Source of the DNA: Candidatus Omnitrophota bacterium
GTDB lineage: Bacteria > Omnitrophota > Omnitrophia > Omnitrophales > Aquincolibacteriaceae
Assembly: GCA_030698625.1 (NCBI GenBank)
Contig: JAUYMS010000044.1
Span: 30,898-94,897 of the forward strand
Direction of reading: 5' to 3'
DNA: 64,000 nucleotides
Shown here: one piece after another, positions 1 to 64,000 of the stretch
How the letters are laid out: each line of letters starts with the position of its first letter
How positions within the stretch are numbered: position 1 is the stretch's first letter
Position numbers and translations under genes: made by a program
The notes under the pieces: model-generated
What the model saw: the letters and a program-made list of their open reading frames with translations, nothing else
Databases searched by the model: none
Told to the model about the DNA's origin: nothing

Positions 1-917
1 TTGAGCCTCATTTGAGCGTAAAAACATGCAAATTAGCGTTCGGGTACGAGGTTGTCTGCGCCTTCGTCAATGATTGTCTGGACGCAGCGGTGTTGGAGGA
101 ATTATCGCGAAACGGCACGCGCCTGATTGTTTTGCGTTCCGCAGGTTTCAATCATGTCGATATCAAAGCGGCCGAAAAACTGGACATCACGGTTGCGAGG
201 GTTCCGGCTTATTCGCCCCACGGTGTTGCAGAACATGCCGTCGCTCTCATCCTGGCTCTGAATCGGAAGATATACCGGGCCTACAACCGCGTTAGAGAAG
301 GCAACTTCTCATTAGACGGTCTTATAGGTTTTGAGTTGTGCGGGCAGACGGCGGGGGTCCTCGGCACGGGTAAGATAGGGTCTGTTTTTATAAAAATCAT
401 GCAGGGCTTTGGTGTGAATGTCATTGCCTACGACCCCGTGCAGAATCCGGATATTGCGGTCGAGTATGTCGCTTTAGATGAATTATTTTCAAGGAGTGAC
501 ATCATCTCGCTCCATTTACCCTTAACCCCGGCCACAAAACATCTTATTAACAAGCAAACGATCCAATCCATGAAGAAGGGCGTTATGCTCATCAACACAA
601 GCCGCGGCGGCTTGATCGATACCCCGGCTCTAATTTCCGGTCTTAAGTCAGGCGCTATCGGGTATGTCGGCCTGGATGTTTATGAAGAAGAATCCGATAT
701 TTTTTTTGAGGATTTATCGAGTCAAATTATTCAAGATGATATTTTTGCGCGGTTACTCACTTTCCCTAATGTGGTTGTTACGGGACACCAAGCATTTTTT
801 ACCCGGAACGCATTAAAGGCCATAGCAGAAACAACTTTAAGAAACATCCGAGGGTTCCAAGACCGGAACATTCCAAAAAGCAATCTCGTCACCAGCCAAT
901 TGATAGGAGGCAAGTGA
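1..917 (+). CDS. ldhA: D-isomer-specific 2-hydroxyacid dehydrogenase (D-lactate dehydrogenase-like), 5'-truncated at the window edge
   Basis: The translation aligns with fermentative D-lactate dehydrogenases from about residue 55 onward ([19 protein letters not shown]-binding GxGxIG motif 'GVLGTGKIG', catalytic C-terminal half). The frame is open to position 1 with no start codon, so the gene begins upstream of the window. Confidence 0.8.
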
Positions 918-1606
918 CAACTCTCCGGAGTTTTGAAGAACTGGATTACCGGAAGACGCGCCTGGGTGAGTTAAGTCTCAGGCGGCGGATGGACCCGGTG
1001 GCGGGTGTTGAGGTCTTTGAGGTCAAGCTGGGGGAGGCCTATTTGATGTCGAGCCTGTTTACGGTAGCCGAGACGGAGCTCGCAAGACTTGGGTTGGCCG
1101 GGTTGGATGCCGCCGAGCTTGATGTGCTTGTCGGCGGCCTGGGTTTGGGCTACACGGCGCGTGCGGCACTGGAGCATCCGAAGCTCAGGTCGCTCGTCGT
1201 GGTGGAGGCCCTCCCCGAAGTGATTGATTGGCACAAGCGGGGACTGGTTCCGGCCGGCGCCGAACTGGCCGCTGATAAACGCTGCCGTTTCGTGGCGGAC
1301 GATTTTTTCACGCAAATGAAGTCGGCCGGCGAACGGTATCACGCGATACTGCTCGACATCGATCATTCCCCGCGCAATCTTTTGCACCCCGCCCACGGCG
1401 CGTTTTATCAGCCCGAAGGTTTACGTCACCTGACCGGCCGCCTTCACCCCGGCGGGGTCTTCGCCTTGTGGTCCAATGATCCGCCGGATGAAGCGTTCGA
1501 GAAGGCGCTCAAAGAGGTTTTTGAAACGGTCAAGGCCCACATCGTGAAATTCCACAATCCCTACCAGAACCGCGACTCAAGCAGCACCGTCTACGTCGCC
1601 CGCTAG
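914..1606 (+). CDS. Spermidine-synthase-like (PABS family) aminopropyl/methyltransferase-fold protein
   Basis: GTG start overlaps the ldhA stop (GTGA). The sequence has the polyamine-aminopropyltransferase-like layout and a Rossmann GGLGLGY motif; the family call rests on recall of motifs. Confidence 0.55.
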
Positions 1607-1777
1607 TTCTACGAGCCCGCTTGCCGGGAATAACTTGGCATACTATTTGTATATATGCGTCTGTATTTGATTTATACGGCGTTTCTTTCGGGAAAGGCTG
1701 GAAGAAGCCTACATTTTTGTAGTTTCTTACAGTTTTGCTGTATATAGACGAGAATCCGAAAGTGGGACTATGAAATT

Positions 1778-2500
1778 ATGCATACGCAATCAGAAGCCGG
1801 GTCAAAGTCATCGACCGATAGTGTTTCGTTGCTCTACGAGGTCAGCCGGGTTATCGCAACAAACCATTACCGCGATGATATCCTGCTGATGGTGGTTCAA
1901 CTGACGGCACAACTTACGGGCTCGAAGATCTGTTCCATGATGTTAATGAATGAAGCAAAGGATAAGCTCGAAATCAGGGCGACTCAGTGTTTGAGCGAGG
2001 CTTACCGCACTAAGCCGCCGATTCGAGTGGGGCAAAGTATCAGCGGAAGAGCGGTTTTATCCAAGAAGCCGATCGCGGTTTTGGATATAAGTCAGGACAA
2101 AGATTACCAATATCCTGAGATTGCAAAGGCTGAGGGAGTTTGTTCTTTAGCGGCTGTTCCGATGATCGCCAAAGATCACGTGATTGGGGTTTTGAACTGC
2201 TACACGTCGGAGCCGCATGTCTTCAGTGAGGAGGAGTTAAAGATTCTCTCGGGCGTGGCGAATCAAGCGGCTATGGCGGTTGAGAACACCCAATTGCTTG
2301 CAGAAAAAATTCAGATGTTTGAACAGTTGGAGGCGCGAAAGAGCGTCGATAACGCGAAGCGGATTTTAATGAAACAACAGGGTATCAGTGAAGATGCCGC
2401 CCATAAACTGCTTCAAAAGCAAAGCATGAACAAAAGGAAGACGCTTAAGGAAATTGCCGAAGCGATCATATTGTCGGCTGAAATAATTCGGCCGAATTAG
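1778..2500 (+). CDS. GAF-ANTAR RNA-binding antitermination regulator (NasT/NasR functional analogue)
   Basis: N-terminal GAF domain and a C-terminal ANTAR helix signature (AKRILMKQQGISEDAAHKLLQKQSMNKRKTLKEIAE). It lies immediately upstream of nirBD. Confidence 0.75.
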   Translation: MHTQSEAGSKSSTDSVSLLYEVSRVIATNHYRDDILLMVVQLTAQLTGSKICSMMLMNEAKDKLEIRATQCLSEAYRTKPPIRVGQSISGRAVLSKKPIAVLDISQDKDYQYPEIAKAEGVCSLAAVPMIAKDHVIGVLNCYTSEPHVFSEEELKILSGVANQAAMAVENTQLLAEKIQMFEQLEARKSVDNAKRILMKQQGISEDAAHKLLQKQSMNKRKTLKEIAEAIILSAEIIRPN

Positions 2501-2503
2501 ATC

Positions 2504-2529
2504 AGTCCCGGACAACGGTGTCCGGGACT
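2504..2529 (+). terminator. Perfect 11-bp-stem hairpin (AGTCCCGGACA-ACGG-TGTCCGGGACT) just after the GAF-ANTAR stop
   Basis: The inverted repeat is read directly from the sequence. It is followed by AAAAATTTAT, a weak U-tract. It is either the terminator of the regulator gene or the first ANTAR-target hairpin of the nirB leader. Confidence 0.45.
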
Positions 2530-2575
2530 AAAAATTTATAAAGCGGTCAAGATGGCCCGCGCGAGTCGAACAAAG

Positions 2576-2611
2576 GCGTTCAACTAAAAAGTTGAGCGCC
2601 TCTTTCAATTT
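2576..2611 (+). promoter_or_regulatory. nirB leader hairpin (9-bp stem, hexaloop UAAAAA) followed by a U-rich tract; candidate ANTAR-controlled intrinsic terminator
   Basis: GCGTTCAAC-TAAAAA-GTTGAGCGC then CTCTTTCAATTT, about 40 nt upstream of the nirB RBS (AAAGGAG). Confidence 0.4.
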
Positions 2612-2641
2612 ACGGGGCATTTAAAAGGAGATATTAAAACT

Positions 2642-5089
2642 ATGTCGGACAAAAAACATCTTGTGGTGGTTGGGAACGGAATGGCGGGGATGGCTTGCCT
2701 GAGCAATATTCTGAAGAGGCAGCCCAACTTCGTGGTTACGGTATTGAGTGAAGAGCCTTATTGCAACTATAACCGCATTCTCTTGTCTTCGGTCCTCTCC
2801 GGTGAAAAACCGGAAGAGGATATCTATATCAATACGGAAGAGTGGTACGAAAAAAATAATATTTGCCTAAGGCTCGGCACGAAAGCCGTGGACATTAACG
2901 CAAAGACACAGAACATCATCTGCCAGGACGGGTCTCTGGTGCATTACGACAAACTACTAATCGCGACCGGCAGTGACCCTTTTATTCCGCCGATCGACGG
3001 TGTGAAAAAGCGGGGGGTCTACACGTTCCGGAATCTTGCCGATACGCGCGCGATTCTTGAGCAGTGCCGGGCCAAGACGGGCCGTGCCGTTGTGATCGGC
3101 GGCGGACTGCTCGGGCTTGAAGCCGCGCGCGGCCTCTTGAACCAGGGGATGAAGGTCAGCGTCGTGCACATCATGGACCGGCTCATGGAAAGACAGGTCG
3201 ACGAAAAGGGCGGCTGGTTCCTTAAGCGGGAATTTGAAAAGATGGGGATCGATGTGCTCCTGAAGAGAAGCACGGCAAGAATCATGGGTGATAAGGACGT
3301 AGACGGCGTGCTCTTTAAGGACGGCGAAATCATCGGTGCGGACATGGTAGTTGTCGCCTGCGGCATTCGGCCAAATGTGGCCCTCGGAAAGAAAGCGGGC
3401 CTCCAGGTCAACCGCGGCATCGTGGTTAACGATTATATGGAGACGAATAATCCGGATATTTTTGCAGTGGGGGAATGTGTCGAGCACCGGGGCATGGTCT
3501 ACGGGCTCGTCGCTCCGCTGTGGGACCAGGGGAAGGTTCTTGCGGCGACCATTACGGGCGACAAGGGGCCCACCTATGAAGGTTCGGTTTTAGCGACAAA
3601 GTTAAAAGTGATGGGCATCGAGCTTTTTTCCGCCGGCGAGTTTATGCCGGAAGAACCCGAAAAAGAAGTGGTCGCCTACGAAGACCACGCCTTTGGGATT
3701 TATAAAAAGCTCGTGGTCAAAAATGAGCGGCTGGTCGGCGCTATTCTCATCGGGGACTCCTCCGACGCCAATCGGTTTCTCGATATGATTCGCAAGAACG
3801 AACGTGTTTCGGGGGACCGGCACCGGCTTCTTTTTGAAACCCCTCCAGCCGTGCCGGGTTCCCCCACAGACGTGATGTCGAAGCCCGACACCGAAACTAT
3901 TTGCGGTTGTATCGGGGTGAGTAAAGGACAAATCGTATCGGCCATTCGTGAGGACGGATGCCGCAGCGTCCAGGACATTAAGAAATGCACCAAGGCATCG
4001 ACCGGCTGCGGCACCTGTACGGGCCTGGTCGAGCAGATTCTCCGCGCGGTTGCCGGTTCAGAAGTCGAGGAAGTAAAAGAGAAAGTCGTTTGTGAATGCA
4101 TCCCTTTTCCCAAAGAAAAATTACGCAATATCATTAAAACGCAAAACCTCAAAAGCGTTCAGGACGTGCTCGAGGTTTATGGGAACGGAACAGGGTGCCT
4201 TGCCTGCAAGCCGGCACTTGGCTTCATTGTCGATGAGGTGTGGTGCGGCGACCACGAAGAACAGCGCTCTGCCCGATTTATCAATGACCGGGTGCATGCC
4301 AACATTCAACGTGACGGCACGTTTTCGGTGATCCCGCGAATGCGCGGCGGGGTGACGAGCCCGGCACAGCTTCGCAAGATTGCCGATGTCGCGGAGAAAT
4401 ACAAAGTTCCCATGGTGAAAGTCACGGGGAGTCAGCGCATCGACCTTCTGGGTGTCAAAAAAGAAGATCTTCCCAAAATGTGGGCCGATCTGGATATGAC
4501 GTCCGGGTACGCGTATGCCAAGGCCGTTCGTATGGTGAAGTCCTGCGTCGGTACGGATTTTTGCCGTTTCGGAACACAGAACTCCATTCAAACCGGTATC
4601 GATCTTGAAACTGCGCTCGAAGGGCTGCACACGCCCGCGAAAGTGAAATTGGGAGTTGTCGGCTGCCCCCGCAACTGTGCCGAGGCCACGGTCAAAGACA
4701 TCGGCCTCGTGGGGATCGAAGGCGGGTGGCAGGTTGTGATCGGGGGCGCGGCAGGAAAGACCGTGCGCGCGGCAGACATTCTGCTCGTCGTGGAGACCAA
4801 AGAACAGGCCTTCGAGGCGGCGTTTCTGTTTTTTCAGTATTACAGAGAGAACGGTGAGTATCTGGAAAGGACCTATGATTTTGTCGAGCGCTTGGGCCTG
4901 GAAAAGATTCGTCAGGAGACGATCCTTGCATCGGATGAAAAGAAAAGAGGGCTGCTCGAGCGCTTAAAAAAATCAAAGTCCAAAGTCGTTAACCCGTGGA
5001 ATGAGCACAAGAAACCGGTTCATCCCATGCAGTTCGATGATTTTGTTTTACCCAAGGACAAGGAAGCCTTGATTGGGAGTCCGTCATGA
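2642..5089 (+). CDS. nirB: Assimilatory NAD(P)H-nitrite reductase large subunit
   Basis: 815 aa. N-terminal FAD/NAD pyridine-nucleotide-disulfide oxidoreductase fold (VVVGNGMAG), BFD-like 2Fe-2S, and a sirohaem/4Fe-4S nitrite-sulfite reductase domain with CxxxC cysteine clusters. Strong RBS. Confidence 0.9.
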   Translation: MSDKKHLVVVGNGMAGMACLSNILKRQPNFVVTVLSEEPYCNYNRILLSSVLSGEKPEEDIYINTEEWYEKNNICLRLGTKAVDINAKTQNIICQDGSLVHYDKLLIATGSDPFIPPIDGVKKRGVYTFRNLADTRAILEQCRAKTGRAVVIGGGLLGLEAARGLLNQGMKVSVVHIMDRLMERQVDEKGGWFLKREFEKMGIDVLLKRSTARIMGDKDVDGVLFKDGEIIGADMVVVACGIRPNVALGKKAGLQVNRGIVVNDYMETNNPDIFAVGECVEHRGMVYGLVAPLWDQGKVLAATITGDKGPTYEGSVLATKLKVMGIELFSAGEFMPEEPEKEVVAYEDHAFGIYKKLVVKNERLVGAILIGDSSDANRFLDMIRKNERVSGDRHRLLFETPPAVPGSPTDVMSKPDTETICGCIGVSKGQIVSAIREDGCRSVQDIKKCTKASTGCGTCTGLVEQILRAVAGSEVEEVKEKVVCECIPFPKEKLRNIIKTQNLKSVQDVLEVYGNGTGCLACKPALGFIVDEVWCGDHEEQRSARFINDRVHANIQRDGTFSVIPRMRGGVTSPAQLRKIADVAEKYKVPMVKVTGSQRIDLLGVKKEDLPKMWADLDMTSGYAYAKAVRMVKSCVGTDFCRFGTQNSIQTGIDLETALEGLHTPAKVKLGVVGCPRNCAEATVKDIGLVGIEGGWQVVIGGAAGKTVRAADILLVVETKEQAFEAAFLFFQYYRENGEYLERTYDFVERLGLEKIRQETILASDEKKRGLLERLKKSKSKVVNPWNEHKKPVHPMQFDDFVLPKDKEALIGSPS

Positions 5090-5418
5090 ATACGACAGAA
5101 CAAACCAAGTGGTATTTGATTTCAGAGACGCATCTTTTTCCGGAGCGGGAGGGGAAGCGGGTTCATTTTAAGGACTATGATATCGCCGTCTTCAATCTGG
5201 GAAACGGCCGCTTTAGGGCTATTGACAATACTTGTCCCCATAAGCAGGGGCCGCTTGCCGATGGGATTGTTGCCGGCGAGAACGTTTTTTGTCCGCTTCA
5301 CGCGCTGAAGATCGATCTCGGGTCCGGCTGCGCCGTGGAAGCCAACGGAAAAGTGAGATCCTATCCGGTTCAAGTCTACAACGCAAAGGTCTACGTGGCC
5401 TTTGACGAGGGTGAGTGA
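5086..5418 (+). CDS. nirD: Nitrite reductase small subunit (Rieske-like)
   Basis: 110 aa with CPH...CPLH Rieske-type motifs. The start overlaps the nirB stop (ATGA). Confidence 0.85.
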   Translation: MNTTEQTKWYLISETHLFPEREGKRVHFKDYDIAVFNLGNGRFRAIDNTCPHKQGPLADGIVAGENVFCPLHALKIDLGSGCAVEANGKVRSYPVQVYNAKVYVAFDEGE

Positions 5419-7141
5419 TGAGAGAAGGGAAGGCCAGCGCGTGAATGTTTCTACCCAGGAATTTAATTTGATCGACCTGCTCGATGAGGGGGCCCTGCCG
5501 CTAAAAAACCGCATCGACACGGGCGGTTTTTATGCGCCGCGGGAGGCTCAACCGAAAGGGAATGCCTCGTCATTGATTCCCGAGGAACCTTTGAAAGAAG
5601 GCGAACAATACCGTTTTCACTTTAATATGGCCAGCTGCGTCGGCTGTAATTGTTGTGTGGTGGCGTGCAATGAGCAAAACGGTAATCCTGCGGATGTGAA
5701 TTGGAGACGGGTCGGCGAGATCGAAGGCGGTATCTATCCGGAGACAAAACGCTTTCATATTTCTATGGCGTGTAATCATTGCCTGGATCCGTCCTGTCTC
5801 ACGGGATGTCCCACGGATGCCTATATAAAATTGGATGATGGGATTGTTCAGCACCAAGCCGAGGAATGTATCGGATGCGGTTACTGCACGTGGAATTGTC
5901 CCTACGGCGTACCGCAATATAACCCCGAGCGAAATATCGTGACCAAATGCGACATGTGCCACGGCCGCCTTAAGGACGGAGAGATGCCGGCCTGCGTTGC
6001 GGCCTGCCCCGAGAGCGCCATCCGCATTGAAAAAGTAGACGTCAAAGAATGGCGCGAAAATCACCTGCAGGCCGATGCCCCGTTTGTGCCGGACTCCGGG
6101 ATGACCCTTTCGACGACACGTATCACTTTGCCCGCAGATGTCCCGATCGATATGATGAAAGGGAATCGCCATCGCATAGAACCCGAAAGGCCGCATACCT
6201 CTCTTATCGTTTTAACCACCTTAACCCAGTTGGCGATGGGCGGTTTCTTCACGCTGTGGCTCGGTGATCTTCTCTCGAAATTTGTCTCTCACTTTAATCC
6301 GATGAAGAGTTTTATGCCTTTCGGAGCGGCCGGGATGCTCGTGGTCACCGGTGTTGCGCTCCTTGCAGCCGTTTTTCACTTAGGCCGTCCGCTTCATGCT
6401 TATAAGGCGCTGAGGATGTGGAGGCGTTCCTGGTTATCGCGCGAAGTGCTTCTGTTTGCGGTCTTTTCGCATGTGGGCGCTCTTTACGCCGCTTTGCAGC
6501 TGGCCGTTTATTATTGGTCCTGGCCGATCCCCGAAGTCATCCTGTTTTTTCTGGGCGGGCTTGTCGTGCTGAGCGGATTTGCGGGGGTGTATGCCAGTGC
6601 CAAAATCTACCTTGTGCCGGCGCGGCCCGCGTGGAACACGATTCGAACGCCGCTTCGGTTCTTTCTTACGGGGTTTATCACCGGGCCGCTCTTCAGTCTC
6701 GTTGTTTACGCCTTCTACGTAAGGACCCAAACGCCTGATTATGTGAAAATGTATTTTCAGGCACCCGCGGTCACATTTTTACTGATTTCGATCGCGGCAG
6801 GCGCCGCCCAGCTTGTGGTCTTGCTCTCCCGGCTGTTTCATTTGCGTGAGTCCATCTCTGATGAGCTGTATGGTGCCTCGTTTCTTTTAATTCACCGGTT
6901 TAAACATTTATTTTTAACCCGATTGGCACTCCTGGTTCTCGGTGCCTTTCTTTTTCCGTTTCTTCTTATTTACGAGCTCGGCCTCGGGGGAGTATCGCAT
7001 ACCGGTTTTATCGGGCTGTCGGTCACCTCTTTTATGCTCGCTTTCCTCGGGGAATGGATCGGCCGCTACCTTTTCTTTGTCACGGTCGTCCCTAAAAATA
7101 TGCCGGGATCATTTTTTACTAAAAATGGCGGCGGTCATTAA
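5402..7141 (+). CDS. Fused 4Fe-4S dicluster ferredoxin (DmsB-like) / NrfD-PsrC-like polytopic membrane anchor; putative electron-donor subunit for the downstream nitrate reductase
   Basis: The N-terminal ~220 aa carry four Cys clusters (CVGCNCCVVAC, CNHCLDPSC, CIGCGYCTWNC, CDMCHGRLKDGEMPACVAAC). The C-terminal ~330 aa have about 8 predicted TM helices. The start is ambiguous: TTG 5402, GTG 5411 or GTG 5441. Confidence 0.65.
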   Translation: MTRVSDERREGQRVNVSTQEFNLIDLLDEGALPLKNRIDTGGFYAPREAQPKGNASSLIPEEPLKEGEQYRFHFNMASCVGCNCCVVACNEQNGNPADVNWRRVGEIEGGIYPETKRFHISMACNHCLDPSCLTGCPTDAYIKLDDGIVQHQAEECIGCGYCTWNCPYGVPQYNPERNIVTKCDMCHGRLKDGEMPACVAACPESAIRIEKVDVKEWRENHLQADAPFVPDSGMTLSTTRITLPADVPIDMMKGNRHRIEPERPHTSLIVLTTLTQLAMGGFFTLWLGDLLSKFVSHFNPMKSFMPFGAAGMLVVTGVALLAAVFHLGRPLHAYKALRMWRRSWLSREVLLFAVFSHVGALYAALQLAVYYWSWPIPEVILFFLGGLVVLSGFAGVYASAKIYLVPARPAWNTIRTPLRFFLTGFITGPLFSLVVYAFYVRTQTPDYVKMYFQAPAVTFLLISIAAGAAQLVVLLSRLFHLRESISDELYGASFLLIHRFKHLFLTRLALLVLGAFLFPFLLIYELGLGGVSHTGFIGLSVTSFMLAFLGEWIGRYLFFVTVVPKNMPGSFFTKNGGGH

Positions 7142-9364
7142 ATGAAAAAGGATTATTTCCAGGCACTCAAACAACGGCTGGGTATCGATACGCTTCAGGA
7201 AAAGTATGCCTATGATATCGATGAACAGTACGGTTTTATGTCCAAGTCCAAAATTCCGGATCGCTGGGTCGCGACCACTTGCGGTTATTGCTCGGTCGGC
7301 TGTGGTATGCATATCGGCGTAAAGGATGGTGCTGCCGTTAGTGTTCGCGGTGATGAGAAACATCCGGTCAATGAAGGGCGGCTCTGTCCAAAGGGCCTTG
7401 CCGAACACTATGCGATTGCGGCACCCAACCGCGCTTTGCATCCGTTACTCAAAGTGGACGGCAAGTTTCAAAAAATCAGTTGGCCCTCGGCCATTCATAC
7501 CCTGGTGTCCAGATTTCGCGAAATTCAAGCCAAGTATGGCGAGGATTCCCTGGGCGTTATTAGCACGGGCCAGCTCGTGACCGAGGAATTTTACGCCATG
7601 GGAAAACTCGTGCAACTCGGTTTTAAAACTAAAAATTTCGACGGCAATACCACCCTGTGTATGGCCAGCGCGGTCTCCGGTTATAAACGGTCTTTCGGGA
7701 GCGACGGCCCGCCGGGCGCTTACGAGGATTTGGAAAAGTCGGATCTGATTTTTCTGGTAGGGGCCAATATTGCCGACAATCATCCGATTCTTTGCTACCG
7801 CCTCGAAAAGAATAAGAAAAAGATTCTGATGGTTGCCGACCCTCGTGTCACAAAAACGGCCATGATGGCCGACGTGTTCCTTCCCGTGAAGCCTCGCACC
7901 GATATTGCATTGTTGAACGCAATGATGCATGTGTTGATCAAAGAGGGTTTGATTAACACGGACTATATCAAAAAGCACACGGTAGGCTTTGAAGAACTGA
8001 AAAAACACTTGGAGGCCTATTCGCCGCAGCGGGTGAGTAAGATCACAGGTTTACCGGTGGATCAAATTCGCCGCGCGGCTTTGCTTTACGGTCACGCCAA
8101 GGCACCCTTCATCGGATGGACCATGGGGGTTAATCACAGCACCCAAGGCGCTGAGACTGTGAACGTTATCTGTAATTTGGCGCTTCTGACCGGAAACGTC
8201 GGGCGGGTCGGCGCCTCGCCTTTTTCCATTACGGGGCAGTGCAATGCAATGGGGACTCGCGAGACCGGATTTACCTCGAGCATTCCCGGCTACCGCAAGT
8301 TTGAAAATCCCGACGACCGTAAAGAGATTTCAATGTTGTGGCAGGTTTCAGAGTCTGAGATTCCGGAGTCGAGAGGTCTTGCTTATCCCGACATTATCGA
8401 AGGCGTTCTCTCCAGGAAAATTCGAGGCCTCTGGATCATCGCAACCAACCCGCTCGTGTCGTTTCCTAACCAGGCTTACCTCCGAGAGGCCTTAGAGGGG
8501 CTTGATTTTCTTGTCGTCCAAGACGGGTTTCACCCCATCCCGACATCTGAGGTCGCCGACCTGGTCTTACCGGCCGCGATTTGGGGTGAAAAAGAGGGGA
8601 CCTTTACGAATTCAGAAAGGCGTGTCAGCAAAGCGAATCAAGCCGTCGCTCCGCAGGGCGAAGCGAAATCGGATTTTGATATCTTCTTAGCGCTCGCGAA
8701 AGAAATGGGTGTGGAGAAAAAGATTTTTCCGGGTTGGACAAAGCCGGAAGACGCATTTAATGAGTGGAAAAAAGTTTCAAGAGGCCGTTTATGCGATTAC
8801 TCAGGCATGACCTATCAGATGATCGAAGAGAAGGGCGGCATCCAGTGGCCCTTCGGGGAATCGAACGAAGCGCGAAATCCCGCAGAAACCAGCCGCCTTT
8901 ATGCGGACGGCCTGTTTCCGACAGAAAATAAAAAAGCCCGGCTTTGGTCTGTGGAGTGGCAGCCTCCCTCCGAACAGCCGGACGCGGAATTCCCATTCTG
9001 GCTGAACACCGGAAGAACCGTTGAACATTGGCATACGCGAACGAAAACAGGCCAGATCCCTATTCTCGATAAATTATCACCCGAAGCCTGGGTGGAGATG
9101 AATGCCCGCGATGCGAAAAAACTCGGATTCAGTCACGGTGATTACGTGGCCGTCATATCGCGGCGCGGTCGTATCGCCAAGATCATTTTAAGAGTGACCG
9201 AGACGGTTGCGCCCGGCCAGGTGTTTATTCCTTTTCATTTTGCGGAAGCGAATGCGAACAACTTAACGCTAAACGAATTTTGCCCGATCTCTCGCGAGCC
9301 CAATTACAAGCAGAGCGCGGTCCGTATCGGGAAATCAGAAATTCCGATTTTTGCCAAACACTGA
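7142..9364 (+). CDS. nasA: Assimilatory nitrate reductase catalytic subunit (Mo-bisPGD, NasA/NarB type), no Tat signal
   Basis: 740 aa. N-terminal 4Fe-4S motif CGYCSVGCGM, a molybdopterin oxidoreductase fold and a C-terminal MopB domain. No RR twin-arginine leader, so the enzyme is predicted cytoplasmic. ATG is immediately after the preceding stop. Confidence 0.85.
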   Translation: MKKDYFQALKQRLGIDTLQEKYAYDIDEQYGFMSKSKIPDRWVATTCGYCSVGCGMHIGVKDGAAVSVRGDEKHPVNEGRLCPKGLAEHYAIAAPNRALHPLLKVDGKFQKISWPSAIHTLVSRFREIQAKYGEDSLGVISTGQLVTEEFYAMGKLVQLGFKTKNFDGNTTLCMASAVSGYKRSFGSDGPPGAYEDLEKSDLIFLVGANIADNHPILCYRLEKNKKKILMVADPRVTKTAMMADVFLPVKPRTDIALLNAMMHVLIKEGLINTDYIKKHTVGFEELKKHLEAYSPQRVSKITGLPVDQIRRAALLYGHAKAPFIGWTMGVNHSTQGAETVNVICNLALLTGNVGRVGASPFSITGQCNAMGTRETGFTSSIPGYRKFENPDDRKEISMLWQVSESEIPESRGLAYPDIIEGVLSRKIRGLWIIATNPLVSFPNQAYLREALEGLDFLVVQDGFHPIPTSEVADLVLPAAIWGEKEGTFTNSERRVSKANQAVAPQGEAKSDFDIFLALAKEMGVEKKIFPGWTKPEDAFNEWKKVSRGRLCDYSGMTYQMIEEKGGIQWPFGESNEARNPAETSRLYADGLFPTENKKARLWSVEWQPPSEQPDAEFPFWLNTGRTVEHWHTRTKTGQIPILDKLSPEAWVEMNARDAKKLGFSHGDYVAVISRRGRIAKIILRVTETVAPGQVFIPFHFAEANANNLTLNEFCPISREPNYKQSAVRIGKSEIPIFAKH

Positions 9365-9379
9365 TGTAGGAGGCTAACC

Positions 9380-10708
9380 ATGGATGATAACAAAAAAAGC
9401 ATTTCTGTTTTAATTATGAATACGGTTGCATTCACCGTTTGCTTCGCATGTTGGATGACTTACAGTATTCTCATTGCGCATTTGGTGAGCCTGGGCGAAT
9501 TTGAGTGGAGCGCAACCCAGATCGGAGCGCTCATCGCGATCCCTGTTTTAACGGGTTCTCTGATGAGGCTTCCCCTCGGACTCCTGACGGACATCTTCGG
9601 AGGGCGCATTGTCTATTTTGTATTGATGCTGTTCGCGGCGGTCCCGATGTACTTTGTGGGCGAGGCAAAGAGCTATCAGGATTTTTGGATTGCCGGGCTT
9701 GGTTTTGGTGTCACCGGCGCTTCTTTTGCTGTCGGCATCGCCTATACCTCGGTTTGGTTTTCCAAGGAGCGGCAGGGGACCGCGCTTGGTATTTTCGGCG
9801 CGGGGAACGCGGGAGCAGCCTTAACGACTTTGGGGGCACCGATTCTCTTGAGGTGGCTTCCCGACTGGCGAATACTGCCCAAGATGTATGCCGCAGCCTT
9901 GGTCCTCACGGCGATTGTGTTTTGGTTTCTAACGCATACCAAAAAGAGCGTCTCGGGGGAGCGCCTCTCCATCGCCCAAAGGCTTGCGCCTCTCCGCAAA
10001 GTCAGAGTCTGGCGATTCGGGCTCTACTACGTTCTGGTTTTTGGCGCCTTCGTTGCCCTAACCGGATGGCTTCCTGTTTATTACATCAATGTTTATAAAC
10101 TCGATCTTGTTAAGGTGGGGCTCCTTTCGAGTATTTTTGTCTTACCTTCGGGGCTGGTTCGAGCCTTGGGCGGCTGGCTGTCGGATAAATTCGGCGCCCG
10201 AAAAATAATGTATTGGGTGCTCGGCACCTGCCTCACAGCGAGCTCTATTTTGATACTCCCGCCCACGCTGTTGAATGTGGCTGTGTTTACGGGGCTGGTT
10301 TTCATGATCGGAATCGCGATGGGCATCGGCAAAGCTGCGGTGTATAAGTTTATTCCGGATTATTTCCCTACCGAGATTGGGATTGTCGGCGGGCTCGTGG
10401 GTGTGCTCGGCGGGCTCGGCGGATTTTTCTGCCCGAAACTTTTCGGAATCTTCTTGGAAGGGACCGGGGTCTGGACGACCTGCTGGGTTTTCCTTGCCGC
10501 TCTTTCAGCCGTGTGCCTGTTCTGGCTGCGGCATACGGTGCGCCAAATTGATAAGGATGAGATCCTTAATTTTGCAGAAGCCATTGAGGGTCTTGAAAAC
10601 GAGGAAGTTCTTCTTACCTTCAAAAATCAAAGATTCGTTGTCCGCAGGGCAGCCGACGTGCTGGTGTCCCGAGTGAAAAATTTGGAAGAAATCAATTTTC
10701 AGAGTTAA
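9380..10708 (+). CDS. narK: MFS nitrate/nitrite transporter (NarK/NrtP family)
   Basis: 442 aa with 12 TM helices and Gly-rich nitrate/nitrite porter signature motifs. Strong RBS AGGAGG. Confidence 0.8.
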   Translation: MDDNKKSISVLIMNTVAFTVCFACWMTYSILIAHLVSLGEFEWSATQIGALIAIPVLTGSLMRLPLGLLTDIFGGRIVYFVLMLFAAVPMYFVGEAKSYQDFWIAGLGFGVTGASFAVGIAYTSVWFSKERQGTALGIFGAGNAGAALTTLGAPILLRWLPDWRILPKMYAAALVLTAIVFWFLTHTKKSVSGERLSIAQRLAPLRKVRVWRFGLYYVLVFGAFVALTGWLPVYYINVYKLDLVKVGLLSSIFVLPSGLVRALGGWLSDKFGARKIMYWVLGTCLTASSILILPPTLLNVAVFTGLVFMIGIAMGIGKAAVYKFIPDYFPTEIGIVGGLVGVLGGLGGFFCPKLFGIFLEGTGVWTTCWVFLAALSAVCLFWLRHTVRQIDKDEILNFAEAIEGLENEEVLLTFKNQRFVVRRAADVLVSRVKNLEEINFQS

Positions 10709-12485
10709 TAAGGGCCAGGAACAGAGAACCGTACTTCTCCAGTTTTTTGTCGCCGACGCCGGGGAGTTCGGCGAATTCTTCCAGGGTTTTGGGGCGGCGG
10801 GTGAGCATTTCGAGCAGGGTCGCGTCATGAAAGATGACATAGGGTGGCACGCTTTTCTCGGCCGCAAGACCGCGGCGGCATTCGCGTAATTGTTCCCACA
10901 GGGGGACATCTTCGGGTTTGATGATTCTGGAAACCGCGTCTTTGCTTTTCGATTTGGTTTTAGATTTTTTGACCCTGACCGGTTTTTGCTCCCTGCGAAA
11001 ATCAATTTTTTGGTCCTCAAAGAGAATCTTGTGACTCTCAGGCGTAAATTTGAGCGATCCGTGCTTCATGTCGACGCTCAAATACCCCGCAGCCAACAGC
11101 TGTCTATAGACGGAACGCCAGGTAAACTCATCCAAATCCGCGCCGACTCCGAAGGTTTTAACCTGGTTATGACCGAACCGCTCGATGCGTTCATTGGTTT
11201 TCCCCAAGAGCACGTCAATTAAATAGCCGACACCGAACCTTTGATTGGTGCGATGGACACAAGACAGGGCCTTTTGCGCCGCGATGGTACCGTCCCAAAG
11301 TTCGGCGGGCGCGAGACACGTATCGCAGTTGTTGCAGTTGTCCTGCGTGCTCTCGCCGAAATAATTTAAAAGCAGTTTTCGCCTGCAAGCCACGGTTTCG
11401 CAAAAGTTGATGAGGGCGCCGAGTTTATGATGCTCGACGCGTTTGTGGGCTTCATCGGCCCGAGACCCGTCCACCATTTGACGGCGCAGCACAACGTCTT
11501 GCATGCCGTAAACCATCCACGCATCCGCCCGGATTCCGTCCCGGCCTGAGCGCCCGGTCTCCTGATAATAGGCTTCAATGCTGTCGGGCAAATCCAGATG
11601 CGCCACAAAGCGCACGTCAGGCCTGTTAATGCCCATACCAAAGGCAATTGTCGCCACGATAATAAGACGATCTTCGATAAGAAAGCGGTCTTGGTTAAGT
11701 TTTCTCATCTGATGCGATAGGCCGGCGTGATAGGGCAGGGCCTTAAACCCTTTTTTCTGCAGCCAGTGGGCGGTCTCCTCAACTTTTTTTCGGGTCAGGC
11801 AATAAACGATGCCGCAGGAGGACTGATGGGTTTCCAGAAAGGATAAAAGCTGTTCCCGGGGTTCGGTCTTAAGCGCGACGTGATAACGAATATTCGGGCG
11901 GTTGAATCCACTGATAAATAACCGGGCGGGTCCGAGTTTTAACCGGGTGACGATATCTTCGCGCGTGTGTTGATCGGCCGTTGCCGTCAAGGCGATGCGC
12001 GGAATGCCTTTGAATTCTTCTAAAACCGCGAGATCGAGATAGCTGGGTCTGAAGTCATGCCCCCACTGCGAAACACAGTGCGCTTCATCAATGGCGAATA
12101 AGCAGATTTTGACCTGCCGCAAGAGTTCGAGCGTGCGCGGTTGGATGAGCCGTTCGGGGGCGATATAAAGGAGGTCGAGCTCGCCTTTGCGCAGTTCATT
12201 CTCGACCTGTTCGGCGTCATCGGATGCCAAGGATGAATTCAGGAATTCGGCGCGGACACCCAATTCTCTGAGGGCATTGACCTGGTCCTGCATGAGGGCA
12301 ATCAAGGGTGAGACGACGATCGCGGTGCCCTCAAGGGCCAGGGCAGGAATCTGGTAGCAGAGCGATTTCCCGCCGCCGGTAGGCATGAGAATCAGGGCAT
12401 TCTTTCCTGCCATTACGTGGTCAATAATGATATCCTGCTGGAGCCGGAATTGCGCGTGGCCGAAGATCCTACGAAGAATTTCCAT
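10692..12485 (-). CDS. recQ: ATP-dependent DNA helicase RecQ
   Basis: DEAH helicase motifs, Zn-binding cysteines, and RQC and HRDC C-terminal domains. The conserved N-terminus (MEILRRIFGHAQFR) supports the start at 12485 rather than the longer ORF reaching 12671. It overlaps the narK 3' end convergently by 17 nt. Confidence 0.9.
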   Translation of the reverse strand: MEILRRIFGHAQFRLQQDIIIDHVMAGKNALILMPTGGGKSLCYQIPALALEGTAIVVSPLIALMQDQVNALRELGVRAEFLNSSLASDDAEQVENELRKGELDLLYIAPERLIQPRTLELLRQVKICLFAIDEAHCVSQWGHDFRPSYLDLAVLEEFKGIPRIALTATADQHTREDIVTRLKLGPARLFISGFNRPNIRYHVALKTEPREQLLSFLETHQSSCGIVYCLTRKKVEETAHWLQKKGFKALPYHAGLSHQMRKLNQDRFLIEDRLIIVATIAFGMGINRPDVRFVAHLDLPDSIEAYYQETGRSGRDGIRADAWMVYGMQDVVLRRQMVDGSRADEAHKRVEHHKLGALINFCETVACRRKLLLNYFGESTQDNCNNCDTCLAPAELWDGTIAAQKALSCVHRTNQRFGVGYLIDVLLGKTNERIERFGHNQVKTFGVGADLDEFTWRSVYRQLLAAGYLSVDMKHGSLKFTPESHKILFEDQKIDFRREQKPVRVKKSKTKSKSKDAVSRIIKPEDVPLWEQLRECRRGLAAEKSVPPYVIFHDATLLEMLTRRPKTLEEFAELPGVGDKKLEKYGSLFLALINSEN

Positions 12486-12626
12486 TGGGGTTGGTCGCAT
12501 TGGGCATTTTACCATATGGGGCCCGGAGTTCCCCTGCTGTTTGGCCCTTTTGCAACCGGGTTTTCTTAGGGTACACTGTATAGGTAGAAGACGTAGTAGG
12601 TGTGGCGCGCAAGGAGCGCCTAAGCC

Positions 12627-13715
12627 ATGCAACAGCAAGATGGCCCCGTAAGCGAGCGGCCAAAAAGACACATAGTTTGGGGCTTTTTGTGTCTGGCGGC
12701 GGTGGTCACCGTGGATTACCTGACGGGCCCCGAAATCGCGGTGTCGATCTTTTACCTCCTACCAATCGCTTATCTTGCCTGGTACGGCGGCCGAAATGTC
12801 GGCTATGGCATTGCCGTGGTCGGTGCAGTCCTCTGGTTTTTTTCCGATGTGCTGTCGGGCTCAGATTACTCCCACCCCGCGATACCCTACTGGAACGCGT
12901 TTGTCCGGCTGGGGGTATTTCTGATCGTTGTCATAATTTTACTGCGCCTTCAGCAAGAACTAAGACTACAGCAGCAAACCAATAGCCGTCTGGAGCGCGC
13001 CAATGATGAGGTCCTCCGGCTCGCCAATCTCAAGTCGGAGTTTACCGCGATGGTCTCTCACGAATTACGCACTCCGTTGACGGCCCTTAAGGAATCTCTG
13101 GGGATTCTCTCGGACGGATCGGCCGGCTCCCTTAATCAGGAACAGCATGATTTCCTGGAAACGGCTTCGCGCAATGTCAATCGCCTGGCCCGCCTCGTCA
13201 ATGACGTCCTGGATATGCAACAGCTCGATGCCGGAAAAATGAAGCTAACGATCAAAGAGGTGGATTTGAACCGCCTCATTTCCGAGACCTGTGAAAGCTT
13301 TGAACTCCTGGCGCGGCACAACGGCCTTAAACTGGAAAAGCGTTTGGATCCTGCGGCTGTTTCTGCCAGGGCCGATGCCGACAGAGTGACGCAGGTGCTG
13401 AACAATTTCGTCGACAACGCTATCAAAAATAGCAACTCGGGGACTATCACTCTGGGCACCGAAAACCGCGGCGGAAATATCCGCGTGACGGTAACCGATC
13501 AAGGGTGCGGCATCCGGAGCGAAGACCAGGGGATGATTTTCGAAAGCTTTCAACAGGTGGCCAAACCGGGGACCGGCCGGGCCGGCAAGGGCTCGGGCCT
13601 CGGCCTTGCCATCGCGAAGAAAATTATGATGCAGCACGGCGGAAAGATAGGCGTCGAGTCCCAGCCCGCAAAAGGTTCGACTTTTTGGTTTACGCTTCCC
13701 GGAGGTTCCAAATGA
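12627..13715 (+). CDS. Sensor histidine kinase (membrane, DUF4118-like N-terminus, HisKA + HATPase_c)
   Basis: H-box SHELRTPL, N/G1/G2 boxes (DQGCGI, GSGLGLAI). RBS AAGGAG. Confidence 0.8.
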   Translation: MQQQDGPVSERPKRHIVWGFLCLAAVVTVDYLTGPEIAVSIFYLLPIAYLAWYGGRNVGYGIAVVGAVLWFFSDVLSGSDYSHPAIPYWNAFVRLGVFLIVVIILLRLQQELRLQQQTNSRLERANDEVLRLANLKSEFTAMVSHELRTPLTALKESLGILSDGSAGSLNQEQHDFLETASRNVNRLARLVNDVLDMQQLDAGKMKLTIKEVDLNRLISETCESFELLARHNGLKLEKRLDPAAVSARADADRVTQVLNNFVDNAIKNSNSGTITLGTENRGGNIRVTVTDQGCGIRSEDQGMIFESFQQVAKPGTGRAGKGSGLGLAIAKKIMMQHGGKIGVESQPAKGSTFWFTLPGGSK

Positions 13716-14977
13716 TGACCAAGGCAGATCGGCCCGTGATTTTGATTATCGATGATGAGCCCGATATCCTCAAGGTGCTGGTCAAGCGCCTAGGCGCCGC
13801 GGGCTATGCGGTCGTCTCAGTGCAGGACGCCCGTGAGGGTATCGTTAGGGCCAGAGACCTTATGCCGGCCTTAATCATTCTGGACATCATGATGCCGCAT
13901 CTCGACGGCATGTCGGTCAAGCGTCAGCTTAATGATGACCCCTCCATTCGTGAGATCCCCGTGCTGTTCCTGTCGGCCAAAGGCCAAGTGCATGATAAGA
14001 TCGCAGGTTTTCAGCTCGGGGCCGACGATTACATTACCAAGCCTTTCGAAATCAATGAACTCCTGGCGAGGATCGGCGCGTCCATCGCACGGAAAAGGAA
14101 ATATGAAGCAAACTCCACGATCGACGGTCTTACGGGGCTGGGGAATGTCCACGTGTTTCACAAGCAACTGGCCTTATTTTTCGGAATGTCCCGCAGATAC
14201 CATCGGCCGATGTCGATGATCGTGCTGGATCTCGACAGCTTCAAGCAGATTAATGACACTTATGGTCACAAAACGGGCGACTTGGTCCTTAAGGCTGTGG
14301 GCCGCGCGATGCTCGACACCTTCCGGACCTCGGATGTGCTCGTACGCTACGGGGGTGATGAATTCGTGGCATTGCTGCCCGAAACCGATGAGGATAAGGC
14401 GAGGCGCGTGGGGGAACGGCTGCAGATGGCCTTCGAAAAAATCGGCATTTCGGTGGGGCCCGGCGTTCCTCCTATCACGGCACATGCAAGCCTCGGTATC
14501 GCAACCATCACGCCCGAAATGGCAACCGGGGACGAGCTGTTTGAACTCGCGGATAAACGTATGTACGAGTTCAAGCGAATGGAAGGAGGCACGTCCTCCC
14601 GGGCAAAACATATTCTTGTCATCGAAGATGAAAGTGACATCGCCAAGGCCATTGCCTTCCGGTTGAGAAAGATTGGCTACAGAGTCACAGTAAGCGCCGA
14701 CGGGGAGGCCGGCATGGAAGTGGCCAAGCGCTTAAAGCCCGATTTGATCGTCCTGGATCTCATGCTTCCGAAACTTTCGGGCGAGGACATCTGTAAGGCT
14801 ATCAGGGAAGACGACGACGAGGTTTTTGCCCGCACTCCCATTGTTATGCTCACAGCAAAAGACGGTGAGATCGATCGCATCATCGGCAGAGTTCTCGGCG
14901 CCAACATGTATATGGTGAAGCCGTTCGAATCCGAGGAGCTCCTGCAGAACGTGACCCTGCTCGCCGGCCGCCCGTAG
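13712..14977 (+). CDS. Response regulator with REC-GGDEF-REC architecture (predicted diguanylate cyclase)
   Basis: ATGATG start overlaps the kinase stop (ATGA); RBS GGAGG at 13701. Two receiver domains (IIDDEPD...ILDIMMP and VIEDESD...VLDLMLP) flank an intact GGDEF motif (RYGGDEFVALLPE). Confidence 0.8.
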   Translation: MMTKADRPVILIIDDEPDILKVLVKRLGAAGYAVVSVQDAREGIVRARDLMPALIILDIMMPHLDGMSVKRQLNDDPSIREIPVLFLSAKGQVHDKIAGFQLGADDYITKPFEINELLARIGASIARKRKYEANSTIDGLTGLGNVHVFHKQLALFFGMSRRYHRPMSMIVLDLDSFKQINDTYGHKTGDLVLKAVGRAMLDTFRTSDVLVRYGGDEFVALLPETDEDKARRVGERLQMAFEKIGISVGPGVPPITAHASLGIATITPEMATGDELFELADKRMYEFKRMEGGTSSRAKHILVIEDESDIAKAIAFRLRKIGYRVTVSADGEAGMEVAKRLKPDLIVLDLMLPKLSGEDICKAIREDDDEVFARTPIVMLTAKDGEIDRIIGRVLGANMYMVKPFESEELLQNVTLLAGRP

Positions 14978-15038
14978 ACCGCCGAACATACTTTTCGCTT
15001 TTGGTTATAGCGTCCGTCCCCTAAAATAGAGCTCTCTT

Positions 15039-16007
15039 ATGCGAGCCTTTAAGATATCCCTCTTATTGATCTTCGGTTTCATGGCTGTTGCCACCGCGGA
15101 GGCGGATGACTCCATCGGCTATGTCGTGGAAGTCCAGGGAGAGGCCTATGTGCAAAGTGAAGGGGAGACCGAAGAACTCCTGCTGGCTCAGGACGATCCC
15201 GTTTATGAGAATGACACCGTTACGGCCGGCGCGGCATCTTCAGTCCAAATCGAATTTCGTGATGAAAGCCTGTTTTCATTATCCGAGAACACCCGTGTGC
15301 GTTTGGATAAATTTGTCTATGACGAGACGTCCGGGGCCGGAGAATCTGCGACTTACGTCGCGAAGGGGATCTTTCGGTATGTTTCGGGACGGATTGCCGA
15401 GAAGCAACCCGAGAACGTGAACATCGAGCTTCCTGCCGGTACGATCGGGATGCGCGGTACGGTCATTGTCGGCGAGGTTGTCGGGGAACGCAGTCTTGTT
15501 GCCCTGGAGGCTGAGGAGGGTGAGGCGGAGCCGCGGCACTGGGTCGTATTCAGCAGTGTCGTTGACGGAGGGGTGGAACAAGTGGAGATTCGTCGGCCGG
15601 GATTCGCGTCCGTCATTGCGCACAAGGGCGAAAGGGCCGCGGCGGCATTTCGCTTGGATGAAGCTCAAAAGGAACGATTTAAGAGCAGATTGCCGCGCCA
15701 GAAATTTTTCAAGCGTGCCGCCGACGGGCGTCCCGAATTTCCCGCACGGCCGGAGGGGCGGAAGCGGCGCGAGCAAATGAAACGCGAGATGCGTGAGAAA
15801 CACGAGATACGTGAGCGAAAAGATGCACCGCAAGTCTCGGATAAACCCGGCGGCGCGGAAAGCCGTCAGGCACGCGTGCAAAGGCCGGGACAGAAGCAGA
15901 TGCAGAAACAAAAAAAGAGACAGATGCAAAAGCAGGGACAGAGAAATAAACAGCGCAAGCCCGGTAAAGACAAGGCCGGTTCGCGCTCCGCACCGCCAAG
16001 CAGATAG
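15039..16007 (+). CDS. Secreted FecR-domain protein with a K/R/Q-rich basic C-terminal tail (paralogue 1)
   Basis: Signal peptide, then a FecR-like beta-sandwich region. It is homologous along its length to the ORF at 19871..20788 (FRDESLFSLSENTRVRLDKFVYDE versus LLDESLFHIGPESELTLDEFVYEP; GTIGMRGT versus GTMGIRGT). Confidence 0.6.
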   Translation: MRAFKISLLLIFGFMAVATAEADDSIGYVVEVQGEAYVQSEGETEELLLAQDDPVYENDTVTAGAASSVQIEFRDESLFSLSENTRVRLDKFVYDETSGAGESATYVAKGIFRYVSGRIAEKQPENVNIELPAGTIGMRGTVIVGEVVGERSLVALEAEEGEAEPRHWVVFSSVVDGGVEQVEIRRPGFASVIAHKGERAAAAFRLDEAQKERFKSRLPRQKFFKRAADGRPEFPARPEGRKRREQMKREMREKHEIRERKDAPQVSDKPGGAESRQARVQRPGQKQMQKQKKRQMQKQGQRNKQRKPGKDKAGSRSAPPSR

Positions 16008-16059
16008 AAAACAACAAGTATGAAAAATACAGCAACTGCGTCATTGACGTTCACCTGGC

Positions 16060-17103
16060 ATGAATAATCGCCCTTTTGGCTTGCCGTTTCGTTGGCTGGT
16101 CACCCTTGCGCTTTATGTTTTTCTCGCCGAGGGTCTTGTCATGCTGGTGTTTACGTTTTTCCCGCCCATGCTCCCGTGGGTCGAGGGGCCTCTTGATGCT
16201 TTTTTGGTTACTGTGATGACCCTCCCCGCACTCTATGCCTTTCTGTACCGGCCGATGCACAAATATATTCAAGACATGGAAACGGCGAAAGCCAAGCTCG
16301 AAAAAGAGGTCGAGGAGCACAAACAAACCACGGAGGCGCTTAGGCGGTCGCAGTCTCAACTGATCCAGGCCGAGAAGATGACCGCCGTCGGCCTGCTTGC
16401 GAGTGGTATTGCCCACGAAGTGAAGAACCCGTTGGGTATCGTTATGCAGGGGGTGGATTGTTTAGGCCAAGAACCGCCGATCGAAGGAGATGAAAGAAGA
16501 GAAATCCTGGAAGAGATAAAAAACGCGATCCTAAGGGCGGACAGAATAATCCGCGGTCTTCTGAGGTTCGCACGCCCGGCCAGGCTGGAAAGGAAATCTA
16601 CCGACTTGAAACAAGTCATCGAGGAATCGCTTGTCTTGGCGGAAAAGCAATTTCTTGTTAAGGACATAGAAGTCATCAAAGAGTTTGCTGACCCGACGCC
16701 GTCGGTTACGATAGATGAGAATCAGATGGAGCAGGTCCTTATCAACCTGATTCTAAACGCTTTTCAAGCCATGCAAGGTGGCGGGAAACTTTATATCCGG
16801 TGCCGCGTCGACAAACTCACAGCCGGGCAAGCGGCAAAGGACGGTATGGCAGAAGACCGATTAAGAGAGGGTGATCCGGTCCTGATTTGTGAAATACAGG
16901 ATACGGGAAAGGGGATTACTGCCGATGAATTATCCAAGATATTCGATCCTTTTTTTACGACGAAGACCGTGGGAGTAGGAGTAGGATTGGGATTAAGCGT
17001 GTCAAGGACCATTGTGGAACAGCACCGGGGAATCATCTTTGCAGACAGCGAGAAAGGGCAGGGGACCTTGATGACGGTCATTCTGCCGTTAGACCCAGAC
17101 TGA
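16060..17103 (+). CDS. Sensor histidine kinase (2 TM, HisKA, HATPase_c)
   Basis: H-box IAHEVKNPL; DTGKGI and GVGLGLS ATP-binding boxes. Confidence 0.8.
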   Translation: MNNRPFGLPFRWLVTLALYVFLAEGLVMLVFTFFPPMLPWVEGPLDAFLVTVMTLPALYAFLYRPMHKYIQDMETAKAKLEKEVEEHKQTTEALRRSQSQLIQAEKMTAVGLLASGIAHEVKNPLGIVMQGVDCLGQEPPIEGDERREILEEIKNAILRADRIIRGLLRFARPARLERKSTDLKQVIEESLVLAEKQFLVKDIEVIKEFADPTPSVTIDENQMEQVLINLILNAFQAMQGGGKLYIRCRVDKLTAGQAAKDGMAEDRLREGDPVLICEIQDTGKGITADELSKIFDPFFTTKTVGVGVGLGLSVSRTIVEQHRGIIFADSEKGQGTLMTVILPLDPD

Positions 17104-17119
17104 GAAAGGAACCACTCTT

Positions 17120-17518
17120 ATGGATGTAGCGAAAAGAAAAATTCTCTTAATTGACGACGAAGTATCTTTGTGTAAGTTCGTGAAGAGGAATCTCGAGCAT
17201 ACGGGCAAGTTCGAGGTAACCGTGGCGCATTCCGGTGAAGCTGGGGTGGAAAAGGCCAAAGCCGTAGAATTTGATCTGGTGATTACAGATTACAAGATGC
17301 CCGGCATGGATGGCCAGCAAGTGATCCGCGAAATCAAAAAGATGAAACCCAAAGAGCCCGTCATCTTGTTTTCGGTTTATCATGATGATCCGGGCACAAT
17401 CGGTCCGGGCCTGTTAGGACAGGCCGATGGTCTCATCTCAAAGCCCATCGAGCATGCAGAGCTTTATTCTGTGATTAAGAAGGCCTTGGCGAAAGTCGGC
17501 AAAAACATCGAGGATTAG
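17120..17518 (+). CDS. Stand-alone receiver-domain (CheY-like) response regulator
   Basis: 132 aa with ILLIDDE...DLVITDYKMPGMDG...K receiver motifs and no output domain. Confidence 0.8.
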   Translation: MDVAKRKILLIDDEVSLCKFVKRNLEHTGKFEVTVAHSGEAGVEKAKAVEFDLVITDYKMPGMDGQQVIREIKKMKPKEPVILFSVYHDDPGTIGPGLLGQADGLISKPIEHAELYSVIKKALAKVGKNIED

Positions 17519-17559
17519 TACCCCTTCGCAAAACCGCTTGTTGCCTCGGGACTTAAAAA

Positions 17560-18129
17560 ATGGAAATGACGCAGTTAACCGTGGGTGAAATCAAAGCGGA
17601 TGTTCTTAAAAAGAACATAAAGAATCTGCATCTGCGCGTCTATGCCCCGACGGGCAGCGTGCGGATTACGGCTCCGCTCAGAATGACGCTGGATGCGATT
17701 CAAGCTTTTGCCCTTTCGAAGCTGGATTGGATAAAAAAACAGCGGCAACGGCTCATGCATCAGGAAAGACAAACTCACTCTATTGAAGAGGGCAAGACGG
17801 ACGAGTGGTGCAGGACGAACCTCAGGGAAGCCCTGCCTGCGCTGGTTGAGGCGTGGGAAGCGGCGATGGGCGTGCAGGTCAAGGAATGCCGAATTAAGAA
17901 AATGAAAACGCGGTGGGGGACATGCAACACAAAAGCGCGGCGTATTTGGATCAACCTCGAACTCGCCAGGAGGCCGTCCGAATGGCTTGAGTACGTGATT
18001 GTTCACGAAATGGCGCATTTGATCGAAAGCGGGCACGGGCCTAGATTTCGAGCGCTCATGGATAAATATCTTCCCGGCTGGCGCCTCCGAAAAGACGAAT
18101 TGCGGCACGTCTATAATGCGCACCTATAA
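17560..18129 (+). CDS. YgjP/DUF45-family (SprT/WLM-like) zinc metallohydrolase
   Basis: HEMAHLIESGH HExxH zinc motif within a conserved YgjP-like C-terminal block. Confidence 0.7.
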   Translation: MEMTQLTVGEIKADVLKKNIKNLHLRVYAPTGSVRITAPLRMTLDAIQAFALSKLDWIKKQRQRLMHQERQTHSIEEGKTDEWCRTNLREALPALVEAWEAAMGVQVKECRIKKMKTRWGTCNTKARRIWINLELARRPSEWLEYVIVHEMAHLIESGHGPRFRALMDKYLPGWRLRKDELRHVYNAHL

Positions 18130-18135
18130 ATTCAA

Positions 18136-18978
18136 ATGAAGTCCTTTCTTCGCTTTTTCGTATTAGTTTGTCTGCTTTTGGCCATAGCGGCGGCTTTGCT
18201 TTGGCCGAAACGATCCGACTTTCTTGCGCGCGGTCTTGAAAAATGGATTTCACAAACGCAAAGTGAATTATTCATAGGGCCCGTTGATGTGCAGGGGCTC
18301 GAGCTTAGCCCGGGTCTTTTTATCAAGATCAAAAGCATGCGCGGCATCTGGCGGACGCAGGAAGGGAGTTTCCCCTTCGAGCTTCGTGATATCCAAGTCG
18401 CGGAGCGCATCACCCACTTTCTCCTCGGCAGACCCGTGAACATTTCGTTCGGACAATTCCGTCCGGCAAATTCTCAGCATGCGGGCGTTTCAGGCAGGGT
18501 CACTTTATATAACGATCCCGGTGAAACTTTTGAACTCAAGGCCGATTTTTACGGTCTTGATCTTGAAGAGCTTGCCCCGTTCAACCCGGAGGTTCTGAGT
18601 AAATCCTCAGGGAAACTTACGGGCGATATTCTTGTCAAAGCGCATAAAGCAGGGACCGAAAAGATCAAGCTGAGTCTTAATGTGACACCGCCCGGGGGCC
18701 GATTACCCGCGTATTTTTTTGATATGCTGCTTCCTTACCTGCCGCCGGCCGAAAAGGAGGCGCTTTCTCAGATCCGGACCCTGAAAAGCGTGAAGTATGA
18801 AAGCGCTCAGGTCACCGCCGAACTGGCCGAAAAGGACGCTTTAAAGATTCTTTTGAAAATTAAGGTTCCGGCCTATAATGTGAATTTGAATTTAAACCTG
18901 ACCATCCGCGTCGAAGACAATACAGCGTTTTCCGAGCTGGCAAAGTTAATGGGTCTCATAAAGGTAGGTGTCTCATGA
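18136..18978 (+). CDS. Membrane-anchored periplasmic protein of unknown function (possible miniature YdbH/AsmA-like partner of YnbE)
   Basis: N-terminal TM anchor. It is translationally coupled to the YnbE-like lipoprotein gene, overlapping it by 4 nt. Confidence 0.45.
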   Translation: MKSFLRFFVLVCLLLAIAAALLWPKRSDFLARGLEKWISQTQSELFIGPVDVQGLELSPGLFIKIKSMRGIWRTQEGSFPFELRDIQVAERITHFLLGRPVNISFGQFRPANSQHAGVSGRVTLYNDPGETFELKADFYGLDLEELAPFNPEVLSKSSGKLTGDILVKAHKAGTEKIKLSLNVTPPGGRLPAYFFDMLLPYLPPAEKEALSQIRTLKSVKYESAQVTAELAEKDALKILLKIKVPAYNVNLNLNLTIRVEDNTAFSELAKLMGLIKVGVS

Positions 18979-19163
18979 AAATGGGCTGGAAACTGGTAAC
19001 CGCGGGTCTGTTGCTGCTGAATCTCACCGCATGCACCGCAAAAGTTGTGGGCGATCCGAACCGCCCTATTACAATTAATGCCAATGTTGTGGTCGATATA
19101 CGCGGCCTCAAACAAACGGCCACCGGCATCGAAGCTTTGGTTGCTCAGGGAGGGCAGTTATGA
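18975..19163 (+). CDS. ynbE: YnbE-family small lipoprotein
   Basis: 62 aa with a lipobox LTAC; the size and sequence are typical of YnbE. Confidence 0.6.
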   Translation: MKMGWKLVTAGLLLLNLTACTAKVVGDPNRPITINANVVVDIRGLKQTATGIEALVAQGGQL

Positions 19164-19570
19164 AAACACTTCGATTTGCGATTATCTTTAGCACTCTAAT
19201 CGGCATGAGCTTTAGCTCGGCGCTTCAAGCCGGTCAATATGACCTTAAGGAAATGACCCCCGAGGTCACTCAAGCGTTAAAAAACCGGCAGGCACGGTAT
19301 GGCGAACTGCAGGATCTGAAAACGCAAAATAGCGTCGGCGAAAATAGCGACGGTTATGTCACGGCGCTTGGGGACGGCAGTGCTTCAGGTATTGCCGCGG
19401 CTGAGAATCGTGATCGCGAAGTGATCTATCGAGCGATTGCGGATCAAAATCAGCTGGGTCCTACCGGCCTTAAGGTAATCGAAACTGTTTTTGCGGAAGT
19501 CCAGCGCGAAAAAACGCGTGCCGGAGAATCCTTCCAGCTTAGCAGCGGTGAATGGACTAAAAAATCCTAA
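19160..19570 (+). CDS. ydbL: YdbL-family periplasmic protein (DUF1318)
   Basis: 136 aa with a signal peptide and a DUF1318-like conserved core. It overlaps ynbE by 4 nt. Confidence 0.6.
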   Translation: MKTLRFAIIFSTLIGMSFSSALQAGQYDLKEMTPEVTQALKNRQARYGELQDLKTQNSVGENSDGYVTALGDGSASGIAAAENRDREVIYRAIADQNQLGPTGLKVIETVFAEVQREKTRAGESFQLSSGEWTKKS

Positions 19571-19593
19571 GCCGTTCCACAGGGTAATGGATC

Positions 19594-19839
19594 ATGCCTG
19601 AAAATCCGATGGAAAAGGGTGTTCAGCCGCTCGACGGCCTTCTCGCTGCACTCAAACTTAAGAACACCGGTCTTGTCGAAGCCTCATCCGAACAACTCAC
19701 ACACCGGATGGTCGCGAAGGGGCGCAAGGGCCGCCGTTTGACGGTCAACACTCAAAAGAAAATTCTCAAAGCCCTCAACCGGGCACAAGCTGAAAAGGTG
19801 TTCGTGCTTCAAGACCTTTTCAATTACCGCGGAAAATAA
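19594..19839 (+). CDS. Small basic hypothetical protein
   Basis: 81-aa ORF in good operon context; no recognisable domain. Confidence 0.35.
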   Translation: MPENPMEKGVQPLDGLLAALKLKNTGLVEASSEQLTHRMVAKGRKGRRLTVNTQKKILKALNRAQAEKVFVLQDLFNYRGK

Positions 19840-19870
19840 TCCGCACTGAAGAAATGCGGGGTATCTGAAA

Positions 19871-20788
19871 GTGCGCTATTTTATCCTTTTGTTCCTCTGG
19901 CTGACGTTGACGGCTCAAAGCCCCGCGGAAGAACCCGTGCAGATCGGAGTTGCCGAACAGGCTTACGGGGCCACGAAGGTTACGACAAACGACAAGACGA
20001 AATTACTGCGAAAAAACGACGCCGTTTTCTTGAACGATATTGTCCGGACCGCCGAGCGCGCAGGTGCCGAAATCAAGTTACTGGATGAGAGTCTCTTCCA
20101 CATTGGTCCCGAGAGCGAGCTCACCCTCGATGAATTTGTCTACGAGCCCGAACGTGCCAATAACAAGATTCATGCCCATCTTGCGAAGGGGGCCCTGCGT
20201 TTCGTCACGGGAAGAATAGCTCTCACCCAACCCAACGATATGAAAGTGGATTTCCCGTCGGGAACGATGGGGATTCGGGGGACAACGGTCGGCGCCGAAG
20301 TTATAGGTTCCCGCGCATCGGTAGTTCTCCTGCAGTCCGACAGCCGGTTCGTGGACCCGGACCATGTCGGCCATATTGTCCTGAGCGCTATGGTTGACGG
20401 CGAACTCAAGGAAACCCATATCCGGGACATCGGTTTTGGTTCGGTCATTGAAGGGGTGGGGCAGGCTCCGAGCGCGGCCTTTCCGGTTGGTGATGACGTC
20501 ATCGATCGTTTGATGGCCCGGTTTGAGAAGGGTCGTCAGGAAAGCGCCAGGCAGGAAGCCGTGCGGGATTCAAAGACATCGGCCGAAAATTTTTTCGGGA
20601 AGAAATACGTTTCGGTCAGAGAAAAAGTGACCGATGAGATGAGTTATCGCGATCGGGTCAGAATGGAAGAAACCAAATCCACGGCCGCGAAGCCCGCGGT
20701 ACAGGAAGACGAAGACACCCTCGTGGTCACCGTTGACGGAGAAGAATCCGAACCCGGTGCCAAAACTCATACGTCCCTCGAATTCTAG
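19871..20788 (+). CDS. Secreted FecR-domain protein (paralogue 2)
   Basis: Signal peptide; homologous to 15039..16007 over about 200 aa. Confidence 0.6.
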   Translation: MRYFILLFLWLTLTAQSPAEEPVQIGVAEQAYGATKVTTNDKTKLLRKNDAVFLNDIVRTAERAGAEIKLLDESLFHIGPESELTLDEFVYEPERANNKIHAHLAKGALRFVTGRIALTQPNDMKVDFPSGTMGIRGTTVGAEVIGSRASVVLLQSDSRFVDPDHVGHIVLSAMVDGELKETHIRDIGFGSVIEGVGQAPSAAFPVGDDVIDRLMARFEKGRQESARQEAVRDSKTSAENFFGKKYVSVREKVTDEMSYRDRVRMEETKSTAAKPAVQEDEDTLVVTVDGEESEPGAKTHTSLEF

Positions 20789-20798
20789 ATTTCCTCTT

Positions 20799-21548
20799 AT
20801 GGCGAGTGTCATTGAGCATAAAGAACTCGAATTCACCGGTGAAGCTTATATCCCCGGGAAAACCCCGTTACGTATCGCCCTCGATCATGTTGCGAGATAC
20901 CGGTTCGCCGCCAAATACGCGAAGGACCGGAATGTCTTGGATGTTGCCTGCGGGGAGGGGTATGGGTCGCAAAGGCTTTTGGATGCCGGCGCGAAGTCGG
21001 TAACGGGCGTGGATCTCTCCGGTGAGCTCATTGCTCACGCGGCGAAAAAATATACCCGGGGCCCTTTGCGCTTTATTAAGGCGGACATATCCTTTTATGC
21101 CGCCGCTCCCTTTGACGTGATCGCCTGCTTCGAAACCATAGAACATGTTCCGGATTTTCAGGGGGCGATCAAGAATTTGTATCGTCTATTAAAGCCGGGA
21201 GGGGTCCTCATTATTTCGTCTCCGAACAGGCCGGTAACATCGCCGGCGCGGTCCTTCGAAGACAGACCTTGCAACCGGTTTCATTCCCAAGAATTTACGA
21301 TTCCGGAAATGCGCGCCCTTTTGGAAGATCACGGATTTCATACGGAGTCATCCGCTGTGTTCGGCCAGCGGTTGACAGGGCACAATGCGGCGGCTCATTT
21401 TGTTTGGAAATATTTGAGTCCGGCGTACTTTGCAAATCCCTTCGTGAGAAAGATCAGCAACCAGACGCCGCGCTATTTCGTTCTCGTCGCCCGAAAACCG
21501 AGGAGCGAATCCCTACCTGAAATCCCAGGGGACAATGGGGCTGTTTAG
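20799..21548 (+). CDS. Class I SAM-dependent methyltransferase (Methyltransf_11-like)
   Basis: VLDVACGEGYG motif I. The ATG at 20799 follows the upstream stop; the ORF-track start at 20733 would overlap the preceding gene. Confidence 0.7.
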   Translation: MASVIEHKELEFTGEAYIPGKTPLRIALDHVARYRFAAKYAKDRNVLDVACGEGYGSQRLLDAGAKSVTGVDLSGELIAHAAKKYTRGPLRFIKADISFYAAAPFDVIACFETIEHVPDFQGAIKNLYRLLKPGGVLIISSPNRPVTSPARSFEDRPCNRFHSQEFTIPEMRALLEDHGFHTESSAVFGQRLTGHNAAAHFVWKYLSPAYFANPFVRKISNQTPRYFVLVARKPRSESLPEIPGDNGAV

Positions 21549-21582
21549 GCGCCTTTGAGGACCCCTATCCTGTCAAATAAGC

Positions 21583-21611
21583 TTGATAATAAAGGACTTG
21601 GGTGTTATATT
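21583..21611 (+). promoter_or_regulatory. Sigma70-like promoter (TTGATA-N17-TATATT) upstream of the CBS/gltBD genes
   Basis: The hexamers and spacing are read from the sequence; the promoter lies about 70 nt upstream of the CBS gene RBS (GGGAGGAGG). Confidence 0.4.
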
Positions 21612-21676
21612 GCCTGCGCTGATTTCGATGCAGCATCTTTACCTCAAATCCGTTCCAATTTGGGAGGAGGCAATTC

Positions 21677-22105
21677 ATGACGAGCGTGGGTATCCTCAAG
21701 GATAAAGGGAAAAAGGTATGGTCTGTCCGGGCGAATCAAACGATTTATGAGGCCCTGCAAATGTTGGTAACACATAAGATCGGTGCCGTCGTGGTGCGGG
21801 AAGAAGGCGGCAAGATCGAAGGGATCGTTTCGGAGCGCGATGTCATGCGCGTCTGCTTTCACAACCCCGAAAATTTTAGCCGGTTGCCCGTCAAGAAGGT
21901 AATGACGAAGTGTGTGGTGGTGGCCAAGCCGAGTGACTCGATTGAGGAACTCATGGAAGTTATGACGCAGAACCGGGTTCGTCATTTGCCGGTGCTGGAG
22001 GATGGAGAGCTTCAGGGGCTTGTTTCCATCGGCGACGTCGTGAAGGCAGGCCTGAAAGAGTCCGTGGAAAATAATAAGCAGCTCATGGAATACATTTCCC
22101 ACTAG
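21677..22105 (+). CDS. CBS-pair domain protein
   Basis: 142 aa with two CBS motifs (HKIGAVVV..., RVRHLPVLEDGELQGLVSIGDVV). Confidence 0.8.
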   Translation: MTSVGILKDKGKKVWSVRANQTIYEALQMLVTHKIGAVVVREEGGKIEGIVSERDVMRVCFHNPENFSRLPVKKVMTKCVVVAKPSDSIEELMEVMTQNRVRHLPVLEDGELQGLVSIGDVVKAGLKESVENNKQLMEYISH

Positions 22106-22145
22106 TTAATAGAAACACCACTAAAAAGTCCGGAATCGAGCTTAG

Positions 22146-25100
22146 ATGAATCCCCCAAAGAATTCTAACAGGGGTCTTTATGACCCTCGCTACGAGCACG
22201 ATGCGTGCGGCGTAGGGTTTCTCGCCAATATCAAAGGCAAAAAGTCGCATGAGATCATCGAGCAGGCCATCACGGTCCTGCTCAACCTCGATCATCGCGG
22301 GGCGTGTGGTTGTGAAGCCGACACCGGCGACGGCGCCGGAATCCTCATTCAAAAGCCTCATTCCTTTTTTCACAAAGTTTGCGCCGGCACGTCCGTAAAA
22401 ATCCCCGACAATGAAGAAGATTACGGCGTTGGGATGGTCTTTCTCACTCCCAAGGCAAAGGACCGCCAAGCCGCCGAAAAAACATTCGAAGCTATTGTGC
22501 GCGAAGAAGGGCAGGCATTTCTCGGCTGGCGTGACGTGCCGACGGATAATTCCAGTTTGGGGCCGACCGCCAGATCCAAAGAACCTTTTGTCCGCCAGAT
22601 CTTTATCGGCCGCAACCCGGCTCTGAAGGATGCGCTGGCGTTTGAGCGCAAACTCTATGTCATCAGACGCCGCGCCGAAAACGCGCTGCGCGGTCCGGAC
22701 ACATCTGCCGGCGGAGAATATTTTTATGTCTCGAGTCTATCGCAGAGGACGCTTGTCTACAAAGGGATGCTCCTCACGAAGCAGGTGAAGAATTTTTATC
22801 CGGATCTTAACGATCCCGAGATGAAAAGCGCCCTCGCTTTGGTGCACTCCCGGTTCAGCACGAATACTTTTCCTAACTGGGACCGGGCGCAGCCGTTGCG
22901 CTATATCTGTCATAACGGCGAAATCAACACCCTTCGCGGCAACGTGAACTGGATGCACGCCCGGCAGGCCCTGTGCGAAACGCCGCTCTTCGGAGACGAC
23001 ATCAAAAAGCTCCTTCCCATTATTGATGAGGACGGAAGCGATTCATCTATGTTTGACAACTGTCTCGAGTTCCTGACCCTCTCGGGCCGTTCTCTGCCGC
23101 ATGCCGTCATGATGATGATCCCCGAGCCCTGGAGCCGGCACGAAAGTATGAGCGACGACAAGAAGGCCTTCTATGAATACCACAGTTGCATGATGGAGCC
23201 CTGGGACGGCCCCGCCTCGATTGCGTTTACCGACGGCGTGCAAATCGGTGCTGTCCTTGACCGAAACGGTTTGCGGCCTTCACGCTATTACATTACTAAA
23301 GATGATATGGTGATCATGGCTTCCGAAGTGGGCGTCTTGGACGTGCCGCCGGAGCGTGTTCTCAAAAAAGGAAGGCTCGAGCCCGGCCGCATGTTTTTGG
23401 TGGACACCCGTGAAGGAAGAATTATATCGGACGAAGAAATTAAAACGAAGATCGCCGCCGAACAGCCGTATCGCAAATGGCTTAATGAAAACATCATCGA
23501 CCTTCAGGAGCTGCCGGAAGCGCCGCATGTCCACGGGCCGGATCACAAGACCGTCCTTCTGAGGCAAAAGGCCTTTGGGTATACCTTCGAAGACCTCAGG
23601 GTCCTGATGGCGCCGATGGCGCAGGTCGGCGTGGAGGCCGTCGGTTCGATGGGGAATGACACGCCGCTTGCGGCGCTTTCCAACCAATCGCAGCCGCTCT
23701 TCAGTTATTTTAAACAGCTCTTCGCTCAGGTGACAAATCCCCCCATTGATTGCATTCGAGAAGAGATTATCACTTCGACCGTGACGACGGTGGGCTCCGA
23801 GGGCAACCTCCTTAATCCGCGGAGCGCAAACGCGCGGCAAATTAAGCTGACAAGCCCTGTCCTGACCAATGAAGAGTTCGAAAAGCTCCGGCATGTGGAT
23901 CACAAGTATTTTAAAGCGATCACTCTGCCCATCCTCTATGACCCGTCTTTACGCGGAGCCGGTCTCGAGAAGGCGCTGACAAAGCTATACCAGTTGGCGG
24001 ACCGAGCCGTTCGAAACGGGCATAACCTGATCATCCTTTCAGACCGCGGCATCGAAAAGAAAAAGGCCCCAATCCCGTCACTGCTTGCGGTTTCGGGTTT
24101 GCATCACCATCTTATTCGCGAGGGAACGCGAACGGAAGTTGCCATTATCCTGGAGTCGGGGGAACCCCGTGAGGTCCATCACTTTGCCGTGCTCGTCGGA
24201 TACGGCGCGAGCGCCGTCAATCCGTATTTGGCGTTTGAGACCCTCGACGATCTTATCCGGCAGAAGCTGCTTACGGGCATCGATCACAAGACGGCCGTGA
24301 AGAATTTTGCAAAGGCGGTCGCTAAGGGTGTCGTTAAGACGATGTCGAAGATGGGTATTTCCACGGTTCAGAGCTATTGCGGGGCGCAAATCTTCGAGGC
24401 CGTGGGGATTAATCGCGCAGTGATCGACAAATATTTCCGATGGACATCTTCGCGGGTTGAGGGAATCGGCATGGATGAAATTGCCGAGGAAGTTTTTCTG
24501 CGTCACAAAGAGGCTTTTCCGAGCCGCCCGAGGGCCGCGACGGCTTTGGATTCAGGCGGGCAATACCAGTGGCGCAAAGACGGTGAATATCATATGTTCA
24601 ATCCCGAGACCGTCCATCAGCTCCAAACCGCACTGCGGAACAATAGTTATGAAGTCTTTCAGAAATACGCCAAGTCGGTCAACGAACAATCTAAGAACTA
24701 CTGCACACTCAGAGGGTTGTTGGAGTTCAAATTCGAGTCGCGTAAACCCGTCCCGATCGAAGAGGTCGAACCCGTTTCCGAGATCGTAAAGCGTTTTAAG
24801 ACAGGGGCGATGTCGTACGGCTCGATCAGCAAAGAGGCACACGAAGCCCTTGCGATTGCGATGAACCGCATCGGCGGTAAGAGCAATACGGGAGAGGGCG
24901 GCGAGGACCCCGCGCGTTACACACCGGAAGCCAACGGGGATTCGAAGAATAGCGCCATCAAACAGGTCGCCTCGGGGCGCTTCGGCGTGACCAGTCTTTA
25001 TCTGACGCAAGCCAAAGAGCTGCAGATCAAGATGGCCCAAGGGGCCAAGCCGGGAGAGGGCGGACAATTGCCGGGCACAAAGGTCTATCCGTGGATTGCC

Positions 25101-26750
25101 AAGGTCCGAAGCACAACCGCGGGGGTCGGCCTTATCTCACCGCCGCCGCATCACGACATTTATTCTATTGAAGATCTCGCCCAACTCATCCACGACTTAA
25201 AGAATGCCAATCACCACGCCAGGATCAGCGTCAAACTCGTTGCCGAAGTCGGCGTCGGAACCATTGCTGCGGGTGTCTCGAAGGCGCATGCCGATGTCGT
25301 TTTGATAAGCGGCTATGACGGCGGTACGGGCGCGTCACCGCAGTCGAGCATTAAGCACGCGGGAATTCCGTGGGAGCTGGGCCTGGCGGATACGCATCAA
25401 ACCCTGGTGTTGAATAATTTGAGAAGCCGCATTGCAGTCGAAACCGACGGTCAGCTGAAGACGGGCCGCGATGTCGTGGTTGCGGCTTTGCTGGGCGCCG
25501 AAGAATTCGGATTCGCGACGGCCCCGCTCGTGGGCTTAGGCTGCATTATGATGCGGGTTTGTCATCTGAATACCTGCCCCGTGGGTGTGGCCACGCAGAA
25601 TCCGGAACTGCGTAAGAAGTTCACCGGAGACCCCGCGCATGTTGTCAATTTCATGAACTTCATTGCCCAGCAGGTCCGTGAGCTCATGGCGCAGCTCGGC
25701 TTTCGCACTATTAATGAAATGATTGGGCGGACAGATGCGTTAGAGGCGAACAAGGCCGTCGATCACTGGAAGGCAAAGGGACTCGATTTTTCAAAGATCC
25801 TATTCCGGCCCGAAGTTTCCGAGGATGTGGGGCGGTATTGCCAGATCCCGCAGGATCACGGGCTCGATAAGGCCTTGGATAACACCACACTTCTTGCGCT
25901 CTGTGAACCGGCCCTGGCCCGCGGTGAAAAAGTGAACGCTACCGTTCTGATTAAAAACACGAACCGCGTTGTGGGGACGATTCTTGGCAGTGAGCTGACG
26001 AGGCGCTATGGGGCCGAAGGACTTCCTGACGATACCATTCACCTGAAATTCAACGGCTCGGCAGGGCAGAGTTTTGGGGCCTTTGTGCCGAGGGGCATTA
26101 CCCTGGAACTCGAAGGCGATGCGAACGACTACTTTGGTAAAGGACTCGGTGCCGGAAAACTTATCGTGTACCCTCCGAAAGCCGCTACATTTGTACCGGA
26201 AGACAATATCCTGATCGGTAACGTCGCGTTTTACGGAGCGACGGGGGGGCGCGCCTATATCCGCGGTCTCGCAGGCGAAAGATTCTGTGTGCGCAATAGC
26301 GGTGTTCAAACGGTTGTTGAAGGAATCGGTGATCACGGCTGCGAATACATGACCGGCGGCAGGGTTGTCATTCTGGGCGCGACGGGACGCAATTTTGCGG
26401 CCGGGATGTCGGGCGGGATTGCCTATGTGTTGGACGTCGACGGTACTTTCCCGAGCCGCTGCAACGTGCAGATGGTCGGGCTCGAAAAGCTGGAAATCGC
26501 GGGTGAAATCGATAATGTCCGTACTTTGATCGAAGAGCACGCAAAATATACGGACAGCAAACGGGCCAAGCAGATTCTTGATCTGTGGGAAGATATGGTC
26601 CCGAAATTCGTCAAGGTCATTCCGCATGACTACAAGCGCATGCTCGAAGCGATCGAGGGCATGAAGGACGCGGGCCTCGACGAAGAAGAGGCGATCATGA
26701 CGGCGTTTGAGGAAAATGCCAGTAACCTGGCGCGGGTCGGCGGCAATTAA
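22146..26750 (+). CDS. gltB: Glutamate synthase (GOGAT) large subunit
   Basis: 1534 aa. N-terminal Ntn amidotransferase beginning CGVGF after the leader, a central domain, the FMN/3Fe-4S domain and the C-terminal GXGXG domain. Confidence 0.95.
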
Positions 26751-26752
26751 TT

Positions 26753-28225
26753 GTGGGAAATCCTACCGGATTTATTGAGATTGATCGGGAACTTCCGGCA
26801 GATCGCGCTCCCAAGGAGCGGATTCGCGACTGGAATGAATTTCATGATCACATGCACGAAGAGAAGCTCCAAGAGCAGGGAGCGCGCTGCATGGACTGCG
26901 GCATACCGTTCTGCCACACGGGGAATCTGGTGGCGGGTATGGCTTCGGGTTGCCCCATCAACAACCTCATTCCGGAGTGGAACGATTTAGTTTACCGGGG
27001 CCTTTGGCGCGAAGCGCTCGAACGCCTCCATAAGACCAATAATTTCCCGGAATTCACGGGGCGTGTTTGCCCGGCTCCTTGCGAAGGCTCGTGCGTGTTG
27101 GGGATCAGCGAACCGCCGGTCACCATTAAGAACATTGAAGCGGCCATCATCGACAAGGGTTTTCTCGAAGGCTGGGTCAAACCCGAACCGCCCGAGAAGC
27201 GCACGGGCAAGCATGTGGGCGTTGTTGGTTCCGGGCCTGCGGGGTTGGCGGCCGCCGATCAGCTCAACAAAGAGGGCCATGAAGTTACGGTCTATGAGCG
27301 CGCCGACCGCATCGGCGGGCTGCTCATGTACGGCATTCCGAATATGAAGTTGGATAAGAAAGTCGTGCAGCGGCGCATTGACTTGATGGCGGCCGAGGGC
27401 GTGAAGTTTGTCACGAACACCGAAGTGGGCAAAGACCTCCCGGCTGCAAAATTGCTCAAAGATTTTGATGCCGTAATTTTGGCGGGTGGAGCCACGAAGC
27501 CGCGCGACCTGAAAATTCCGGGCCGCGAGCTCAACGGCATTCACTTCGCGATGGAATTCTTGCACGCCAACACGAAGACCCTTTTGGACGGAAGGCCGAC
27601 AGAGAATTACATTACGGCTAAAGACAAGCACGTACTCGTCATCGGCGGCGGAGACACCGGTACCGACTGTGTCGGCACCTCGATGCGCCACGGCTGCCGA
27701 AGCCTGACGCAGCTTGAGATTCTGCCCAAGCCGCCGGACGAAAGGGCCGCGAACAATCCGTGGCCTGAATGGCCCAAGGTGTACCTTCTTGATTATGGTC
27801 AGCAGGAGGCCAAGGCCGTTTTTGGCGATGATCCGCGGGCCTACTTGACGACGGCCAAGGAATTTATCGGCGATGAGAACGGCCAAGTGCGGGCCATTCG
27901 CACGGTCAAGATTGAGTGGCAGAAAGATGAAAATGGCCGATTCACCCCGAAAGATGTACCCGGAACGGAAAAAGAAATTCCGGCCGACCTCGTGCTCTTA
28001 GCGATGGGTTTTTTGGGGCCCGAAGATACCATCTTGGACGGCTTGGGAGTGGAGCGCGACGCCCGCTCGAACGCGAAGGCTGAGCCCGGCCTCTATACGA
28101 CAAACATCGAAGGGGTTTTTGCGGCAGGCGACATGCGTCGCGGGCAAAGCCTTGTGGTTTGGGCGATTCAAGAGGGCCGGGCAGCCGCAGCTGCCGTTGA
28201 TAAGTACCTGATGATGACGAAGTAA
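26753..28225 (+). CDS. gltD: Glutamate synthase small subunit (NADPH, FAD, Fe-S)
   Basis: 490 aa. Cys clusters CMDCGIPFC and CPAPCEGSC, and two dinucleotide-binding folds GVVGSGPAG and [12 protein letters not shown] start 2 nt after the gltB stop. Confidence 0.9.
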
Positions 28226-28349
28226 CCCGGCCTTTTCCCTCAAGCGTCTATTCGCGAACAAATTACAATGAGAATCCAAGAGACTGAGAAACCGATTTCC
28301 GAAACGCGCCTGTGCGTACTATGCGTGAGCGGCAGCGGGTAAAGGCGCT

Positions 28350-28625
28350 ATGGCCGGCAAAAAGACACGCAAGCAATACTGGGAGCGAAACCTCAAGTAT
28401 CTAATCATCCTCCTGAGCATCTGGTTTATTGTCTCCTTTGGTTTTTCCATCCTCCTTGTCGATTATCTCGATAACATTCGTGTCGGCGGCTTCAAGCTCG
28501 GGTTCTGGTTCGCTCATCAAGGTTCGATCTATGTCTTCGTGATCCTCATCTTTGTTTATGTGTACCTTATGAACCGTTTGGACAAAGAGTTTCATGTTGA
28601 GGAAGAAGAGAGAGGGAAGCCCTGA
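28350..28625 (+). CDS. DUF4212 small membrane protein (solute:sodium symporter small subunit)
   Basis: 91 aa with 2 TM helices, immediately upstream of and translationally abutting the SSS transporter gene. Confidence 0.65.
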   Translation: MAGKKTRKQYWERNLKYLIILLSIWFIVSFGFSILLVDYLDNIRVGGFKLGFWFAHQGSIYVFVILIFVYVYLMNRLDKEFHVEEEERGKP

Positions 28626-30332
28626 GTGGACGTTCGCGCCTGGACCTTTGTGTTGGTGGCGCTCTCCTTTGCGCTTTACATCGCAGTGGCGATTTTTGCG
28701 AGGGCGAAGTCGACCGGTGAATTTTATGTTGCCGGAGGAAAGGTCCCGCCCGTCCTGAACGGCATGGCCACCGCGGCCGATTGGATGAGCGCGGCTTCGT
28801 TTATTTCGATGGCAGGCCTCATCTCGTTTATGGGGCGCGACGGCGGTGTCTACCTGATGGGTTGGACGGGGGGATATGTCCTGCTGGCGCTTCTCCTGGC
28901 CCCTTACCTAAGAAAATTTGGCAAGTATACGGTTCCGGATTTTATCGGCGATCGCTATTATTCGCAGACAGCCAGATACGTGGCCGTTGTTTGCGCTATT
29001 TTTGTTTCTTTTACCTATGTTGCGGGGCAGATGCGGGGCGTAGGTATTGTCTTTTCCCGGTTTTTGGATGTGCAAATCGAAATTGGCGTGATGATCGGCA
29101 TGGGCATTGTTTTTTTCTATGCGGTCTTAGGCGGAATGAAGGGGATTACCTACACGCAGGTGGTGCAGTATTGTGTGCTGATTTTTGCATACCTGGTGCC
29201 GGCTATTTTCATTTCACTTATGATGACGGACCAGGCCGTCCCGCAGTTGGGGCTTGGCAGCACGGTCAATGACGGCACCGGGGGGTTTCTCTTGGATCGG
29301 TTAGACGGCTTAAGCCGGGACCTGGGTTTCCACGAGTACACCCGCGGTTCCAAAGAAACCTTAAATGTCTTCTCTATCACCGCGGCTTTGATGGTCGGAA
29401 CCGCAGGGCTCCCGCATGTGATTGTGCGGTTCTATACTGTCCCCAAAGTATCGGCCGCAAGAGTTTCAGCCGGCTGGGCTCTCGTTTTTATCGCGCTTCT
29501 TTATACTACCGCTCCTGCCGTAGCGGCCTTTGCGCGCATGAATTTGCTTTCAACCATTCCGAATCAGCCTTACGCGACAGCGCCTGACTGGTTTAAGAAT
29601 TGGGAGAAGACAGGGCTCATCAAGTTTGAGGATAAAAACAACGACGGCCTTATTACTTATGTCGGAGCCGCCTCAGAACTGGAAAACGAACTGACCATCG
29701 ACCGCGACATTATGGTGCTTGCCAATCCGGAGATTGCGAAGCTGCCCCACTGGGTGACCGGGCTCGTTGCGGCCGGGGGCCTGGCGGCGGCACTTTCAAC
29801 CGCTGCCGGCCTTTTGCTGGTGATCTCAACATCGGTGGCCCATGACCTTTTGAAAAAAGGGATTCGGCCGAAGATCTCCGAAAAAGGCGAGCTAATTACC
29901 GCACGCATTGCGGCGGGGCTTGCCGTCTGCGTTGCGGGTTATTTTGGAATTCATCCGCCCGGATTCGTCGCGCAAGTGGTGGCCTTTGCTTTCGGGCTGG
30001 CCGCCTCTTCTTTTTTTCCAGCCATCATCATGGGTATTTTTTCAACGCGCATGAATAAATACGGGGCTATTTCGGGCATGATTGCGGGCATTGTGTTTAC
30101 GGCATCTTATATTATTTATTTTAAGTTCCTGCAGCCGGGGCTGAACACCCCGGAACACTGGTGGTGGGGCATTTCGCCCGAAGGTATCGGCACCTTAGGC
30201 ATGATGCTCAATTTTCTTGTCGCCTACGTTGTCTTCCGATTTACGCCCCCGGCGCCCAGGCACATTCAGGTCCTCGTGAACCGCATCCGCATCCCTCGCG
30301 GCGCAGGCGAAGCCCATGAAATTTCGGCCTGA
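28626..30332 (+). CDS. Sodium:solute symporter family transporter (ActP/VC_2705-like)
   Basis: 568 aa with 13-14 TM helices. GTG start directly after the DUF4212 stop. Confidence 0.85.
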   Translation: MDVRAWTFVLVALSFALYIAVAIFARAKSTGEFYVAGGKVPPVLNGMATAADWMSAASFISMAGLISFMGRDGGVYLMGWTGGYVLLALLLAPYLRKFGKYTVPDFIGDRYYSQTARYVAVVCAIFVSFTYVAGQMRGVGIVFSRFLDVQIEIGVMIGMGIVFFYAVLGGMKGITYTQVVQYCVLIFAYLVPAIFISLMMTDQAVPQLGLGSTVNDGTGGFLLDRLDGLSRDLGFHEYTRGSKETLNVFSITAALMVGTAGLPHVIVRFYTVPKVSAARVSAGWALVFIALLYTTAPAVAAFARMNLLSTIPNQPYATAPDWFKNWEKTGLIKFEDKNNDGLITYVGAASELENELTIDRDIMVLANPEIAKLPHWVTGLVAAGGLAAALSTAAGLLLVISTSVAHDLLKKGIRPKISEKGELITARIAAGLAVCVAGYFGIHPPGFVAQVVAFAFGLAASSFFPAIIMGIFSTRMNKYGAISGMIAGIVFTASYIIYFKFLQPGLNTPEHWWWGISPEGIGTLGMMLNFLVAYVVFRFTPPAPRHIQVLVNRIRIPRGAGEAHEISA

Positions 30333-30418
30333 GCCGTAAAAAGGTATCCGGCATAATTCCGCGATTTTGTAGTACAATGACACAAATTATTGAGACTCTG
30401 AAAGGATAATAAGACGTT

Positions 30419-31717
30419 ATGATTCCACACGAAAATACAGGATTTCAGCATTTAGGGCTGGCGCCGAAAATGCTCGGACTTATCGAGAGCATGAAATTCG
30501 TCAAGCCAACCCCCATTCAGCACAAGGCCATTCCCGTGGCCTTGGAAGGCAATGATATCGTAGGCGTGGCACAAACCGGTACCGGTAAGACCATGGCCTT
30601 CGGGATTCCGATGATACAGCGCTTGATGAGCACGCAGGGTAAGGGACTGGTGCTTGTGCCGACACGCGAGCTTGCGCTCCAGGTTGAAGAGGTGCTGCAT
30701 CCGGTCGCCAAGCAGTTTCAGCTGAAGACCGTGGTTTTGATCGGCGGGGCCTCGTCGTACACGCAGATTAAAGAGCTTCGTAAAAACCCTTCGATCATCA
30801 TCGCAACGCCCGGAAGACTCATCGACCACCTTGAACAGCGCAATGTACAACTAAAAGATGTGCGCATTCTGGTGCTTGATGAAGCCGACCGCATGTTGGA
30901 TATGGGCTTTCAGCCTCAGGTCGAGCGAATTTTGCGCTCGGTTCCCCAGGATCGCCAAACCATGCTTTTCTCAGCGACCATTCCGCCGGATATCGTGAGC
31001 CTGGCTTCGAGGCATATGAAACTCCCTATTCATGTCGAAATCGCACCTTCCGGCACTGCGGCGGCGTCGGTGACCCAGGAACTTTTCATCGTGGCCCACG
31101 ACAAAAAGAAAGACGTCATGGAGATGCTCTTAAACCAGTATTCGGGCGCGGTGCTTGTTTTCACCCGCACGAAGAACAAAGCGCGGAGCATTACGCGTAT
31201 GCTGAAGGATTTCGGCCATAAAGCGGCTGAGATTCATTCGAACCGCAGCATGGCGCAGCGCAAGCAGGCGATGAACGGTTTTAAATCCGGCCAATACCGG
31301 ATTCTCGTGGCCACCGATATTGCCTCTCGGGGTCTTGATGTGACCGGTATCGAACTGGTCATTAACTATGATTTGCCCGAGGATATCGAAAACTATGTGC
31401 ACCGTATCGGCCGCACAGGCCGTGCGGAAAAATCCGGGCACGCGGTCTCCCTGGCCACACCCGATCAAGGAAGTGACGTGGAGCGCATCGAGAAGCTCAT
31501 CCGCAAACCGTTGCCGCGCATGAAGCATCCGGATTTTGTCGGTCACGAATTCATCAAGGGCGCCCGCTCGCCGAGCAGAGGGGGGGGCCGTGGGTCGAAA
31601 CCTTACCGAGGCGGCGGCCAGCGCAGCGGTAATAGTCGAGGGGATAGCCGGGGATATGGTAAGGGAAATAGCCGGGGCAAAAGCAGTCGGGGGCAGCGTC
31701 AAAAACGGAGTTATTGA
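30419..31717 (+). CDS. rhlE: DEAD-box ATP-dependent RNA helicase with an RGG/GY-rich C-terminal tail
   Basis: Q-motif, AQTGTGKT, PTRELA, DEAD, SAT and HRIGRTGR motifs; Gly/Arg-rich C-terminus. Confidence 0.85.
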   Translation: MIPHENTGFQHLGLAPKMLGLIESMKFVKPTPIQHKAIPVALEGNDIVGVAQTGTGKTMAFGIPMIQRLMSTQGKGLVLVPTRELALQVEEVLHPVAKQFQLKTVVLIGGASSYTQIKELRKNPSIIIATPGRLIDHLEQRNVQLKDVRILVLDEADRMLDMGFQPQVERILRSVPQDRQTMLFSATIPPDIVSLASRHMKLPIHVEIAPSGTAAASVTQELFIVAHDKKKDVMEMLLNQYSGAVLVFTRTKNKARSITRMLKDFGHKAAEIHSNRSMAQRKQAMNGFKSGQYRILVATDIASRGLDVTGIELVINYDLPEDIENYVHRIGRTGRAEKSGHAVSLATPDQGSDVERIEKLIRKPLPRMKHPDFVGHEFIKGARSPSRGGGRGSKPYRGGGQRSGNSRGDSRGYGKGNSRGKSSRGQRQKRSY

Positions 31718-33374
31718 AACTCAGAATATCGAAGCAACTCTTCATTACCATGAGGCCACGAAGCATTATCCTCACCGCTATGCGCGGGCTTTGGGGTACA
31801 TGGATTGGGACACACAGCCGAATCCCTTCCGGTCCTACGAGGGAGCGGATGTAGTCCAACTGCCCCTTGCGGAAAATGATCCCGAAGCGGGGTATCGGGA
31901 GTTATATAAAAGGGCAGGGCACCCCGCCCGCAGCCTCACCCTCGAAAATCTTTCTCTTTTTCTCGAGCTTGCTCTCGGCATTTCGGCATGGAAGTCCATT
32001 CCCGGCGCGCGCTGGGCGCTTCGCATGAACCCCTCAAGCGGAAATCTTCATCCCACGGAAAGTTATGTTGTTCTCTGGGAATCGGCCGGTTGCAGCCCCG
32101 GCGTTTACCATTACAGCCCTTTTCTGCATGCTTTGGAATGCCGGGCGGGCCTGCCGGAAGCATCGGCCGCACTTTTGAAGGCGCATTTCAAGACGGGCGG
32201 CTTTCTTTTTGCCCTGACGAGCATTTTCTGGCGGGAGGCTTGGAAATACGGAGAGCGGGGATTCCGCTACAGCAATCATGATATGGGGCACGCGATCGCT
32301 TCGGCGAGTTTTGCCGCGAACCTGCTCGGTTGGAAGGTCTCGCACCTAAGTGAAGTTGCGGATGAAGCTATCGGGCGTCTGCTCGGGTTTGACAGGACGG
32401 CATGGATTGAACACGAAGAAGAGTACCCGGAGGTCCTTTGCTATGTGCGTCGTTGCAATGATGACGATGTTCCCAAAGGTTTGCCGGACAAGCTTATTGC
32501 CGGAGTTTCGGGTATTTCGTTTCAGGGCGTTCCGAATCGATTGAGCGGGGACCACGTGGATTGGGAGATCATACCCGCGACTGCCGAAGCCGTTCGGAAA
32601 TCGTCGACTGCGGCGGGAAGTGCCGGTTATTACGAAAAGCCTTTTATAGCTAAGACGGAATCAGAACTCACGGCCGCACAGATCATCCGCCGGCGCCGGA
32701 GCGCGGTGGCTTTCGATGCCGAGACAAGCGTTTGCGCCGACACTTTCTTCGGCATGCTGGCGAAGACATTGCCGCGCAGAGGGTGCGCTCCTTTTGATTT
32801 TGAATTGGGGCCTGCGCGCGTGCATCTCCTGCTCTTCGTCCATCGCGTAACGGGCCTCGCGCCCGGTCTTTATATGTTTGTCCGCGATGAAAGCGATTTC
32901 GGGATACTCAAAAGTTCTTCAAAGGCCGAATTTCTGTGGAAGAAAGCCTGCGAGGGACTGCCGCTTTACCTGCTCGAAGAAGGACTTCTGATGCGGGAGG
33001 CCGCGGCCCTAAGTTGTAATCAGAATATTGCCGGTGACGGCAGTTTCTCGCTCGGAATGATCGCGAAGTTTCGGCCCGTAATCGAGCAAGCGCCGTTTCT
33101 TTACCGGCATCTGTTCTGGGAAACCGGGATGATCGGGCAGGTGCTCTATCTCGAAGCCGAAGCGCACGGGGTCCGGGCCACGGGCATCGGATGTTTCTTT
33201 GATGATCCGGTCCACGCGATCATGGGACTCGAGGACAATACCTTTCAAAGCCTTTATCACTTTACGGTGGGAGGGCCCGTTGAGGATTCGCGTCTTCAAA
33301 CGTGGCCGGCGTATTTTCATTTAAAGGAAAAGATGATCGACCCGAACCGGGTTATCCGGTTTGACTCACCGTAA
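31656..33374 (+). CDS. SagB/ThcOx-type (nitroreductase superfamily) dehydrogenase, two-domain
   Basis: YHEATKHY N-terminal motif, the RMNPSSGNLHPTESY hallmark, and a second nitroreductase-like half. The start is uncertain: the ATG at 31656 overlaps the helicase 3' end by about 60 nt. The ORF-track start at 31536 is unlikely. Confidence 0.65.
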   Translation: MVREIAGAKAVGGSVKNGVIETQNIEATLHYHEATKHYPHRYARALGYMDWDTQPNPFRSYEGADVVQLPLAENDPEAGYRELYKRAGHPARSLTLENLSLFLELALGISAWKSIPGARWALRMNPSSGNLHPTESYVVLWESAGCSPGVYHYSPFLHALECRAGLPEASAALLKAHFKTGGFLFALTSIFWREAWKYGERGFRYSNHDMGHAIASASFAANLLGWKVSHLSEVADEAIGRLLGFDRTAWIEHEEEYPEVLCYVRRCNDDDVPKGLPDKLIAGVSGISFQGVPNRLSGDHVDWEIIPATAEAVRKSSTAAGSAGYYEKPFIAKTESELTAAQIIRRRRSAVAFDAETSVCADTFFGMLAKTLPRRGCAPFDFELGPARVHLLLFVHRVTGLAPGLYMFVRDESDFGILKSSSKAEFLWKKACEGLPLYLLEEGLLMREAAALSCNQNIAGDGSFSLGMIAKFRPVIEQAPFLYRHLFWETGMIGQVLYLEAEAHGVRATGIGCFFDDPVHAIMGLEDNTFQSLYHFTVGGPVEDSRLQTWPAYFHLKEKMIDPNRVIRFDSP

Positions 33375-33396
33375 AAACAGGGTGTAGAATACGACC

Positions 33397-33843
33397 ATGC
33401 CGCAACGAAGACTTAATTGCAAAATATTAGTGTTATGCTGTATTGATTTTCGGTTCGTGAATAACATCGTGAAGATTGTTAAAAAACGGTTCCGTGTCGC
33501 AAGGCTTAATCTTAAAACCGACGCAGGGGGTATTAAGGTCCTCTTGGATGGAGAGCCGCAGGTCCGGAATTGGATTGTGAAGAATATAAAATTGGCCTGT
33601 GACTTGCACCAAACCACCACGATTGTCCTTGTGAATCATTAGGATTGCGCAGCCTATGGCGGTGCGAAAGCGTTTGCGGATGGCAAGGTTGAAAGAGAAC
33701 ACCATATCAAAGAGCTCAAAAAAGCAGCCGCGTTCTTGAAGAAAAGGATCCCGGCAGAAAAAATTTATACGGCTTTTGCCTATCGCGCCCGGCGAAGGGT
33801 CAAAGTTGAGTTCGGCGCTCCCACCACCCTCCCCCGTAAGTGA
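33397..33843 (+). pseudogene. Beta-carbonic-anhydrase-like ORF interrupted by a single in-frame TAG at 33640..33642
   Basis: The frame is continuous from 33397 to the TGA at 33841 except for one amber codon. CIDFR (compare the beta-CA CxDSR motif) and VLVNH*DCAAYGG (compare the beta-CA HxxCG motif) flank the stop. Confidence 0.3.
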
Positions 33844-33868
33844 AGTAGCCGCAATCAGTTAAATCGAT

Positions 33869-33897
33869 GGAACTTTTCAAAAGAATCTCTTGTCTAA
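33869..33897 (+). promoter_or_regulatory. SigmaE-type (ECF) promoter GGAACTT-N16-GTCTAA upstream of the ECF sigma gene (autoregulation)
   Basis: GGAACTTTTCAAAAGAATCTCTTGTCTAA closely resembles the E. coli rpoE P2 promoter. It lies about 30 nt upstream of the sigma gene start. Confidence 0.65.
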
Positions 33898-33929
33898 GCC
33901 TATAGATGACCGGGATGAAGGAAGTCTAG

Positions 33930-34493
33930 ATGCAGGAAATAGCGACAGATACCCTAGAGCGCGCCGGGGACGGCGACTTGCAGGCTTTCAATGAGATCTA
34001 TCGGTCTTCGGCCGGGTTTGTGTATAGCATTGCGCTCAGAATGGCCCGGAATACCGCGGATGCCGAAGAGATTACCCAGGATGTGTTTGTTAAAGCGTAC
34101 AAGAACTTAAAGGCCTATGAAGGGCGCTCATCGTTTAAAACATGGATTTACAGAATCGCCATGAACACCGCCATCAACTTTTGTAAAAAAAGGTCCGCTG
34201 AATTCAAAAAAAGAGAGCTCCGTGAACGTGAGCCGAGCCCCGGAGTTGTCAGTAACGAGGCTGAAAAAAACCTCTTTAAAGAAGATGCAGAGAAAAAGCT
34301 AGGCGAGCTTCTTGGCTGCCTCAATGAAGATCAGCGCGCCTGCATTCTGCTGAGGGAAATTGAAGGGTTGGATTACCGTCAAATTGCGGACGTCTTGAAA
34401 ATCGAGCTCAACACGGTCCGCTCCCGCCTGAAAAGGGCGAGAGAAGCGATGATCGCCTATGCAAGACAGGGAGGGGTGAAAGATGAACTGTGA
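33930..34493 (+). CDS. ECF (RpoE-like) RNA polymerase sigma-70 family factor
   Basis: 187 aa with sigma-70 region 2 (FVYSIALRMARNTADAEEITQDVFVKAY) and region 4 (DYRQIADVLKIELNTVRSRLKRAR). Confidence 0.85.
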   Translation: MQEIATDTLERAGDGDLQAFNEIYRSSAGFVYSIALRMARNTADAEEITQDVFVKAYKNLKAYEGRSSFKTWIYRIAMNTAINFCKKRSAEFKKRELREREPSPGVVSNEAEKNLFKEDAEKKLGELLGCLNEDQRACILLREIEGLDYRQIADVLKIELNTVRSRLKRAREAMIAYARQGGVKDEL

Positions 34494-34944
34494 TCAATTC
34501 AAAGACTCGTTGCTGACGGATTATGTGGATCGTGTCCTCGACCCTGAAAAGCAAAAAATAGCGGATGCCCACATCGGGCAATGCGCGGAGTGCCGCCGGC
34601 TTATTGCGGACCTGCGCACTGTGACGGCTGAGACCTTTGGGCAGGTCCGGGAGATCGAACCTCCTGCCCATGTCTGGGCAGGCATTGTAGAGCGCGTGCA
34701 GCCCTCGCCCGGATGGTTTGAGAAAGTGTGTGCTGTGTTGACGCTGCCGAGGTTGAGTATTGCGATTCCGGTGCTGGCGAGTCTTATGCTTTTCACATTC
34801 GTCCAGCTGCGGCAGCCCGAGGTGTCCTATGACATAACCCGGGCTTATTTAAGCCGCGAACTCGGCGGGGATTTCGGCGTCCTATCCAACGAGGACCTGG
34901 AGAACGGCAGTTTCGGCACGGTCATCGAAGACTTCTTTATGTAA
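34483..34944 (+). CDS. Anti-sigma factor (zf-HC2, single TM)
   Basis: Overlaps the sigma gene by 11 nt. HxxxCxxC motif (HIGQCAECRRL) and one TM helix. Confidence 0.7.
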   Translation: MNCDQFKDSLLTDYVDRVLDPEKQKIADAHIGQCAECRRLIADLRTVTAETFGQVREIEPPAHVWAGIVERVQPSPGWFEKVCAVLTLPRLSIAIPVLASLMLFTFVQLRQPEVSYDITRAYLSRELGGDFGVLSNEDLENGSFGTVIEDFFM

Positions 34945-34947
34945 TGA

Positions 34948-34977
34948 GGAACTTTTTGCACGGATGCGCTTGTCTAA
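34948..34977 (+). promoter_or_regulatory. Second sigmaE-type promoter GGAACTT-N17-GTCTAA upstream of the Spy/CpxP-like gene
   Basis: GGAACTTTTTGCACGGATGCGCTTGTCTAA is read from the sequence. It is followed by RBS AGGAGG and the ATG at 35005. Confidence 0.65.
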
Positions 34978-35004
34978 GTGGTGAAATTAAATAGGAGGTG
35001 TCAT

Positions 35005-35517
35005 ATGGAAACAGCAATCATAAAGCCGATGGGAATTTCAATAATGGTGTTAGCGCTGCTGATCGGGACGGGCTCCAATGCCTTTGCCATATATTCTGAG
35101 GAAAGCGGGCGGGGTGATAGGGCTCCCGGACAGTGGCAAGAGAAGATGAAAGAAAAAAGGGATAAGATGTTCGCGGAAATCGGATTGAGTGAGGAGCAGT
35201 TGCAGCAAATTGAGGCGAAGCGCGAGACAAAGATGGCAGATACAAGAGCACTGTATGGGCAGATGAGAGAGAAAAGGGAGGCCCTGCGTCGTGTCTTGGA
35301 GGCGCCCGAAACAGACCGTGCACAAGTTGATGTTCTGGTGAATGAAATCTCCGCATTACAGGCACAAAAGGTCCGTGCCCGGGTTGACAACATCCTTGAG
35401 ATTAAGGCAACCCTAACGCCGGAACAATTCGCCCAATTAAAAGCCAAGAGGGGTGAGATGCGGAAAGAACGCAAAGGCCAGTGGCGCCAGCACAAGGACG
35501 AAGCGAGCGAAGGTTAG
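35005..35517 (+). CDS. Spy/CpxP-family periplasmic protein (LTxxQ motifs)
   Basis: Signal peptide and repeated LSEEQLQQI / LTPEQFAQL LTxxQ motifs. The ATG at 35005 has a perfect RBS. Confidence 0.7.
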   Translation: METAIIKPMGISIMVLALLIGTGSNAFAIYSEESGRGDRAPGQWQEKMKEKRDKMFAEIGLSEEQLQQIEAKRETKMADTRALYGQMREKREALRRVLEAPETDRAQVDVLVNEISALQAQKVRARVDNILEIKATLTPEQFAQLKAKRGEMRKERKGQWRQHKDEASEG

Positions 35518-35580
35518 GTTTGTTCCATCAATCGGGAGCAGGTCAGTAAACCAACAAATCGCCATGGTTTAAACCGGGCG

Positions 35581-37296
35581 TTAAACCATCGAGTTTCCCA
35601 CCGACCGGATTAGCTGACCGCTTAGGCCCCGCTTCAACATCTCGGGAATCATCCCGCGGTTTACTTCGTAGAACGTAGGCGGCTCATAGGTGAGCCCTTG
35701 GCGGAGGCGCCGGTCTTCCTTACGAAGCTTGGCTAAGATAACGCGGCCGACAATCGGAGTCGCAAGTCGGGCTTTCAGCCCGAATTCCTTTTTGATGTCA
35801 ATTAGAACTGTGTTGATTCGTGCAACGAGTTTCGGGTTCCTTTTGAACCACTTCCGGGCTGCCCAAAGTGCTCCCGCATACTTCACCGGCAGCTCGTGCC
35901 CCTCGTAGGCAAAACGGGCCTGAATTCTTTTATTCGGGTGGTTCTTGTAGCGCTTCCATCCCGCAAGCGTTGTGCGGGCAATGCGCAGGACACTCGGCCC
36001 GTTGACTTCGAAATCGCGGCTGAAGGCATCCACAATAAATTTGGATTCCTCTCCGTTTTTGATGTGAGGGTGCTTGTAATTAAATTTTAGCTGACCGTGA
36101 ATGTCGGCCTCGTCAAACTCGTCTTTTTCCCAATCCAGTATCGTTTTATCGGCCGTGTGTTCGGCATGCAGGGGTGTGCCCGGAATGGGGGTATAGAGCA
36201 TAAACTGATGGAAGTCGGTGTCGTGGGCCACGGCATATTCAATGACTTCCTTGATATTTTCGGGCGTATGGTTCTCAAGGCCGATAATGCTCGAGCCGAG
36301 AAGGCGGATGCCGTGCGCGTGGTAAAAACGCACCAGGTCGAACGTGTTAATCCCTGACAATTTTTTGTATTGGCTTTCCTTGCCTTCAAGTCCCATCCAT
36401 ACCCACGAGATACCCAGCCCCACCAATTGCTCGATCGTGTAGGACTGAAGCACCCTCGCCGAACTAAAAATGTATAGCGACCAGGATTTTCCGTGTTCCT
36501 CCATCAATTCGAGAACACGAAGGGCCCGTTTGCGATGCAGCAGAAAATTTTCGTCCATGACAAAGAAAGACCGGACTTCTAATTCTTTCTCAAGACCGCA
36601 CATGACATTGAAGAGTTCATCTCCGGTCTCATAGAAATTTACAAATTTGCCCTTTCCGCCGAACATGGCCGATGTGGCGCAAAAATTACACCCCATGGGA
36701 CAGCCTACGGAGGGGATCAGTGTCGCGGCTACTTCTCCTTTTTTTCTACGAACATTCAGCCCCATCGTGCGGGTCTCCAAGCCGGAAAGAATGAACGGGT
36801 GCCGTATCGGCTGAGAGGTATCTTCGCCCAAAAATTCGCGGAACCAGCGAACACCGTCTCCTCGGGCGATGTGATCGGCATCAATGCGCTCGTCAATAGC
36901 CGTCATGTTGGCAATGTGCCCGCCCACGACGATCGTGGCTTTGGGCTGGTATTTGCGGATCAGGCGGCACATCTCCTGCACCTTGCCGAGGTTCGGCATG
37001 ATGGAGCTGATCCCGATGATGTCATAGGGGACATTGCGGATTTCATCCTTGAAGCGATCCAAGGTGGGGAAATCCAGCAGGGTACAGGGCGGATTAATAT
37101 TGCATTGAATGAGCATCAGGCCCCAGGAGCGGTGAAACATCCGCAGGGAAAAGGGGCCCTGAGTGCGTGTGACCTGGTTGTGGTAGAGCTCCATCGGATT
37201 AATGGCCCGGCTGCCGTAGGCATCATCCTGCGCATAAGGTCCAAAAACGCTGCTCAGTAATATCCTGGATTGGGCTCCCGGCTTACTCATGATCAT
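35581..37296 (-). CDS. B12-binding domain-containing (class B) radical SAM enzyme
   Basis: 571 aa with an N-terminal cobalamin-binding Rossmann-like domain, the radical SAM CxxxCxxC motif (CPMGCNFCAT) and a long C-terminal extension. Confidence 0.8.
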   Translation of the reverse strand: MIMSKPGAQSRILLSSVFGPYAQDDAYGSRAINPMELYHNQVTRTQGPFSLRMFHRSWGLMLIQCNINPPCTLLDFPTLDRFKDEIRNVPYDIIGISSIMPNLGKVQEMCRLIRKYQPKATIVVGGHIANMTAIDERIDADHIARGDGVRWFREFLGEDTSQPIRHPFILSGLETRTMGLNVRRKKGEVAATLIPSVGCPMGCNFCATSAMFGGKGKFVNFYETGDELFNVMCGLEKELEVRSFFVMDENFLLHRKRALRVLELMEEHGKSWSLYIFSSARVLQSYTIEQLVGLGISWVWMGLEGKESQYKKLSGINTFDLVRFYHAHGIRLLGSSIIGLENHTPENIKEVIEYAVAHDTDFHQFMLYTPIPGTPLHAEHTADKTILDWEKDEFDEADIHGQLKFNYKHPHIKNGEESKFIVDAFSRDFEVNGPSVLRIARTTLAGWKRYKNHPNKRIQARFAYEGHELPVKYAGALWAARKWFKRNPKLVARINTVLIDIKKEFGLKARLATPIVGRVILAKLRKEDRRLRQGLTYEPPTFYEVNRGMIPEMLKRGLSGQLIRSVGNSMV

Positions 37297-37348
37297 GTAG
37301 TTATTCCCCCGTATTGTGCCTGGAGGGGCAGCCCCCGGCAGTTAAGTC

Positions 37349-37474
37349 GGATAAGCTTATCCTATTTAGGGTATGGCTGCAAGTCCCAAATTTACCCAGA
37401 TTGGCCGACGGCACAACACTTTTCCTATAAAGGAGTTGCATTAGGGCGGCCGATAAATTAGGATAAGCTTATCT
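37349..37474. promoter_or_regulatory. Two copies of the 14-bp palindrome GGATAAGCTTATCC (37349..37362 and 37461..37474) in the divergent promoter region between the two radical SAM genes
   Basis: Read directly from the sequence. The second copy is GGATAAGCTTATCt. The copies are about 112 bp apart. Confidence 0.55.
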
Positions 37475-37489
37475 TATTAAAACTCAGGG

Positions 37490-38473
37490 ATGGGTCTACA
37501 TACGATGGCAAACGCTGCTCAAGTCACATCAAAAATCACGGATCGAATTGACGCGATTACGAAGATCCCGGACGACATTTATAAAACAGTTCTTCCCGTA
37601 CCTCGGTCGGTCAAAATTGAATTAACGGCGCGATGCGATCTCGCCTGCTTTTTCTGTGCCTCAAAAATGAAGCTGCGTCCGAAGAAGGACATGGAGTGGG
37701 AGCTCTTTACACGGCTGCTCAAGGAGATGCGGCTCGCGGGGGTGGACGAGATCGGCCTCTTCTATCTAGGGGAATCGTTTCTATATCAACGCCTTGAAGA
37801 AGCCATACGGTATGCGAAAAAGGAATGTAAGTATCCGTATGTTTTTTTGACGACTAACGGCAGGACGGCCACAAAGAAGCGGGTCTATGAATGCGCTCGT
37901 GCGGGCTTAGACAGCCTCAAGTTCAGCTTTAACAATGCGGACCGGGCGCAGTTTAAAGATGTCACCGGCGTGGACTCCTACGATGAGGTCGTGAGGAATC
38001 TCCGGGATGCACGGGCCGCTGTAGAACAGGTCGCAATGGAAACGGGGCATCGCTGCGGGTTGTATGCGAGCAGTATTTTGTACGATGGGGAGCAAAAGGA
38101 TCGCATGGATGATTCGATCCGGCCGCTCTTGCCGTTGCTTGACGAACATTATTTTCTGCCTCTCTATAATCAAGCCGGATTCACTGCCGGTTCACGGGGC
38201 ACTAAGGCCGTTGCCGGAAACGTGGGGCGCGTCGGGGCTTTGCGGGCACCCTTGCCGTGTTGGGCCGTCTTCACCGCCGGCCATATTACCTACGACGGCT
38301 ATTTAAGCGCCTGCTGCTTTGATCATGACGGCCGTTTCAATATGGGAGATCTGAAGGAAATGCCTTTTACGGAGGCTTGGAACAGTCAGGCGTTTCAGGA
38401 ACTTCGCCGCAGCCATCTGAAAAAAGACGTCCGGGGCACGGCTTGCGAGGCATGCATCATCTATCAAGAGTAA
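37490..38473 (+). CDS. Radical SAM enzyme with a C-terminal SPASM/twitch-like Cys-rich domain
   Basis: CDLACFFC CxxxCxxC motif near the N-terminus; C-terminal CWAVF...CCFDHDG...CEAC cysteines. Confidence 0.75.
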   Translation: MGLHTMANAAQVTSKITDRIDAITKIPDDIYKTVLPVPRSVKIELTARCDLACFFCASKMKLRPKKDMEWELFTRLLKEMRLAGVDEIGLFYLGESFLYQRLEEAIRYAKKECKYPYVFLTTNGRTATKKRVYECARAGLDSLKFSFNNADRAQFKDVTGVDSYDEVVRNLRDARAAVEQVAMETGHRCGLYASSILYDGEQKDRMDDSIRPLLPLLDEHYFLPLYNQAGFTAGSRGTKAVAGNVGRVGALRAPLPCWAVFTAGHITYDGYLSACCFDHDGRFNMGDLKEMPFTEAWNSQAFQELRRSHLKKDVRGTACEACIIYQE

Positions 38474-38496
38474 GATGACCGCTTCTATATATAGAA

Positions 38497-39342
38497 ATGC
38501 CAAGCCGAACGGGATACCTTGAAAAACTGATACGTAATTATAAAAACCATGGATTGGGGTACTGCGCCCAAAAGATCCGGCGCTTCCTGGTCAAAGAGGT
38601 TCTTTTTAAGAACGAACGCGTAGAGCATTTCATCAGGCATGGCATTGTCCGCCATGTAAAAAAGATCCAAAATTCCTTCCTGAAGCCGCCTCTCTATTAT
38701 TTTAGGAATGCACCTATTCTCAGAAAGTTAATCGAAGGCAGGAAAGTCCTCATCATCGGTGCGGGGCAGTCGGCTGCGGAATTGGGCGCCATTCCCGGCG
38801 GAGTCGCGGTGTTTACATGCAATGCCGGCCTGGGGTTGCTTGCCGAGCGGGAATTTAAAGGGGTCGTGGATTTGTACTATTACCACAAGCGCAGAGACAA
38901 ATGGAAAACCAGGGGCATGGAGGCGTCGGTCGTGAAGGCTAGGATCAACGTGCTGGTGATGAATAATCTTCGCCATATCAAGGATGAGACACGGCTTCAA
39001 AATGCTTATAGCAAAGCCATTGCGGACTACAACCGCAATAACTTTTACCTCAAGAGGCTCATCAAGCCGTACCGGGCGAACGACCTTAAAGCAAATGACG
39101 TGACCTGGTCGTCGGCGGGGATGAGATTGCTTCAGTACGCACTTTACTTCAAAGCGGCCGAGATTTATTTAATCGGAATTGATATGACCGACGGCTACTA
39201 TTGGGGCGAAGAGAATGCGCGCATACAGACGCAATTTGACGAGAACCTCATGAAAGTCTTGTCCCGCAAGTTCCATAATATTTACACGCTATCAAAAGAT
39301 AGTGCTATGGCGAATTATGTTCCCTACAAACCCCTCGATTAA
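38497..39342 (+). CDS. DUF115 / Maf-like (MptE-like fold) protein of unknown function
   Basis: LIIGAGQSAAEL...VFTCNAGL...YLIGIDMTDGYYWG pattern resembles PF01973. The call rests on recall only. Confidence 0.4.
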   Translation: MPSRTGYLEKLIRNYKNHGLGYCAQKIRRFLVKEVLFKNERVEHFIRHGIVRHVKKIQNSFLKPPLYYFRNAPILRKLIEGRKVLIIGAGQSAAELGAIPGGVAVFTCNAGLGLLAEREFKGVVDLYYYHKRRDKWKTRGMEASVVKARINVLVMNNLRHIKDETRLQNAYSKAIADYNRNNFYLKRLIKPYRANDLKANDVTWSSAGMRLLQYALYFKAAEIYLIGIDMTDGYYWGEENARIQTQFDENLMKVLSRKFHNIYTLSKDSAMANYVPYKPLD

Positions 39343-40426
39343 TGTCCTGATATTGAGCGATGGCCGGCCCGGCCATTTAAAACAATGCGAAGCCGTCTAC
39401 CTTGAATTAGAAAAACTCTACCAGAGCCGAGGTTTCTCAAAGGAAGACGTCGCCTGCGAAACTCTTGAGATGAAGCTAAAAACCAAGGCGGCAAAGAAGA
39501 TCGTCTTTTACCTCACTTACTTGCCGCGCCTATTGGGACAATGGCTGGCGCTGAGGTGTCTGCGATCTTCCTTGGACAGAACACGATACGTCGAACTCAT
39601 GAAAAAAAAGGCTGACGTCATCATTTCGCCTTTTGGGCAAAGAACCATTGCTGTGAACCTGCCGCTTTCACGGCAGTGCAACGCCAAATCCGTTGTGTTG
39701 ATGAATCCGCGTTCCGTGATTGGAAAGTTTGATCTCGCGATTGTTCACCGCCATAGCAATGCCAAAGAGGGGAAGAACACGATTTTGACCGATGGCGCGC
39801 CCAATACGATCGAAAGAACCGTGCTTGAAGCGCGCGCTCGGGAATTGCGCGGGGAGGTCGGAGTTACGGCCGACGTCATAATCGGGCTTCTTGTGGGAGG
39901 AGATTATAAGCGGTACCGCATGAGTGAAGATAAGATAGCTGCATTAGTACGGCAGGTTAAAGGCCTCGGCGAGTCAAGCGGTGCTGAATTTCTGGTTTCG
40001 ACCTCGCTCAGAACACCCGCGCATATCGAGAACCTGCTTCGGCGCGAACTGGCCGGGGATCCCCGCTGTAAATTGCTGGTGATTGCAAACGAGCGTAACC
40101 GGCCGGGTGCTGTGGAGGCGATATTGGGTCTGTGCGATGCGGTCATCGTCTCGCCCGAGAGCGTTTCTATGATCTCAGAAGCGGCGTCTTCCGGCGCGCA
40201 TGTCCTCACCTTTGAAGATAGCGAATTCCTAGACGATGAGCATAAGCGCTTTTTACAAAATGTTGAACGCAAAGGCTATCTTAAAGTAGTGGACGTAACT
40301 CAAATCGGGAAGTACGTTAAACAATTCTTATGTGACGGGCGCAGGACAAAGACCTTAGACGACAGACCCGCGATCCGCAAAGGTCTGGAATCGCTGGTGG
40401 ACTCAACCGGGACGGGCCGATGGTAG
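39302..40426 (+). CDS. ELM1/GtrOC1-family putative glycosyltransferase (DUF1022)
   Basis: N-terminal hallmark ILSDGRPGHLKQ matches the ELM1-family consensus (VLSDGKAGHxNQ); GT-B-like length. Confidence 0.55.
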   Translation: MLWRIMFPTNPSINVLILSDGRPGHLKQCEAVYLELEKLYQSRGFSKEDVACETLEMKLKTKAAKKIVFYLTYLPRLLGQWLALRCLRSSLDRTRYVELMKKKADVIISPFGQRTIAVNLPLSRQCNAKSVVLMNPRSVIGKFDLAIVHRHSNAKEGKNTILTDGAPNTIERTVLEARARELRGEVGVTADVIIGLLVGGDYKRYRMSEDKIAALVRQVKGLGESSGAEFLVSTSLRTPAHIENLLRRELAGDPRCKLLVIANERNRPGAVEAILGLCDAVIVSPESVSMISEAASSGAHVLTFEDSEFLDDEHKRFLQNVERKGYLKVVDVTQIGKYVKQFLCDGRRTKTLDDRPAIRKGLESLVDSTGTGRW

Positions 40427-41544
40427 CTCAAGCCGCAGACAAAAAATCGGATATCATGGCTTCCTTACTCCGGCGAATATACCACGCTTTGATTTCACTC
40501 CAGATTGCCGTGGTTCTCATTCTGCTGCTGATCGTGTCGCTGTCCGCCGGAACCATCCTGGAGTCGCTTCACGGGGCCGCGGCCGCCAAGATCATCGTGT
40601 ACAACTCGGTGTGGTTCAGCGCGCTCCTCATCCTGCTCGGTTTGAATGTTCTGACGGTCGCCCTCAGCCGTATTCCCTGGCAGCAAAAGCATACCGGTTT
40701 TCTGCTGACGCACCTGGGCATTATCCTGATTTTGATCGGTTCCATGACGACGCGTTATTTCATGACCGACGGTCAGATCGTGTTGGTGGAAGGCGAAACC
40801 TCGGGGATCCTCAGCCTGCCCGAACAAATCCTTGAGATACGAAAAATGGGCGACCGGACTGTCTGGAATTATCCGGTGCCCGGGAAGCCTTTTCCGTGGG
40901 AGGGGCGCCAGAAGCTCGGCCGGCCGGGAAAACTGCCGGTCGATTTTGCGATGACCCACTATTATCCGAAGGCCAGGTTGCGCCGGGCCATGCGTTCGGC
41001 TGAAGACGGCCCGGCTTCCGTATATCTGGCCTTATACAATGCCATGACCCGTCAGGAAATGTGGCTCACTCAGGATGACCCGCAGACAGGATCGGTTAAT
41101 CTCGGGCCTGCCGCCGTGTCGTTCGCGTCAGGGCCGTTTGCAGAGAACGAGCGTGGGACAAAGCCCAAACTCTATCTGGAATTTCGCATCGGCAACCATG
41201 TGAAGCGTCTGGATCTGGACACGGTGCAACCGCTTCCGTTGGCGGCAAAATTGGAGGGCACGCCTTATGAAGTGATCATTGAGGCTATCTTCCGCAATGC
41301 GGCCGTGGTCGGCAGGGAGGTGGTCGAAAACGAGGCCGTCTCTTCGCCCGGCAGTTGGACCAATCCCGCAGTGACGCTGAGTATTACGAGTATTAAAGGA
41401 AGGGCCCTTGAAGAAAAACACCACGTCTTCGCAAATTTCCCGGACTTTCCAACCATCCACGGTCACGCCGTTCCCGAATCCGGCGTCAAGATCGCGCTTG
41501 GGGCAGTGCCGGGTTGTAGTACGGTTTCATCTTTAATGTTATAA
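40420..41544 (+). CDS. ResB/Ccs1-like integral membrane protein (N-terminal homology only), not adjacent to CcsA
   Basis: N-terminus matches the ResB family pattern (IAVVLILLLIVSLSAGTILES ... VYNSVWFSALLILLGLNVLTVALSRIP), followed by a roughly 250-aa extracytoplasmic domain. It overlaps the upstream gene by 7 nt. Confidence 0.45.
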   Translation: MVAQAADKKSDIMASLLRRIYHALISLQIAVVLILLLIVSLSAGTILESLHGAAAAKIIVYNSVWFSALLILLGLNVLTVALSRIPWQQKHTGFLLTHLGIILILIGSMTTRYFMTDGQIVLVEGETSGILSLPEQILEIRKMGDRTVWNYPVPGKPFPWEGRQKLGRPGKLPVDFAMTHYYPKARLRRAMRSAEDGPASVYLALYNAMTRQEMWLTQDDPQTGSVNLGPAAVSFASGPFAENERGTKPKLYLEFRIGNHVKRLDLDTVQPLPLAAKLEGTPYEVIIEAIFRNAAVVGREVVENEAVSSPGSWTNPAVTLSITSIKGRALEEKHHVFANFPDFPTIHGHAVPESGVKIALGAVPGCSTVSSLML

Positions 41545-41582
41545 TATTCACTACTCTTCTGACTCGATTCAGGATCTCAATT

Positions 41583-41924
41583 ATGAAAATCGTCACGGAT
41601 AAAATTACGGTTTCAGAATTAAAGAAAATGTCGGCACGCTTCGGCAATATGGTGAAGGCGGTCGTGGATATCGAAAAAGAGCGTGTGGCCGTTGATGCGG
41701 AACTCCATTCGGATTTAGAAGCGCTGCTTCTCAGTGAGGGCTCTAAGCAGACTGAACTTTGGGGAATAAACTTTTATCCGGACCTCGATGGCGGGGATTT
41801 TATGGAGTTTGATTCCATGATTAATATCAGGCCTTCTCAAAGCAATCACAGCCGCGGGGTCGATAGCCCTCAAACGCAAAAGAAAATCAAAGATATTATT
41901 GCCGAAAGGGTTGACAGGTCATGA
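41583..41924 (+). CDS. DUF5674-like small protein
   Basis: 113 aa; VKAVVDIEKERVAVDAELHSDLEALLLSEGSKQTELWGINFYP resembles DUF5674 consensus members. The call rests on recall only. Confidence 0.45.
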   Translation: MKIVTDKITVSELKKMSARFGNMVKAVVDIEKERVAVDAELHSDLEALLLSEGSKQTELWGINFYPDLDGGDFMEFDSMINIRPSQSNHSRGVDSPQTQKKIKDIIAERVDRS

Positions 41925-42253
41925 CACAGCACCGGGAACTTGCGGCAGGCCGATGGAGCCGGTTCAGTTTCGCGGAAGCGATGGCCAACATCGGCAGCGA
42001 AGTGGAACGGGCCATGAAATGGCGCGCCAAGAAGAATCCCCAATACTCAGAGCTCGCATTGCAACGGGCGCTTGAACTTATCCAGTTGACTTTAAACAGC
42101 ACCCGCCAACTTCCGCGCTTAAAGGAGACGGCACGTGTCCGTGAGGCCCTGATCGACTATTTTTATGGTGAAAATGAATATCACTCCACCGACGAAGCCT
42201 GGAGCAGATATTTCACCCAGTTCACACTCGCAGCCCGTCCGCATGTTTTATAG
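41921..42253 (+). CDS. Hypothetical protein (110 aa, alpha-helical)
   Basis: ORF overlapping the previous stop by 4 nt, within the operon; no recognised domain. Confidence 0.4.
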   Translation: MTQHRELAAGRWSRFSFAEAMANIGSEVERAMKWRAKKNPQYSELALQRALELIQLTLNSTRQLPRLKETARVREALIDYFYGENEYHSTDEAWSRYFTQFTLAARPHVL

Positions 42254-42367
42254 CAACCGGTTTCTGCGCAGATCCTTCTTTCTAAGGAAGCGCCATTCGT
42301 GTCTGTCACACGAACTAATACGACCATCATTAAAAACACAACAGGCAAAAGACAAGGCAGGTGCACG

Positions 42368-43279
42368 ATGAGACTTCACGGGCTTGGGATCACGCTCATA
42401 ATATTTATGCTTCTAATGGGGCTATCTCCCGCGCAGTTGCCGGCCGGGCAACAGGAAGGCGCGGCGGTCATGACCGTGTTCGGCGACGCCGTGAAAGCGG
42501 AATACGATGACGCCGGCAGGCTTACTTCGGCCGAGGATGCGCTCGGGAACCGTACGCAGTATCGATATGACGAGCAAGGCAGGGTAATCGCCGTGACCGA
42601 TCCTATGGGCGCGACCTCGCGCATGGCCTATGATGATGAGGGCCGAATGATCGCCGCAGAAGATGCGTCCGGGAGCCGCTGGAAGTGGACCTATGACGAG
42701 AAGGGGCGCATTACGTCTTCGGCCGATCCCACCGGGCAGAGCACGCTCACATTCTACGATGATGCTAACCGCAAAATAACGATTACGGATGCGGCGGGCG
42801 CGTCTACGACTTATGAATACGATAGGGCAGGACGCATGGTGGCCGTAATCGATGCTACGGGGCGCACCACGCGGACAAGCTATGATGCCGCAGGCCGCGT
42901 GACGAGCGTGACGCATCCAGACGGAAAACGCACCGACGTTACTTACGATGCGGCAGGTCGCGTGACGGAAGTGCGGGACCTCGAAGGCCGTGCGATGAGC
43001 TATGAGTACGATGCAGCAGGTCGTGTGCAGAGCATGGCGGATGCCGGCGGCGCTACGATCGCATGGGAATACGACAAGGCCGGGCGGGTTGCGGGCATGA
43101 AAGACGCACAAGGCCGGGCCCTCAATACTGAATACGATGCCGCGGGCCGGATGCTTGCGAGCGAAGATGCCGAAGGCCATAGAATGACATACGAATACGG
43201 CAAGGACGGGCAGCTTGAAGCCGTTGTTGATACCGAAGGTAAGCGAATAAGCTTGAGGGCGGGGGACGGGCAATCATGA
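42368..43279 (+). CDS. Short secreted YD-repeat (RHS-repeat) protein
   Basis: Signal peptide (MRLHGLGITLIIFMLLMGLSPA), then about 12 tandem 21-aa YD repeats (xYxYDxxGRxxxxxDxxG). No RHS core or toxin domain. Confidence 0.8.
   Translation: MRLHGLGITLIIFMLLMGLSPAQLPAGQQEGAAVMTVFGDAVKAEYDDAGRLTSAEDALGNRTQYRYDEQGRVIAVTDPMGATSRMAYDDEGRMIAAEDASGSRWKWTYDEKGRITSSADPTGQSTLTFYDDANRKITITDAAGASTTYEYDRAGRMVAVIDATGRTTRTSYDAAGRVTSVTHPDGKRTDVTYDAAGRVTEVRDLEGRAMSYEYDAAGRVQSMADAGGATIAWEYDKAGRVAGMKDAQGRALNTEYDAAGRMLASEDAEGHRMTYEYGKDGQLEAVVDTEGKRISLRAGDGQS
42470..43250 (+). repeat. Tandem 63-bp coding repeats (YD repeats)
   Basis: Periodic TACGATGCCGCAGGCCGCGTGACG-like units. They generate the spurious antisense ORFs 42422..43273 and 43000..43647. 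Confidence 0.7.
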
Positions 43280-43818
43280 GCCGTCGCCACACATTGGCCG
43301 GTTTTTTGTTCCTGTATTGGATAATTGCCGCGGCGGTCCCTCCGGCGTTTTCTGACGGCGTCGAATCCGCGATTGATTCGGTTATCGACGCAGCTGCCGC
43401 GGCAGCCGATTCGGTCGTTAAAGCCGCCGAAAATGCGGTTTCGTCCGCATCCGCCCCCGCACCCTTTGGAGCCGGTCCCGGCATGATGATGCCGCAGATG
43501 ATGCCGCAGACGATGCCGCAGACGATGACGCCGATGATGCAGCCGTTCGCTAGTCCGATGATGATGCCGCAAATGATGCCGCAGATGGTGCCGCAGACGA
43601 TGACGCCGATGATGCAGCCGTTCGCTAGTCCGATGATGATGCCGCAAATGATGCCGTCATCTGGTTCTCAGGGCACGGGTGGAACCGGCAATTCAAAAGA
43701 TCCCTTCCAAAAGACAGACGCCATCAACCGCGCTGACAAAAGCAGCCGCAGCGGCGCAGACCCACGCTCACTGCAAGATACGGGCCGCGATCGCGGGTCG
43801 AAAGAAAGTAGAGAATAG
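43276..43818 (+). CDS. Secreted Met/Pro/Gln-rich repetitive protein (MMPQ repeats)
   Basis: Signal peptide, an Ala-rich helix, then MMPQMMPQTMPQTMTPMMQPFASPMMMPQMMPQ repeated. It overlaps the YD gene stop by 4 nt. Confidence 0.6.
   Translation: MSRRHTLAGFLFLYWIIAAAVPPAFSDGVESAIDSVIDAAAAAADSVVKAAENAVSSASAPAPFGAGPGMMMPQMMPQTMPQTMTPMMQPFASPMMMPQMMPQMVPQTMTPMMQPFASPMMMPQMMPSSGSQGTGGTGNSKDPFQKTDAINRADKSSRSGADPRSLQDTGRDRGSKESRE
43521..43670 (+). repeat. 75-bp tandem direct repeat (2 copies) encoding TMTPMMQPFASPMMMPQMMPQMVPQ
   Basis: GACGATGACGCCGATGATGCAGCCGTTCGCTAGTCCGATGATGATGCCGCAAATGATGCCG occurs at 43521 and 43596. Confidence 0.8.
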
Positions 43819-43828
43819 CTAGAATTCT

Positions 43829-43844
43829 TTGTATGATCATACAA
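43829..43844. promoter_or_regulatory. Perfect 16-bp palindrome TTGTATGATCATACAA immediately upstream of phoB
   Basis: Read from the sequence; 18 nt upstream of the phoB ATG. Confidence 0.4.
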
Positions 43845-43861
43845 GAAATCAGAGAGGCCGT

Positions 43862-44554
43862 ATGGCTAAGGAAATAATTTTATTGATTGAGGATGAGAAG
43901 AACATTGTCGAGCTTGTGAAATACAACCTCGAACAGCAGGGCTATCGGGTGAACACTGCTGTTAACGGGAATGAGGGCGTACGGAAGGCCCAAAAGGAAA
44001 AACCCGATCTGGTGATCCTTGATCTTATGCTGCCCGAGCTCGATGGCATTGAGGTTTGCAAGATCCTCAGACACAACGACAAGACCGCTTCGATTCCCAT
44101 TATTATGCTTACTGCCAGAAGCGAAGAAGCTGATAAGATCGTCGGCTTGGAGCTGGGTGCCGATGACTATGTGACGAAACCGTTCAGTCCGCGAGAACTC
44201 GTAGCGCGTGTCAAGGCCGTCTTGAGACGGATCGGCGGTGATGGCGGGACGAAGGTGTTGAAGTCAGGCGGGCTCGAGGTAGATATCGAAAAGCATATTG
44301 TAACGGTGAAAGGTAAACGAGTTGATCTCACATCGAAGGAATTCGAATTGCTGAAGTGTCTTCTGGATGTAAAGGGGAGGGTGTTGTCTCGCGACCAGCT
44401 TTTGACCAAGGTGTGGGGTTATGAGCCGTCGCTTGAGCTTGAAACCCGCACTGTGGATATGCATATCGGCCAGCTGCGCAAGAAGATCAAATCAGAGTCT
44501 GAGAAAATCATTACCGTTAAGAACGTCGGTTATCGTTTCGCGATAGAGGAATAG
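43862..44554 (+). CDS. phoB: Phosphate regulon response regulator (OmpR/PhoB family)
   Basis: REC domain plus winged-helix trans_reg_C (VWGYEPSLELETRTVDMHIGQLRKKI). It sits upstream of phoR and the pst operon. Confidence 0.85.
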   Translation: MAKEIILLIEDEKNIVELVKYNLEQQGYRVNTAVNGNEGVRKAQKEKPDLVILDLMLPELDGIEVCKILRHNDKTASIPIIMLTARSEEADKIVGLELGADDYVTKPFSPRELVARVKAVLRRIGGDGGTKVLKSGGLEVDIEKHIVTVKGKRVDLTSKEFELLKCLLDVKGRVLSRDQLLTKVWGYEPSLELETRTVDMHIGQLRKKIKSESEKIITVKNVGYRFAIEE

Positions 44555-44557
44555 CGC

Positions 44558-46354
44558 GTGTTCAGATGGATAGGTAAGCGTTTCGGAAGACGGCTGGCTT
44601 TTACATATGTCGCGGTCTTTACCCTTGTCTTTGCCGTAACCGGCTTTGTCGTTTCGCGTTCGCTCGAAGACCGCACATTGTCGCGGTTAAAGGAGACGCT
44701 CGGCCATCAAACGGAACTCCTTGCGCATATCGTCACTTCCCGAGATGTCACTCTTCCGGATCCGGCCGACATCCACTCCCGTATCGTCGAGTTGGGCAAG
44801 AATATTCCGTTGAGGATCACCCTTGTCGACGCGACAGGGCGTGTGCTGGGTGATTCGCTGCGCACGCTCCGCGAACTGAATGAAATGGATAACCATGCCA
44901 ACCGGCCGGAAATTAAGGCCGCTCTCGGCGGCCGTGCAGGTTCCAGTGTTCGCTATAGCGTTACGCTGCACAGACAGATGTTTTATCAAGCCTTGCCCCT
45001 TAGAATAGACGGCGACGTCGTAGGGGTCTTGAGGACGGCGATTCCTCTAACTCAGGTCGAAGAGACCCTAGCTGCTGTCCGGCGGCCTATCATCCTCGGG
45101 TCCCTCGTCGGAATATTCTGCACGCTAATACTGGGCTTTTTCTTGAGCCGCTATGTGACACAGCGTGTGAGGCAAATGACGGAGGCATCGCGCTCCTTCG
45201 GCAAAGGTGATTTTGGTGTGCGGATTTCTGTTGATGCCGAGGATGAACTAGGCGTTCTTGCAGGAACCATGAATCGAATGGCTTCTTTGCTCAGAGGAAG
45301 GATGAGTGAAATCGAAGGCGAAAGAATTAAGGCCGGCGCAATCCTCGATAACATGGTCGAAGGAGTCATCGCGGTCGATCGTAACCGGCATGTCCTCATG
45401 GTCAACCCCAATGTGGAGAGGATGTTTCACCAAACCCAAGCCTCTATTAAAGAGAGAACCCTGATCGAATTGACCAAGAATATTCAATTGGATAATATTA
45501 TGGCCCGCGCCATCGATGAACATTCTATCAATTCGGAAGAAGTGACCGTAGCTGACGAAGAAAGTAGGGTCTTGCAGGCCAACGCTGTCGGCGTACCCTG
45601 CAACGATGACCAAGCTGTCGCGGGCATACTTGTTCTTCACGACATCACGGAGATCCGCAAGCTCGAAAAGATGCGGCGTGAATTTGTTGCCAACGTGTCC
45701 CACGAGCTAAAGACGCCCCTGACATCCATTAAAGGCTTTATTGAAACCCTGCAGACGGGTAGCGCCGTGGATGCCGGCAGCAGCCGGCGGTTTCTCGGGA
45801 TCATGGAAGAAGATGCAAACCGCCTAGGGCGGCTTATCGACGATATTCTCGACTTGTCAAAAATAGAATCCGGCGCCCTGCCGCTTAAACGCGAGGCGCT
45901 GGATATAGGTTCTGTGGTCACGGAGGCCCTCTCGATGCTGGAGCACAGACTGCAGTTGAAAAAGATCAAAGTTGAAAACCGCATTCCTGAGGCACCGCTG
46001 CCGCCCGTAGCGGCAGACCGTGATAAGCTCATGCAGATCCTTGATAATCTCTTGGATAATGCCCTCAAGTTTAACCGCGAAGGCGGGCGGATAGTCTTAG
46101 ATGCCTCAGTTCATGCGAACTATTTACAACTAGCCATCAGCGACACAGGGCCTGGGATTCCTGCCGAAATGATCCCGCGGCTATTCGAGAGATTTTTCCG
46201 TGTCGATAAGGGACGGTCCCGCGAGATGGGCGGCACGGGCCTCGGCCTCGCGATCGTGAAAAATCTGGTACAATTGCACGGCGGAACCGTCGCCTGCGAA
46301 AGCAAACCCGGCCAGGGCTCCACCTTTACCTTTACCCTCCCGTTGGCAAGGTAG
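44558..46354 (+). CDS. phoR: Phosphate regulon sensor histidine kinase
   Basis: GTG start 4 nt after the phoB stop. TM, HAMP, PAS, HisKA (SHELKTPLTSI) and HATPase_c (GGTGLGLAIV) domains. Confidence 0.85.
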   Translation: MFRWIGKRFGRRLAFTYVAVFTLVFAVTGFVVSRSLEDRTLSRLKETLGHQTELLAHIVTSRDVTLPDPADIHSRIVELGKNIPLRITLVDATGRVLGDSLRTLRELNEMDNHANRPEIKAALGGRAGSSVRYSVTLHRQMFYQALPLRIDGDVVGVLRTAIPLTQVEETLAAVRRPIILGSLVGIFCTLILGFFLSRYVTQRVRQMTEASRSFGKGDFGVRISVDAEDELGVLAGTMNRMASLLRGRMSEIEGERIKAGAILDNMVEGVIAVDRNRHVLMVNPNVERMFHQTQASIKERTLIELTKNIQLDNIMARAIDEHSINSEEVTVADEESRVLQANAVGVPCNDDQAVAGILVLHDITEIRKLEKMRREFVANVSHELKTPLTSIKGFIETLQTGSAVDAGSSRRFLGIMEEDANRLGRLIDDILDLSKIESGALPLKREALDIGSVVTEALSMLEHRLQLKKIKVENRIPEAPLPPVAADRDKLMQILDNLLDNALKFNREGGRIVLDASVHANYLQLAISDTGPGIPAEMIPRLFERFFRVDKGRSREMGGTGLGLAIVKNLVQLHGGTVACESKPGQGSTFTFTLPLAR

Positions 46355-46361
46355 CCCTTCC

Positions 46362-46390
46362 TTACCTAATTTTTACCTGATCTTCACGAG
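46362..46390 (+). promoter_or_regulatory. Candidate Pho box: TTACCTA-N4-TTACCTG direct repeats with 11-bp periodicity
   Basis: CTTACCTAATTTTTACCTGATCTTCACGAG lies about 50 nt upstream of the first small ORF and its RBS, and heads the porin-pst gene string. Confidence 0.4.
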
Positions 46391-46440
46391 TCCTTGAAGT
46401 GCCTCGCCTAGAATTTCAATCAACTGAAAGGAGGCCGCAC

Positions 46441-46665
46441 ATGTTATTTGCACGAAAACTCATGATTCAGGGGCTCAGGAAGCAGATGACTCTTTTAGAT
46501 CGGATTTCGGAAAGTCTTGAGAGTGACATTACACCCCACGACCCCCTAAGGCGTTGCTATGCTCATGAAATTTCGAAGGTGAGTAGTAACCTGAGAGCGC
46601 TAAGGGAAAAGAAGCGTGAATACGGCGTTTATCTGAGCCCTGAACCTTACACGGATTTTACATGA
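46441..46665 (+). CDS. Small hypothetical protein (paralogue A, about 74 aa)
   Basis: RBS AGGAGG and ATG at 46441. It shares the L..RLS..LES..DI.PL....YA..E..S.LR.LR pattern with the next ORF. Confidence 0.45.
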   Translation: MLFARKLMIQGLRKQMTLLDRISESLESDITPHDPLRRCYAHEISKVSSNLRALREKKREYGVYLSPEPYTDFT

Positions 46666-46708
46666 CCCGTAAGCGGACTTGAAGCGCGACGACTAAAATA
46701 GGGATCAT

Positions 46709-46948
46709 ATGAGTCAGAGAGAATACTTAATCACCGGAATTCGCGATCAGAAAAACAAGCTGGAGAGGCTTTCGAATGTTCTTGAATCCCAGTCCGACAT
46801 CGATCCGTTAAATTGGCAAGTTTACGAGTATGCAACCAGGGAGGTGGAAAGCAGCCTCAGGAAACTTAGAAAAATGGCAGCTGCCGAATTCATTAAATGC
46901 AACTACGACAATACAGGCACCGTAACTCAAGAGGAGTGTAAAGAATGA
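46709..46948 (+). CDS. Small hypothetical protein (paralogue B, 79 aa)
   Basis: Similar to 46441..46665. Its stop overlaps the porin start (ATGA). Confidence 0.45.
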   Translation: MSQREYLITGIRDQKNKLERLSNVLESQSDIDPLNWQVYEYATREVESSLRKLRKMAAAEFIKCNYDNTGTVTQEECKE

Positions 46949-48345
46949 AACGTAATAATAGGAGCTTTAAGCTGCTGGCTGGTTTTCTGGGATTATGTGT
47001 CGTTTTTCCAGGTGCTACTTTTGCCGATGATGCCGCCATCATGACGATGGTTAAAGATTTGCAGACGCAGGTCATGGGGATGAAAAAGACCATCGACTGG
47101 CAGAGTGACAAGATCAAGGCATTGGAAAGCGGAAAGGCAGAAATGCCCGAGCCGGCCGGGAATTTTAAGGACAACCTCAAGGCCGCTATCGGCCCGGCGG
47201 ACACGTGGCTTGAAGGCATCGATTTTTCGGGCGATTTCCGGGTTCGTTACGAGGGCCAGCAAGAGAAACACGATTCCGCGACGAATGACCGTAACCGGTT
47301 CCGCTACCGCCTGCGTTTTGGTTGGGAAAAGGAATTCAGTGACGAAATGAAGGTCGGTTTCCGCCTGGTATCAGCGCCCGGCGAAAGCGCGAATCCGACG
47401 ATTACGTCCACGAATACCACTTTCGACACCAACTTCGCTTTCAAGGATATCGCCATCGACCGGGTGTTTGCGACCTATACCCCGAAGTGGGCCCTGTATA
47501 AATTTACCGGCGATTTCGGCATTAAGAAGGTTGAAGTGACGGCCGGTAAATTCAATAACCCGTTCACCAACGCCACGACGCAGATGATCTGGGACGGTGA
47601 CGTGACGCCCGAGGGTATTTACGAAAAAGTGGATGTCGGCCTTTACAAGTCTGACGACTTATCCACGGATTTCTCCATCTTATTCGGGCAATTGGTTCTG
47701 GAAGAGGGAAGCGGTTCCAATCATGACGATGCCGAACTCTTTGCGATTCAGGGAGGCTTTACATCCCAGATTGATGCGGGTATGGAGAAGCCCATCGGGA
47801 TGAAAAACTTCATGTCCTGGTATGACTATAAGGACTTCGGTTTGCCCGGTAACTTTGCTGCGACGGGAGGTAACCCGGTCGGGGTATTGCCGACTCCGCC
47901 GACGATCCTCGCGGCACAGGACTTCGACATCGTCGAATTTTACAACGAGATTAGTTTCACGCCGCCGGGCGGTATCCTGCCGAAATCGAAGCTCTTCTTC
48001 GACTGGGCCTGGAATACCAACGGCGCGGAATATGCCGCTTCGGCCGACGGGCAAAACGATGCCTGGGGTCTTGGCCTGAAGATCGGCAGTGCGAAGAAGA
48101 AGGGGCAGTGGGAGGCCGGCTACGAGTATTACAATATCGAGGCCAATTCTGTCCCCGGAGTTTTTGTTGACAGCGATTTCGGCGGAGCAGATCGTCGCGG
48201 CAGCATCGTTAAGGCTGCCTATGCCTTAACCGATTACCTGACACTCGGTGTGGCGGCTTTTATGACCGACCGTGTTTCGGCTGATGCGTTTACGGCGGAC
48301 GAAGAAAGAAGGCTCTACCAAGTGGACCTGGCATACAAGTGGTAG
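46945..48345 (+). CDS. Outer-membrane beta-barrel porin, probably the phosphate-selective OprO/OprP family
   Basis: Signal peptide, an N-terminal coiled-coil segment, alternating amphipathic beta-strands and a C-terminal ...LAYKW aromatic terminus. Located in the Pho operon. Confidence 0.6.
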
Positions 48346-48418
48346 CCATGGTTTCTTAGATATAATTCTAACGCGAATTAGCTCGAATAAACCAAGAAAA
48401 GACAAAGGAGAAAGTGCG

Positions 48419-49408
48419 ATGGGAAAAAATAAGAAACGAATCAGAAAAAGTACGTGGATAGCGGCAGCGGTTGCCATAGTTGCGCTGGCAGTTTCGTTTG
48501 AGGCGAACGCGCAGGTGCAGGTAGACCCGAATCTCAAGGCGTATGAAGCCACCAGCGGTGTTTCGGGAAACCTCAATAGTATCGGTTCTGATACGCTCAA
48601 TAACCTTATGACGTATTGGGCCGAAGCCTACAAAGCCGTCTATCCGAACGTTAATATTCAGATCGAAGGGAAGGGGTCTTCAACGGCGCCTCCGGCGCTT
48701 ATCGAAGGGACTTCGCAACTTGGCCCCATGAGCCGCGCCATGAAGTCCGCGGAATTGGATGCCTTCGAGACAAAATATGGCTATAAGCCCGTCCCGATTC
48801 GCGTTGCCATAGACGCTCTGGCCGTATTCGTGCATAAGGATAACCCAGTTCAAGGTCTGACCCTGCAGCAGGTGGACAGCATTTTCTCGAACACCTACAA
48901 ACGGGGCGGCGCGCCCATTATGAACTGGGGAGAACTCGGTCTAACCGGCCGGTGGGCGACAACGCCTGTTTCGCTTTACGGCCGTAACAGCGCGTCGGGA
49001 ACCTATGCTTTCTTCAAGGAAGAGGCGCTGAAGAAAGGCGATTACATTGTCAGCGTGAAGGAGCAGCCGGGCTCGAGCTCCGTGGTCCAGGGGATCGCCA
49101 GCGATCTTGGCGCTGTCGGTTATTCCGGAATCGGTTACAAGACATCGGGAGTAAGAGCGCTTTCGCTTGCAGCCGATGACGGCGTGATGTACGAACCGAA
49201 TATGGAAAATTGTTTGTCCGGCAAGTACCCGCTCGCACGTTTTCTCTACGTCTACGTCAACAAGAAACCCAATGAGCCGCTGGATAATCTGACGCTTGAA
49301 TTTTTGAAGCTCGTGCTTTCCAGAAAAGGCCAGGAAATCGTCATTAAGGATGGTTATTTTCCGCTGCCTGCTTTCGCCATTGAGCAGGAACTCAAGCAGC
49401 TGGCGTAA
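48419..49408 (+). CDS. pstS: Phosphate ABC transporter substrate-binding protein
   Basis: Signal peptide, PBP superfamily, and the conserved motifs [14 protein letters not shown] and SRAMK. RBS GGAG and ATG at 48419. Confidence 0.9.
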
Positions 49409-51670
49409 ATGACGGCTCAATCCCGTTTTCAAACGGCAGCGTCGACGCTCTTTCTGGATCGTTTTATGACTCGCTTTATCGCGGTGGGGGGTATTTCGGT
49501 CATTGCTGCTGTTCTGGGGATCTTCCTCTTTATTGCTTGGCAGACCTTACCGCTGTTTCAAGGCGCTAAGATCCGCCGAGCAAGCAGCGTCGCGCTTCCC
49601 GAAGGGGACTATGCGGTACTCGGTGCTGACGAATGGGGCGAGTTGCCCTTCGTCGTGGATCATGCGGGTGCGATATCCTTCATCGACCTCGTAGGGAACA
49701 GGGAAGTCATCTCGGTCTATCCCGGCAGGGAACTTAATAAAGACATTACGGCTTTTTATTACAACCGCATCAAGCAGGAAATAATTTACGGCACCTCTGA
49801 CGGGCATTTCTTTATCACCGGTATTCATTTCCGGCCTTTTTATGAGGCGAATTCCCGCCGTATCGACGTCAAAACAGAAACCGGACCCCTTATGCGGATC
49901 GGTCTGGAAGGCGTTCCTGTGGAGCGAATCACTTACGGGGCCGGGAACAATAAGATGCTGGTTGCTGCTTTGCAGACGCGGGCCGGCAAGGCCGTTATCC
50001 ACACTACGACGCTGGTCAAGGAAGCGAGTCTTTTCGGGGCCGGGCAGTTTATTACAGCGACGCGTTTTGAGATTACGCAGACCTTTTCAAGCGAGCCGAG
50101 CGGGATTCTTGTCAATTCACAGGGTGACGGTATCGTCATTTCTACGGCCGAGGGGAAGATCTATTACTTCGCGGAATCGGGAGGCAAGTTAAAGCTGCAC
50201 CAAGTCTTCGAGCCGTTTGACGATACCGCCGACCGCGAAATTTCGTCGATGGATTATCTGCTGGGTGAAGTATCCGTGGTGCTTACGAACCCGCAGGGGA
50301 TCAACCGGATTTTCAGCTTGTATGTGCCGGCGGGAAACATCGAGCGAGTGTTCGGTCCGACCAAGGAGTTCCGGGCTTTAGACGGCCCGGCCGCATTTTA
50401 TAGCGCTAGTCTCAGAAATAAGGCCTTTCTTATCGGCCGTGACAATCTGGCGTCGCTCCGGTACGGGACTACCGAGGTCGTTCGATGGGAAGAACGGCTG
50501 CCTTTCAGAATTCGTCATGCCGTTGTGGGGGGCAAGTACGACCGTCTTTTCTTTCTCGATTGGGAAAACCAACTTCATATTTATATGCTCAGTGATCCGC
50601 ACCCCGAAACTAGCTACCGGGCTTTTTTCGGTAAGCTTTGGTATGAAGGATATACAGAGCCGGCCTATGAATGGCAGTCTACCGGAGGTACCGACGATTT
50701 CGAACAGAAGCTTTCGCTTGTTCCGTTAATTATCGGAACCCTGAAAGGAACTTTCTTTGCGATGCTGTTCGCATTACCCATGGCGATCCTGGGCGCTCTG
50801 TACACATCTCAGTTTGCGCATCCCCGTTTCAAACTACTGGTCAAACCCATGATGGAGATCATGGCCTCATTGCCTTCCGTCGTGCTGGGATTTCTGGCGG
50901 CGCTATGGCTGGCGCCTCTCATTGAGGCGCGGGTTCCGTCGATTCTTCTCATGGTTATTCTAATCCTCGGGTCTTCTTTTCTGTTCGGGGCCTTTTGGAC
51001 GTCGCTTGATATGCGGCACCGAAAGTGGATTCGGCCCGGCTACGAATGGATCGCGCTGATACCGGTATTATTTGTGGCGTCCTGGGTCGGCTGGCAGCTC
51101 GGACCCCTGTTGGAGAAGGTGCTATTCGTCACAACAGACCCTAATACGGGATTAAGAATCGCCGACTTCAGATTGTGGTGGCCCGAGGTAACGGGGGCTT
51201 CGTTCGAGCAGCGGAATTCATTGGTTGTGGGTTTTATGATGGCTTTCGCAGTTATCCCGATCATCTTTACCATCTCGGAGGATTCGCTTTCAAATGTGCC
51301 TAGGGCTTTGACCTCCGGTTCCCTTGCCTTAGGCGCCAGCCGCTGGCAGACGGCCATCGGTGTGGTGCTGCCGACGGCCTTTCCGGGAATTTTTTCGGCA
51401 GTCATGGTGGGCTTGGGCCGCGCGGTCGGCGAGACGATGATCGTGGTTATGGCGACGGGGAATACCCCGGTAATGGATATGAATATCTTTTCCGGTATGC
51501 GTACCCTGTCGGCAAACGTTGCCGTTGAGCTTCCCGAAGCGCCTTATCTGGGCACCCTCTACCGCAGTTTGTTTCTGGGCGCGACGGTGTTATTTGTGAT
51601 GACATTCACGGTCAATACGATTGCCGAAATCATTCGCCAAAGGCTTCGCGAAAAATACAAGACGGTATAA
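49409..51670 (+). CDS. pstC: Phosphate ABC transporter permease PstC, long form with a ~400-aa N-terminal extracytoplasmic extension
   Basis: C-terminal 6-TM ABC permease with the EAA-like loop; a large insertion follows the first TM helix. Confidence 0.85.
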   Translation: MTAQSRFQTAASTLFLDRFMTRFIAVGGISVIAAVLGIFLFIAWQTLPLFQGAKIRRASSVALPEGDYAVLGADEWGELPFVVDHAGAISFIDLVGNREVISVYPGRELNKDITAFYYNRIKQEIIYGTSDGHFFITGIHFRPFYEANSRRIDVKTETGPLMRIGLEGVPVERITYGAGNNKMLVAALQTRAGKAVIHTTTLVKEASLFGAGQFITATRFEITQTFSSEPSGILVNSQGDGIVISTAEGKIYYFAESGGKLKLHQVFEPFDDTADREISSMDYLLGEVSVVLTNPQGINRIFSLYVPAGNIERVFGPTKEFRALDGPAAFYSASLRNKAFLIGRDNLASLRYGTTEVVRWEERLPFRIRHAVVGGKYDRLFFLDWENQLHIYMLSDPHPETSYRAFFGKLWYEGYTEPAYEWQSTGGTDDFEQKLSLVPLIIGTLKGTFFAMLFALPMAILGALYTSQFAHPRFKLLVKPMMEIMASLPSVVLGFLAALWLAPLIEARVPSILLMVILILGSSFLFGAFWTSLDMRHRKWIRPGYEWIALIPVLFVASWVGWQLGPLLEKVLFVTTDPNTGLRIADFRLWWPEVTGASFEQRNSLVVGFMMAFAVIPIIFTISEDSLSNVPRALTSGSLALGASRWQTAIGVVLPTAFPGIFSAVMVGLGRAVGETMIVVMATGNTPVMDMNIFSGMRTLSANVAVELPEAPYLGTLYRSLFLGATVLFVMTFTVNTIAEIIRQRLREKYKTV

Positions 51671-51682
51671 GGTCAGATTCCA

Positions 51683-53380
51683 ATGGAACAGGCAGTCCCT
51701 AAAATGAAATATTTTGGAACAGGCAACAAGCCTACCGGAGAGCCCTTCGTGTGGTGTGCTGCGATGGGTCTTACATTAGGGCTGACTCTGATCGTCTCTC
51801 TGATGGGGCTGATCCTGGTCAAAGGTGTGGCCGTCTTTTGGCCGGACCGCGCGGTGGTACTGGAGCTTAAGCCCGGGAGTACGGCCCGTCTCGGAGGGAG
51901 TGAATACCTGGCCGGTGTAGTCACAAAGGAACAAAAAATCTTACGACGAGCCAAAGACATATCCGGGGGGGAAGACGCGGGCAGGGAGCGGATGGAATGG
52001 CAGCTATTTCTCGGCAACAAGGATATTTACGGTATTAGTTTCAAGTATGTGGATTACGCCGACATCAGCCGGACGGCCTATCCCGAAGACCTCATACGTA
52101 TCGAAAGAATGGAATATGGGGACGCGTTTGGGTTCCCGGTCTATCTGGAAATTGCCGGTGAAGATCCCATCGAGTTCAGTTCGGCAGCGTTCCTGCCGCG
52201 GCTGCATGCGCTCGTCAGGGATGTTAGTCACCGATGGGATGAGATCCGGAAAATCGAACGTGACGAAATCGGTGCTATTAATCTTAAAATAGAAAGATTA
52301 CGCCTGCGTAAGAAAAAGTTAGACCGCGATGTGGCGCAAAACGCCGATGCGCTTGAAGAAGCCGCTCTCAAGTTGACCGATCTTCAGAACCGCTACAACG
52401 TTCTGGCGGCCGAGGCAACGGATCTGAGGCAGCAGCAATCAAGAGACGCGCTCGTCTATCAGTTGGCGACAGATCAGAAAAAAAGGCTGCCGGTCGGAGA
52501 AGTTGTGCACTTTTATTTTCCCAATCGCTTGAATTTTATCGACCGGGTAGGGCTTTTTTTTCATCGCCTCTGGGTATTTTTGAGTGAAACGCCACGCGAG
52601 GCGAATACCGAAGGCGGCGCTTTTCCGGCTATCTTCGGCACGTTCGTCATGACAGTATTGATGAGTGTTGCCGTCATGCCGTTCGGTGTGCTTGCGGCTA
52701 TTTACCTGCGGGAATATGCCAAACAGGGGATCTTGGTGCGCTCGGTTCGCATTGCGGTCAACAACCTGGCGGGTGTGCCCTCCATCGTATTCGGGGTTTT
52801 CGGACTGGGCTTCTTCGTCTATTTCGTCGGCGGCAGCATTGACCGCTTGTTTTACAGCGATGCACTTCCGACACCGACTTTCGGCACCGGCGGAATCTTC
52901 TGGGCGTCGCTTACTTTGGCCCTCCTGACAGTGCCGGTAGTTATCGTGGCAACTGAGGAGGCGTTAGCGTCCGTTCCGCGGGGCGTGCGTGAGGGATCTC
53001 TGGCGTGTGGTGCCTCGAAATGGCAGACGATCCTCAACGTTGTTCTGCCTGCATCGGCGCCGGGAATTCTCACCGGGCTGATCCTGGCGATGGCGCGCGG
53101 TGCGAGCGAGGTCGCCCCCCTGATGCTGGTGGGCGTCGTCAAGCTCGCGCCGACGCTTCCGGTAGACGGTCTTTTTCCCTTTTTTCACTTGGAACGAAAA
53201 TTCATGCACTTGGGATTTTATATCTATGACCTCGGATTTCAATCACCCGACTCCGAGGCCGCAAAACCCATGGTTTTTGCCGCCACACTCCTGCTCATAG
53301 CGCTGGTTGTGGTTTTGAATCTTGGGGCTGTTCTTGTCAGGCAGAGATTGAGAAAAAAAATCATGGCAGGGGCATTTTAA
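51683..53380 (+). CDS. pstA: Phosphate ABC transporter permease PstA, long form with a coiled-coil periplasmic insertion
   Basis: 565 aa with a C-terminal PstA-type permease core. Confidence 0.85.
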
Positions 53381-53387
53381 ACGGGCG

Positions 53388-54272
53388 ATGGGAGACGACA
53401 TGGAACAAACACTGCACGAGAAAGCAAAAACAGCGAAGCTGCCGAACGACAGCCGCCCCGGTATCCGTACGAATCCGGGTTCGGAAAAGCAGCAGGACGG
53501 TGATGAAGCCGAATTTCGGCCGCTTATCCGGATCGAGAAACACAGCTTCTACTACAGCGCCACGGCGCAAGCGCTGGTTGATGTGGATTTCCAGATTCCG
53601 GAAAAACAGGTGACATCAATTATCGGTCCTTCGGGGTGTGGAAAATCAACACTGCTTCGAAATATCAACCGGATGAATGATCTCATCGACGGCGTTTGGT
53701 GGACCGGTGATATCCGTATTAGCGGTCAGAGTATTTTCGACCCGCATATCGAGGTCACCGAACTCCGAAAACGGATTGGTATGGTATTTCAGAAGTCAAA
53801 CCCTTTCCCAAAATCCATATACGAGAATGTTGTCTATAGCCTCCGTGTCACCGGCGTCAAAAAGAAGTCAGCCTTAGATGAAGCGGCCGAAACGAGTTTG
53901 AGATCAGCGGCCATCTGGGAAGAGGTCAAGGATCGCTTGCACGAGAGCGCTCTGGGCCTTTCGGGAGGACAAATGCAGCGGCTTTGTATCGCACGCGCCA
54001 TCGCCAACCAACCGGAGATTTTACTTATGGACGAGCCGTGTTCAGCCCTGGATCCGATTGCTACGGCTAAGATCGAGGAGCTGATCCACGAGCTCAAGAA
54101 GCAATTCACCATCGTCATCGTGACACATAACATGCAGCAAGCGGCTCGCGTGAGTGATCGGACCGCGTTTTTTTACATGGGGCGGTTAGTCGAGTACGAT
54201 GAGACAAAGACTATCTTTATCAGCCCCTCCAAGAAGCAAACGGAAGAATATGTCACCGGACGCTTTGGTTGA
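53388..54272 (+). CDS. pstB: Phosphate ABC transporter ATP-binding protein
   Basis: Walker [10 protein letters not shown], signature LSGGQMQRL and Walker B LLMDEP. The start may instead be the ATG at 53400. Confidence 0.9.
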
Positions 54273-54284
54273 GGAGGAAAATTT

Positions 54285-54974
54285 ATGCGCCGTCATTTTC
54301 ACGAAGAATTAAAGCATCTCAGACAAAAGCTGTTGCAGATGAGCTTTGCCGTTCAAGAAGCGATATCCGATTCCTGTGAGGCACTCTTTACAGATAATGA
54401 ACAATTGGCTTCGCGAGTCATCACAAAGGACGAAACGATCAACTGGTTTGAAATTGAAATCGATAAAACCGGCAGAAGTCTCTTCGCCATCGGGCAGCCG
54501 ATGGCCGGCGATTTGCGGGCGATCACCATGATTCTCAAAATTAACACTGATCTGGAGCGAATCGGAGACCACGCCGTGAATATTGCTGAGAAGACGCTTT
54601 ACATTAAAGGAGAGATTCCTCAAACGGTAAGCGACTCTTTACAGCAAATGGCAGCTTCCTCAGAAAAGATGTTACGAAACGCACTGGATTCTTTCCTGCG
54701 GGAAGATGTGAACTTAGCCCGCAACGTTCTAGTAAATGATGACGAAGTGGACCGTGATAACGCACAACTCTACGGTGAATTACGCGATGTTATGGCGAAG
54801 GATCCCTCTGCTGTCACGCGCGGCATCAACTTACTCATGGTGAGTCATAATCTTGAGCGCATTGCCGATCTTGCATGCAATATCGCCGAAGACGTAATCT
54901 ATATGATGCAGGGGCGGGAAGTGCGTCATCATGTCGAGGACCATAACGGAACCGTCCCCACAACGGCCGGTTAA
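54285..54974 (+). CDS. phoU: Phosphate signalling complex protein PhoU
   Basis: 229 aa with two PhoU repeats (ERIGDHAVNIAE and ERIADLACNIAE). Confidence 0.9.
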   Translation: MRRHFHEELKHLRQKLLQMSFAVQEAISDSCEALFTDNEQLASRVITKDETINWFEIEIDKTGRSLFAIGQPMAGDLRAITMILKINTDLERIGDHAVNIAEKTLYIKGEIPQTVSDSLQQMAASSEKMLRNALDSFLREDVNLARNVLVNDDEVDRDNAQLYGELRDVMAKDPSAVTRGINLLMVSHNLERIADLACNIAEDVIYMMQGREVRHHVEDHNGTVPTTAG

Positions 54975-55453
54975 CCCACGTTTTTTCATACCCCAAAGCC
55001 CGGAAAGCAGCCCCCCTAGGCGGCACGACCAGTGACGTGAGTCACAGACAAAAATCCCCTGTCCGGAGCTAAAGTATCACGTAATTAGGAGGGAGGCGGG
55101 AAATGGCAAAGTTAATGTGTGTGTGCGTCTTTCCCAACCGCGGTGACGCTCGAGGTTGGGCAGTCAGTGTTGGAGAGTGAAAAGATCGAGTCCATTATCC
55201 GGTTGCCGGCCTGGCTGGTGGAATCGATGCTCAAGCCGTCGCATGTTATGAGCAGCCGATCCGTGAAGCCCGGCGGGGACGCCGGCCTTTCGCGCATGGG
55301 AGATTACACGGCAGTCATGACGGTGCGCGAACTCGGTCGATATTGGGACCTACATCCACTCTCTTAGAGAAGGCAGAACTGAATACGCCACAAAGAGAAC
55401 AGAGCCGGATTAGACCGTTGACGGTCTTTGTAATCGGTTCTAGAATAAAAAGC

Positions 55454-56164
55454 ATGCTAATCCCTTCTATCATAAAGCCATTCGTACGGGTATTGATCCT
55501 CTTCCTTCTCTGCGTTAACCTGACCGCCCCAGGGTTGTCACTCGCGGCAGAATTCGAATCCGCACTTTTTGCCCGTACCTGCTTGGTTGTGCAAGAGACT
55601 CACGCTGCGGACGCGGTCCCAAAGACGACGCTATTTGACGGTCAGGCGCGGCCCGGTCCCGGAAAGACGCTCGCCCTTTATGTCGACGCGAGTATTGACG
55701 CGTATGTGGTGGCCGCTGCCTTGGACTCGAATCGAGAGCTCGCCCACGGCTGGCTGCCGCAGATGGTTGAACTCGAACCCTGGCAGGGGGCCCGGCTCCC
55801 GCAGGAAGGGGCGGCCTGGGTGTGGGACGAAACTCCGCGGCCTTTTGAGATCCAAGTTTTATTTCTCGGCAAAGAGGAACCGGGCATCGGGGAGTTAGAA
55901 AAACTGGTAGGGGCTTTGCGGCTGTCGGGCGACGATCTCGATTTGCGGCGGATGCAAACGAAACGACTTCGCCAAATGCTCGACGCCTGGATGCAGCAAG
56001 CACGACCCTCTAATTTTGATGCCGGTCAGACGCCCAGAGCATGGGGCGGGGTACTGCGCGGCCTAAAATTTCCTTGGAAGCAAAACTCCCAAAAAATTGA
56101 TCTCGATGACCACGGTCGTGGGTTTTTTATTTATCCCGTCGAAGCTGCGACGGCGACTCCTTAG
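55454..56164 (+). CDS. Secreted hypothetical protein
   Basis: Signal peptide MLIPSIIKPFVRVLILFLLCVNLTAPGLSLA. It ends 10 nt before the CHASE2 cyclase gene. Confidence 0.45.
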   Translation: MLIPSIIKPFVRVLILFLLCVNLTAPGLSLAAEFESALFARTCLVVQETHAADAVPKTTLFDGQARPGPGKTLALYVDASIDAYVVAAALDSNRELAHGWLPQMVELEPWQGARLPQEGAAWVWDETPRPFEIQVLFLGKEEPGIGELEKLVGALRLSGDDLDLRRMQTKRLRQMLDAWMQQARPSNFDAGQTPRAWGGVLRGLKFPWKQNSQKIDLDDHGRGFFIYPVEAATATP

Positions 56165-56173
56165 GCCTGCTCC

Positions 56174-58249
56174 ATGTCCCAAAGTGTGTTAGAAGAGAAG
56201 GCGTGGGTTAAATTGCCCTGGCCGCTCGCCTGCCTGCTTACCGGAGCCGCGATGCTATGGGTCGCGGTCTTAGGCAATCCCCTCCAATTATCCGAAAACC
56301 AATGGTTTGATCAATGCCTGCGTTGGCGGCATCAGGCCGGATTGGCCCCATCTGTGGATGCGCGTCTTCTTCACTTGGATATTACGGGCAAGGATCTTGC
56401 CGGGCTTGCCAGCTTGGAGGACGAATACGAAGCCGCCGCGCGTTTGATTCGTGAGGCCTCAGCGCTTGGCGCAGAGCTTGTCGTCTTTGACGTGATTTAC
56501 GGCCGGGGTACTCCGGCCATGGGGGAACGTATCCTGCGCTCGATTCGCGAGAGTGCAGTGACTGTGGTGCTGGCCGAAGGCTACGGTGCAGACGCCAAGA
56601 AAGTTTCTTCTTTTCCGTATCTGGAGTCGCTGTACGCGCCGGCAGGACTTATCAATGTCTCGGCCGATGCCGACGGTGTTTACCGGCACTACCGTTATGT
56701 GCAGCGCGAAGGCGGCGACGCCGAGCCTTCGCTCGCGCTGGCGGCATACATGGCGCTTGAGGGGTTGCGCTGGCGCGAGGACGTTCGCTTGCCGCGCCCG
56801 GGCGTCCTGGAGTGGCAGGTGCTGTCGCCGGATGGTACCCAACGCGTCGCCAGACAATTAAAAGTCGCGGGCCCACAGCCGCTATTAGATTTTAGAAGCG
56901 GTTGGACGGCGACCGGCCCTGCCGCCATCCCTCATTTGCGTCTTGAAGATCTCTTCGCGCTTAGCGTCAACCGCGCGACACCCGATTCGCGGCCGCTGGC
57001 GGGAAAAGTCCTTTTCGTCTCTTATGCCGCATCCGGCGTTGTTGATTTTGGCGCCACGGCTTTCGGAGAAAATACCCCGCTCGTGAGTCTTCACGCCGTT
57101 GCGCTGAACGATCTCTTGCAGGAATCGCTTCACTCCCTTCTGCCTCGGTGGGCGGCCATGCTCACACTCCTCCTGACTCTGGCCATGCCCCTTGCGGCGC
57201 AGGGGATTGTCTCCGACAAGCTTCTGACCCTATTCTGGTTTCTCGGCGGCGTCACTGCGGCGGGGCTCAGTATGGGGTTTTTGCTGCGGACGCAGTGGGT
57301 GCTTCCCTTTGTTCTTTGGACCGTTTTGTGGACCGTGCTTTTTCTGGCCGAAATGTCGCGCCGTTACGGCCTAGTCCTGATCCGCCGCCTTCGGCTGCAG
57401 ATCACGATGGGCTATTACTTCTCTCCGCGCGTGATGGAAAAAGTCTTGGCCAATCCCGGGGCCATGGACCCGCAACACGTGCGTTTGACCGTTCTACTGA
57501 CCGACCTAAGGAATTTTACACCGCTCAGCGAAAAACTAGGCACTCGCGGCATCTTCGCTCTGCTTAACCAGGTTTTTGAAGTGCAGACGCAGGCGGTCAT
57601 GGCCGAAGACGCAAGCTTGGAACATTTTTTGGGGGACCAATTCCTCTGTTATTGGGGAGCGCCGGATCCGCAGCCTGATGCCGCCGAACGCGCCGTGCGA
57701 GGTGCCGTTGCTCTCATGCGGGCCATGGAAGAAATCAAAGGCACGCTGTCCGAGGAGATCCGTCAGCTGTTCGGTTACGGCGTCGCGCTGCATACCGGTC
57801 AGGCGATGATCGGCAATATCGGATCGGCTTTGCGCCTCGACTACGGCGTGGTCGGGGATCTCATCAACTCAACGGCCCGCGTGGAATCGCTGACCAAAGT
57901 CTACAAATTACCGTTCATCATGACTCGCGAAACATACGCAGCCCTTCACGAGCGTCCGCCTTACCGCGCGATCGATACGGTCCGTGTGGTCGGCAAGTCA
58001 ACGCCGCTGGAACTCATCGAGGTTCGCCACCCGTTCGGCGCCGCGTCCTTTGATGCCCTTGCGGCGGATTATGCGATCATCTACGAACGCTATCACTGCG
58101 GTGACTTTGAATCAGCGGCTCGCGGTTTTCTGGGCCTGGCCGAACGATTCGGCGACGGCGCCAGCCGGCTGCTTGCCGCCCGTTGCCGGGAATTTTTAAC
58201 CGAACCCCCCCGTGACTGGGATGGGATTTACCGATTTCAAGCCAAATGA
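56174..58249 (+). CDS. CHASE2-domain membrane sensor fused to a class III adenylate/guanylate cyclase domain
   Basis: N-terminal TM, an extracytoplasmic region of about 300 aa, three TM helices, and a C-terminal cyclase homology domain (LTVLLTDLRNFT...GDQFLCYWGAP...TGQAMIGNIGS...GDLINSTARVE). Confidence 0.8.
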   Translation: MSQSVLEEKAWVKLPWPLACLLTGAAMLWVAVLGNPLQLSENQWFDQCLRWRHQAGLAPSVDARLLHLDITGKDLAGLASLEDEYEAAARLIREASALGAELVVFDVIYGRGTPAMGERILRSIRESAVTVVLAEGYGADAKKVSSFPYLESLYAPAGLINVSADADGVYRHYRYVQREGGDAEPSLALAAYMALEGLRWREDVRLPRPGVLEWQVLSPDGTQRVARQLKVAGPQPLLDFRSGWTATGPAAIPHLRLEDLFALSVNRATPDSRPLAGKVLFVSYAASGVVDFGATAFGENTPLVSLHAVALNDLLQESLHSLLPRWAAMLTLLLTLAMPLAAQGIVSDKLLTLFWFLGGVTAAGLSMGFLLRTQWVLPFVLWTVLWTVLFLAEMSRRYGLVLIRRLRLQITMGYYFSPRVMEKVLANPGAMDPQHVRLTVLLTDLRNFTPLSEKLGTRGIFALLNQVFEVQTQAVMAEDASLEHFLGDQFLCYWGAPDPQPDAAERAVRGAVALMRAMEEIKGTLSEEIRQLFGYGVALHTGQAMIGNIGSALRLDYGVVGDLINSTARVESLTKVYKLPFIMTRETYAALHERPPYRAIDTVRVVGKSTPLELIEVRHPFGAASFDALAADYAIIYERYHCGDFESAARGFLGLAERFGDGASRLLAARCREFLTEPPRDWDGIYRFQAK

Positions 58250-64000: not shown

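Follow-up and report, generated by a model that had tools for sequence, protein, structure and literature searches.

A ferredoxin fused to a DmsC-type anchor and its Nas-like molybdoenzyme partner: a candidate cytoplasm-facing quinol:nitrate oxidoreductase

Classical nas clusters have an FAD reductase between nirD and nasA, or else a donor domain fused to NasA; in the Omnitrophota cluster described here, the place of this NADH, flavodoxin or ferredoxin donor module is taken by a gene for a ferredoxin fused to a membrane anchor. This raises two questions. First, does the neighbouring molybdoenzyme draw its electrons from the membrane quinone pool? Second, does the system serve nitrate assimilation or respiration? 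A sequence-only reading had proposed a quinol-driven, membrane-associated assimilatory nitrate reductase. As a whole this interpretation is supported, with all its computational checks in favour, and its labels 'quinol-driven' and 'assimilatory' are to be taken as presumptive.

Six genes follow one another on the plus strand of the window (the whole 64-kb stretch analysed), encoding a GAF-ANTAR regulator, NirB, NirD, the fusion protein, the Mo subunit and a NarK-like transporter (Table 1). The nirBD-narK context is thus as first read, with nirB and nirD upstream of the pair and the NarK-family gene downstream; gltBD lies 12 kb downstream. The feature had been given a start at 5402, which holds for the open reading frame, TTG 5402 being its maximal start only; the gene itself likely begins at GTG 5441, which is preceded by a Shine-Dalgarno-like GAAGGGAAGG and matches the N-termini of the homologues. 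The NCBI call for the identical protein P0001, annotated at 566 aa as 'DmsC/YnfH family molybdoenzyme membrane anchor subunit', agrees. The Mo subunit gene starts at ATG 7142, directly after the fusion gene's TAA stop.

Table 1. Features of the nitrate cluster, in positions of the window.
Feature	Position	Strand	Evidence or remark
Sigma-54-type -24/-12 promoter-like element, TGGCAT-N5-TTGTA	1636..1651	+	127 nt upstream of GAF-ANTAR gene
GAF-ANTAR regulator (RNA-binding antiterminator type)	1778..2500	+	Pfam GAF_2 E 4e-21, ANTAR E 1e-18
nirB leader, candidate attenuator	2501..2641	+	Two strong hairpins: 2504-2529; 2574-2601, then U-rich tract
nirB, NAD(P)H nitrite reductase large subunit	2642..5089	+	TIGR02374, 910 bits (cut-off 578)
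nirD, Rieske-type small subunit	5086..5418	+	TIGR02378, 73.5 bits (cut-off 74.65); Rieske, Rieske_2 Pfam domains
Fused electron-transfer/anchor protein ('BC'), 566 aa	5441..7141	+	100% identity to P0001
Four-cluster ferredoxin domain, aa 56-213	5606..6079	+	16 Cys, four CxxCxxCxxxC-type groups
8-TM DmsC-type anchor, aa 253-547	6197..7081	+	PF04976; AF2 helices; Foldseek
Mo-bisPGD catalytic subunit, 740 aa	7142..9364	+	Pfam Molybdop_Fe4S4, Molybdopterin, Molydop_binding
NarK-like MFS nitrate/nitrite transporter	9380..10708	+	TIGR00886, 200 bits (below cut-off 311.7); MFS_1 E 4e-42

The predicted fusion is present in a single open reading frame (5402-7141), in which Fer4_11 (E 2e-19) in the N-terminal part is followed by the DmsC domain, and its partner carries Mo-bisPGD domains. 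The cysteines of the ferredoxin domain fall into the groups 66/69/72/76, 111/114/119/123, 143/146/149/153 and 170/173/185/189, and all 16 are invariant in 66 homologues. A DmsB-like module had been suggested, and DmsB (TIGR02951) is indeed the top NCBIfam match, its 155 bits falling short of the cut-off (214). Structural matches of this part in Foldseek are FdnH, ArrB and PsrB (TM-score 0.76 for PsrB, normalised to PsrB length).

The anchor, expected to have roughly eight transmembrane helices, has eight by alignment-averaged hydropathy and in the AlphaFold2 model of the fusion protein (pLDDT 84, pTM 0.84) alike. Its proposed NrfD/PsrC type stands for the fold and falls for the sequence: the Foldseek matches of the membrane part are ActC, ActF and PsrC, whereas NrfD PF03916 gives no match even at E<=10, and PF04976 (DmsC) matches with E of about 2e-18 to 3e-19 over model positions 7-273 of 275. 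The anchor is therefore DmsC/YnfH by sequence and NrfD-like by fold alone. A BLAST alignment with E. coli DmsC (E 5e-9) pairs His313 (6377-6379), Glu335 (6443-6445), Ser330 and Ser333 with DmsC H65, E87, S82 and S85; these putative quinol-site residues are invariant in the 66 homologues, as are Glu538 and Arg542 in TM8, the counterparts of DmsC E267 and R271. In DmsC, where the paired residues bind and oxidise menaquinol, quinol oxidation is blocked in H65 mutants, mutational studies point to the importance of E87 for the binding of quinol, and E267/R271 are assigned to a putative ion pathway; SoeC has the same quinol-site residues and a predicted inverted orientation (PMC8076601). The Pfam match, the fold and the invariant residues together support an electron-transfer anchor, not a permease, for the membrane part. 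The spacing between the last cluster and the proposed quinol site is assumed, by homology, to follow that of PsrBC and DmsBC.

On which side of the membrane does this chain lie? The count of Lys and Arg is 15.2 on the side of the Fe-S domain and 3.8 on the opposite side, and the same bias is seen in all 66 homologues, in contrast to E. coli DmsC, where it is reversed (4 against 7). This positive-inside bias supports a predicted cytoplasmic location of the Fe-S domain, opposite to that in E. coli DmsC. Because the anchor would be inverted relative to DmsC, the putative quinol site would be on the cytoplasmic side.

The fusion, at first regarded as unusual, is common: more than 100 full-length homologues are listed (48-82% identity), and a genome scan gave at least 588 candidate loci; hundreds of bacterial species carry the same uncharacterised gene pair. 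The carriers include Acidobacteriota, Omnitrophota and others, with nirBD and narK as the usual companions. The Mo gene lies directly 3' of the fusion gene in 79 of 80 genome loci; conversely, among about 30 metagenome loci, the fusion gene is found in every one that has a Mo orthologue of >=47% identity and long enough flanks. Of the 80 genome loci, 66 encode NirB and/or NarK (55 have NarK-like genes), and the pair is kept in the roughly 14 with neither nearby. In nearly all loci the nitrite-reductase partner is NirBD, not NrfA or NirS/NirK. A literature search found no biochemistry of the pair, only a planctomycete genome paper with a single sentence on it, and Lacipirellula parvula as the only cultured carrier mentioned.

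The catalytic subunit has an FS0 cluster (Cys47/50/54/82) and the Mo-ligand Cys173 (7658-7660) in TLCMASAV. It scores below every curated NCBIfam equivalog cut-off: 596 bits for Fdh-alpha (666), 549 for NasC (1100) and 446 for NapA (904). Its family has the Nas residue at 19 of 25 columns that discriminate Nas from Nap, and the Nap residue at one. In a neighbour-joining tree with weak deep nodes (44-72%), it forms its own clade (81-100) outside the NapA clade (bootstrap 100), the reference set for tree and signatures being one without cyanobacterial NarB, Bacillus NasC and Klebsiella NasA. The best annotated plasmid matches are assimilatory nitrate reductases (33-41% identity). By these sequence comparisons, a resemblance to Nas more than to Nap is supported.

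We propose that the pair is probably a cytoplasm-facing menaquinol:nitrate oxidoreductase feeding NirBD, built of two polypeptides and three modules with a Nas-type catalytic subunit, in the same architecture as SoeABC. Its electron source would most likely be the quinone pool of the membrane, not NADH or ferredoxin. Against this, genes for quinone biosynthesis and NADH dehydrogenase are absent from the 64-kb window. Nitrate, the presumed substrate, would be imported by NarK, and quinol, presumably menaquinol, would be oxidised at the site formed by His313, Glu335, Ser330 and Ser333 on the cytoplasmic side of the anchor. The fused ferredoxin domain would then carry the electrons over its four [4Fe-4S] clusters to the catalytic subunit, which would take them up at its N-terminal [4Fe-4S] cluster and pass them on to the Cys173-ligated Mo-bisPGD centre, where nitrate would be reduced to nitrite; NirBD would convert nitrite to ammonium with NAD(P)H. 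With potentials of about -74 mV for menaquinol and about +420 mV for nitrate/nitrite, this electron transfer is strongly exergonic, and M. tuberculosis uses quinol-dependent NarGHI with NirBD for nitrate assimilation. The step may be electroneutral, with release and uptake of protons on one and the same side, or may be coupled to proton movement.

The regulatory elements bear on the second question. The promoter motif TGGCAY-N5-TTGYW has a single match in the 64-kb window (0.16 expected by chance; at least one match in 14 of 100 shuffles). Sigma-54-like promoters precede the cluster in four lineages; in L004, L078 and L122 the same motif stands close upstream of the fusion gene. Related loci totalling 1.36 Mb have five matches on the plus strand, four of them no more than 400 nt upstream of a cluster gene; a match in L011 sits inside the fusion gene and is probably due to chance. 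The nirB leader RNA folds with -54.9 kcal/mol (z = -6.8 vs shuffles) and matches no Rfam family; its second hairpin (2574-2601) is a terminator-like match and is conserved in L001. Relatives of the GAF-ANTAR gene adjoin the cluster in L001, L003, L013, L025, L109, L118, L133 and L134, and MoaA and MobA are encoded within the operon in one lineage. We count these elements, together with gltBD, as pointing to assimilatory regulation.

The same cytoplasm-facing quinol:nitrate chemistry could nevertheless be mainly dissimilatory, serving as an electron sink or as a branch of respiration (NADH to complex I to quinone to nitrate), with NirBD detoxifying or fermenting the nitrite in the manner of E. 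coli NarG-NirB, in a compact cytoplasmic nitrate-ammonification module. Quinol-linked nitrate reduction is the hallmark of respiratory enzymes, nitrite export is also possible for NarK-type transporters, and the intramembrane Glu538/Arg542 of the putative ion pathway are kept. Dedysh et al. listed the operon under 'anaerobic respiration', and the API 20NE test of strain PX69T showed dissimilatory nitrate reduction as positive; because Lacipirellula parvula scored in this way and was so described, the assimilatory label may be incomplete. On the other hand, an ANTAR-type regulator, a leader terminator and sigma-54-like promoters typically go with nitrogen control of nas operons and not with FNR/NarL control of respiratory ones, and the Nas-type signature residues and the choice of NirBD as partner point the same way. 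A cytoplasm-side quinol site would also free protons where nitrate reduction uses them, and therefore no proton gradient would arise from the quinol:nitrate step alone. We regard a mainly dissimilatory role as possible, though rather unlikely.

It is less probable still that the fused protein is a mere membrane tether and Fe-S wire serving a soluble donor (NADH via NirB/NirD, or ferredoxin), with no role for quinone. The model here is the Paracoccus NasB-NasG-NasC system, in which NasC gets electrons via the NirD-like NasG; nirB and nirD adjoin the pair in most loci, and no quinone genes were seen within the 64-kb window. However, a passive tether hardly explains an 8-TM domain with an invariant quinol-type site, or an anchor protein so well conserved across phyla; loci that keep the pair away from nirB and narK speak against it too, and soluble Nas enzymes need no anchor.

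Could the Mo enzyme use formate, chlorate, selenate or an S- or N-oxide, the nitrate context being coincidental? Fdh-alpha (TIGR01591) is the highest-scoring NCBIfam model, formate dehydrogenases, including cytoplasmic Fdh, are the top PDB sequence matches, and the JGI name for the partner is 'formate dehydrogenase iron-sulfur subunit'. Yet that score lies below its cut-off, Cys-Met (CMAS), as in Nap and Nas, stands where Fdh has Cys/Sec-His, of 10 discriminating columns the family has the nitrate-reductase residue in 8 and that of Fdh in one, and the linkage to nirBD and narK persists across phyla, all of which makes another substrate very unlikely.

The reading of the Mo subunit as non-Tat was borne out, and neither protein has a Tat signal in this cluster or among 78 orthologues: none was seen by eye on the fusion protein or the Mo subunit here, and the Mo subunit and its orthologues lack both a Tat motif and a hydrophobic core. 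The Mo subunit begins with 46 polar residues before its first Fe-S cluster (maximum 12-residue hydropathy -0.19). A periplasmic, Nap-like complex with a DmsBC-type quinol dehydrogenase, exported by a cryptic or atypical Tat signal, can be set aside as extremely improbable: the extension is Tat-signal-sized (40-48 aa) and a basic pair (KR/RR, residues 4-5) lies in M-x-L-[KR]-R-x-L-G-L-D in 57 of the 78 orthologues, but the extension has 8-17 charged residues and no hydrophobic core (-0.2 to 1.2, where the signal peptides of NapA and DmsA reach 1.6-2.0), the Fe-S domain lies N-terminal to the anchor on the K/R-rich side with no signal of its own, NapB, NapC and NapD are absent, the signature columns are not those of Nap, and a nitrate importer is encoded alongside.

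The gene pair belongs to a co-directional cluster on the plus strand at 1.6–10.7 kb of the window, whose members are listed in the table together with nearby elements. The sequence-only reading had begun the fusion gene, which encodes a ferredoxin joined to a membrane anchor, at TTG 5402. This is the start of the maximal ORF only, and both the homologues and the NCBI annotation begin at GTG 5441, which is preceded by a GAAGGGAAGG stretch. NCBI lists a protein identical to the fusion protein (P0001) from a Candidatus Omnitrophota MAG. The TAA of the fusion gene abuts the ATG of the Mo-bisPGD subunit (Mo subunit), which suggests translational coupling.

Nitrate cluster and associated elements in the window
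Feature	Position	Strand	Basis or remark
Sigma-54-type -24/-12 element	1636-1651		TGGCAY-N5-TTGYW, upstream of the regulator gene
GAF-ANTAR regulator	1778-2500	+	domain content
nirB leader	2501-2641		directly 3′ of the GAF-ANTAR gene; fold z = -6.8
Leader hairpin, first	2504-2529		drawable with hexaloop AACGGU
Leader hairpin, second	2574-2601		terminator-like, then U-rich tract
nirB	2642-5089	+	TIGR02374, 910 bits
nirD	5086-5418	+	downstream of nirB
Fusion gene (Fe-S/membrane protein)	5441-7141 (GTG start, 566 aa)	+	homologue starts and NCBI
Mo-bisPGD subunit	7142-9364	+	directly after fusion gene
NarK-like MFS transporter	9380-10708	+	downstream of Mo subunit
gltB and gltD (glutamate synthase large and small subunits, GOGAT)	22146-28225		12 kb downstream of the nitrate cluster

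The first 55 residues of the fusion protein (window 5441–5605) contain a conserved LPLKNR..GYY.P..LIPxEPL segment ahead of the ferredoxin domain; it is modelled with low confidence (pLDDT 49–65) and is absent in the lineage of the homologue P0109. Residues 56–213 form a ferredoxin of the DmsB/PsrB type; its 16 cysteines fall into four groups and are all invariant across 66 homologues, and the domain should therefore bind four [4Fe-4S] clusters. It scores 155 bits against the DmsB model TIGR02951, under the equivalog cut-off of 214, and Foldseek matched it to FdnH, ArrB and PsrB. A conserved linker (residues 214–252) leads to eight transmembrane (TM) helices (residues 253–547), as seen from both alignment-averaged hydropathy and the AlphaFold2 model (pLDDT 84, pTM 0.84). 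By sequence, the membrane part is a member of the DmsC/YnfH family PF04976 (E 3e-19, 69.9 bits against a cut-off of 22.3, model positions 7–273 of 275), and the NrfD model PF03916 gave no match to the anchor even at E ≤ 10. By fold, it is NrfD-like, a heme-free arrangement of two four-helix bundles, with Foldseek matches to ActC (6lod_C, 8k9e_C and 6f0k_C, E 2.5e-5 to 1e-4), ActF and PsrC (2vpw_C, E 6e-3). A sequence search of the PDB with the fusion protein matched the Fe-S part alone, the anchor being placed by the fold search. The NrfD/PsrC-type anchor first proposed is thus correct as to fold, whereas the sequence family is DmsC/YnfH. The DmsC family match and the NrfD-like fold together identify the membrane part as an electron-transfer anchor and rule out a permease-type domain. 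In JGI annotations, P0002, P0018, P0048 and other homologues are called the iron-sulfur subunit of 'formate dehydrogenase' or 'DMSO reductase', and the NCBI name covers the anchor part alone; both sets of names hide the nitrate context.

The Mo subunit carries an FS0 motif (Cys47/50/54/82) and a Mo-ligand Cys173 in TLCMASAV. These cysteines and motif are identical in 12 members of the family of fusion-linked subunits and common to the NasA and NapA references. The ligand motif is Cys-Met, as in Nap and Nas, versus Cys/Sec-His in formate dehydrogenases. None of the curated NCBIfam equivalog cut-offs was reached: the subunit scored 549 bits against NasC NF047855 (cut-off 1100), 488 against NasA_Halo NF041323 (cut-off 1000), and 446 and 429 against the NapA models (cut-offs 904 and 930). 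Its identity to the Nas references is 33–42%, and among annotated plasmids the best matches were assimilatory nitrate reductases (33–41% identity), followed by FdhF and then NapA. In a neighbour-joining tree (200 bootstraps, deep nodes 44–72%), the fusion-linked subunits form their own clade (81–100%), which falls within the Cys-Met group but in neither the proteobacterial NasA clade (93%) nor the NapA clade (100%). At 10 alignment columns that separate Nap and Nas from Fdh, the subunit has the nitrate-reductase residue at eight and the Fdh residue at one. A formate dehydrogenase was rejected on the Cys-Met motif and the nitrate gene context; the score against the Fdh-alpha model TIGR01591 (596 bits, cut-off 666) also falls short. 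At 25 columns that separate Nas from Nap, the Nas residue is found at 19 and the Nap residue at one. Together with the position outside the NapA clade, this agrees with the NarB/NasA-like rather than NapA-like character that the sequence-only reading had given the subunit; as the reference set is without NarB, Bacillus NasC and Klebsiella NasA, the placement within Nas is no more than suggestive. The cluster holds no NapD, NapB, NapC or NapGH partner genes, and no FAD or 2Fe-2S donor module is present in or beside the Mo-subunit gene.

No Tat or Sec signal is present on the fusion protein or the Mo subunit. Residues 1–46 of the Mo subunit, before the first cluster, are polar with a maximum 12-residue hydropathy of -0.19, the corresponding value being 1.6–2.0 for the Tat peptides of E. 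coli NapA and DmsA and of two plasmid-borne NapA. Nor was a signal-like hydrophobic core found in any Mo-subunit orthologue examined, their N-termini being taken by motif-anchored extraction. This N-terminal extension (window 7142–7279) is conserved and polar, with 40–48 residues in the orthologues of loci L001–L080, and shows the motif M-x-L-[KR]-R-x-L-G-L-D...Y-A-Y, of which 57 of 78 orthologues have the basic pair. It has the length of a Tat signal peptide but no hydrophobic core, and by analogy with that of NarG it may be a remnant Tat or chaperone-binding peptide. Its ...PDRWV... end is common to Deinococcus Nas. With a polar N-terminus, no hydrophobic core, and no Tat motif in the orthologues, the subunit is indeed of the non-Tat kind, as had been claimed.

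The distribution of charge points the same way. The loops on the side of the Fe-S domain hold on average 15.2 Lys and Arg residues versus 3.8 on the opposite side, a bias found in 66 of 66 homologues; in E. coli DmsC it is reversed (4 on the DmsB-facing, periplasmic side versus 7). Given the missing export signals and, by the positive-inside rule, the Lys/Arg-rich Fe-S side, a cytoplasmic location is predicted for the Fe-S domain as well as the catalytic subunit, with the anchor inverted relative to DmsC. A Nap enzyme with a cryptic Tat signal was rejected on the missing hydrophobic core and the inverted charge bias. For a cytoplasmic enzyme, the adjacent NarK importer makes sense.

A BLAST alignment of the anchor with E. 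coli DmsC (E 5e-9) pairs His313, Glu335, Ser330 and Ser333 with DmsC His65, Glu87, Ser82 and Ser85, and all four residues are invariant in the 66 sequences. These positions constitute the quinol site of DmsC and SoeC (Calisto and Pereira, PMC8076601). In DmsC, replacement of His65 blocks quinol oxidation, and mutational studies show Glu87 to be important for quinol binding (PMC8076601). For SoeC, the same authors argued that the protein is inverted and its site lies on the N-side, because SoeABC faces the cytoplasm (PMC8076601). In TM8, Glu538 and Arg542, both invariant here, correspond to DmsC Glu267 and Arg271, which are part of a proposed ion pathway (PMC8076601).

The pairing of the two genes is conserved. 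A scan of species-representative genomes gave at least 588 candidate loci, of which the best 80 were examined for gene context. In 79 of these 80 the Mo gene follows immediately after the fusion gene, and in the lone exception the contig ends 28 nt past the fusion gene. Among the same best 80 of at least 588 loci, NirB-like genes were found in 52, NarK-like genes in 55 and either in 66; most of the 80 are from Acidobacteriota, the others including Omnitrophota, a chlamydial MAG, Turneriella, a spirochaete MAG, Dormiibacterota and Polyangiales. When metagenomes were scanned with the Mo subunit, the fusion gene stood beside the Mo gene in all of the about 30 loci where the orthologue reached 47% identity and the flanking DNA was long enough, and beside none of the relatives at 33% identity or less. 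In the divergent locus L131 (metagenome contig VAPF01078204.1; Mo subunit 47% and fusion 35% identical) the order is reversed to NirD-Mo-fusion, and in L095/L096, of the P0109 lineage, the operon reads fusion-Mo-NirB-NirD-MoaA-MobA-MFS, with molybdenum cofactor genes embedded. In classical nas clusters, the gap between nirD and nasA is filled by an FAD reductase, or NasA has its own CysJ or C-terminal donor domain; the fused anchor occupies this donor slot. With the anchor domain alone as query, a 50%-identity library gave 650 clusters at E ≤ 1e-10, some fused and others stand-alone.

The gene pair is present in hundreds of species, especially soil Acidobacteriota, with further carriers in Omnitrophota, Leptospirota, Myxococcota, Dormiibacterota, and chlamydial and Hydrogenedentota MAGs; Planctomycetota probably carry it too, to judge by a published description. 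The Dormiibacterota Mo subunit (L016) groups with one from Acidobacteriaceae at 100% bootstrap, which suggests lateral transfer. A contig labelled 'uncultured Bifidobacterium sp.' (L050, CAZOAZ010000040.1) bears an Acidobacteria-like fusion-Mo-NirBD-NarK cluster and is probably mis-binned.

Several elements around the cluster may bear on its control. The nirB leader folds into two very stable hairpins, the second of which is kept in the related locus L001, and it resembles an attenuator under ANTAR control. It departs, however, from the canonical dual-hexaloop motif with its close spacing, and an Rfam scan gave no match here or elsewhere in the window. The sigma-54-type element is the single match in the window, and the motif also occurs directly upstream of the fusion gene in three other lineages, at loci L004 (~6959), L078 (~6779) and L122 (~2129). 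Across 1.36 Mb of loci there were five plus-strand matches, four of them within 400 nt upstream of a cluster gene; the fourth of these (L011), which lies inside the fusion gene, is probably due to chance. The ANTAR regulator, the leader hairpins, the sigma-54-type element and the GOGAT genes all point to nitrogen-controlled assimilation.

Whereas the domain content, residue conservation, signatures, gene linkage and predicted orientation are read from the sequences themselves, we infer the substrate, electron donor, direction of electron flow and physiology of the enzyme as follows. Nitrate would be imported through NarK, and menaquinol would be oxidised at the cytoplasm-side His313/Glu335 site. 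The electrons would then pass through the four [4Fe-4S] clusters and FS0 to the Mo-bisPGD centre, where nitrate would be reduced to nitrite, and NirBD would convert the nitrite to ammonium. Protons from quinol would be set free on the side where nitrate reduction takes them up, and unless the anchor moves protons across the membrane, the nitrate-reduction step should thus be electroneutral.

Is the role purely assimilatory? In Lacipirellula parvula, evidently the same operon has been listed under anaerobic respiration, and the organism was positive in a strip test for dissimilatory nitrate reduction (Dedysh et al. 2020, PMC6995999). Both observations count against a purely assimilatory reading. 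The enzyme could plausibly serve both assimilation and dissimilation, since complex I can conserve energy upstream when nitrate reduction is quinol-linked.

Among known systems, SoeABC (Allochromatium vinosum, Aquifex aeolicus, Ruegeria) is architecturally the closest, in a comparison that draws on PMC8076601 and shared DmsC-type features. In SoeABC and, by prediction, in the present enzyme, a Mo-bisPGD subunit that lacks a Tat signal faces the cytoplasm and is combined with a 4x[4Fe-4S] module and an 8-TM DmsC-like anchor. The anchor is predicted to be inverted, with the quinone site on the N-side, and the quinone-site residues of SoeC are those conserved here. However, SoeABC oxidises sulfite and reduces quinone, which is the opposite electron direction to that proposed here; SoeB and SoeC are separate proteins, and the catalytic subunit here is Nas-type in a nirBD-narK cluster, a context that favours nitrate and not sulfite. 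A plasmid search with the whole fusion found ordinary DmsB and DmsC pairs and one unrelated Mo-enzyme cluster, and the anchor domain alone gave two weak matches.

Catalytically, the closest systems are the Nas enzymes (NasA/NasC/NarB), which share the cytoplasmic monomeric-type Mo-bisPGD subunit with its N-terminal [4Fe-4S] cluster and Cys-Met motif, as well as the context of nirBD, a transporter and an ANTAR-type regulator. Nas enzymes are known as soluble. NarB and haloarchaeal NasA take electrons from ferredoxin or flavodoxin, and others draw on NADH, through an FAD subunit, through NirB/NasG, or through a CysJ or 2Fe-2S domain fused to the enzyme. Here, in contrast, the partner is invariably a membrane-integral DmsBC-like fusion.

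DmsABC, YnfFGH and the wider complex iron-sulfur molybdoenzyme (CISM) family have the same plan of A (Mo-bisPGD with FS0), B (four-cluster) and heme-free 8-TM quinol anchor C, and share the DmsC Pfam family, the DmsB-like ferredoxin and the menaquinol-site His and Glu. DmsAB, however, is exported by Tat and sits on the periplasmic face of DmsC, where the two termini and the quinol site of DmsC also lie, whereas the present enzyme has no Tat signal, an inverted charge bias and fused B and C parts; its A subunit is of the Nas/Nap/Fdh branch and only 25% identical to DmsA. NarGHI has in common with it a cytoplasmic active site and the quinol dependence we propose, and nothing further beyond a need for NarK. 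NarG represents a different Mo-bisPGD branch with an Asp ligand, and NarI, a di-heme b anchor, has its site of quinol oxidation at the periplasmic face (redox loop), unlike the heme-free DmsC-type anchor with its predicted cytoplasm-side site; the NarH model scored 45 bits only. NarGHI with NirBD can serve assimilation in Mycobacterium tuberculosis.

Textbook schemes set the quinol-linked respiratory Nar and Nap against the soluble assimilatory Nas and NarB, which use NADH or ferredoxin. They have no place for a Nas-type catalytic subunit that is permanently joined, on the predicted cytoplasmic side, to a quinol anchor of DmsC type. The gene pair is real, widespread and uncharacterised, and has been noticed once in passing: full-text literature searches turned up neither a biochemical or structural study nor a review of the type, nor a report of quinol-dependent, HOQNO-sensitive nitrate reduction by such membranes. 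The exception is one descriptive sentence on the evidently matching operon of L. parvula PX69T, where the catalytic subunit is called NapA; orientation, quinol site, distribution and biochemistry are not addressed there (PMC6995999).

If the enzyme is quinol-driven, nitrate assimilation would be fed by the quinone pool and would spare NAD(P)H and ferredoxin, and the enzyme could serve as an electron sink under low oxygen. Metagenomic calls of nasA/narB as assimilation by a soluble enzyme would need revising. The inverted NrfD/DmsC-type anchor would be the second natural example after SoeABC, useful for testing proton translocation by such anchors. We regard it as unlikely that the inverted anchor, instead of acting as a mere conductor of electrons, exploits the drop of ~0.5 V from menaquinol to nitrate to move protons outward via Glu538/Arg542, so that 'assimilatory' nitrate reduction would at the same time be an energy-conserving step of respiration. 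Were this so, prokaryotic nitrate reductases would include, besides Nar, Nap and soluble Nas, a fourth bioenergetic type, and Acidobacteriota, Planctomycetota, Omnitrophota and others would have a compact Nar-independent nitrate ammonification, a pathway now scored as plain nasA/narB in gene surveys.

A tRNA scan of the whole window found none. Elsewhere in the window, two-component genes are numerous at 12.6–18 kb and 43.8–46.4 kb, a fragment of an RHS-repeat protein lies at 42299–43279, and a CHASE2-adenylate/guanylate cyclase gene followed by a gene for a CHAT-domain protein occupies 56174–60558.

Follow-up and report, generated by a model that had tools for sequence, protein, structure and literature searches.

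A short YD-repeat protein coupled to a methionine-rich orphan in an Omnitrophota genome: a possible pair of exported envelope proteins

In the DNA analysed here (the window, meaning the whole 64-kb stretch of Omnitrophota sequence), a gene for a short protein made of YD repeats behind a putative signal peptide overlaps the start of a second gene, whose predicted product is dominated by methionine, proline and glutamine. The interpretation that we favour, although tentatively, is that the pair forms a lineage-restricted two-gene cassette encoding two Sec-exported envelope proteins, which is neither a toxin system nor the remnant of an rhs gene. What the analysis shows is that the genes are intact, how the repeats are arranged, which fold is predicted, that Rhs core features are missing, that the Met-rich protein is an orphan and that relatives lack the pair. 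We infer export, complex formation and any biochemical role of the pair, and the idea that the YD and Met-rich proteins would form a complex comes from their translational coupling alone. The pair is known from one MAG and from one Logan contig of the same sequence, and so there is no conservation to back a function.

The overlapping genes and their predicted products

The two genes share an ATGA (Table 1), which confirms the 4-nt overlap between the YD gene and a Met/Pro/Gln-repeat ORF that was described in the initial annotation. The Logan assembly, an independent one with its own gene caller, contains the same 303-aa YD ORF and the same start ATG for the ORF downstream; in addition, the accessions between MDP3921190 and MDP3921197 account for exactly six proteins, equal to the six ORFs counted there, and from this count it appears that PGAP probably called both genes. 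The position of a Shine-Dalgarno-like sequence favours the ATG at 42368 over an upstream GTG at 42299 as the start of the YD gene, and a purine-rich stretch lies 5' of the ATG of the Met-rich gene. Each gene has its best coding score in its own frame (0.256 against -0.066 or less for the YD gene, and 0.127 against 0.036 or less for the Met-rich gene), the exception being the C-terminal third of the Met-rich gene, where the score of the last 54 codons is no better than that of other frames and is uninformative. GC3 is 0.64, compared with 0.63 in host genes.

Table 1. Positions of the features in the window (a slash marks the predicted end of a signal peptide)
Feature	Position	Strand	Details and basis
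Inverted repeat TTCGTGT-CTGTC-ACACGAA	42296-42314	+	in the 114-nt gap 5' of the YD gene; sequence
Shine-Dalgarno-like AAGGCAGG	42354-42361	+	6 nt 5' of the YD gene ATG; sequence
YD-only protein gene	42368-43279	+	ATG start, 303 aa; mature ~30 kDa, pI 4.7
Sec-type signal peptide of YD protein	42368-42433	+	residues 1 to ~22, MRLHGLGITLIIFMLLMGLSPA/Q; judged by eye
Array of 12 YD units, 21 aa (63 nt) each	42485-43240	+	residues 40-291; register and consensus
ATGA start/stop overlap (translational coupling)	43276-43279	+	sequence
Met/Pro/Gln-rich orphan gene	43276-43818	+	ATG start, 180 aa; mature ~16 kDa
Signal peptide or signal anchor of Met-rich protein	43276-43353	+	residues 1-26, MSRRHTLAGFLFLYWIIAAAVPPAFS/D; by eye
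Acidic Ala-rich predicted helix of Met-rich protein	43357-43449	+	residues 28-58; single-sequence AlphaFold, pLDDT ~60-70
Met-rich core	43483-43656	+	2.3 copies of 75-nt unit MMMPQMMPQTMPQTMTPMMQPFASP, made of the 12-nt MMPQ sub-repeat
Ser/Gly/Asp/Arg/Lys-rich tail	43657-43815	+	~residues 128-180, pI 9.6; predicted disordered (AlphaFold)
Perfect 16-bp palindrome TTGTATGATCATACAA	43829-43844		between Met-rich stop and phoB start (43865)

The YD protein lies far above the curated cut-offs for YD/RHS-repeat proteins, matching Pfam RHS_repeat (PF05593) with an E-value of 2.8e-64 and 212.9 bits against a cut-off of 22, in six double-repeat stretches, and TIGR01643 with an E-value of 9e-62 and 203.2 bits against 15.8, again in six stretches. 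Read by eye, its N-terminus (MRLHG-LGITLIIFMLLMGL-SPA/Q) is Sec-like, having a charged n-region, a hydrophobic core of 14 residues and S-P-A at positions -3 to -1; AlphaFold assigns residues 1-19 a pLDDT below 50. The 12 full repeat units, which run without a single indel and are followed by a degenerate thirteenth, share the consensus xxTxYEYDxAGRVTAVxDAxG, where Y7 and G21 are invariant while D8, G11, R12 and D18 are each present in 11 of the 12. DNA identity between units is only 35-62%, which indicates that the array is old and was not recently duplicated. The initial annotation had described a short, signal-peptide-bearing YD protein of about 12 repeats without an RHS core or toxin, and this description stands for the 303-aa protein with its 12 units: a regular expression for PxxxxDPxGL has no match in it or in the six-frame translation of the 64-kb window, a search of Pfam and NCBIfam for a toxin, plug or other domain matched RHS_repeat and YD-shell families only, and the window contains no further YD-rich ORFs or YD remnants.

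The Met-rich protein likewise begins with what appears by eye to be a Sec-like sequence of n/h/c layout (MSRRH-TLAGFLFLYWIIAAAV-PPAFS/D), and AlphaFold places a helix at residues 3-20. The acidic helix that follows is the sole structured element predicted for the mature protein, being succeeded by some 120 disordered residues; the net charge over residues 27-68 is -5. There are 24 methionines among the 180 residues, 23 of them within the 58 residues of the core (residues 69-126, 40% Met), and the mature form is 15% Met. This core is uncharged, contains neither His nor Cys, and includes six MxxM and three MxM motifs. Underlying its 75-bp repeat is a 12-nt sub-repeat, ATGATGCCGCAG, which encodes MMPQ and is present in approximately 13.8 copies; both periods are divisible by three, and so the reading frame is kept. 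The 75-bp tandem duplication had been called perfect, but this was too generous, since copies 1 and 2 agree at 72 of 75 positions (96%, 3 mismatches) and the longest exact run at an offset of 75 is 68 nt. The Logan short-read contig stops inside the repeat, at window position 43543, and the strand opposite the repeat carries an open frame of 215 aa.

No homologue of the Met-rich protein was found in a word-indexed set of 5.8 billion sequences or, by exhaustive phmmer, among 1.84 billion representatives, and there were zero matches in Pfam, NCBIfam, PADLOC and the PDB. These results are to be read with the knowledge that both proteins' own sequences are absent from the collections searched (there were zero self-matches), such that very close orthologues could be hidden; as the collection evidently does not contain either protein, the missing self-matches do not mean that the proteins are unannotated.

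Relationship to Rhs shells and distribution

AlphaFold models the YD protein as a single antiparallel sheet of 25 strands, 24-25 of them over the array, with a pLDDT of 89.4 overall and about 98 throughout the array, although the curvature that it gives to an isolated repeat sheet may merely copy that of Rhs shells. Apart from engineered single-layer OspA sheets, the structures on which Foldseek superposes the model are Rhs, Tc and teneurin shells, and there only segments of them; the matches to Rhs shells have E-values of about 1e-21 and TM-scores of about 0.6 when normalised to the query, but 0.1-0.2 when normalised to the target. Residues 36-283 align with residues 497-745 of RhsA without large gaps, and the RHS_core profile NF041261 gives 129 bits where its cut-off demands 2000, over profile positions 464-681 of 1261 only.

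The repeat family and the hairpin sheet are therefore shared with the Rhs, Tc and teneurin shells (RhsA 7q97, Tse15 8uxt, Tc toxin BC 4igl), but the YD protein has approximately a quarter of their length and lacks the plug, the aspartyl-protease core and the C-terminal toxin. Its gene has none of the PAAR, VgrG or TcB context of the Rhs and Tc systems, and export would instead use the Sec signal peptide. Because the sheet has only about one quarter of the length of an Rhs shell, it would be unable to close into a container. A closed Rhs toxin container (NF041261; T6SS Rhs, TcC) is ruled out by the short single sheet and the low target-normalised TM-scores; the C-terminal PxxxxDPxGL motif of the aspartyl autoprotease is missing, as are a C-terminal toxin, an adjacent immunity gene, and an N-terminal PAAR, VgrG or plug. 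Short Rhs proteins have been described as orphan toxin-diversification cassettes, comprising 2-16 YD repeats and a toxin (bioRxiv 10.1101/2024.02.26.582050), and these are like the YD protein in repeat number and in having a sheet too small for cargo. However, they keep a full C-terminal effector and some lie near a complete rhs gene (bioRxiv 10.1101/2024.02.26.582050), whereas the YD protein has a signal peptide and no effector, and there are zero rhs genes in the window. A weak match to DUF4595 (PF15283, E 1e-5) pairs residues 108-281 with positions 2-196 of the 202 in the profile, that is, with nearly all of what Pfam describes as a 'porin-like fold' domain some 200 residues long, but membership was rejected since its 26.0 bits fall below the gathering cut-off of 34.2.

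That a short YD gene and a Met-rich gene might co-occur elsewhere had been raised at the outset, but homologue, metagenome and synteny searches gave no second pair. The best database matches to the YD protein are only about 33% identical, equivalent to repeat-level similarity, and the short ones are mostly fragments or have atypical tails. Five short matches had signal-like N-termini and the contexts of three were inspected: P0079 comes from an rhs gene that is split, P0111 has more YD coding sequence downstream, and P0084, a protein of 515 aa, adjoins a subtilase; a true analogue of the pair was not among them. The C-termini of P0035 and P0090 are unusual, with Arg/Pro-rich tails that may reflect frameshifts. 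A DNA pattern for MMMPQMMP identified 50 loci in JGI metagenomes, all of them unrelated low-complexity tracts, belonging to flagellar-switch-like, phage-like and eukaryotic coiled-coil proteins and a few other Met-rich ORFs, and none of the 50 has a YD ORF beside it. The MMPQ tract was consequently rejected as a family marker, the proteins that bear it being unrelated to one another and to the window protein. Omnitrophota relatives with PhoB proteins 70-72% identical keep the phoBR-porin(-pst) arrangement with different genes upstream, and synteny via PhoB found neither a YD ORF nor the pair in them; a PhoR search of genome contigs returned distant loci only. The Omnitrophota literature likewise yielded no mention of YD or Rhs proteins.

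Gene neighbourhood and alternative interpretations

The flanking genes encode a DUF5674 protein, a hypothetical protein and PhoB, the last beginning a complete downstream cluster of phoB, phoR/pnpS, porin, pstSCAB and phoU genes. The adjacent regulator scores 261.6 bits as PhoB and 184.4 as cztR_silR_copR, and the kinase passes the PnpS cut-off (410 against 400). A 'Metal_resist' protein (LTXXQ, CpxP/Spy/ZraP-like) is encoded approximately 7 kb upstream of the pair, accompanied by an ECF sigma/anti-sigma pair. For the inverted repeat 5' of the YD gene, an operator or an RNA hairpin would be possible functions; no T-run trails it, and a terminator scan passed over it. The palindrome upstream of phoB, which is unique in the window even when up to 3 mismatches are allowed (0.11 expected by chance), marks the boundary with the pho cluster and could have an operator role; the short sequences seen 5' of phoB in L010, L012 and L014 did not show it. 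We saw no mobile-element genes or flanking direct repeats around the pair.

Two alternatives would deny that there is a functional pair at all. The YD ORF could be a decayed remnant, or an orphan module, of an Rhs-type polymorphic toxin locus, as might be expected from the fragmentary nature of most short YD matches (the split rhs of P0079, the continuation of P0111, the odd tails of P0035 and P0090) and from the existence of short cassettes with 2-16 repeats (bioRxiv 10.1101/2024.02.26.582050). We consider this very improbable, given that all 12 units remain in an unbroken 21-aa register with their structural residues conserved, that the gene possesses its own signal peptide and Shine-Dalgarno sequence, that GC3 is host-like with no flanking repeats or mobile-element genes seen, and that the window is devoid of any toxin, core motif, PAAR, VgrG, immunity gene or other YD sequence; moreover, the known short cassettes retain the C-terminal toxin that the YD protein is missing. 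The initial view that this ORF is not a fragment of a larger, disrupted RHS gene is upheld by the clean register, the GC3 and the lack of other YD remnants. The Met-rich ORF, for its part, could have arisen by chance in DNA that is prone to slippage and not be a real gene, in which case the YD protein alone would be made. It is an orphan of low complexity, its last 54 codons have no better coding signal than other frames, there is the 215-aa open frame across the repeat on the opposite strand, and the repeat breaks short-read assembly, leaving copy number and frame uncertain. Yet the ORF is joined to its neighbour by the ATGA overlap with a purine-rich stretch upstream, starts with a signal peptide of classic n/h/c layout, scores best overall for coding in the annotated frame, preserves that frame through both the 12- and 75-nt periods, and appears to be called by two independent gene callers (that of Logan and, from the accession count, a second), for which reasons we assign the chance-frame explanation a low probability.

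The remaining alternatives accept both proteins and give them a specific role. The Met-rich protein could be a periplasmic Cu(I)/Ag(I) binder of the CopC/PcoC/CrdA/Ctr1 Mets-motif type, making the pair a metal-homeostasis module. The six MxxM and three MxM motifs, and the 23 methionines in 58 residues after the signal peptide, are compatible with this, as is the 'Metal_resist' protein with its ECF sigma and anti-sigma pair some 7 kb upstream. A precedent is provided by secreted HpCrdA, which has no His or Cys and for which Cu(I) binding by a Met-rich loop with an MXXMPGM motif has been proposed (PMC9182242). The Met-rich protein is akin to the Met-motif sites of CopC, PcoC and HpCrdA (PMC9182242) in its MxxM spacing, its thioether-only, His/Cys-free composition and its predicted export, but their motif is a loop inside a folded cupredoxin-like domain while the window core is a disordered repeat of 58 residues. 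Furthermore, there are zero cop (copA), cus, pco, sil or multicopper-oxidase genes in the 64 kb, the adjacent two-component system is of PhoB/PnpS type and not CopRS/CusRS, MMPQ tracts occur in unrelated proteins without a link to metals and so the motif is not diagnostic, no homology to known copper proteins such as CopC, PcoC, CusF, PcoE and SilE emerged from Pfam, NCBIfam, the PDB or 1.84 billion proteins, and the YD partner is left without a role. Copper or silver binding, as the initial annotation proposed it, is chemically possible and plausible, yet unsupported by any genomic context or homology, and we regard it as rather unlikely. Another candidate role is that of a sacrificial oxidant sink, whose periplasmic methionines would be oxidised by reactive species of chlorine or oxygen before a methionine sulfoxide reductase restores them. 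The model for this is MrpX of Azospira suillum, a small protein that carries a signal peptide, contains 20% Met and undergoes oxidation by hypochlorite (PMC4436054); its recycling by the putative methionine sulfoxide reductase YedY has been proposed, and mrpX sits in a yedYZ-mrpX operon under SigF/NrsF control (PMC4436054). Both proteins are small, Met-rich and of low complexity, and exported (in the window protein, by prediction), the window protein reaching 15% Met in its mature form and 40% in its core, but a yedYZ neighbour and a charged composition belong to MrpX only (PMC4436054). There are zero yedYZ/msrPQ or msrA/B genes in the 64 kb, no sequence similarity to MrpX was detected, and the 44% charged residues of MrpX contrast with an uncharged window core rich in Pro, Gln and Thr; such a role seems to us improbable. 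The pair might otherwise belong to the Pho regulon or operon, its products being exported proteins induced by phosphate starvation and co-transcribed with phoB-phoR. It is co-directional with phoB, is separated from the phoB start by a mere 46 nt in which nothing resembles a terminator, and is followed by the complete phosphate cluster already described. Nevertheless, the Pho-box-like TTTAC-N6-TTTAC-N6-TTCA that is conserved 5' of the porin/pst unit in the window, L010, L012 and L014 is absent 5' of the YD gene, and relatives carry unrelated genes at the position of the pair, and hence we see little likelihood in this explanation. The suggestion that the two proteins are substrates of radical SAM enzymes found no support: two radical SAM genes are located 4-7 kb upstream, and nothing was found that connects them with the pair. 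The rSAM/SPASM gene (37490-38473) is beside an ELM1-like gene with five genes between it and the pair, and all of its NCBIfam matches are far under cut-off; the B12-rSAM gene is on the strand opposite to the pair. A radical SAM/SPASM RiPP-like precursor was rejected, as the maturase is neither adjacent nor in a peptide-maturase family.

A putative envelope cassette and its implications

Under the interpretation that we prefer, of two exported envelope proteins encoded by a lineage-restricted cassette, the YD protein would be an autonomous, acidic, open and curved antiparallel sheet of about 30 kDa, composed of 12 YD hairpin pairs and corresponding to roughly a quarter of an Rhs shell. Having no plug, protease core or cargo, the sheet may present a binding or scaffold surface, either in the periplasm or at the cell surface. 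The Met-rich protein would be fast-evolving and mostly disordered, with an acidic helix, a charged tail and, between them, an uncharged core in which 40% Met is interspersed with Pro and Gln; slippage presumably enlarged this core, first through a 12-nt and then through a 75-nt unit. Such a protein may work via its composition, as a flexible thioether-rich chain, probably bound or adjacent to the YD sheet, that could buffer Cu(I)/Ag(I) or oxidants. A more speculative proposal, which we would call a long shot, is that the pair applies the Rhs principle of a 'container plus unfolded cargo' in split form and without toxicity, in which an exported YD half-shell holds or chaperones a disordered, thioether-rich client, the half-shells perhaps oligomerising edge-to-edge. 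If this proposal were true, then YD sheets would bind disordered polypeptides autonomously, beyond toxin delivery.

The weight of these findings is limited by the fact that the pair comes from a single uncultured lineage. To our knowledge, YD/Rhs repeats are known almost entirely as closed toxin shells, while in teneurins the shell surrounds a C-terminal domain. An exported sheet of 12 YD repeats without core, plug or cargo would make the repeat a free-standing binding or scaffold module, and the YD protein would be a minimal model of how YD sheets fold and curve. Its Met-rich partner would be an example of an exported, disordered protein that expands in a de novo-like manner, nested slippage having taken the unit from 12 nt to 75 nt, and if this protein does bind Cu(I) or scavenge oxidants, it would represent a new, His-free solution.

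A short YD-repeat protein and its predicted fold

Both open reading frames, their coordinates and the 4-nt overlap between them are exactly as the initial annotation described. The first encodes a member of the YD-repeat superfamily (303 aa) that is matched by the Pfam RHS_repeat model at 2.8e-64 and by TIGR01643 at 9e-62; residues 40-291 comprise 12 units of exactly 21 aa, with a degenerate 13th unit besides. Within the unit consensus, xxTxYEYDxAGRVTAVxDAxG, Y7 and G21 are invariant, while D8, G11, R12 and D18 are found in 11 of the 12 units. At the DNA level the units are just 35-62% identical, and so the array is old and has been maintained at the protein level. YD motifs are absent from other frames and ORFs of the window, and the RHS core motif PxxxxDPxGL, said at the outset to be missing from the protein, occurs in no frame of the window.

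An AlphaFold2 model built on a 31-sequence alignment (pLDDT 89.4, pTM 0.73) predicts a single sheet of 25 consecutive antiparallel strands for residues 41-295, with residues 1-30 disordered. When the model was compared with the PDB using Foldseek, every Rhs-type match was to a part of a large shell protein (T6SS Rhs cores, Tse15, Tse5, Tc BC components and teneurins), with E-values down to 1e-21 and TM-scores of about 0.6 normalised to the query but only 0.1-0.2 normalised to the target; engineered single-layer OspA sheets were also among the matches. Sequence searching agrees, aligning residues 36-283 to residues 497-745 of RhsA, and the protein therefore corresponds to the regular central stretch of such a shell, approximately a quarter of it. 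The features that make such a shell a container, namely the plug, closing turns, protease core and cargo, have no counterpart here. Since no test placed it in the Rhs container class, the protein is best seen as a variant within the YD-repeat superfamily.

The methionine-rich partner and the coding evidence

The downstream ORF (180 aa) contains 24 Met in all, and its residues 69-126, at 40% Met, carry no charge and no His or Cys. A perfect 75-bp tandem duplication had been reported within it; the duplication is present but imperfect (TRF 2.3 copies, 96% identity), copies 1 and 2 being mismatched at three positions and exact identity at offset 75 extending over 68 nt at most. The 75-nt unit is itself made of about 14 copies of a 12-nt ATGATGCCGCAG (MMPQ) repeat. 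The window, placed by exact matches of neighbouring proteins (MDP3921188-197, locus tags Q8R76_103xx) in a 122-kb contig of a Candidatus Omnitrophota MAG, is 100% identical across 11,176 nt to a contig from an independent short-read assembly (Logan, SRR13727534), which stops within the repeat, at window position 43543; because it terminates there, the copy number of the repeat in the MAG is to be taken as unverified. Folded from its single sequence, since homologues are absent, the protein is predicted to begin with a signal helix, followed by a second helix (residues 28-58), and to lack secondary structure from residue 59 to 180 (pLDDT 50-60), which is consistent with intrinsic disorder.

We scored codon usage as log-odds, with 21 confident window genes as the training set. 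The YD ORF scores 0.256 in its annotated frame against -0.066 or less in the others, and the Met-rich ORF 0.127 against 0.036 or less, although by this score its last 54 codons carry no coding signal. The Logan gene caller independently predicts the 303-aa gene and, from the ATGA onwards, a second gene behind it, and in the NCBI accession series the interval from the hypothetical protein to the porin has room for six entries, as many as there are ORFs, which would fit these gene calls. GC3 is 0.64 and 0.67 for the two genes against 0.63 for the host; the local rise in GC thus follows from amino-acid composition and is no sign of foreign origin, and no integrase, transposase or flanking direct repeats were seen around the pair. 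We conclude that the two ORFs are genuine genes, probably co-translated, and it is quite improbable that the Met-rich ORF is spurious. The top matches to the YD protein, at about 33% identity, resemble it only as YD repeats in general do, and those inspected are mostly pieces of larger or decayed rhs genes; that the YD gene is itself an rhs remnant is nevertheless highly improbable.

The Met-rich protein is a member of no known family: it had no match in a word-indexed set of 5.8 billion, in an exhaustive phmmer search of 1.84 billion representatives, or in Pfam, NCBIfam, PADLOC or the PDB, although neither protein retrieved itself from the homologue collections, so near-identical copies may be absent from them.

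Gene order and the neighbouring pho cluster

Features of the window and of related pho loci
Feature	Position	Remarks
FecR-domain proteins (two)	15039-16007, 19871-20788	
ECF sigma factor, zf-HC2-type anti-sigma factor, CpxP/Spy/ZraP-like LTXXQ 'Metal_resist' periplasmic protein	33930-35517	
B12-radical SAM gene	35581-37296	minus strand
rSAM/SPASM gene	37490-38473	
Function-unassigned gene, ELM1-like gene, faintly ResB-like membrane protein		in this order
DUF5674 gene	41583-41924	overlaps next gene
110-aa hypothetical protein gene	41921-42253	114-nt gap follows
YD gene	42368-43279	ATGA overlap into Met-rich gene
Met-rich gene	43276-43818	46-nt gap follows
16-bp palindrome	43829-43844	
phoB	43865-44554	
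phoR/pnpS	44558-46354	
Pho-box-like repeat	46360-46390; L010 ~6715-6760; L012 ~10005-10040; L014 ~9900-9935	between phoR and small-ORF/porin/pst unit
Two tandem paralogous ORFs	46399-46665, 46709-46948	88 and 79 aa; between phoR and porin
Porin_5, pstS, pstC, pstA, pstB, phoU		in this order
PstC-like permease	49409-51670	753 aa
PstA-like permease	51683-53380	565 aa
CHASE2-cyclase and CHAT-domain proteins	56174-60558	

In Omnitrophota relatives whose PhoB is 70-72% identical, the order phoB-phoR-(small ORF)-porin(-pstSCAB-phoU) is kept, with CofH-like radical SAM genes or a sulfate transporter 5' of phoB and no YD ORF in these pho loci; the cluster is thus conserved and the pair upstream of it a lineage-specific addition, present in just one uncultured lineage.

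A Pho-box-like direct repeat, TTTAC-N6-TTTAC-N6-TTCA with an 11-bp period (TTACC-N6-TTACC-N5-TTCAC in the window), is conserved ahead of the porin/pst unit in each of four genomes, the window and the relatives L010, L012 and L014, and is likely to be the PhoB binding site of the phylum. Nothing similar lies ahead of the YD gene, and membership of the pair in the Pho regulon seems very improbable. The 16 bp of TTGTATGATCATACAA, just 5' of phoB, form a perfect palindrome that occurs once in the window, where chance would give 0.11, and is not seen in short phoB-upstream stretches of three relatives; it could be an operator for some regulator. The two small paralogues are 40% identical across 52 residues and without family match, the second overlapping the porin start; a small ORF also occupies this place in the relatives L014 (77 aa) and L012 (50 aa), and the one compared, that of L014, has no detectable similarity to the 79-aa ORF. 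With 753 and 565 aa, against 315 and 325 aa in L014, the permeases resembling PstC and PstA are of unusual length, and the C-terminal location of BPD_transp_1 in both implies large N-terminal extensions.

Elsewhere in the window, a 691-aa CHASE2-adenylate/guanylate cyclase protein overlaps by 4 nt a 770-aa CHAT-domain (caspase-like) protein, and the two may be a sensor-protease pair. The FecR-domain proteins lie amid histidine kinases, a GGDEF response regulator and a YgjP-like metallopeptidase, in a region crowded with signalling genes and without obvious connection to the YD/Met-rich pair. The ECF sigma/anti-sigma/LTXXQ set, some 7 kb upstream of the pair, makes up an envelope-stress module and is the sole nearby metal- or stress-related element.

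What the pair may do

A copper- or silver-binding role had been suggested from the MxxM motifs of the Met-rich protein, and HpCrdA, which is secreted, provides a precedent for the binding of Cu(I) through Met alone, without His (PMC9182242). The motifs are indeed present, but no copper gene was found in the 64-kb window and the two-component system adjoining the pair is Pho-type. Scanning JGI metagenomes for MMMPQMMP returned 50 loci, with the tract in flagellar-switch-like, phage-like-family, eukaryotic coiled-coil and assorted other proteins; MMPQ-type tracts are a recurrent kind of low-complexity sequence and not a marker of copper proteins. Buffering of Cu(I)/Ag(I) by the tract is accordingly unlikely. 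By analogy with MrpX (PMC4436054), the protein might instead scavenge oxidants, but its composition differs from that of MrpX and no yedYZ gene is present in the window, making such a sink more doubtful still. Nor does the proposal that the pair are radical SAM substrates find support, the two rSAM genes being 4-7 kb off, one of them on the opposite strand, and neither scoring above the cut-off for any peptide-maturase family.

Metagenomes also yielded other extremely Met-rich open frames unrelated to that of the window, two of them 36-37% Met (Ga0070684_100099775, Ga0209188_1000558) and one 14% Met with a signal peptide and Met/Gly/Pro repeats (Ga0214471_10024199), which could be of interest as a Met-rich exported class.

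The reading that we prefer, tentatively and at somewhat less than even confidence, is that the pair are genuine co-translated envelope proteins. By inspection, both N-termini show the charged, hydrophobic and small-residue parts of a Sec signal, which suggests that both are exported. The YD protein would then present a free-standing open beta-sheet as a binding or scaffold surface, and the Met-rich protein would be its disordered partner, expanded by slippage yet compositionally constrained; the two may form a complex, and the thioether-rich tract might have some chemistry of its own.
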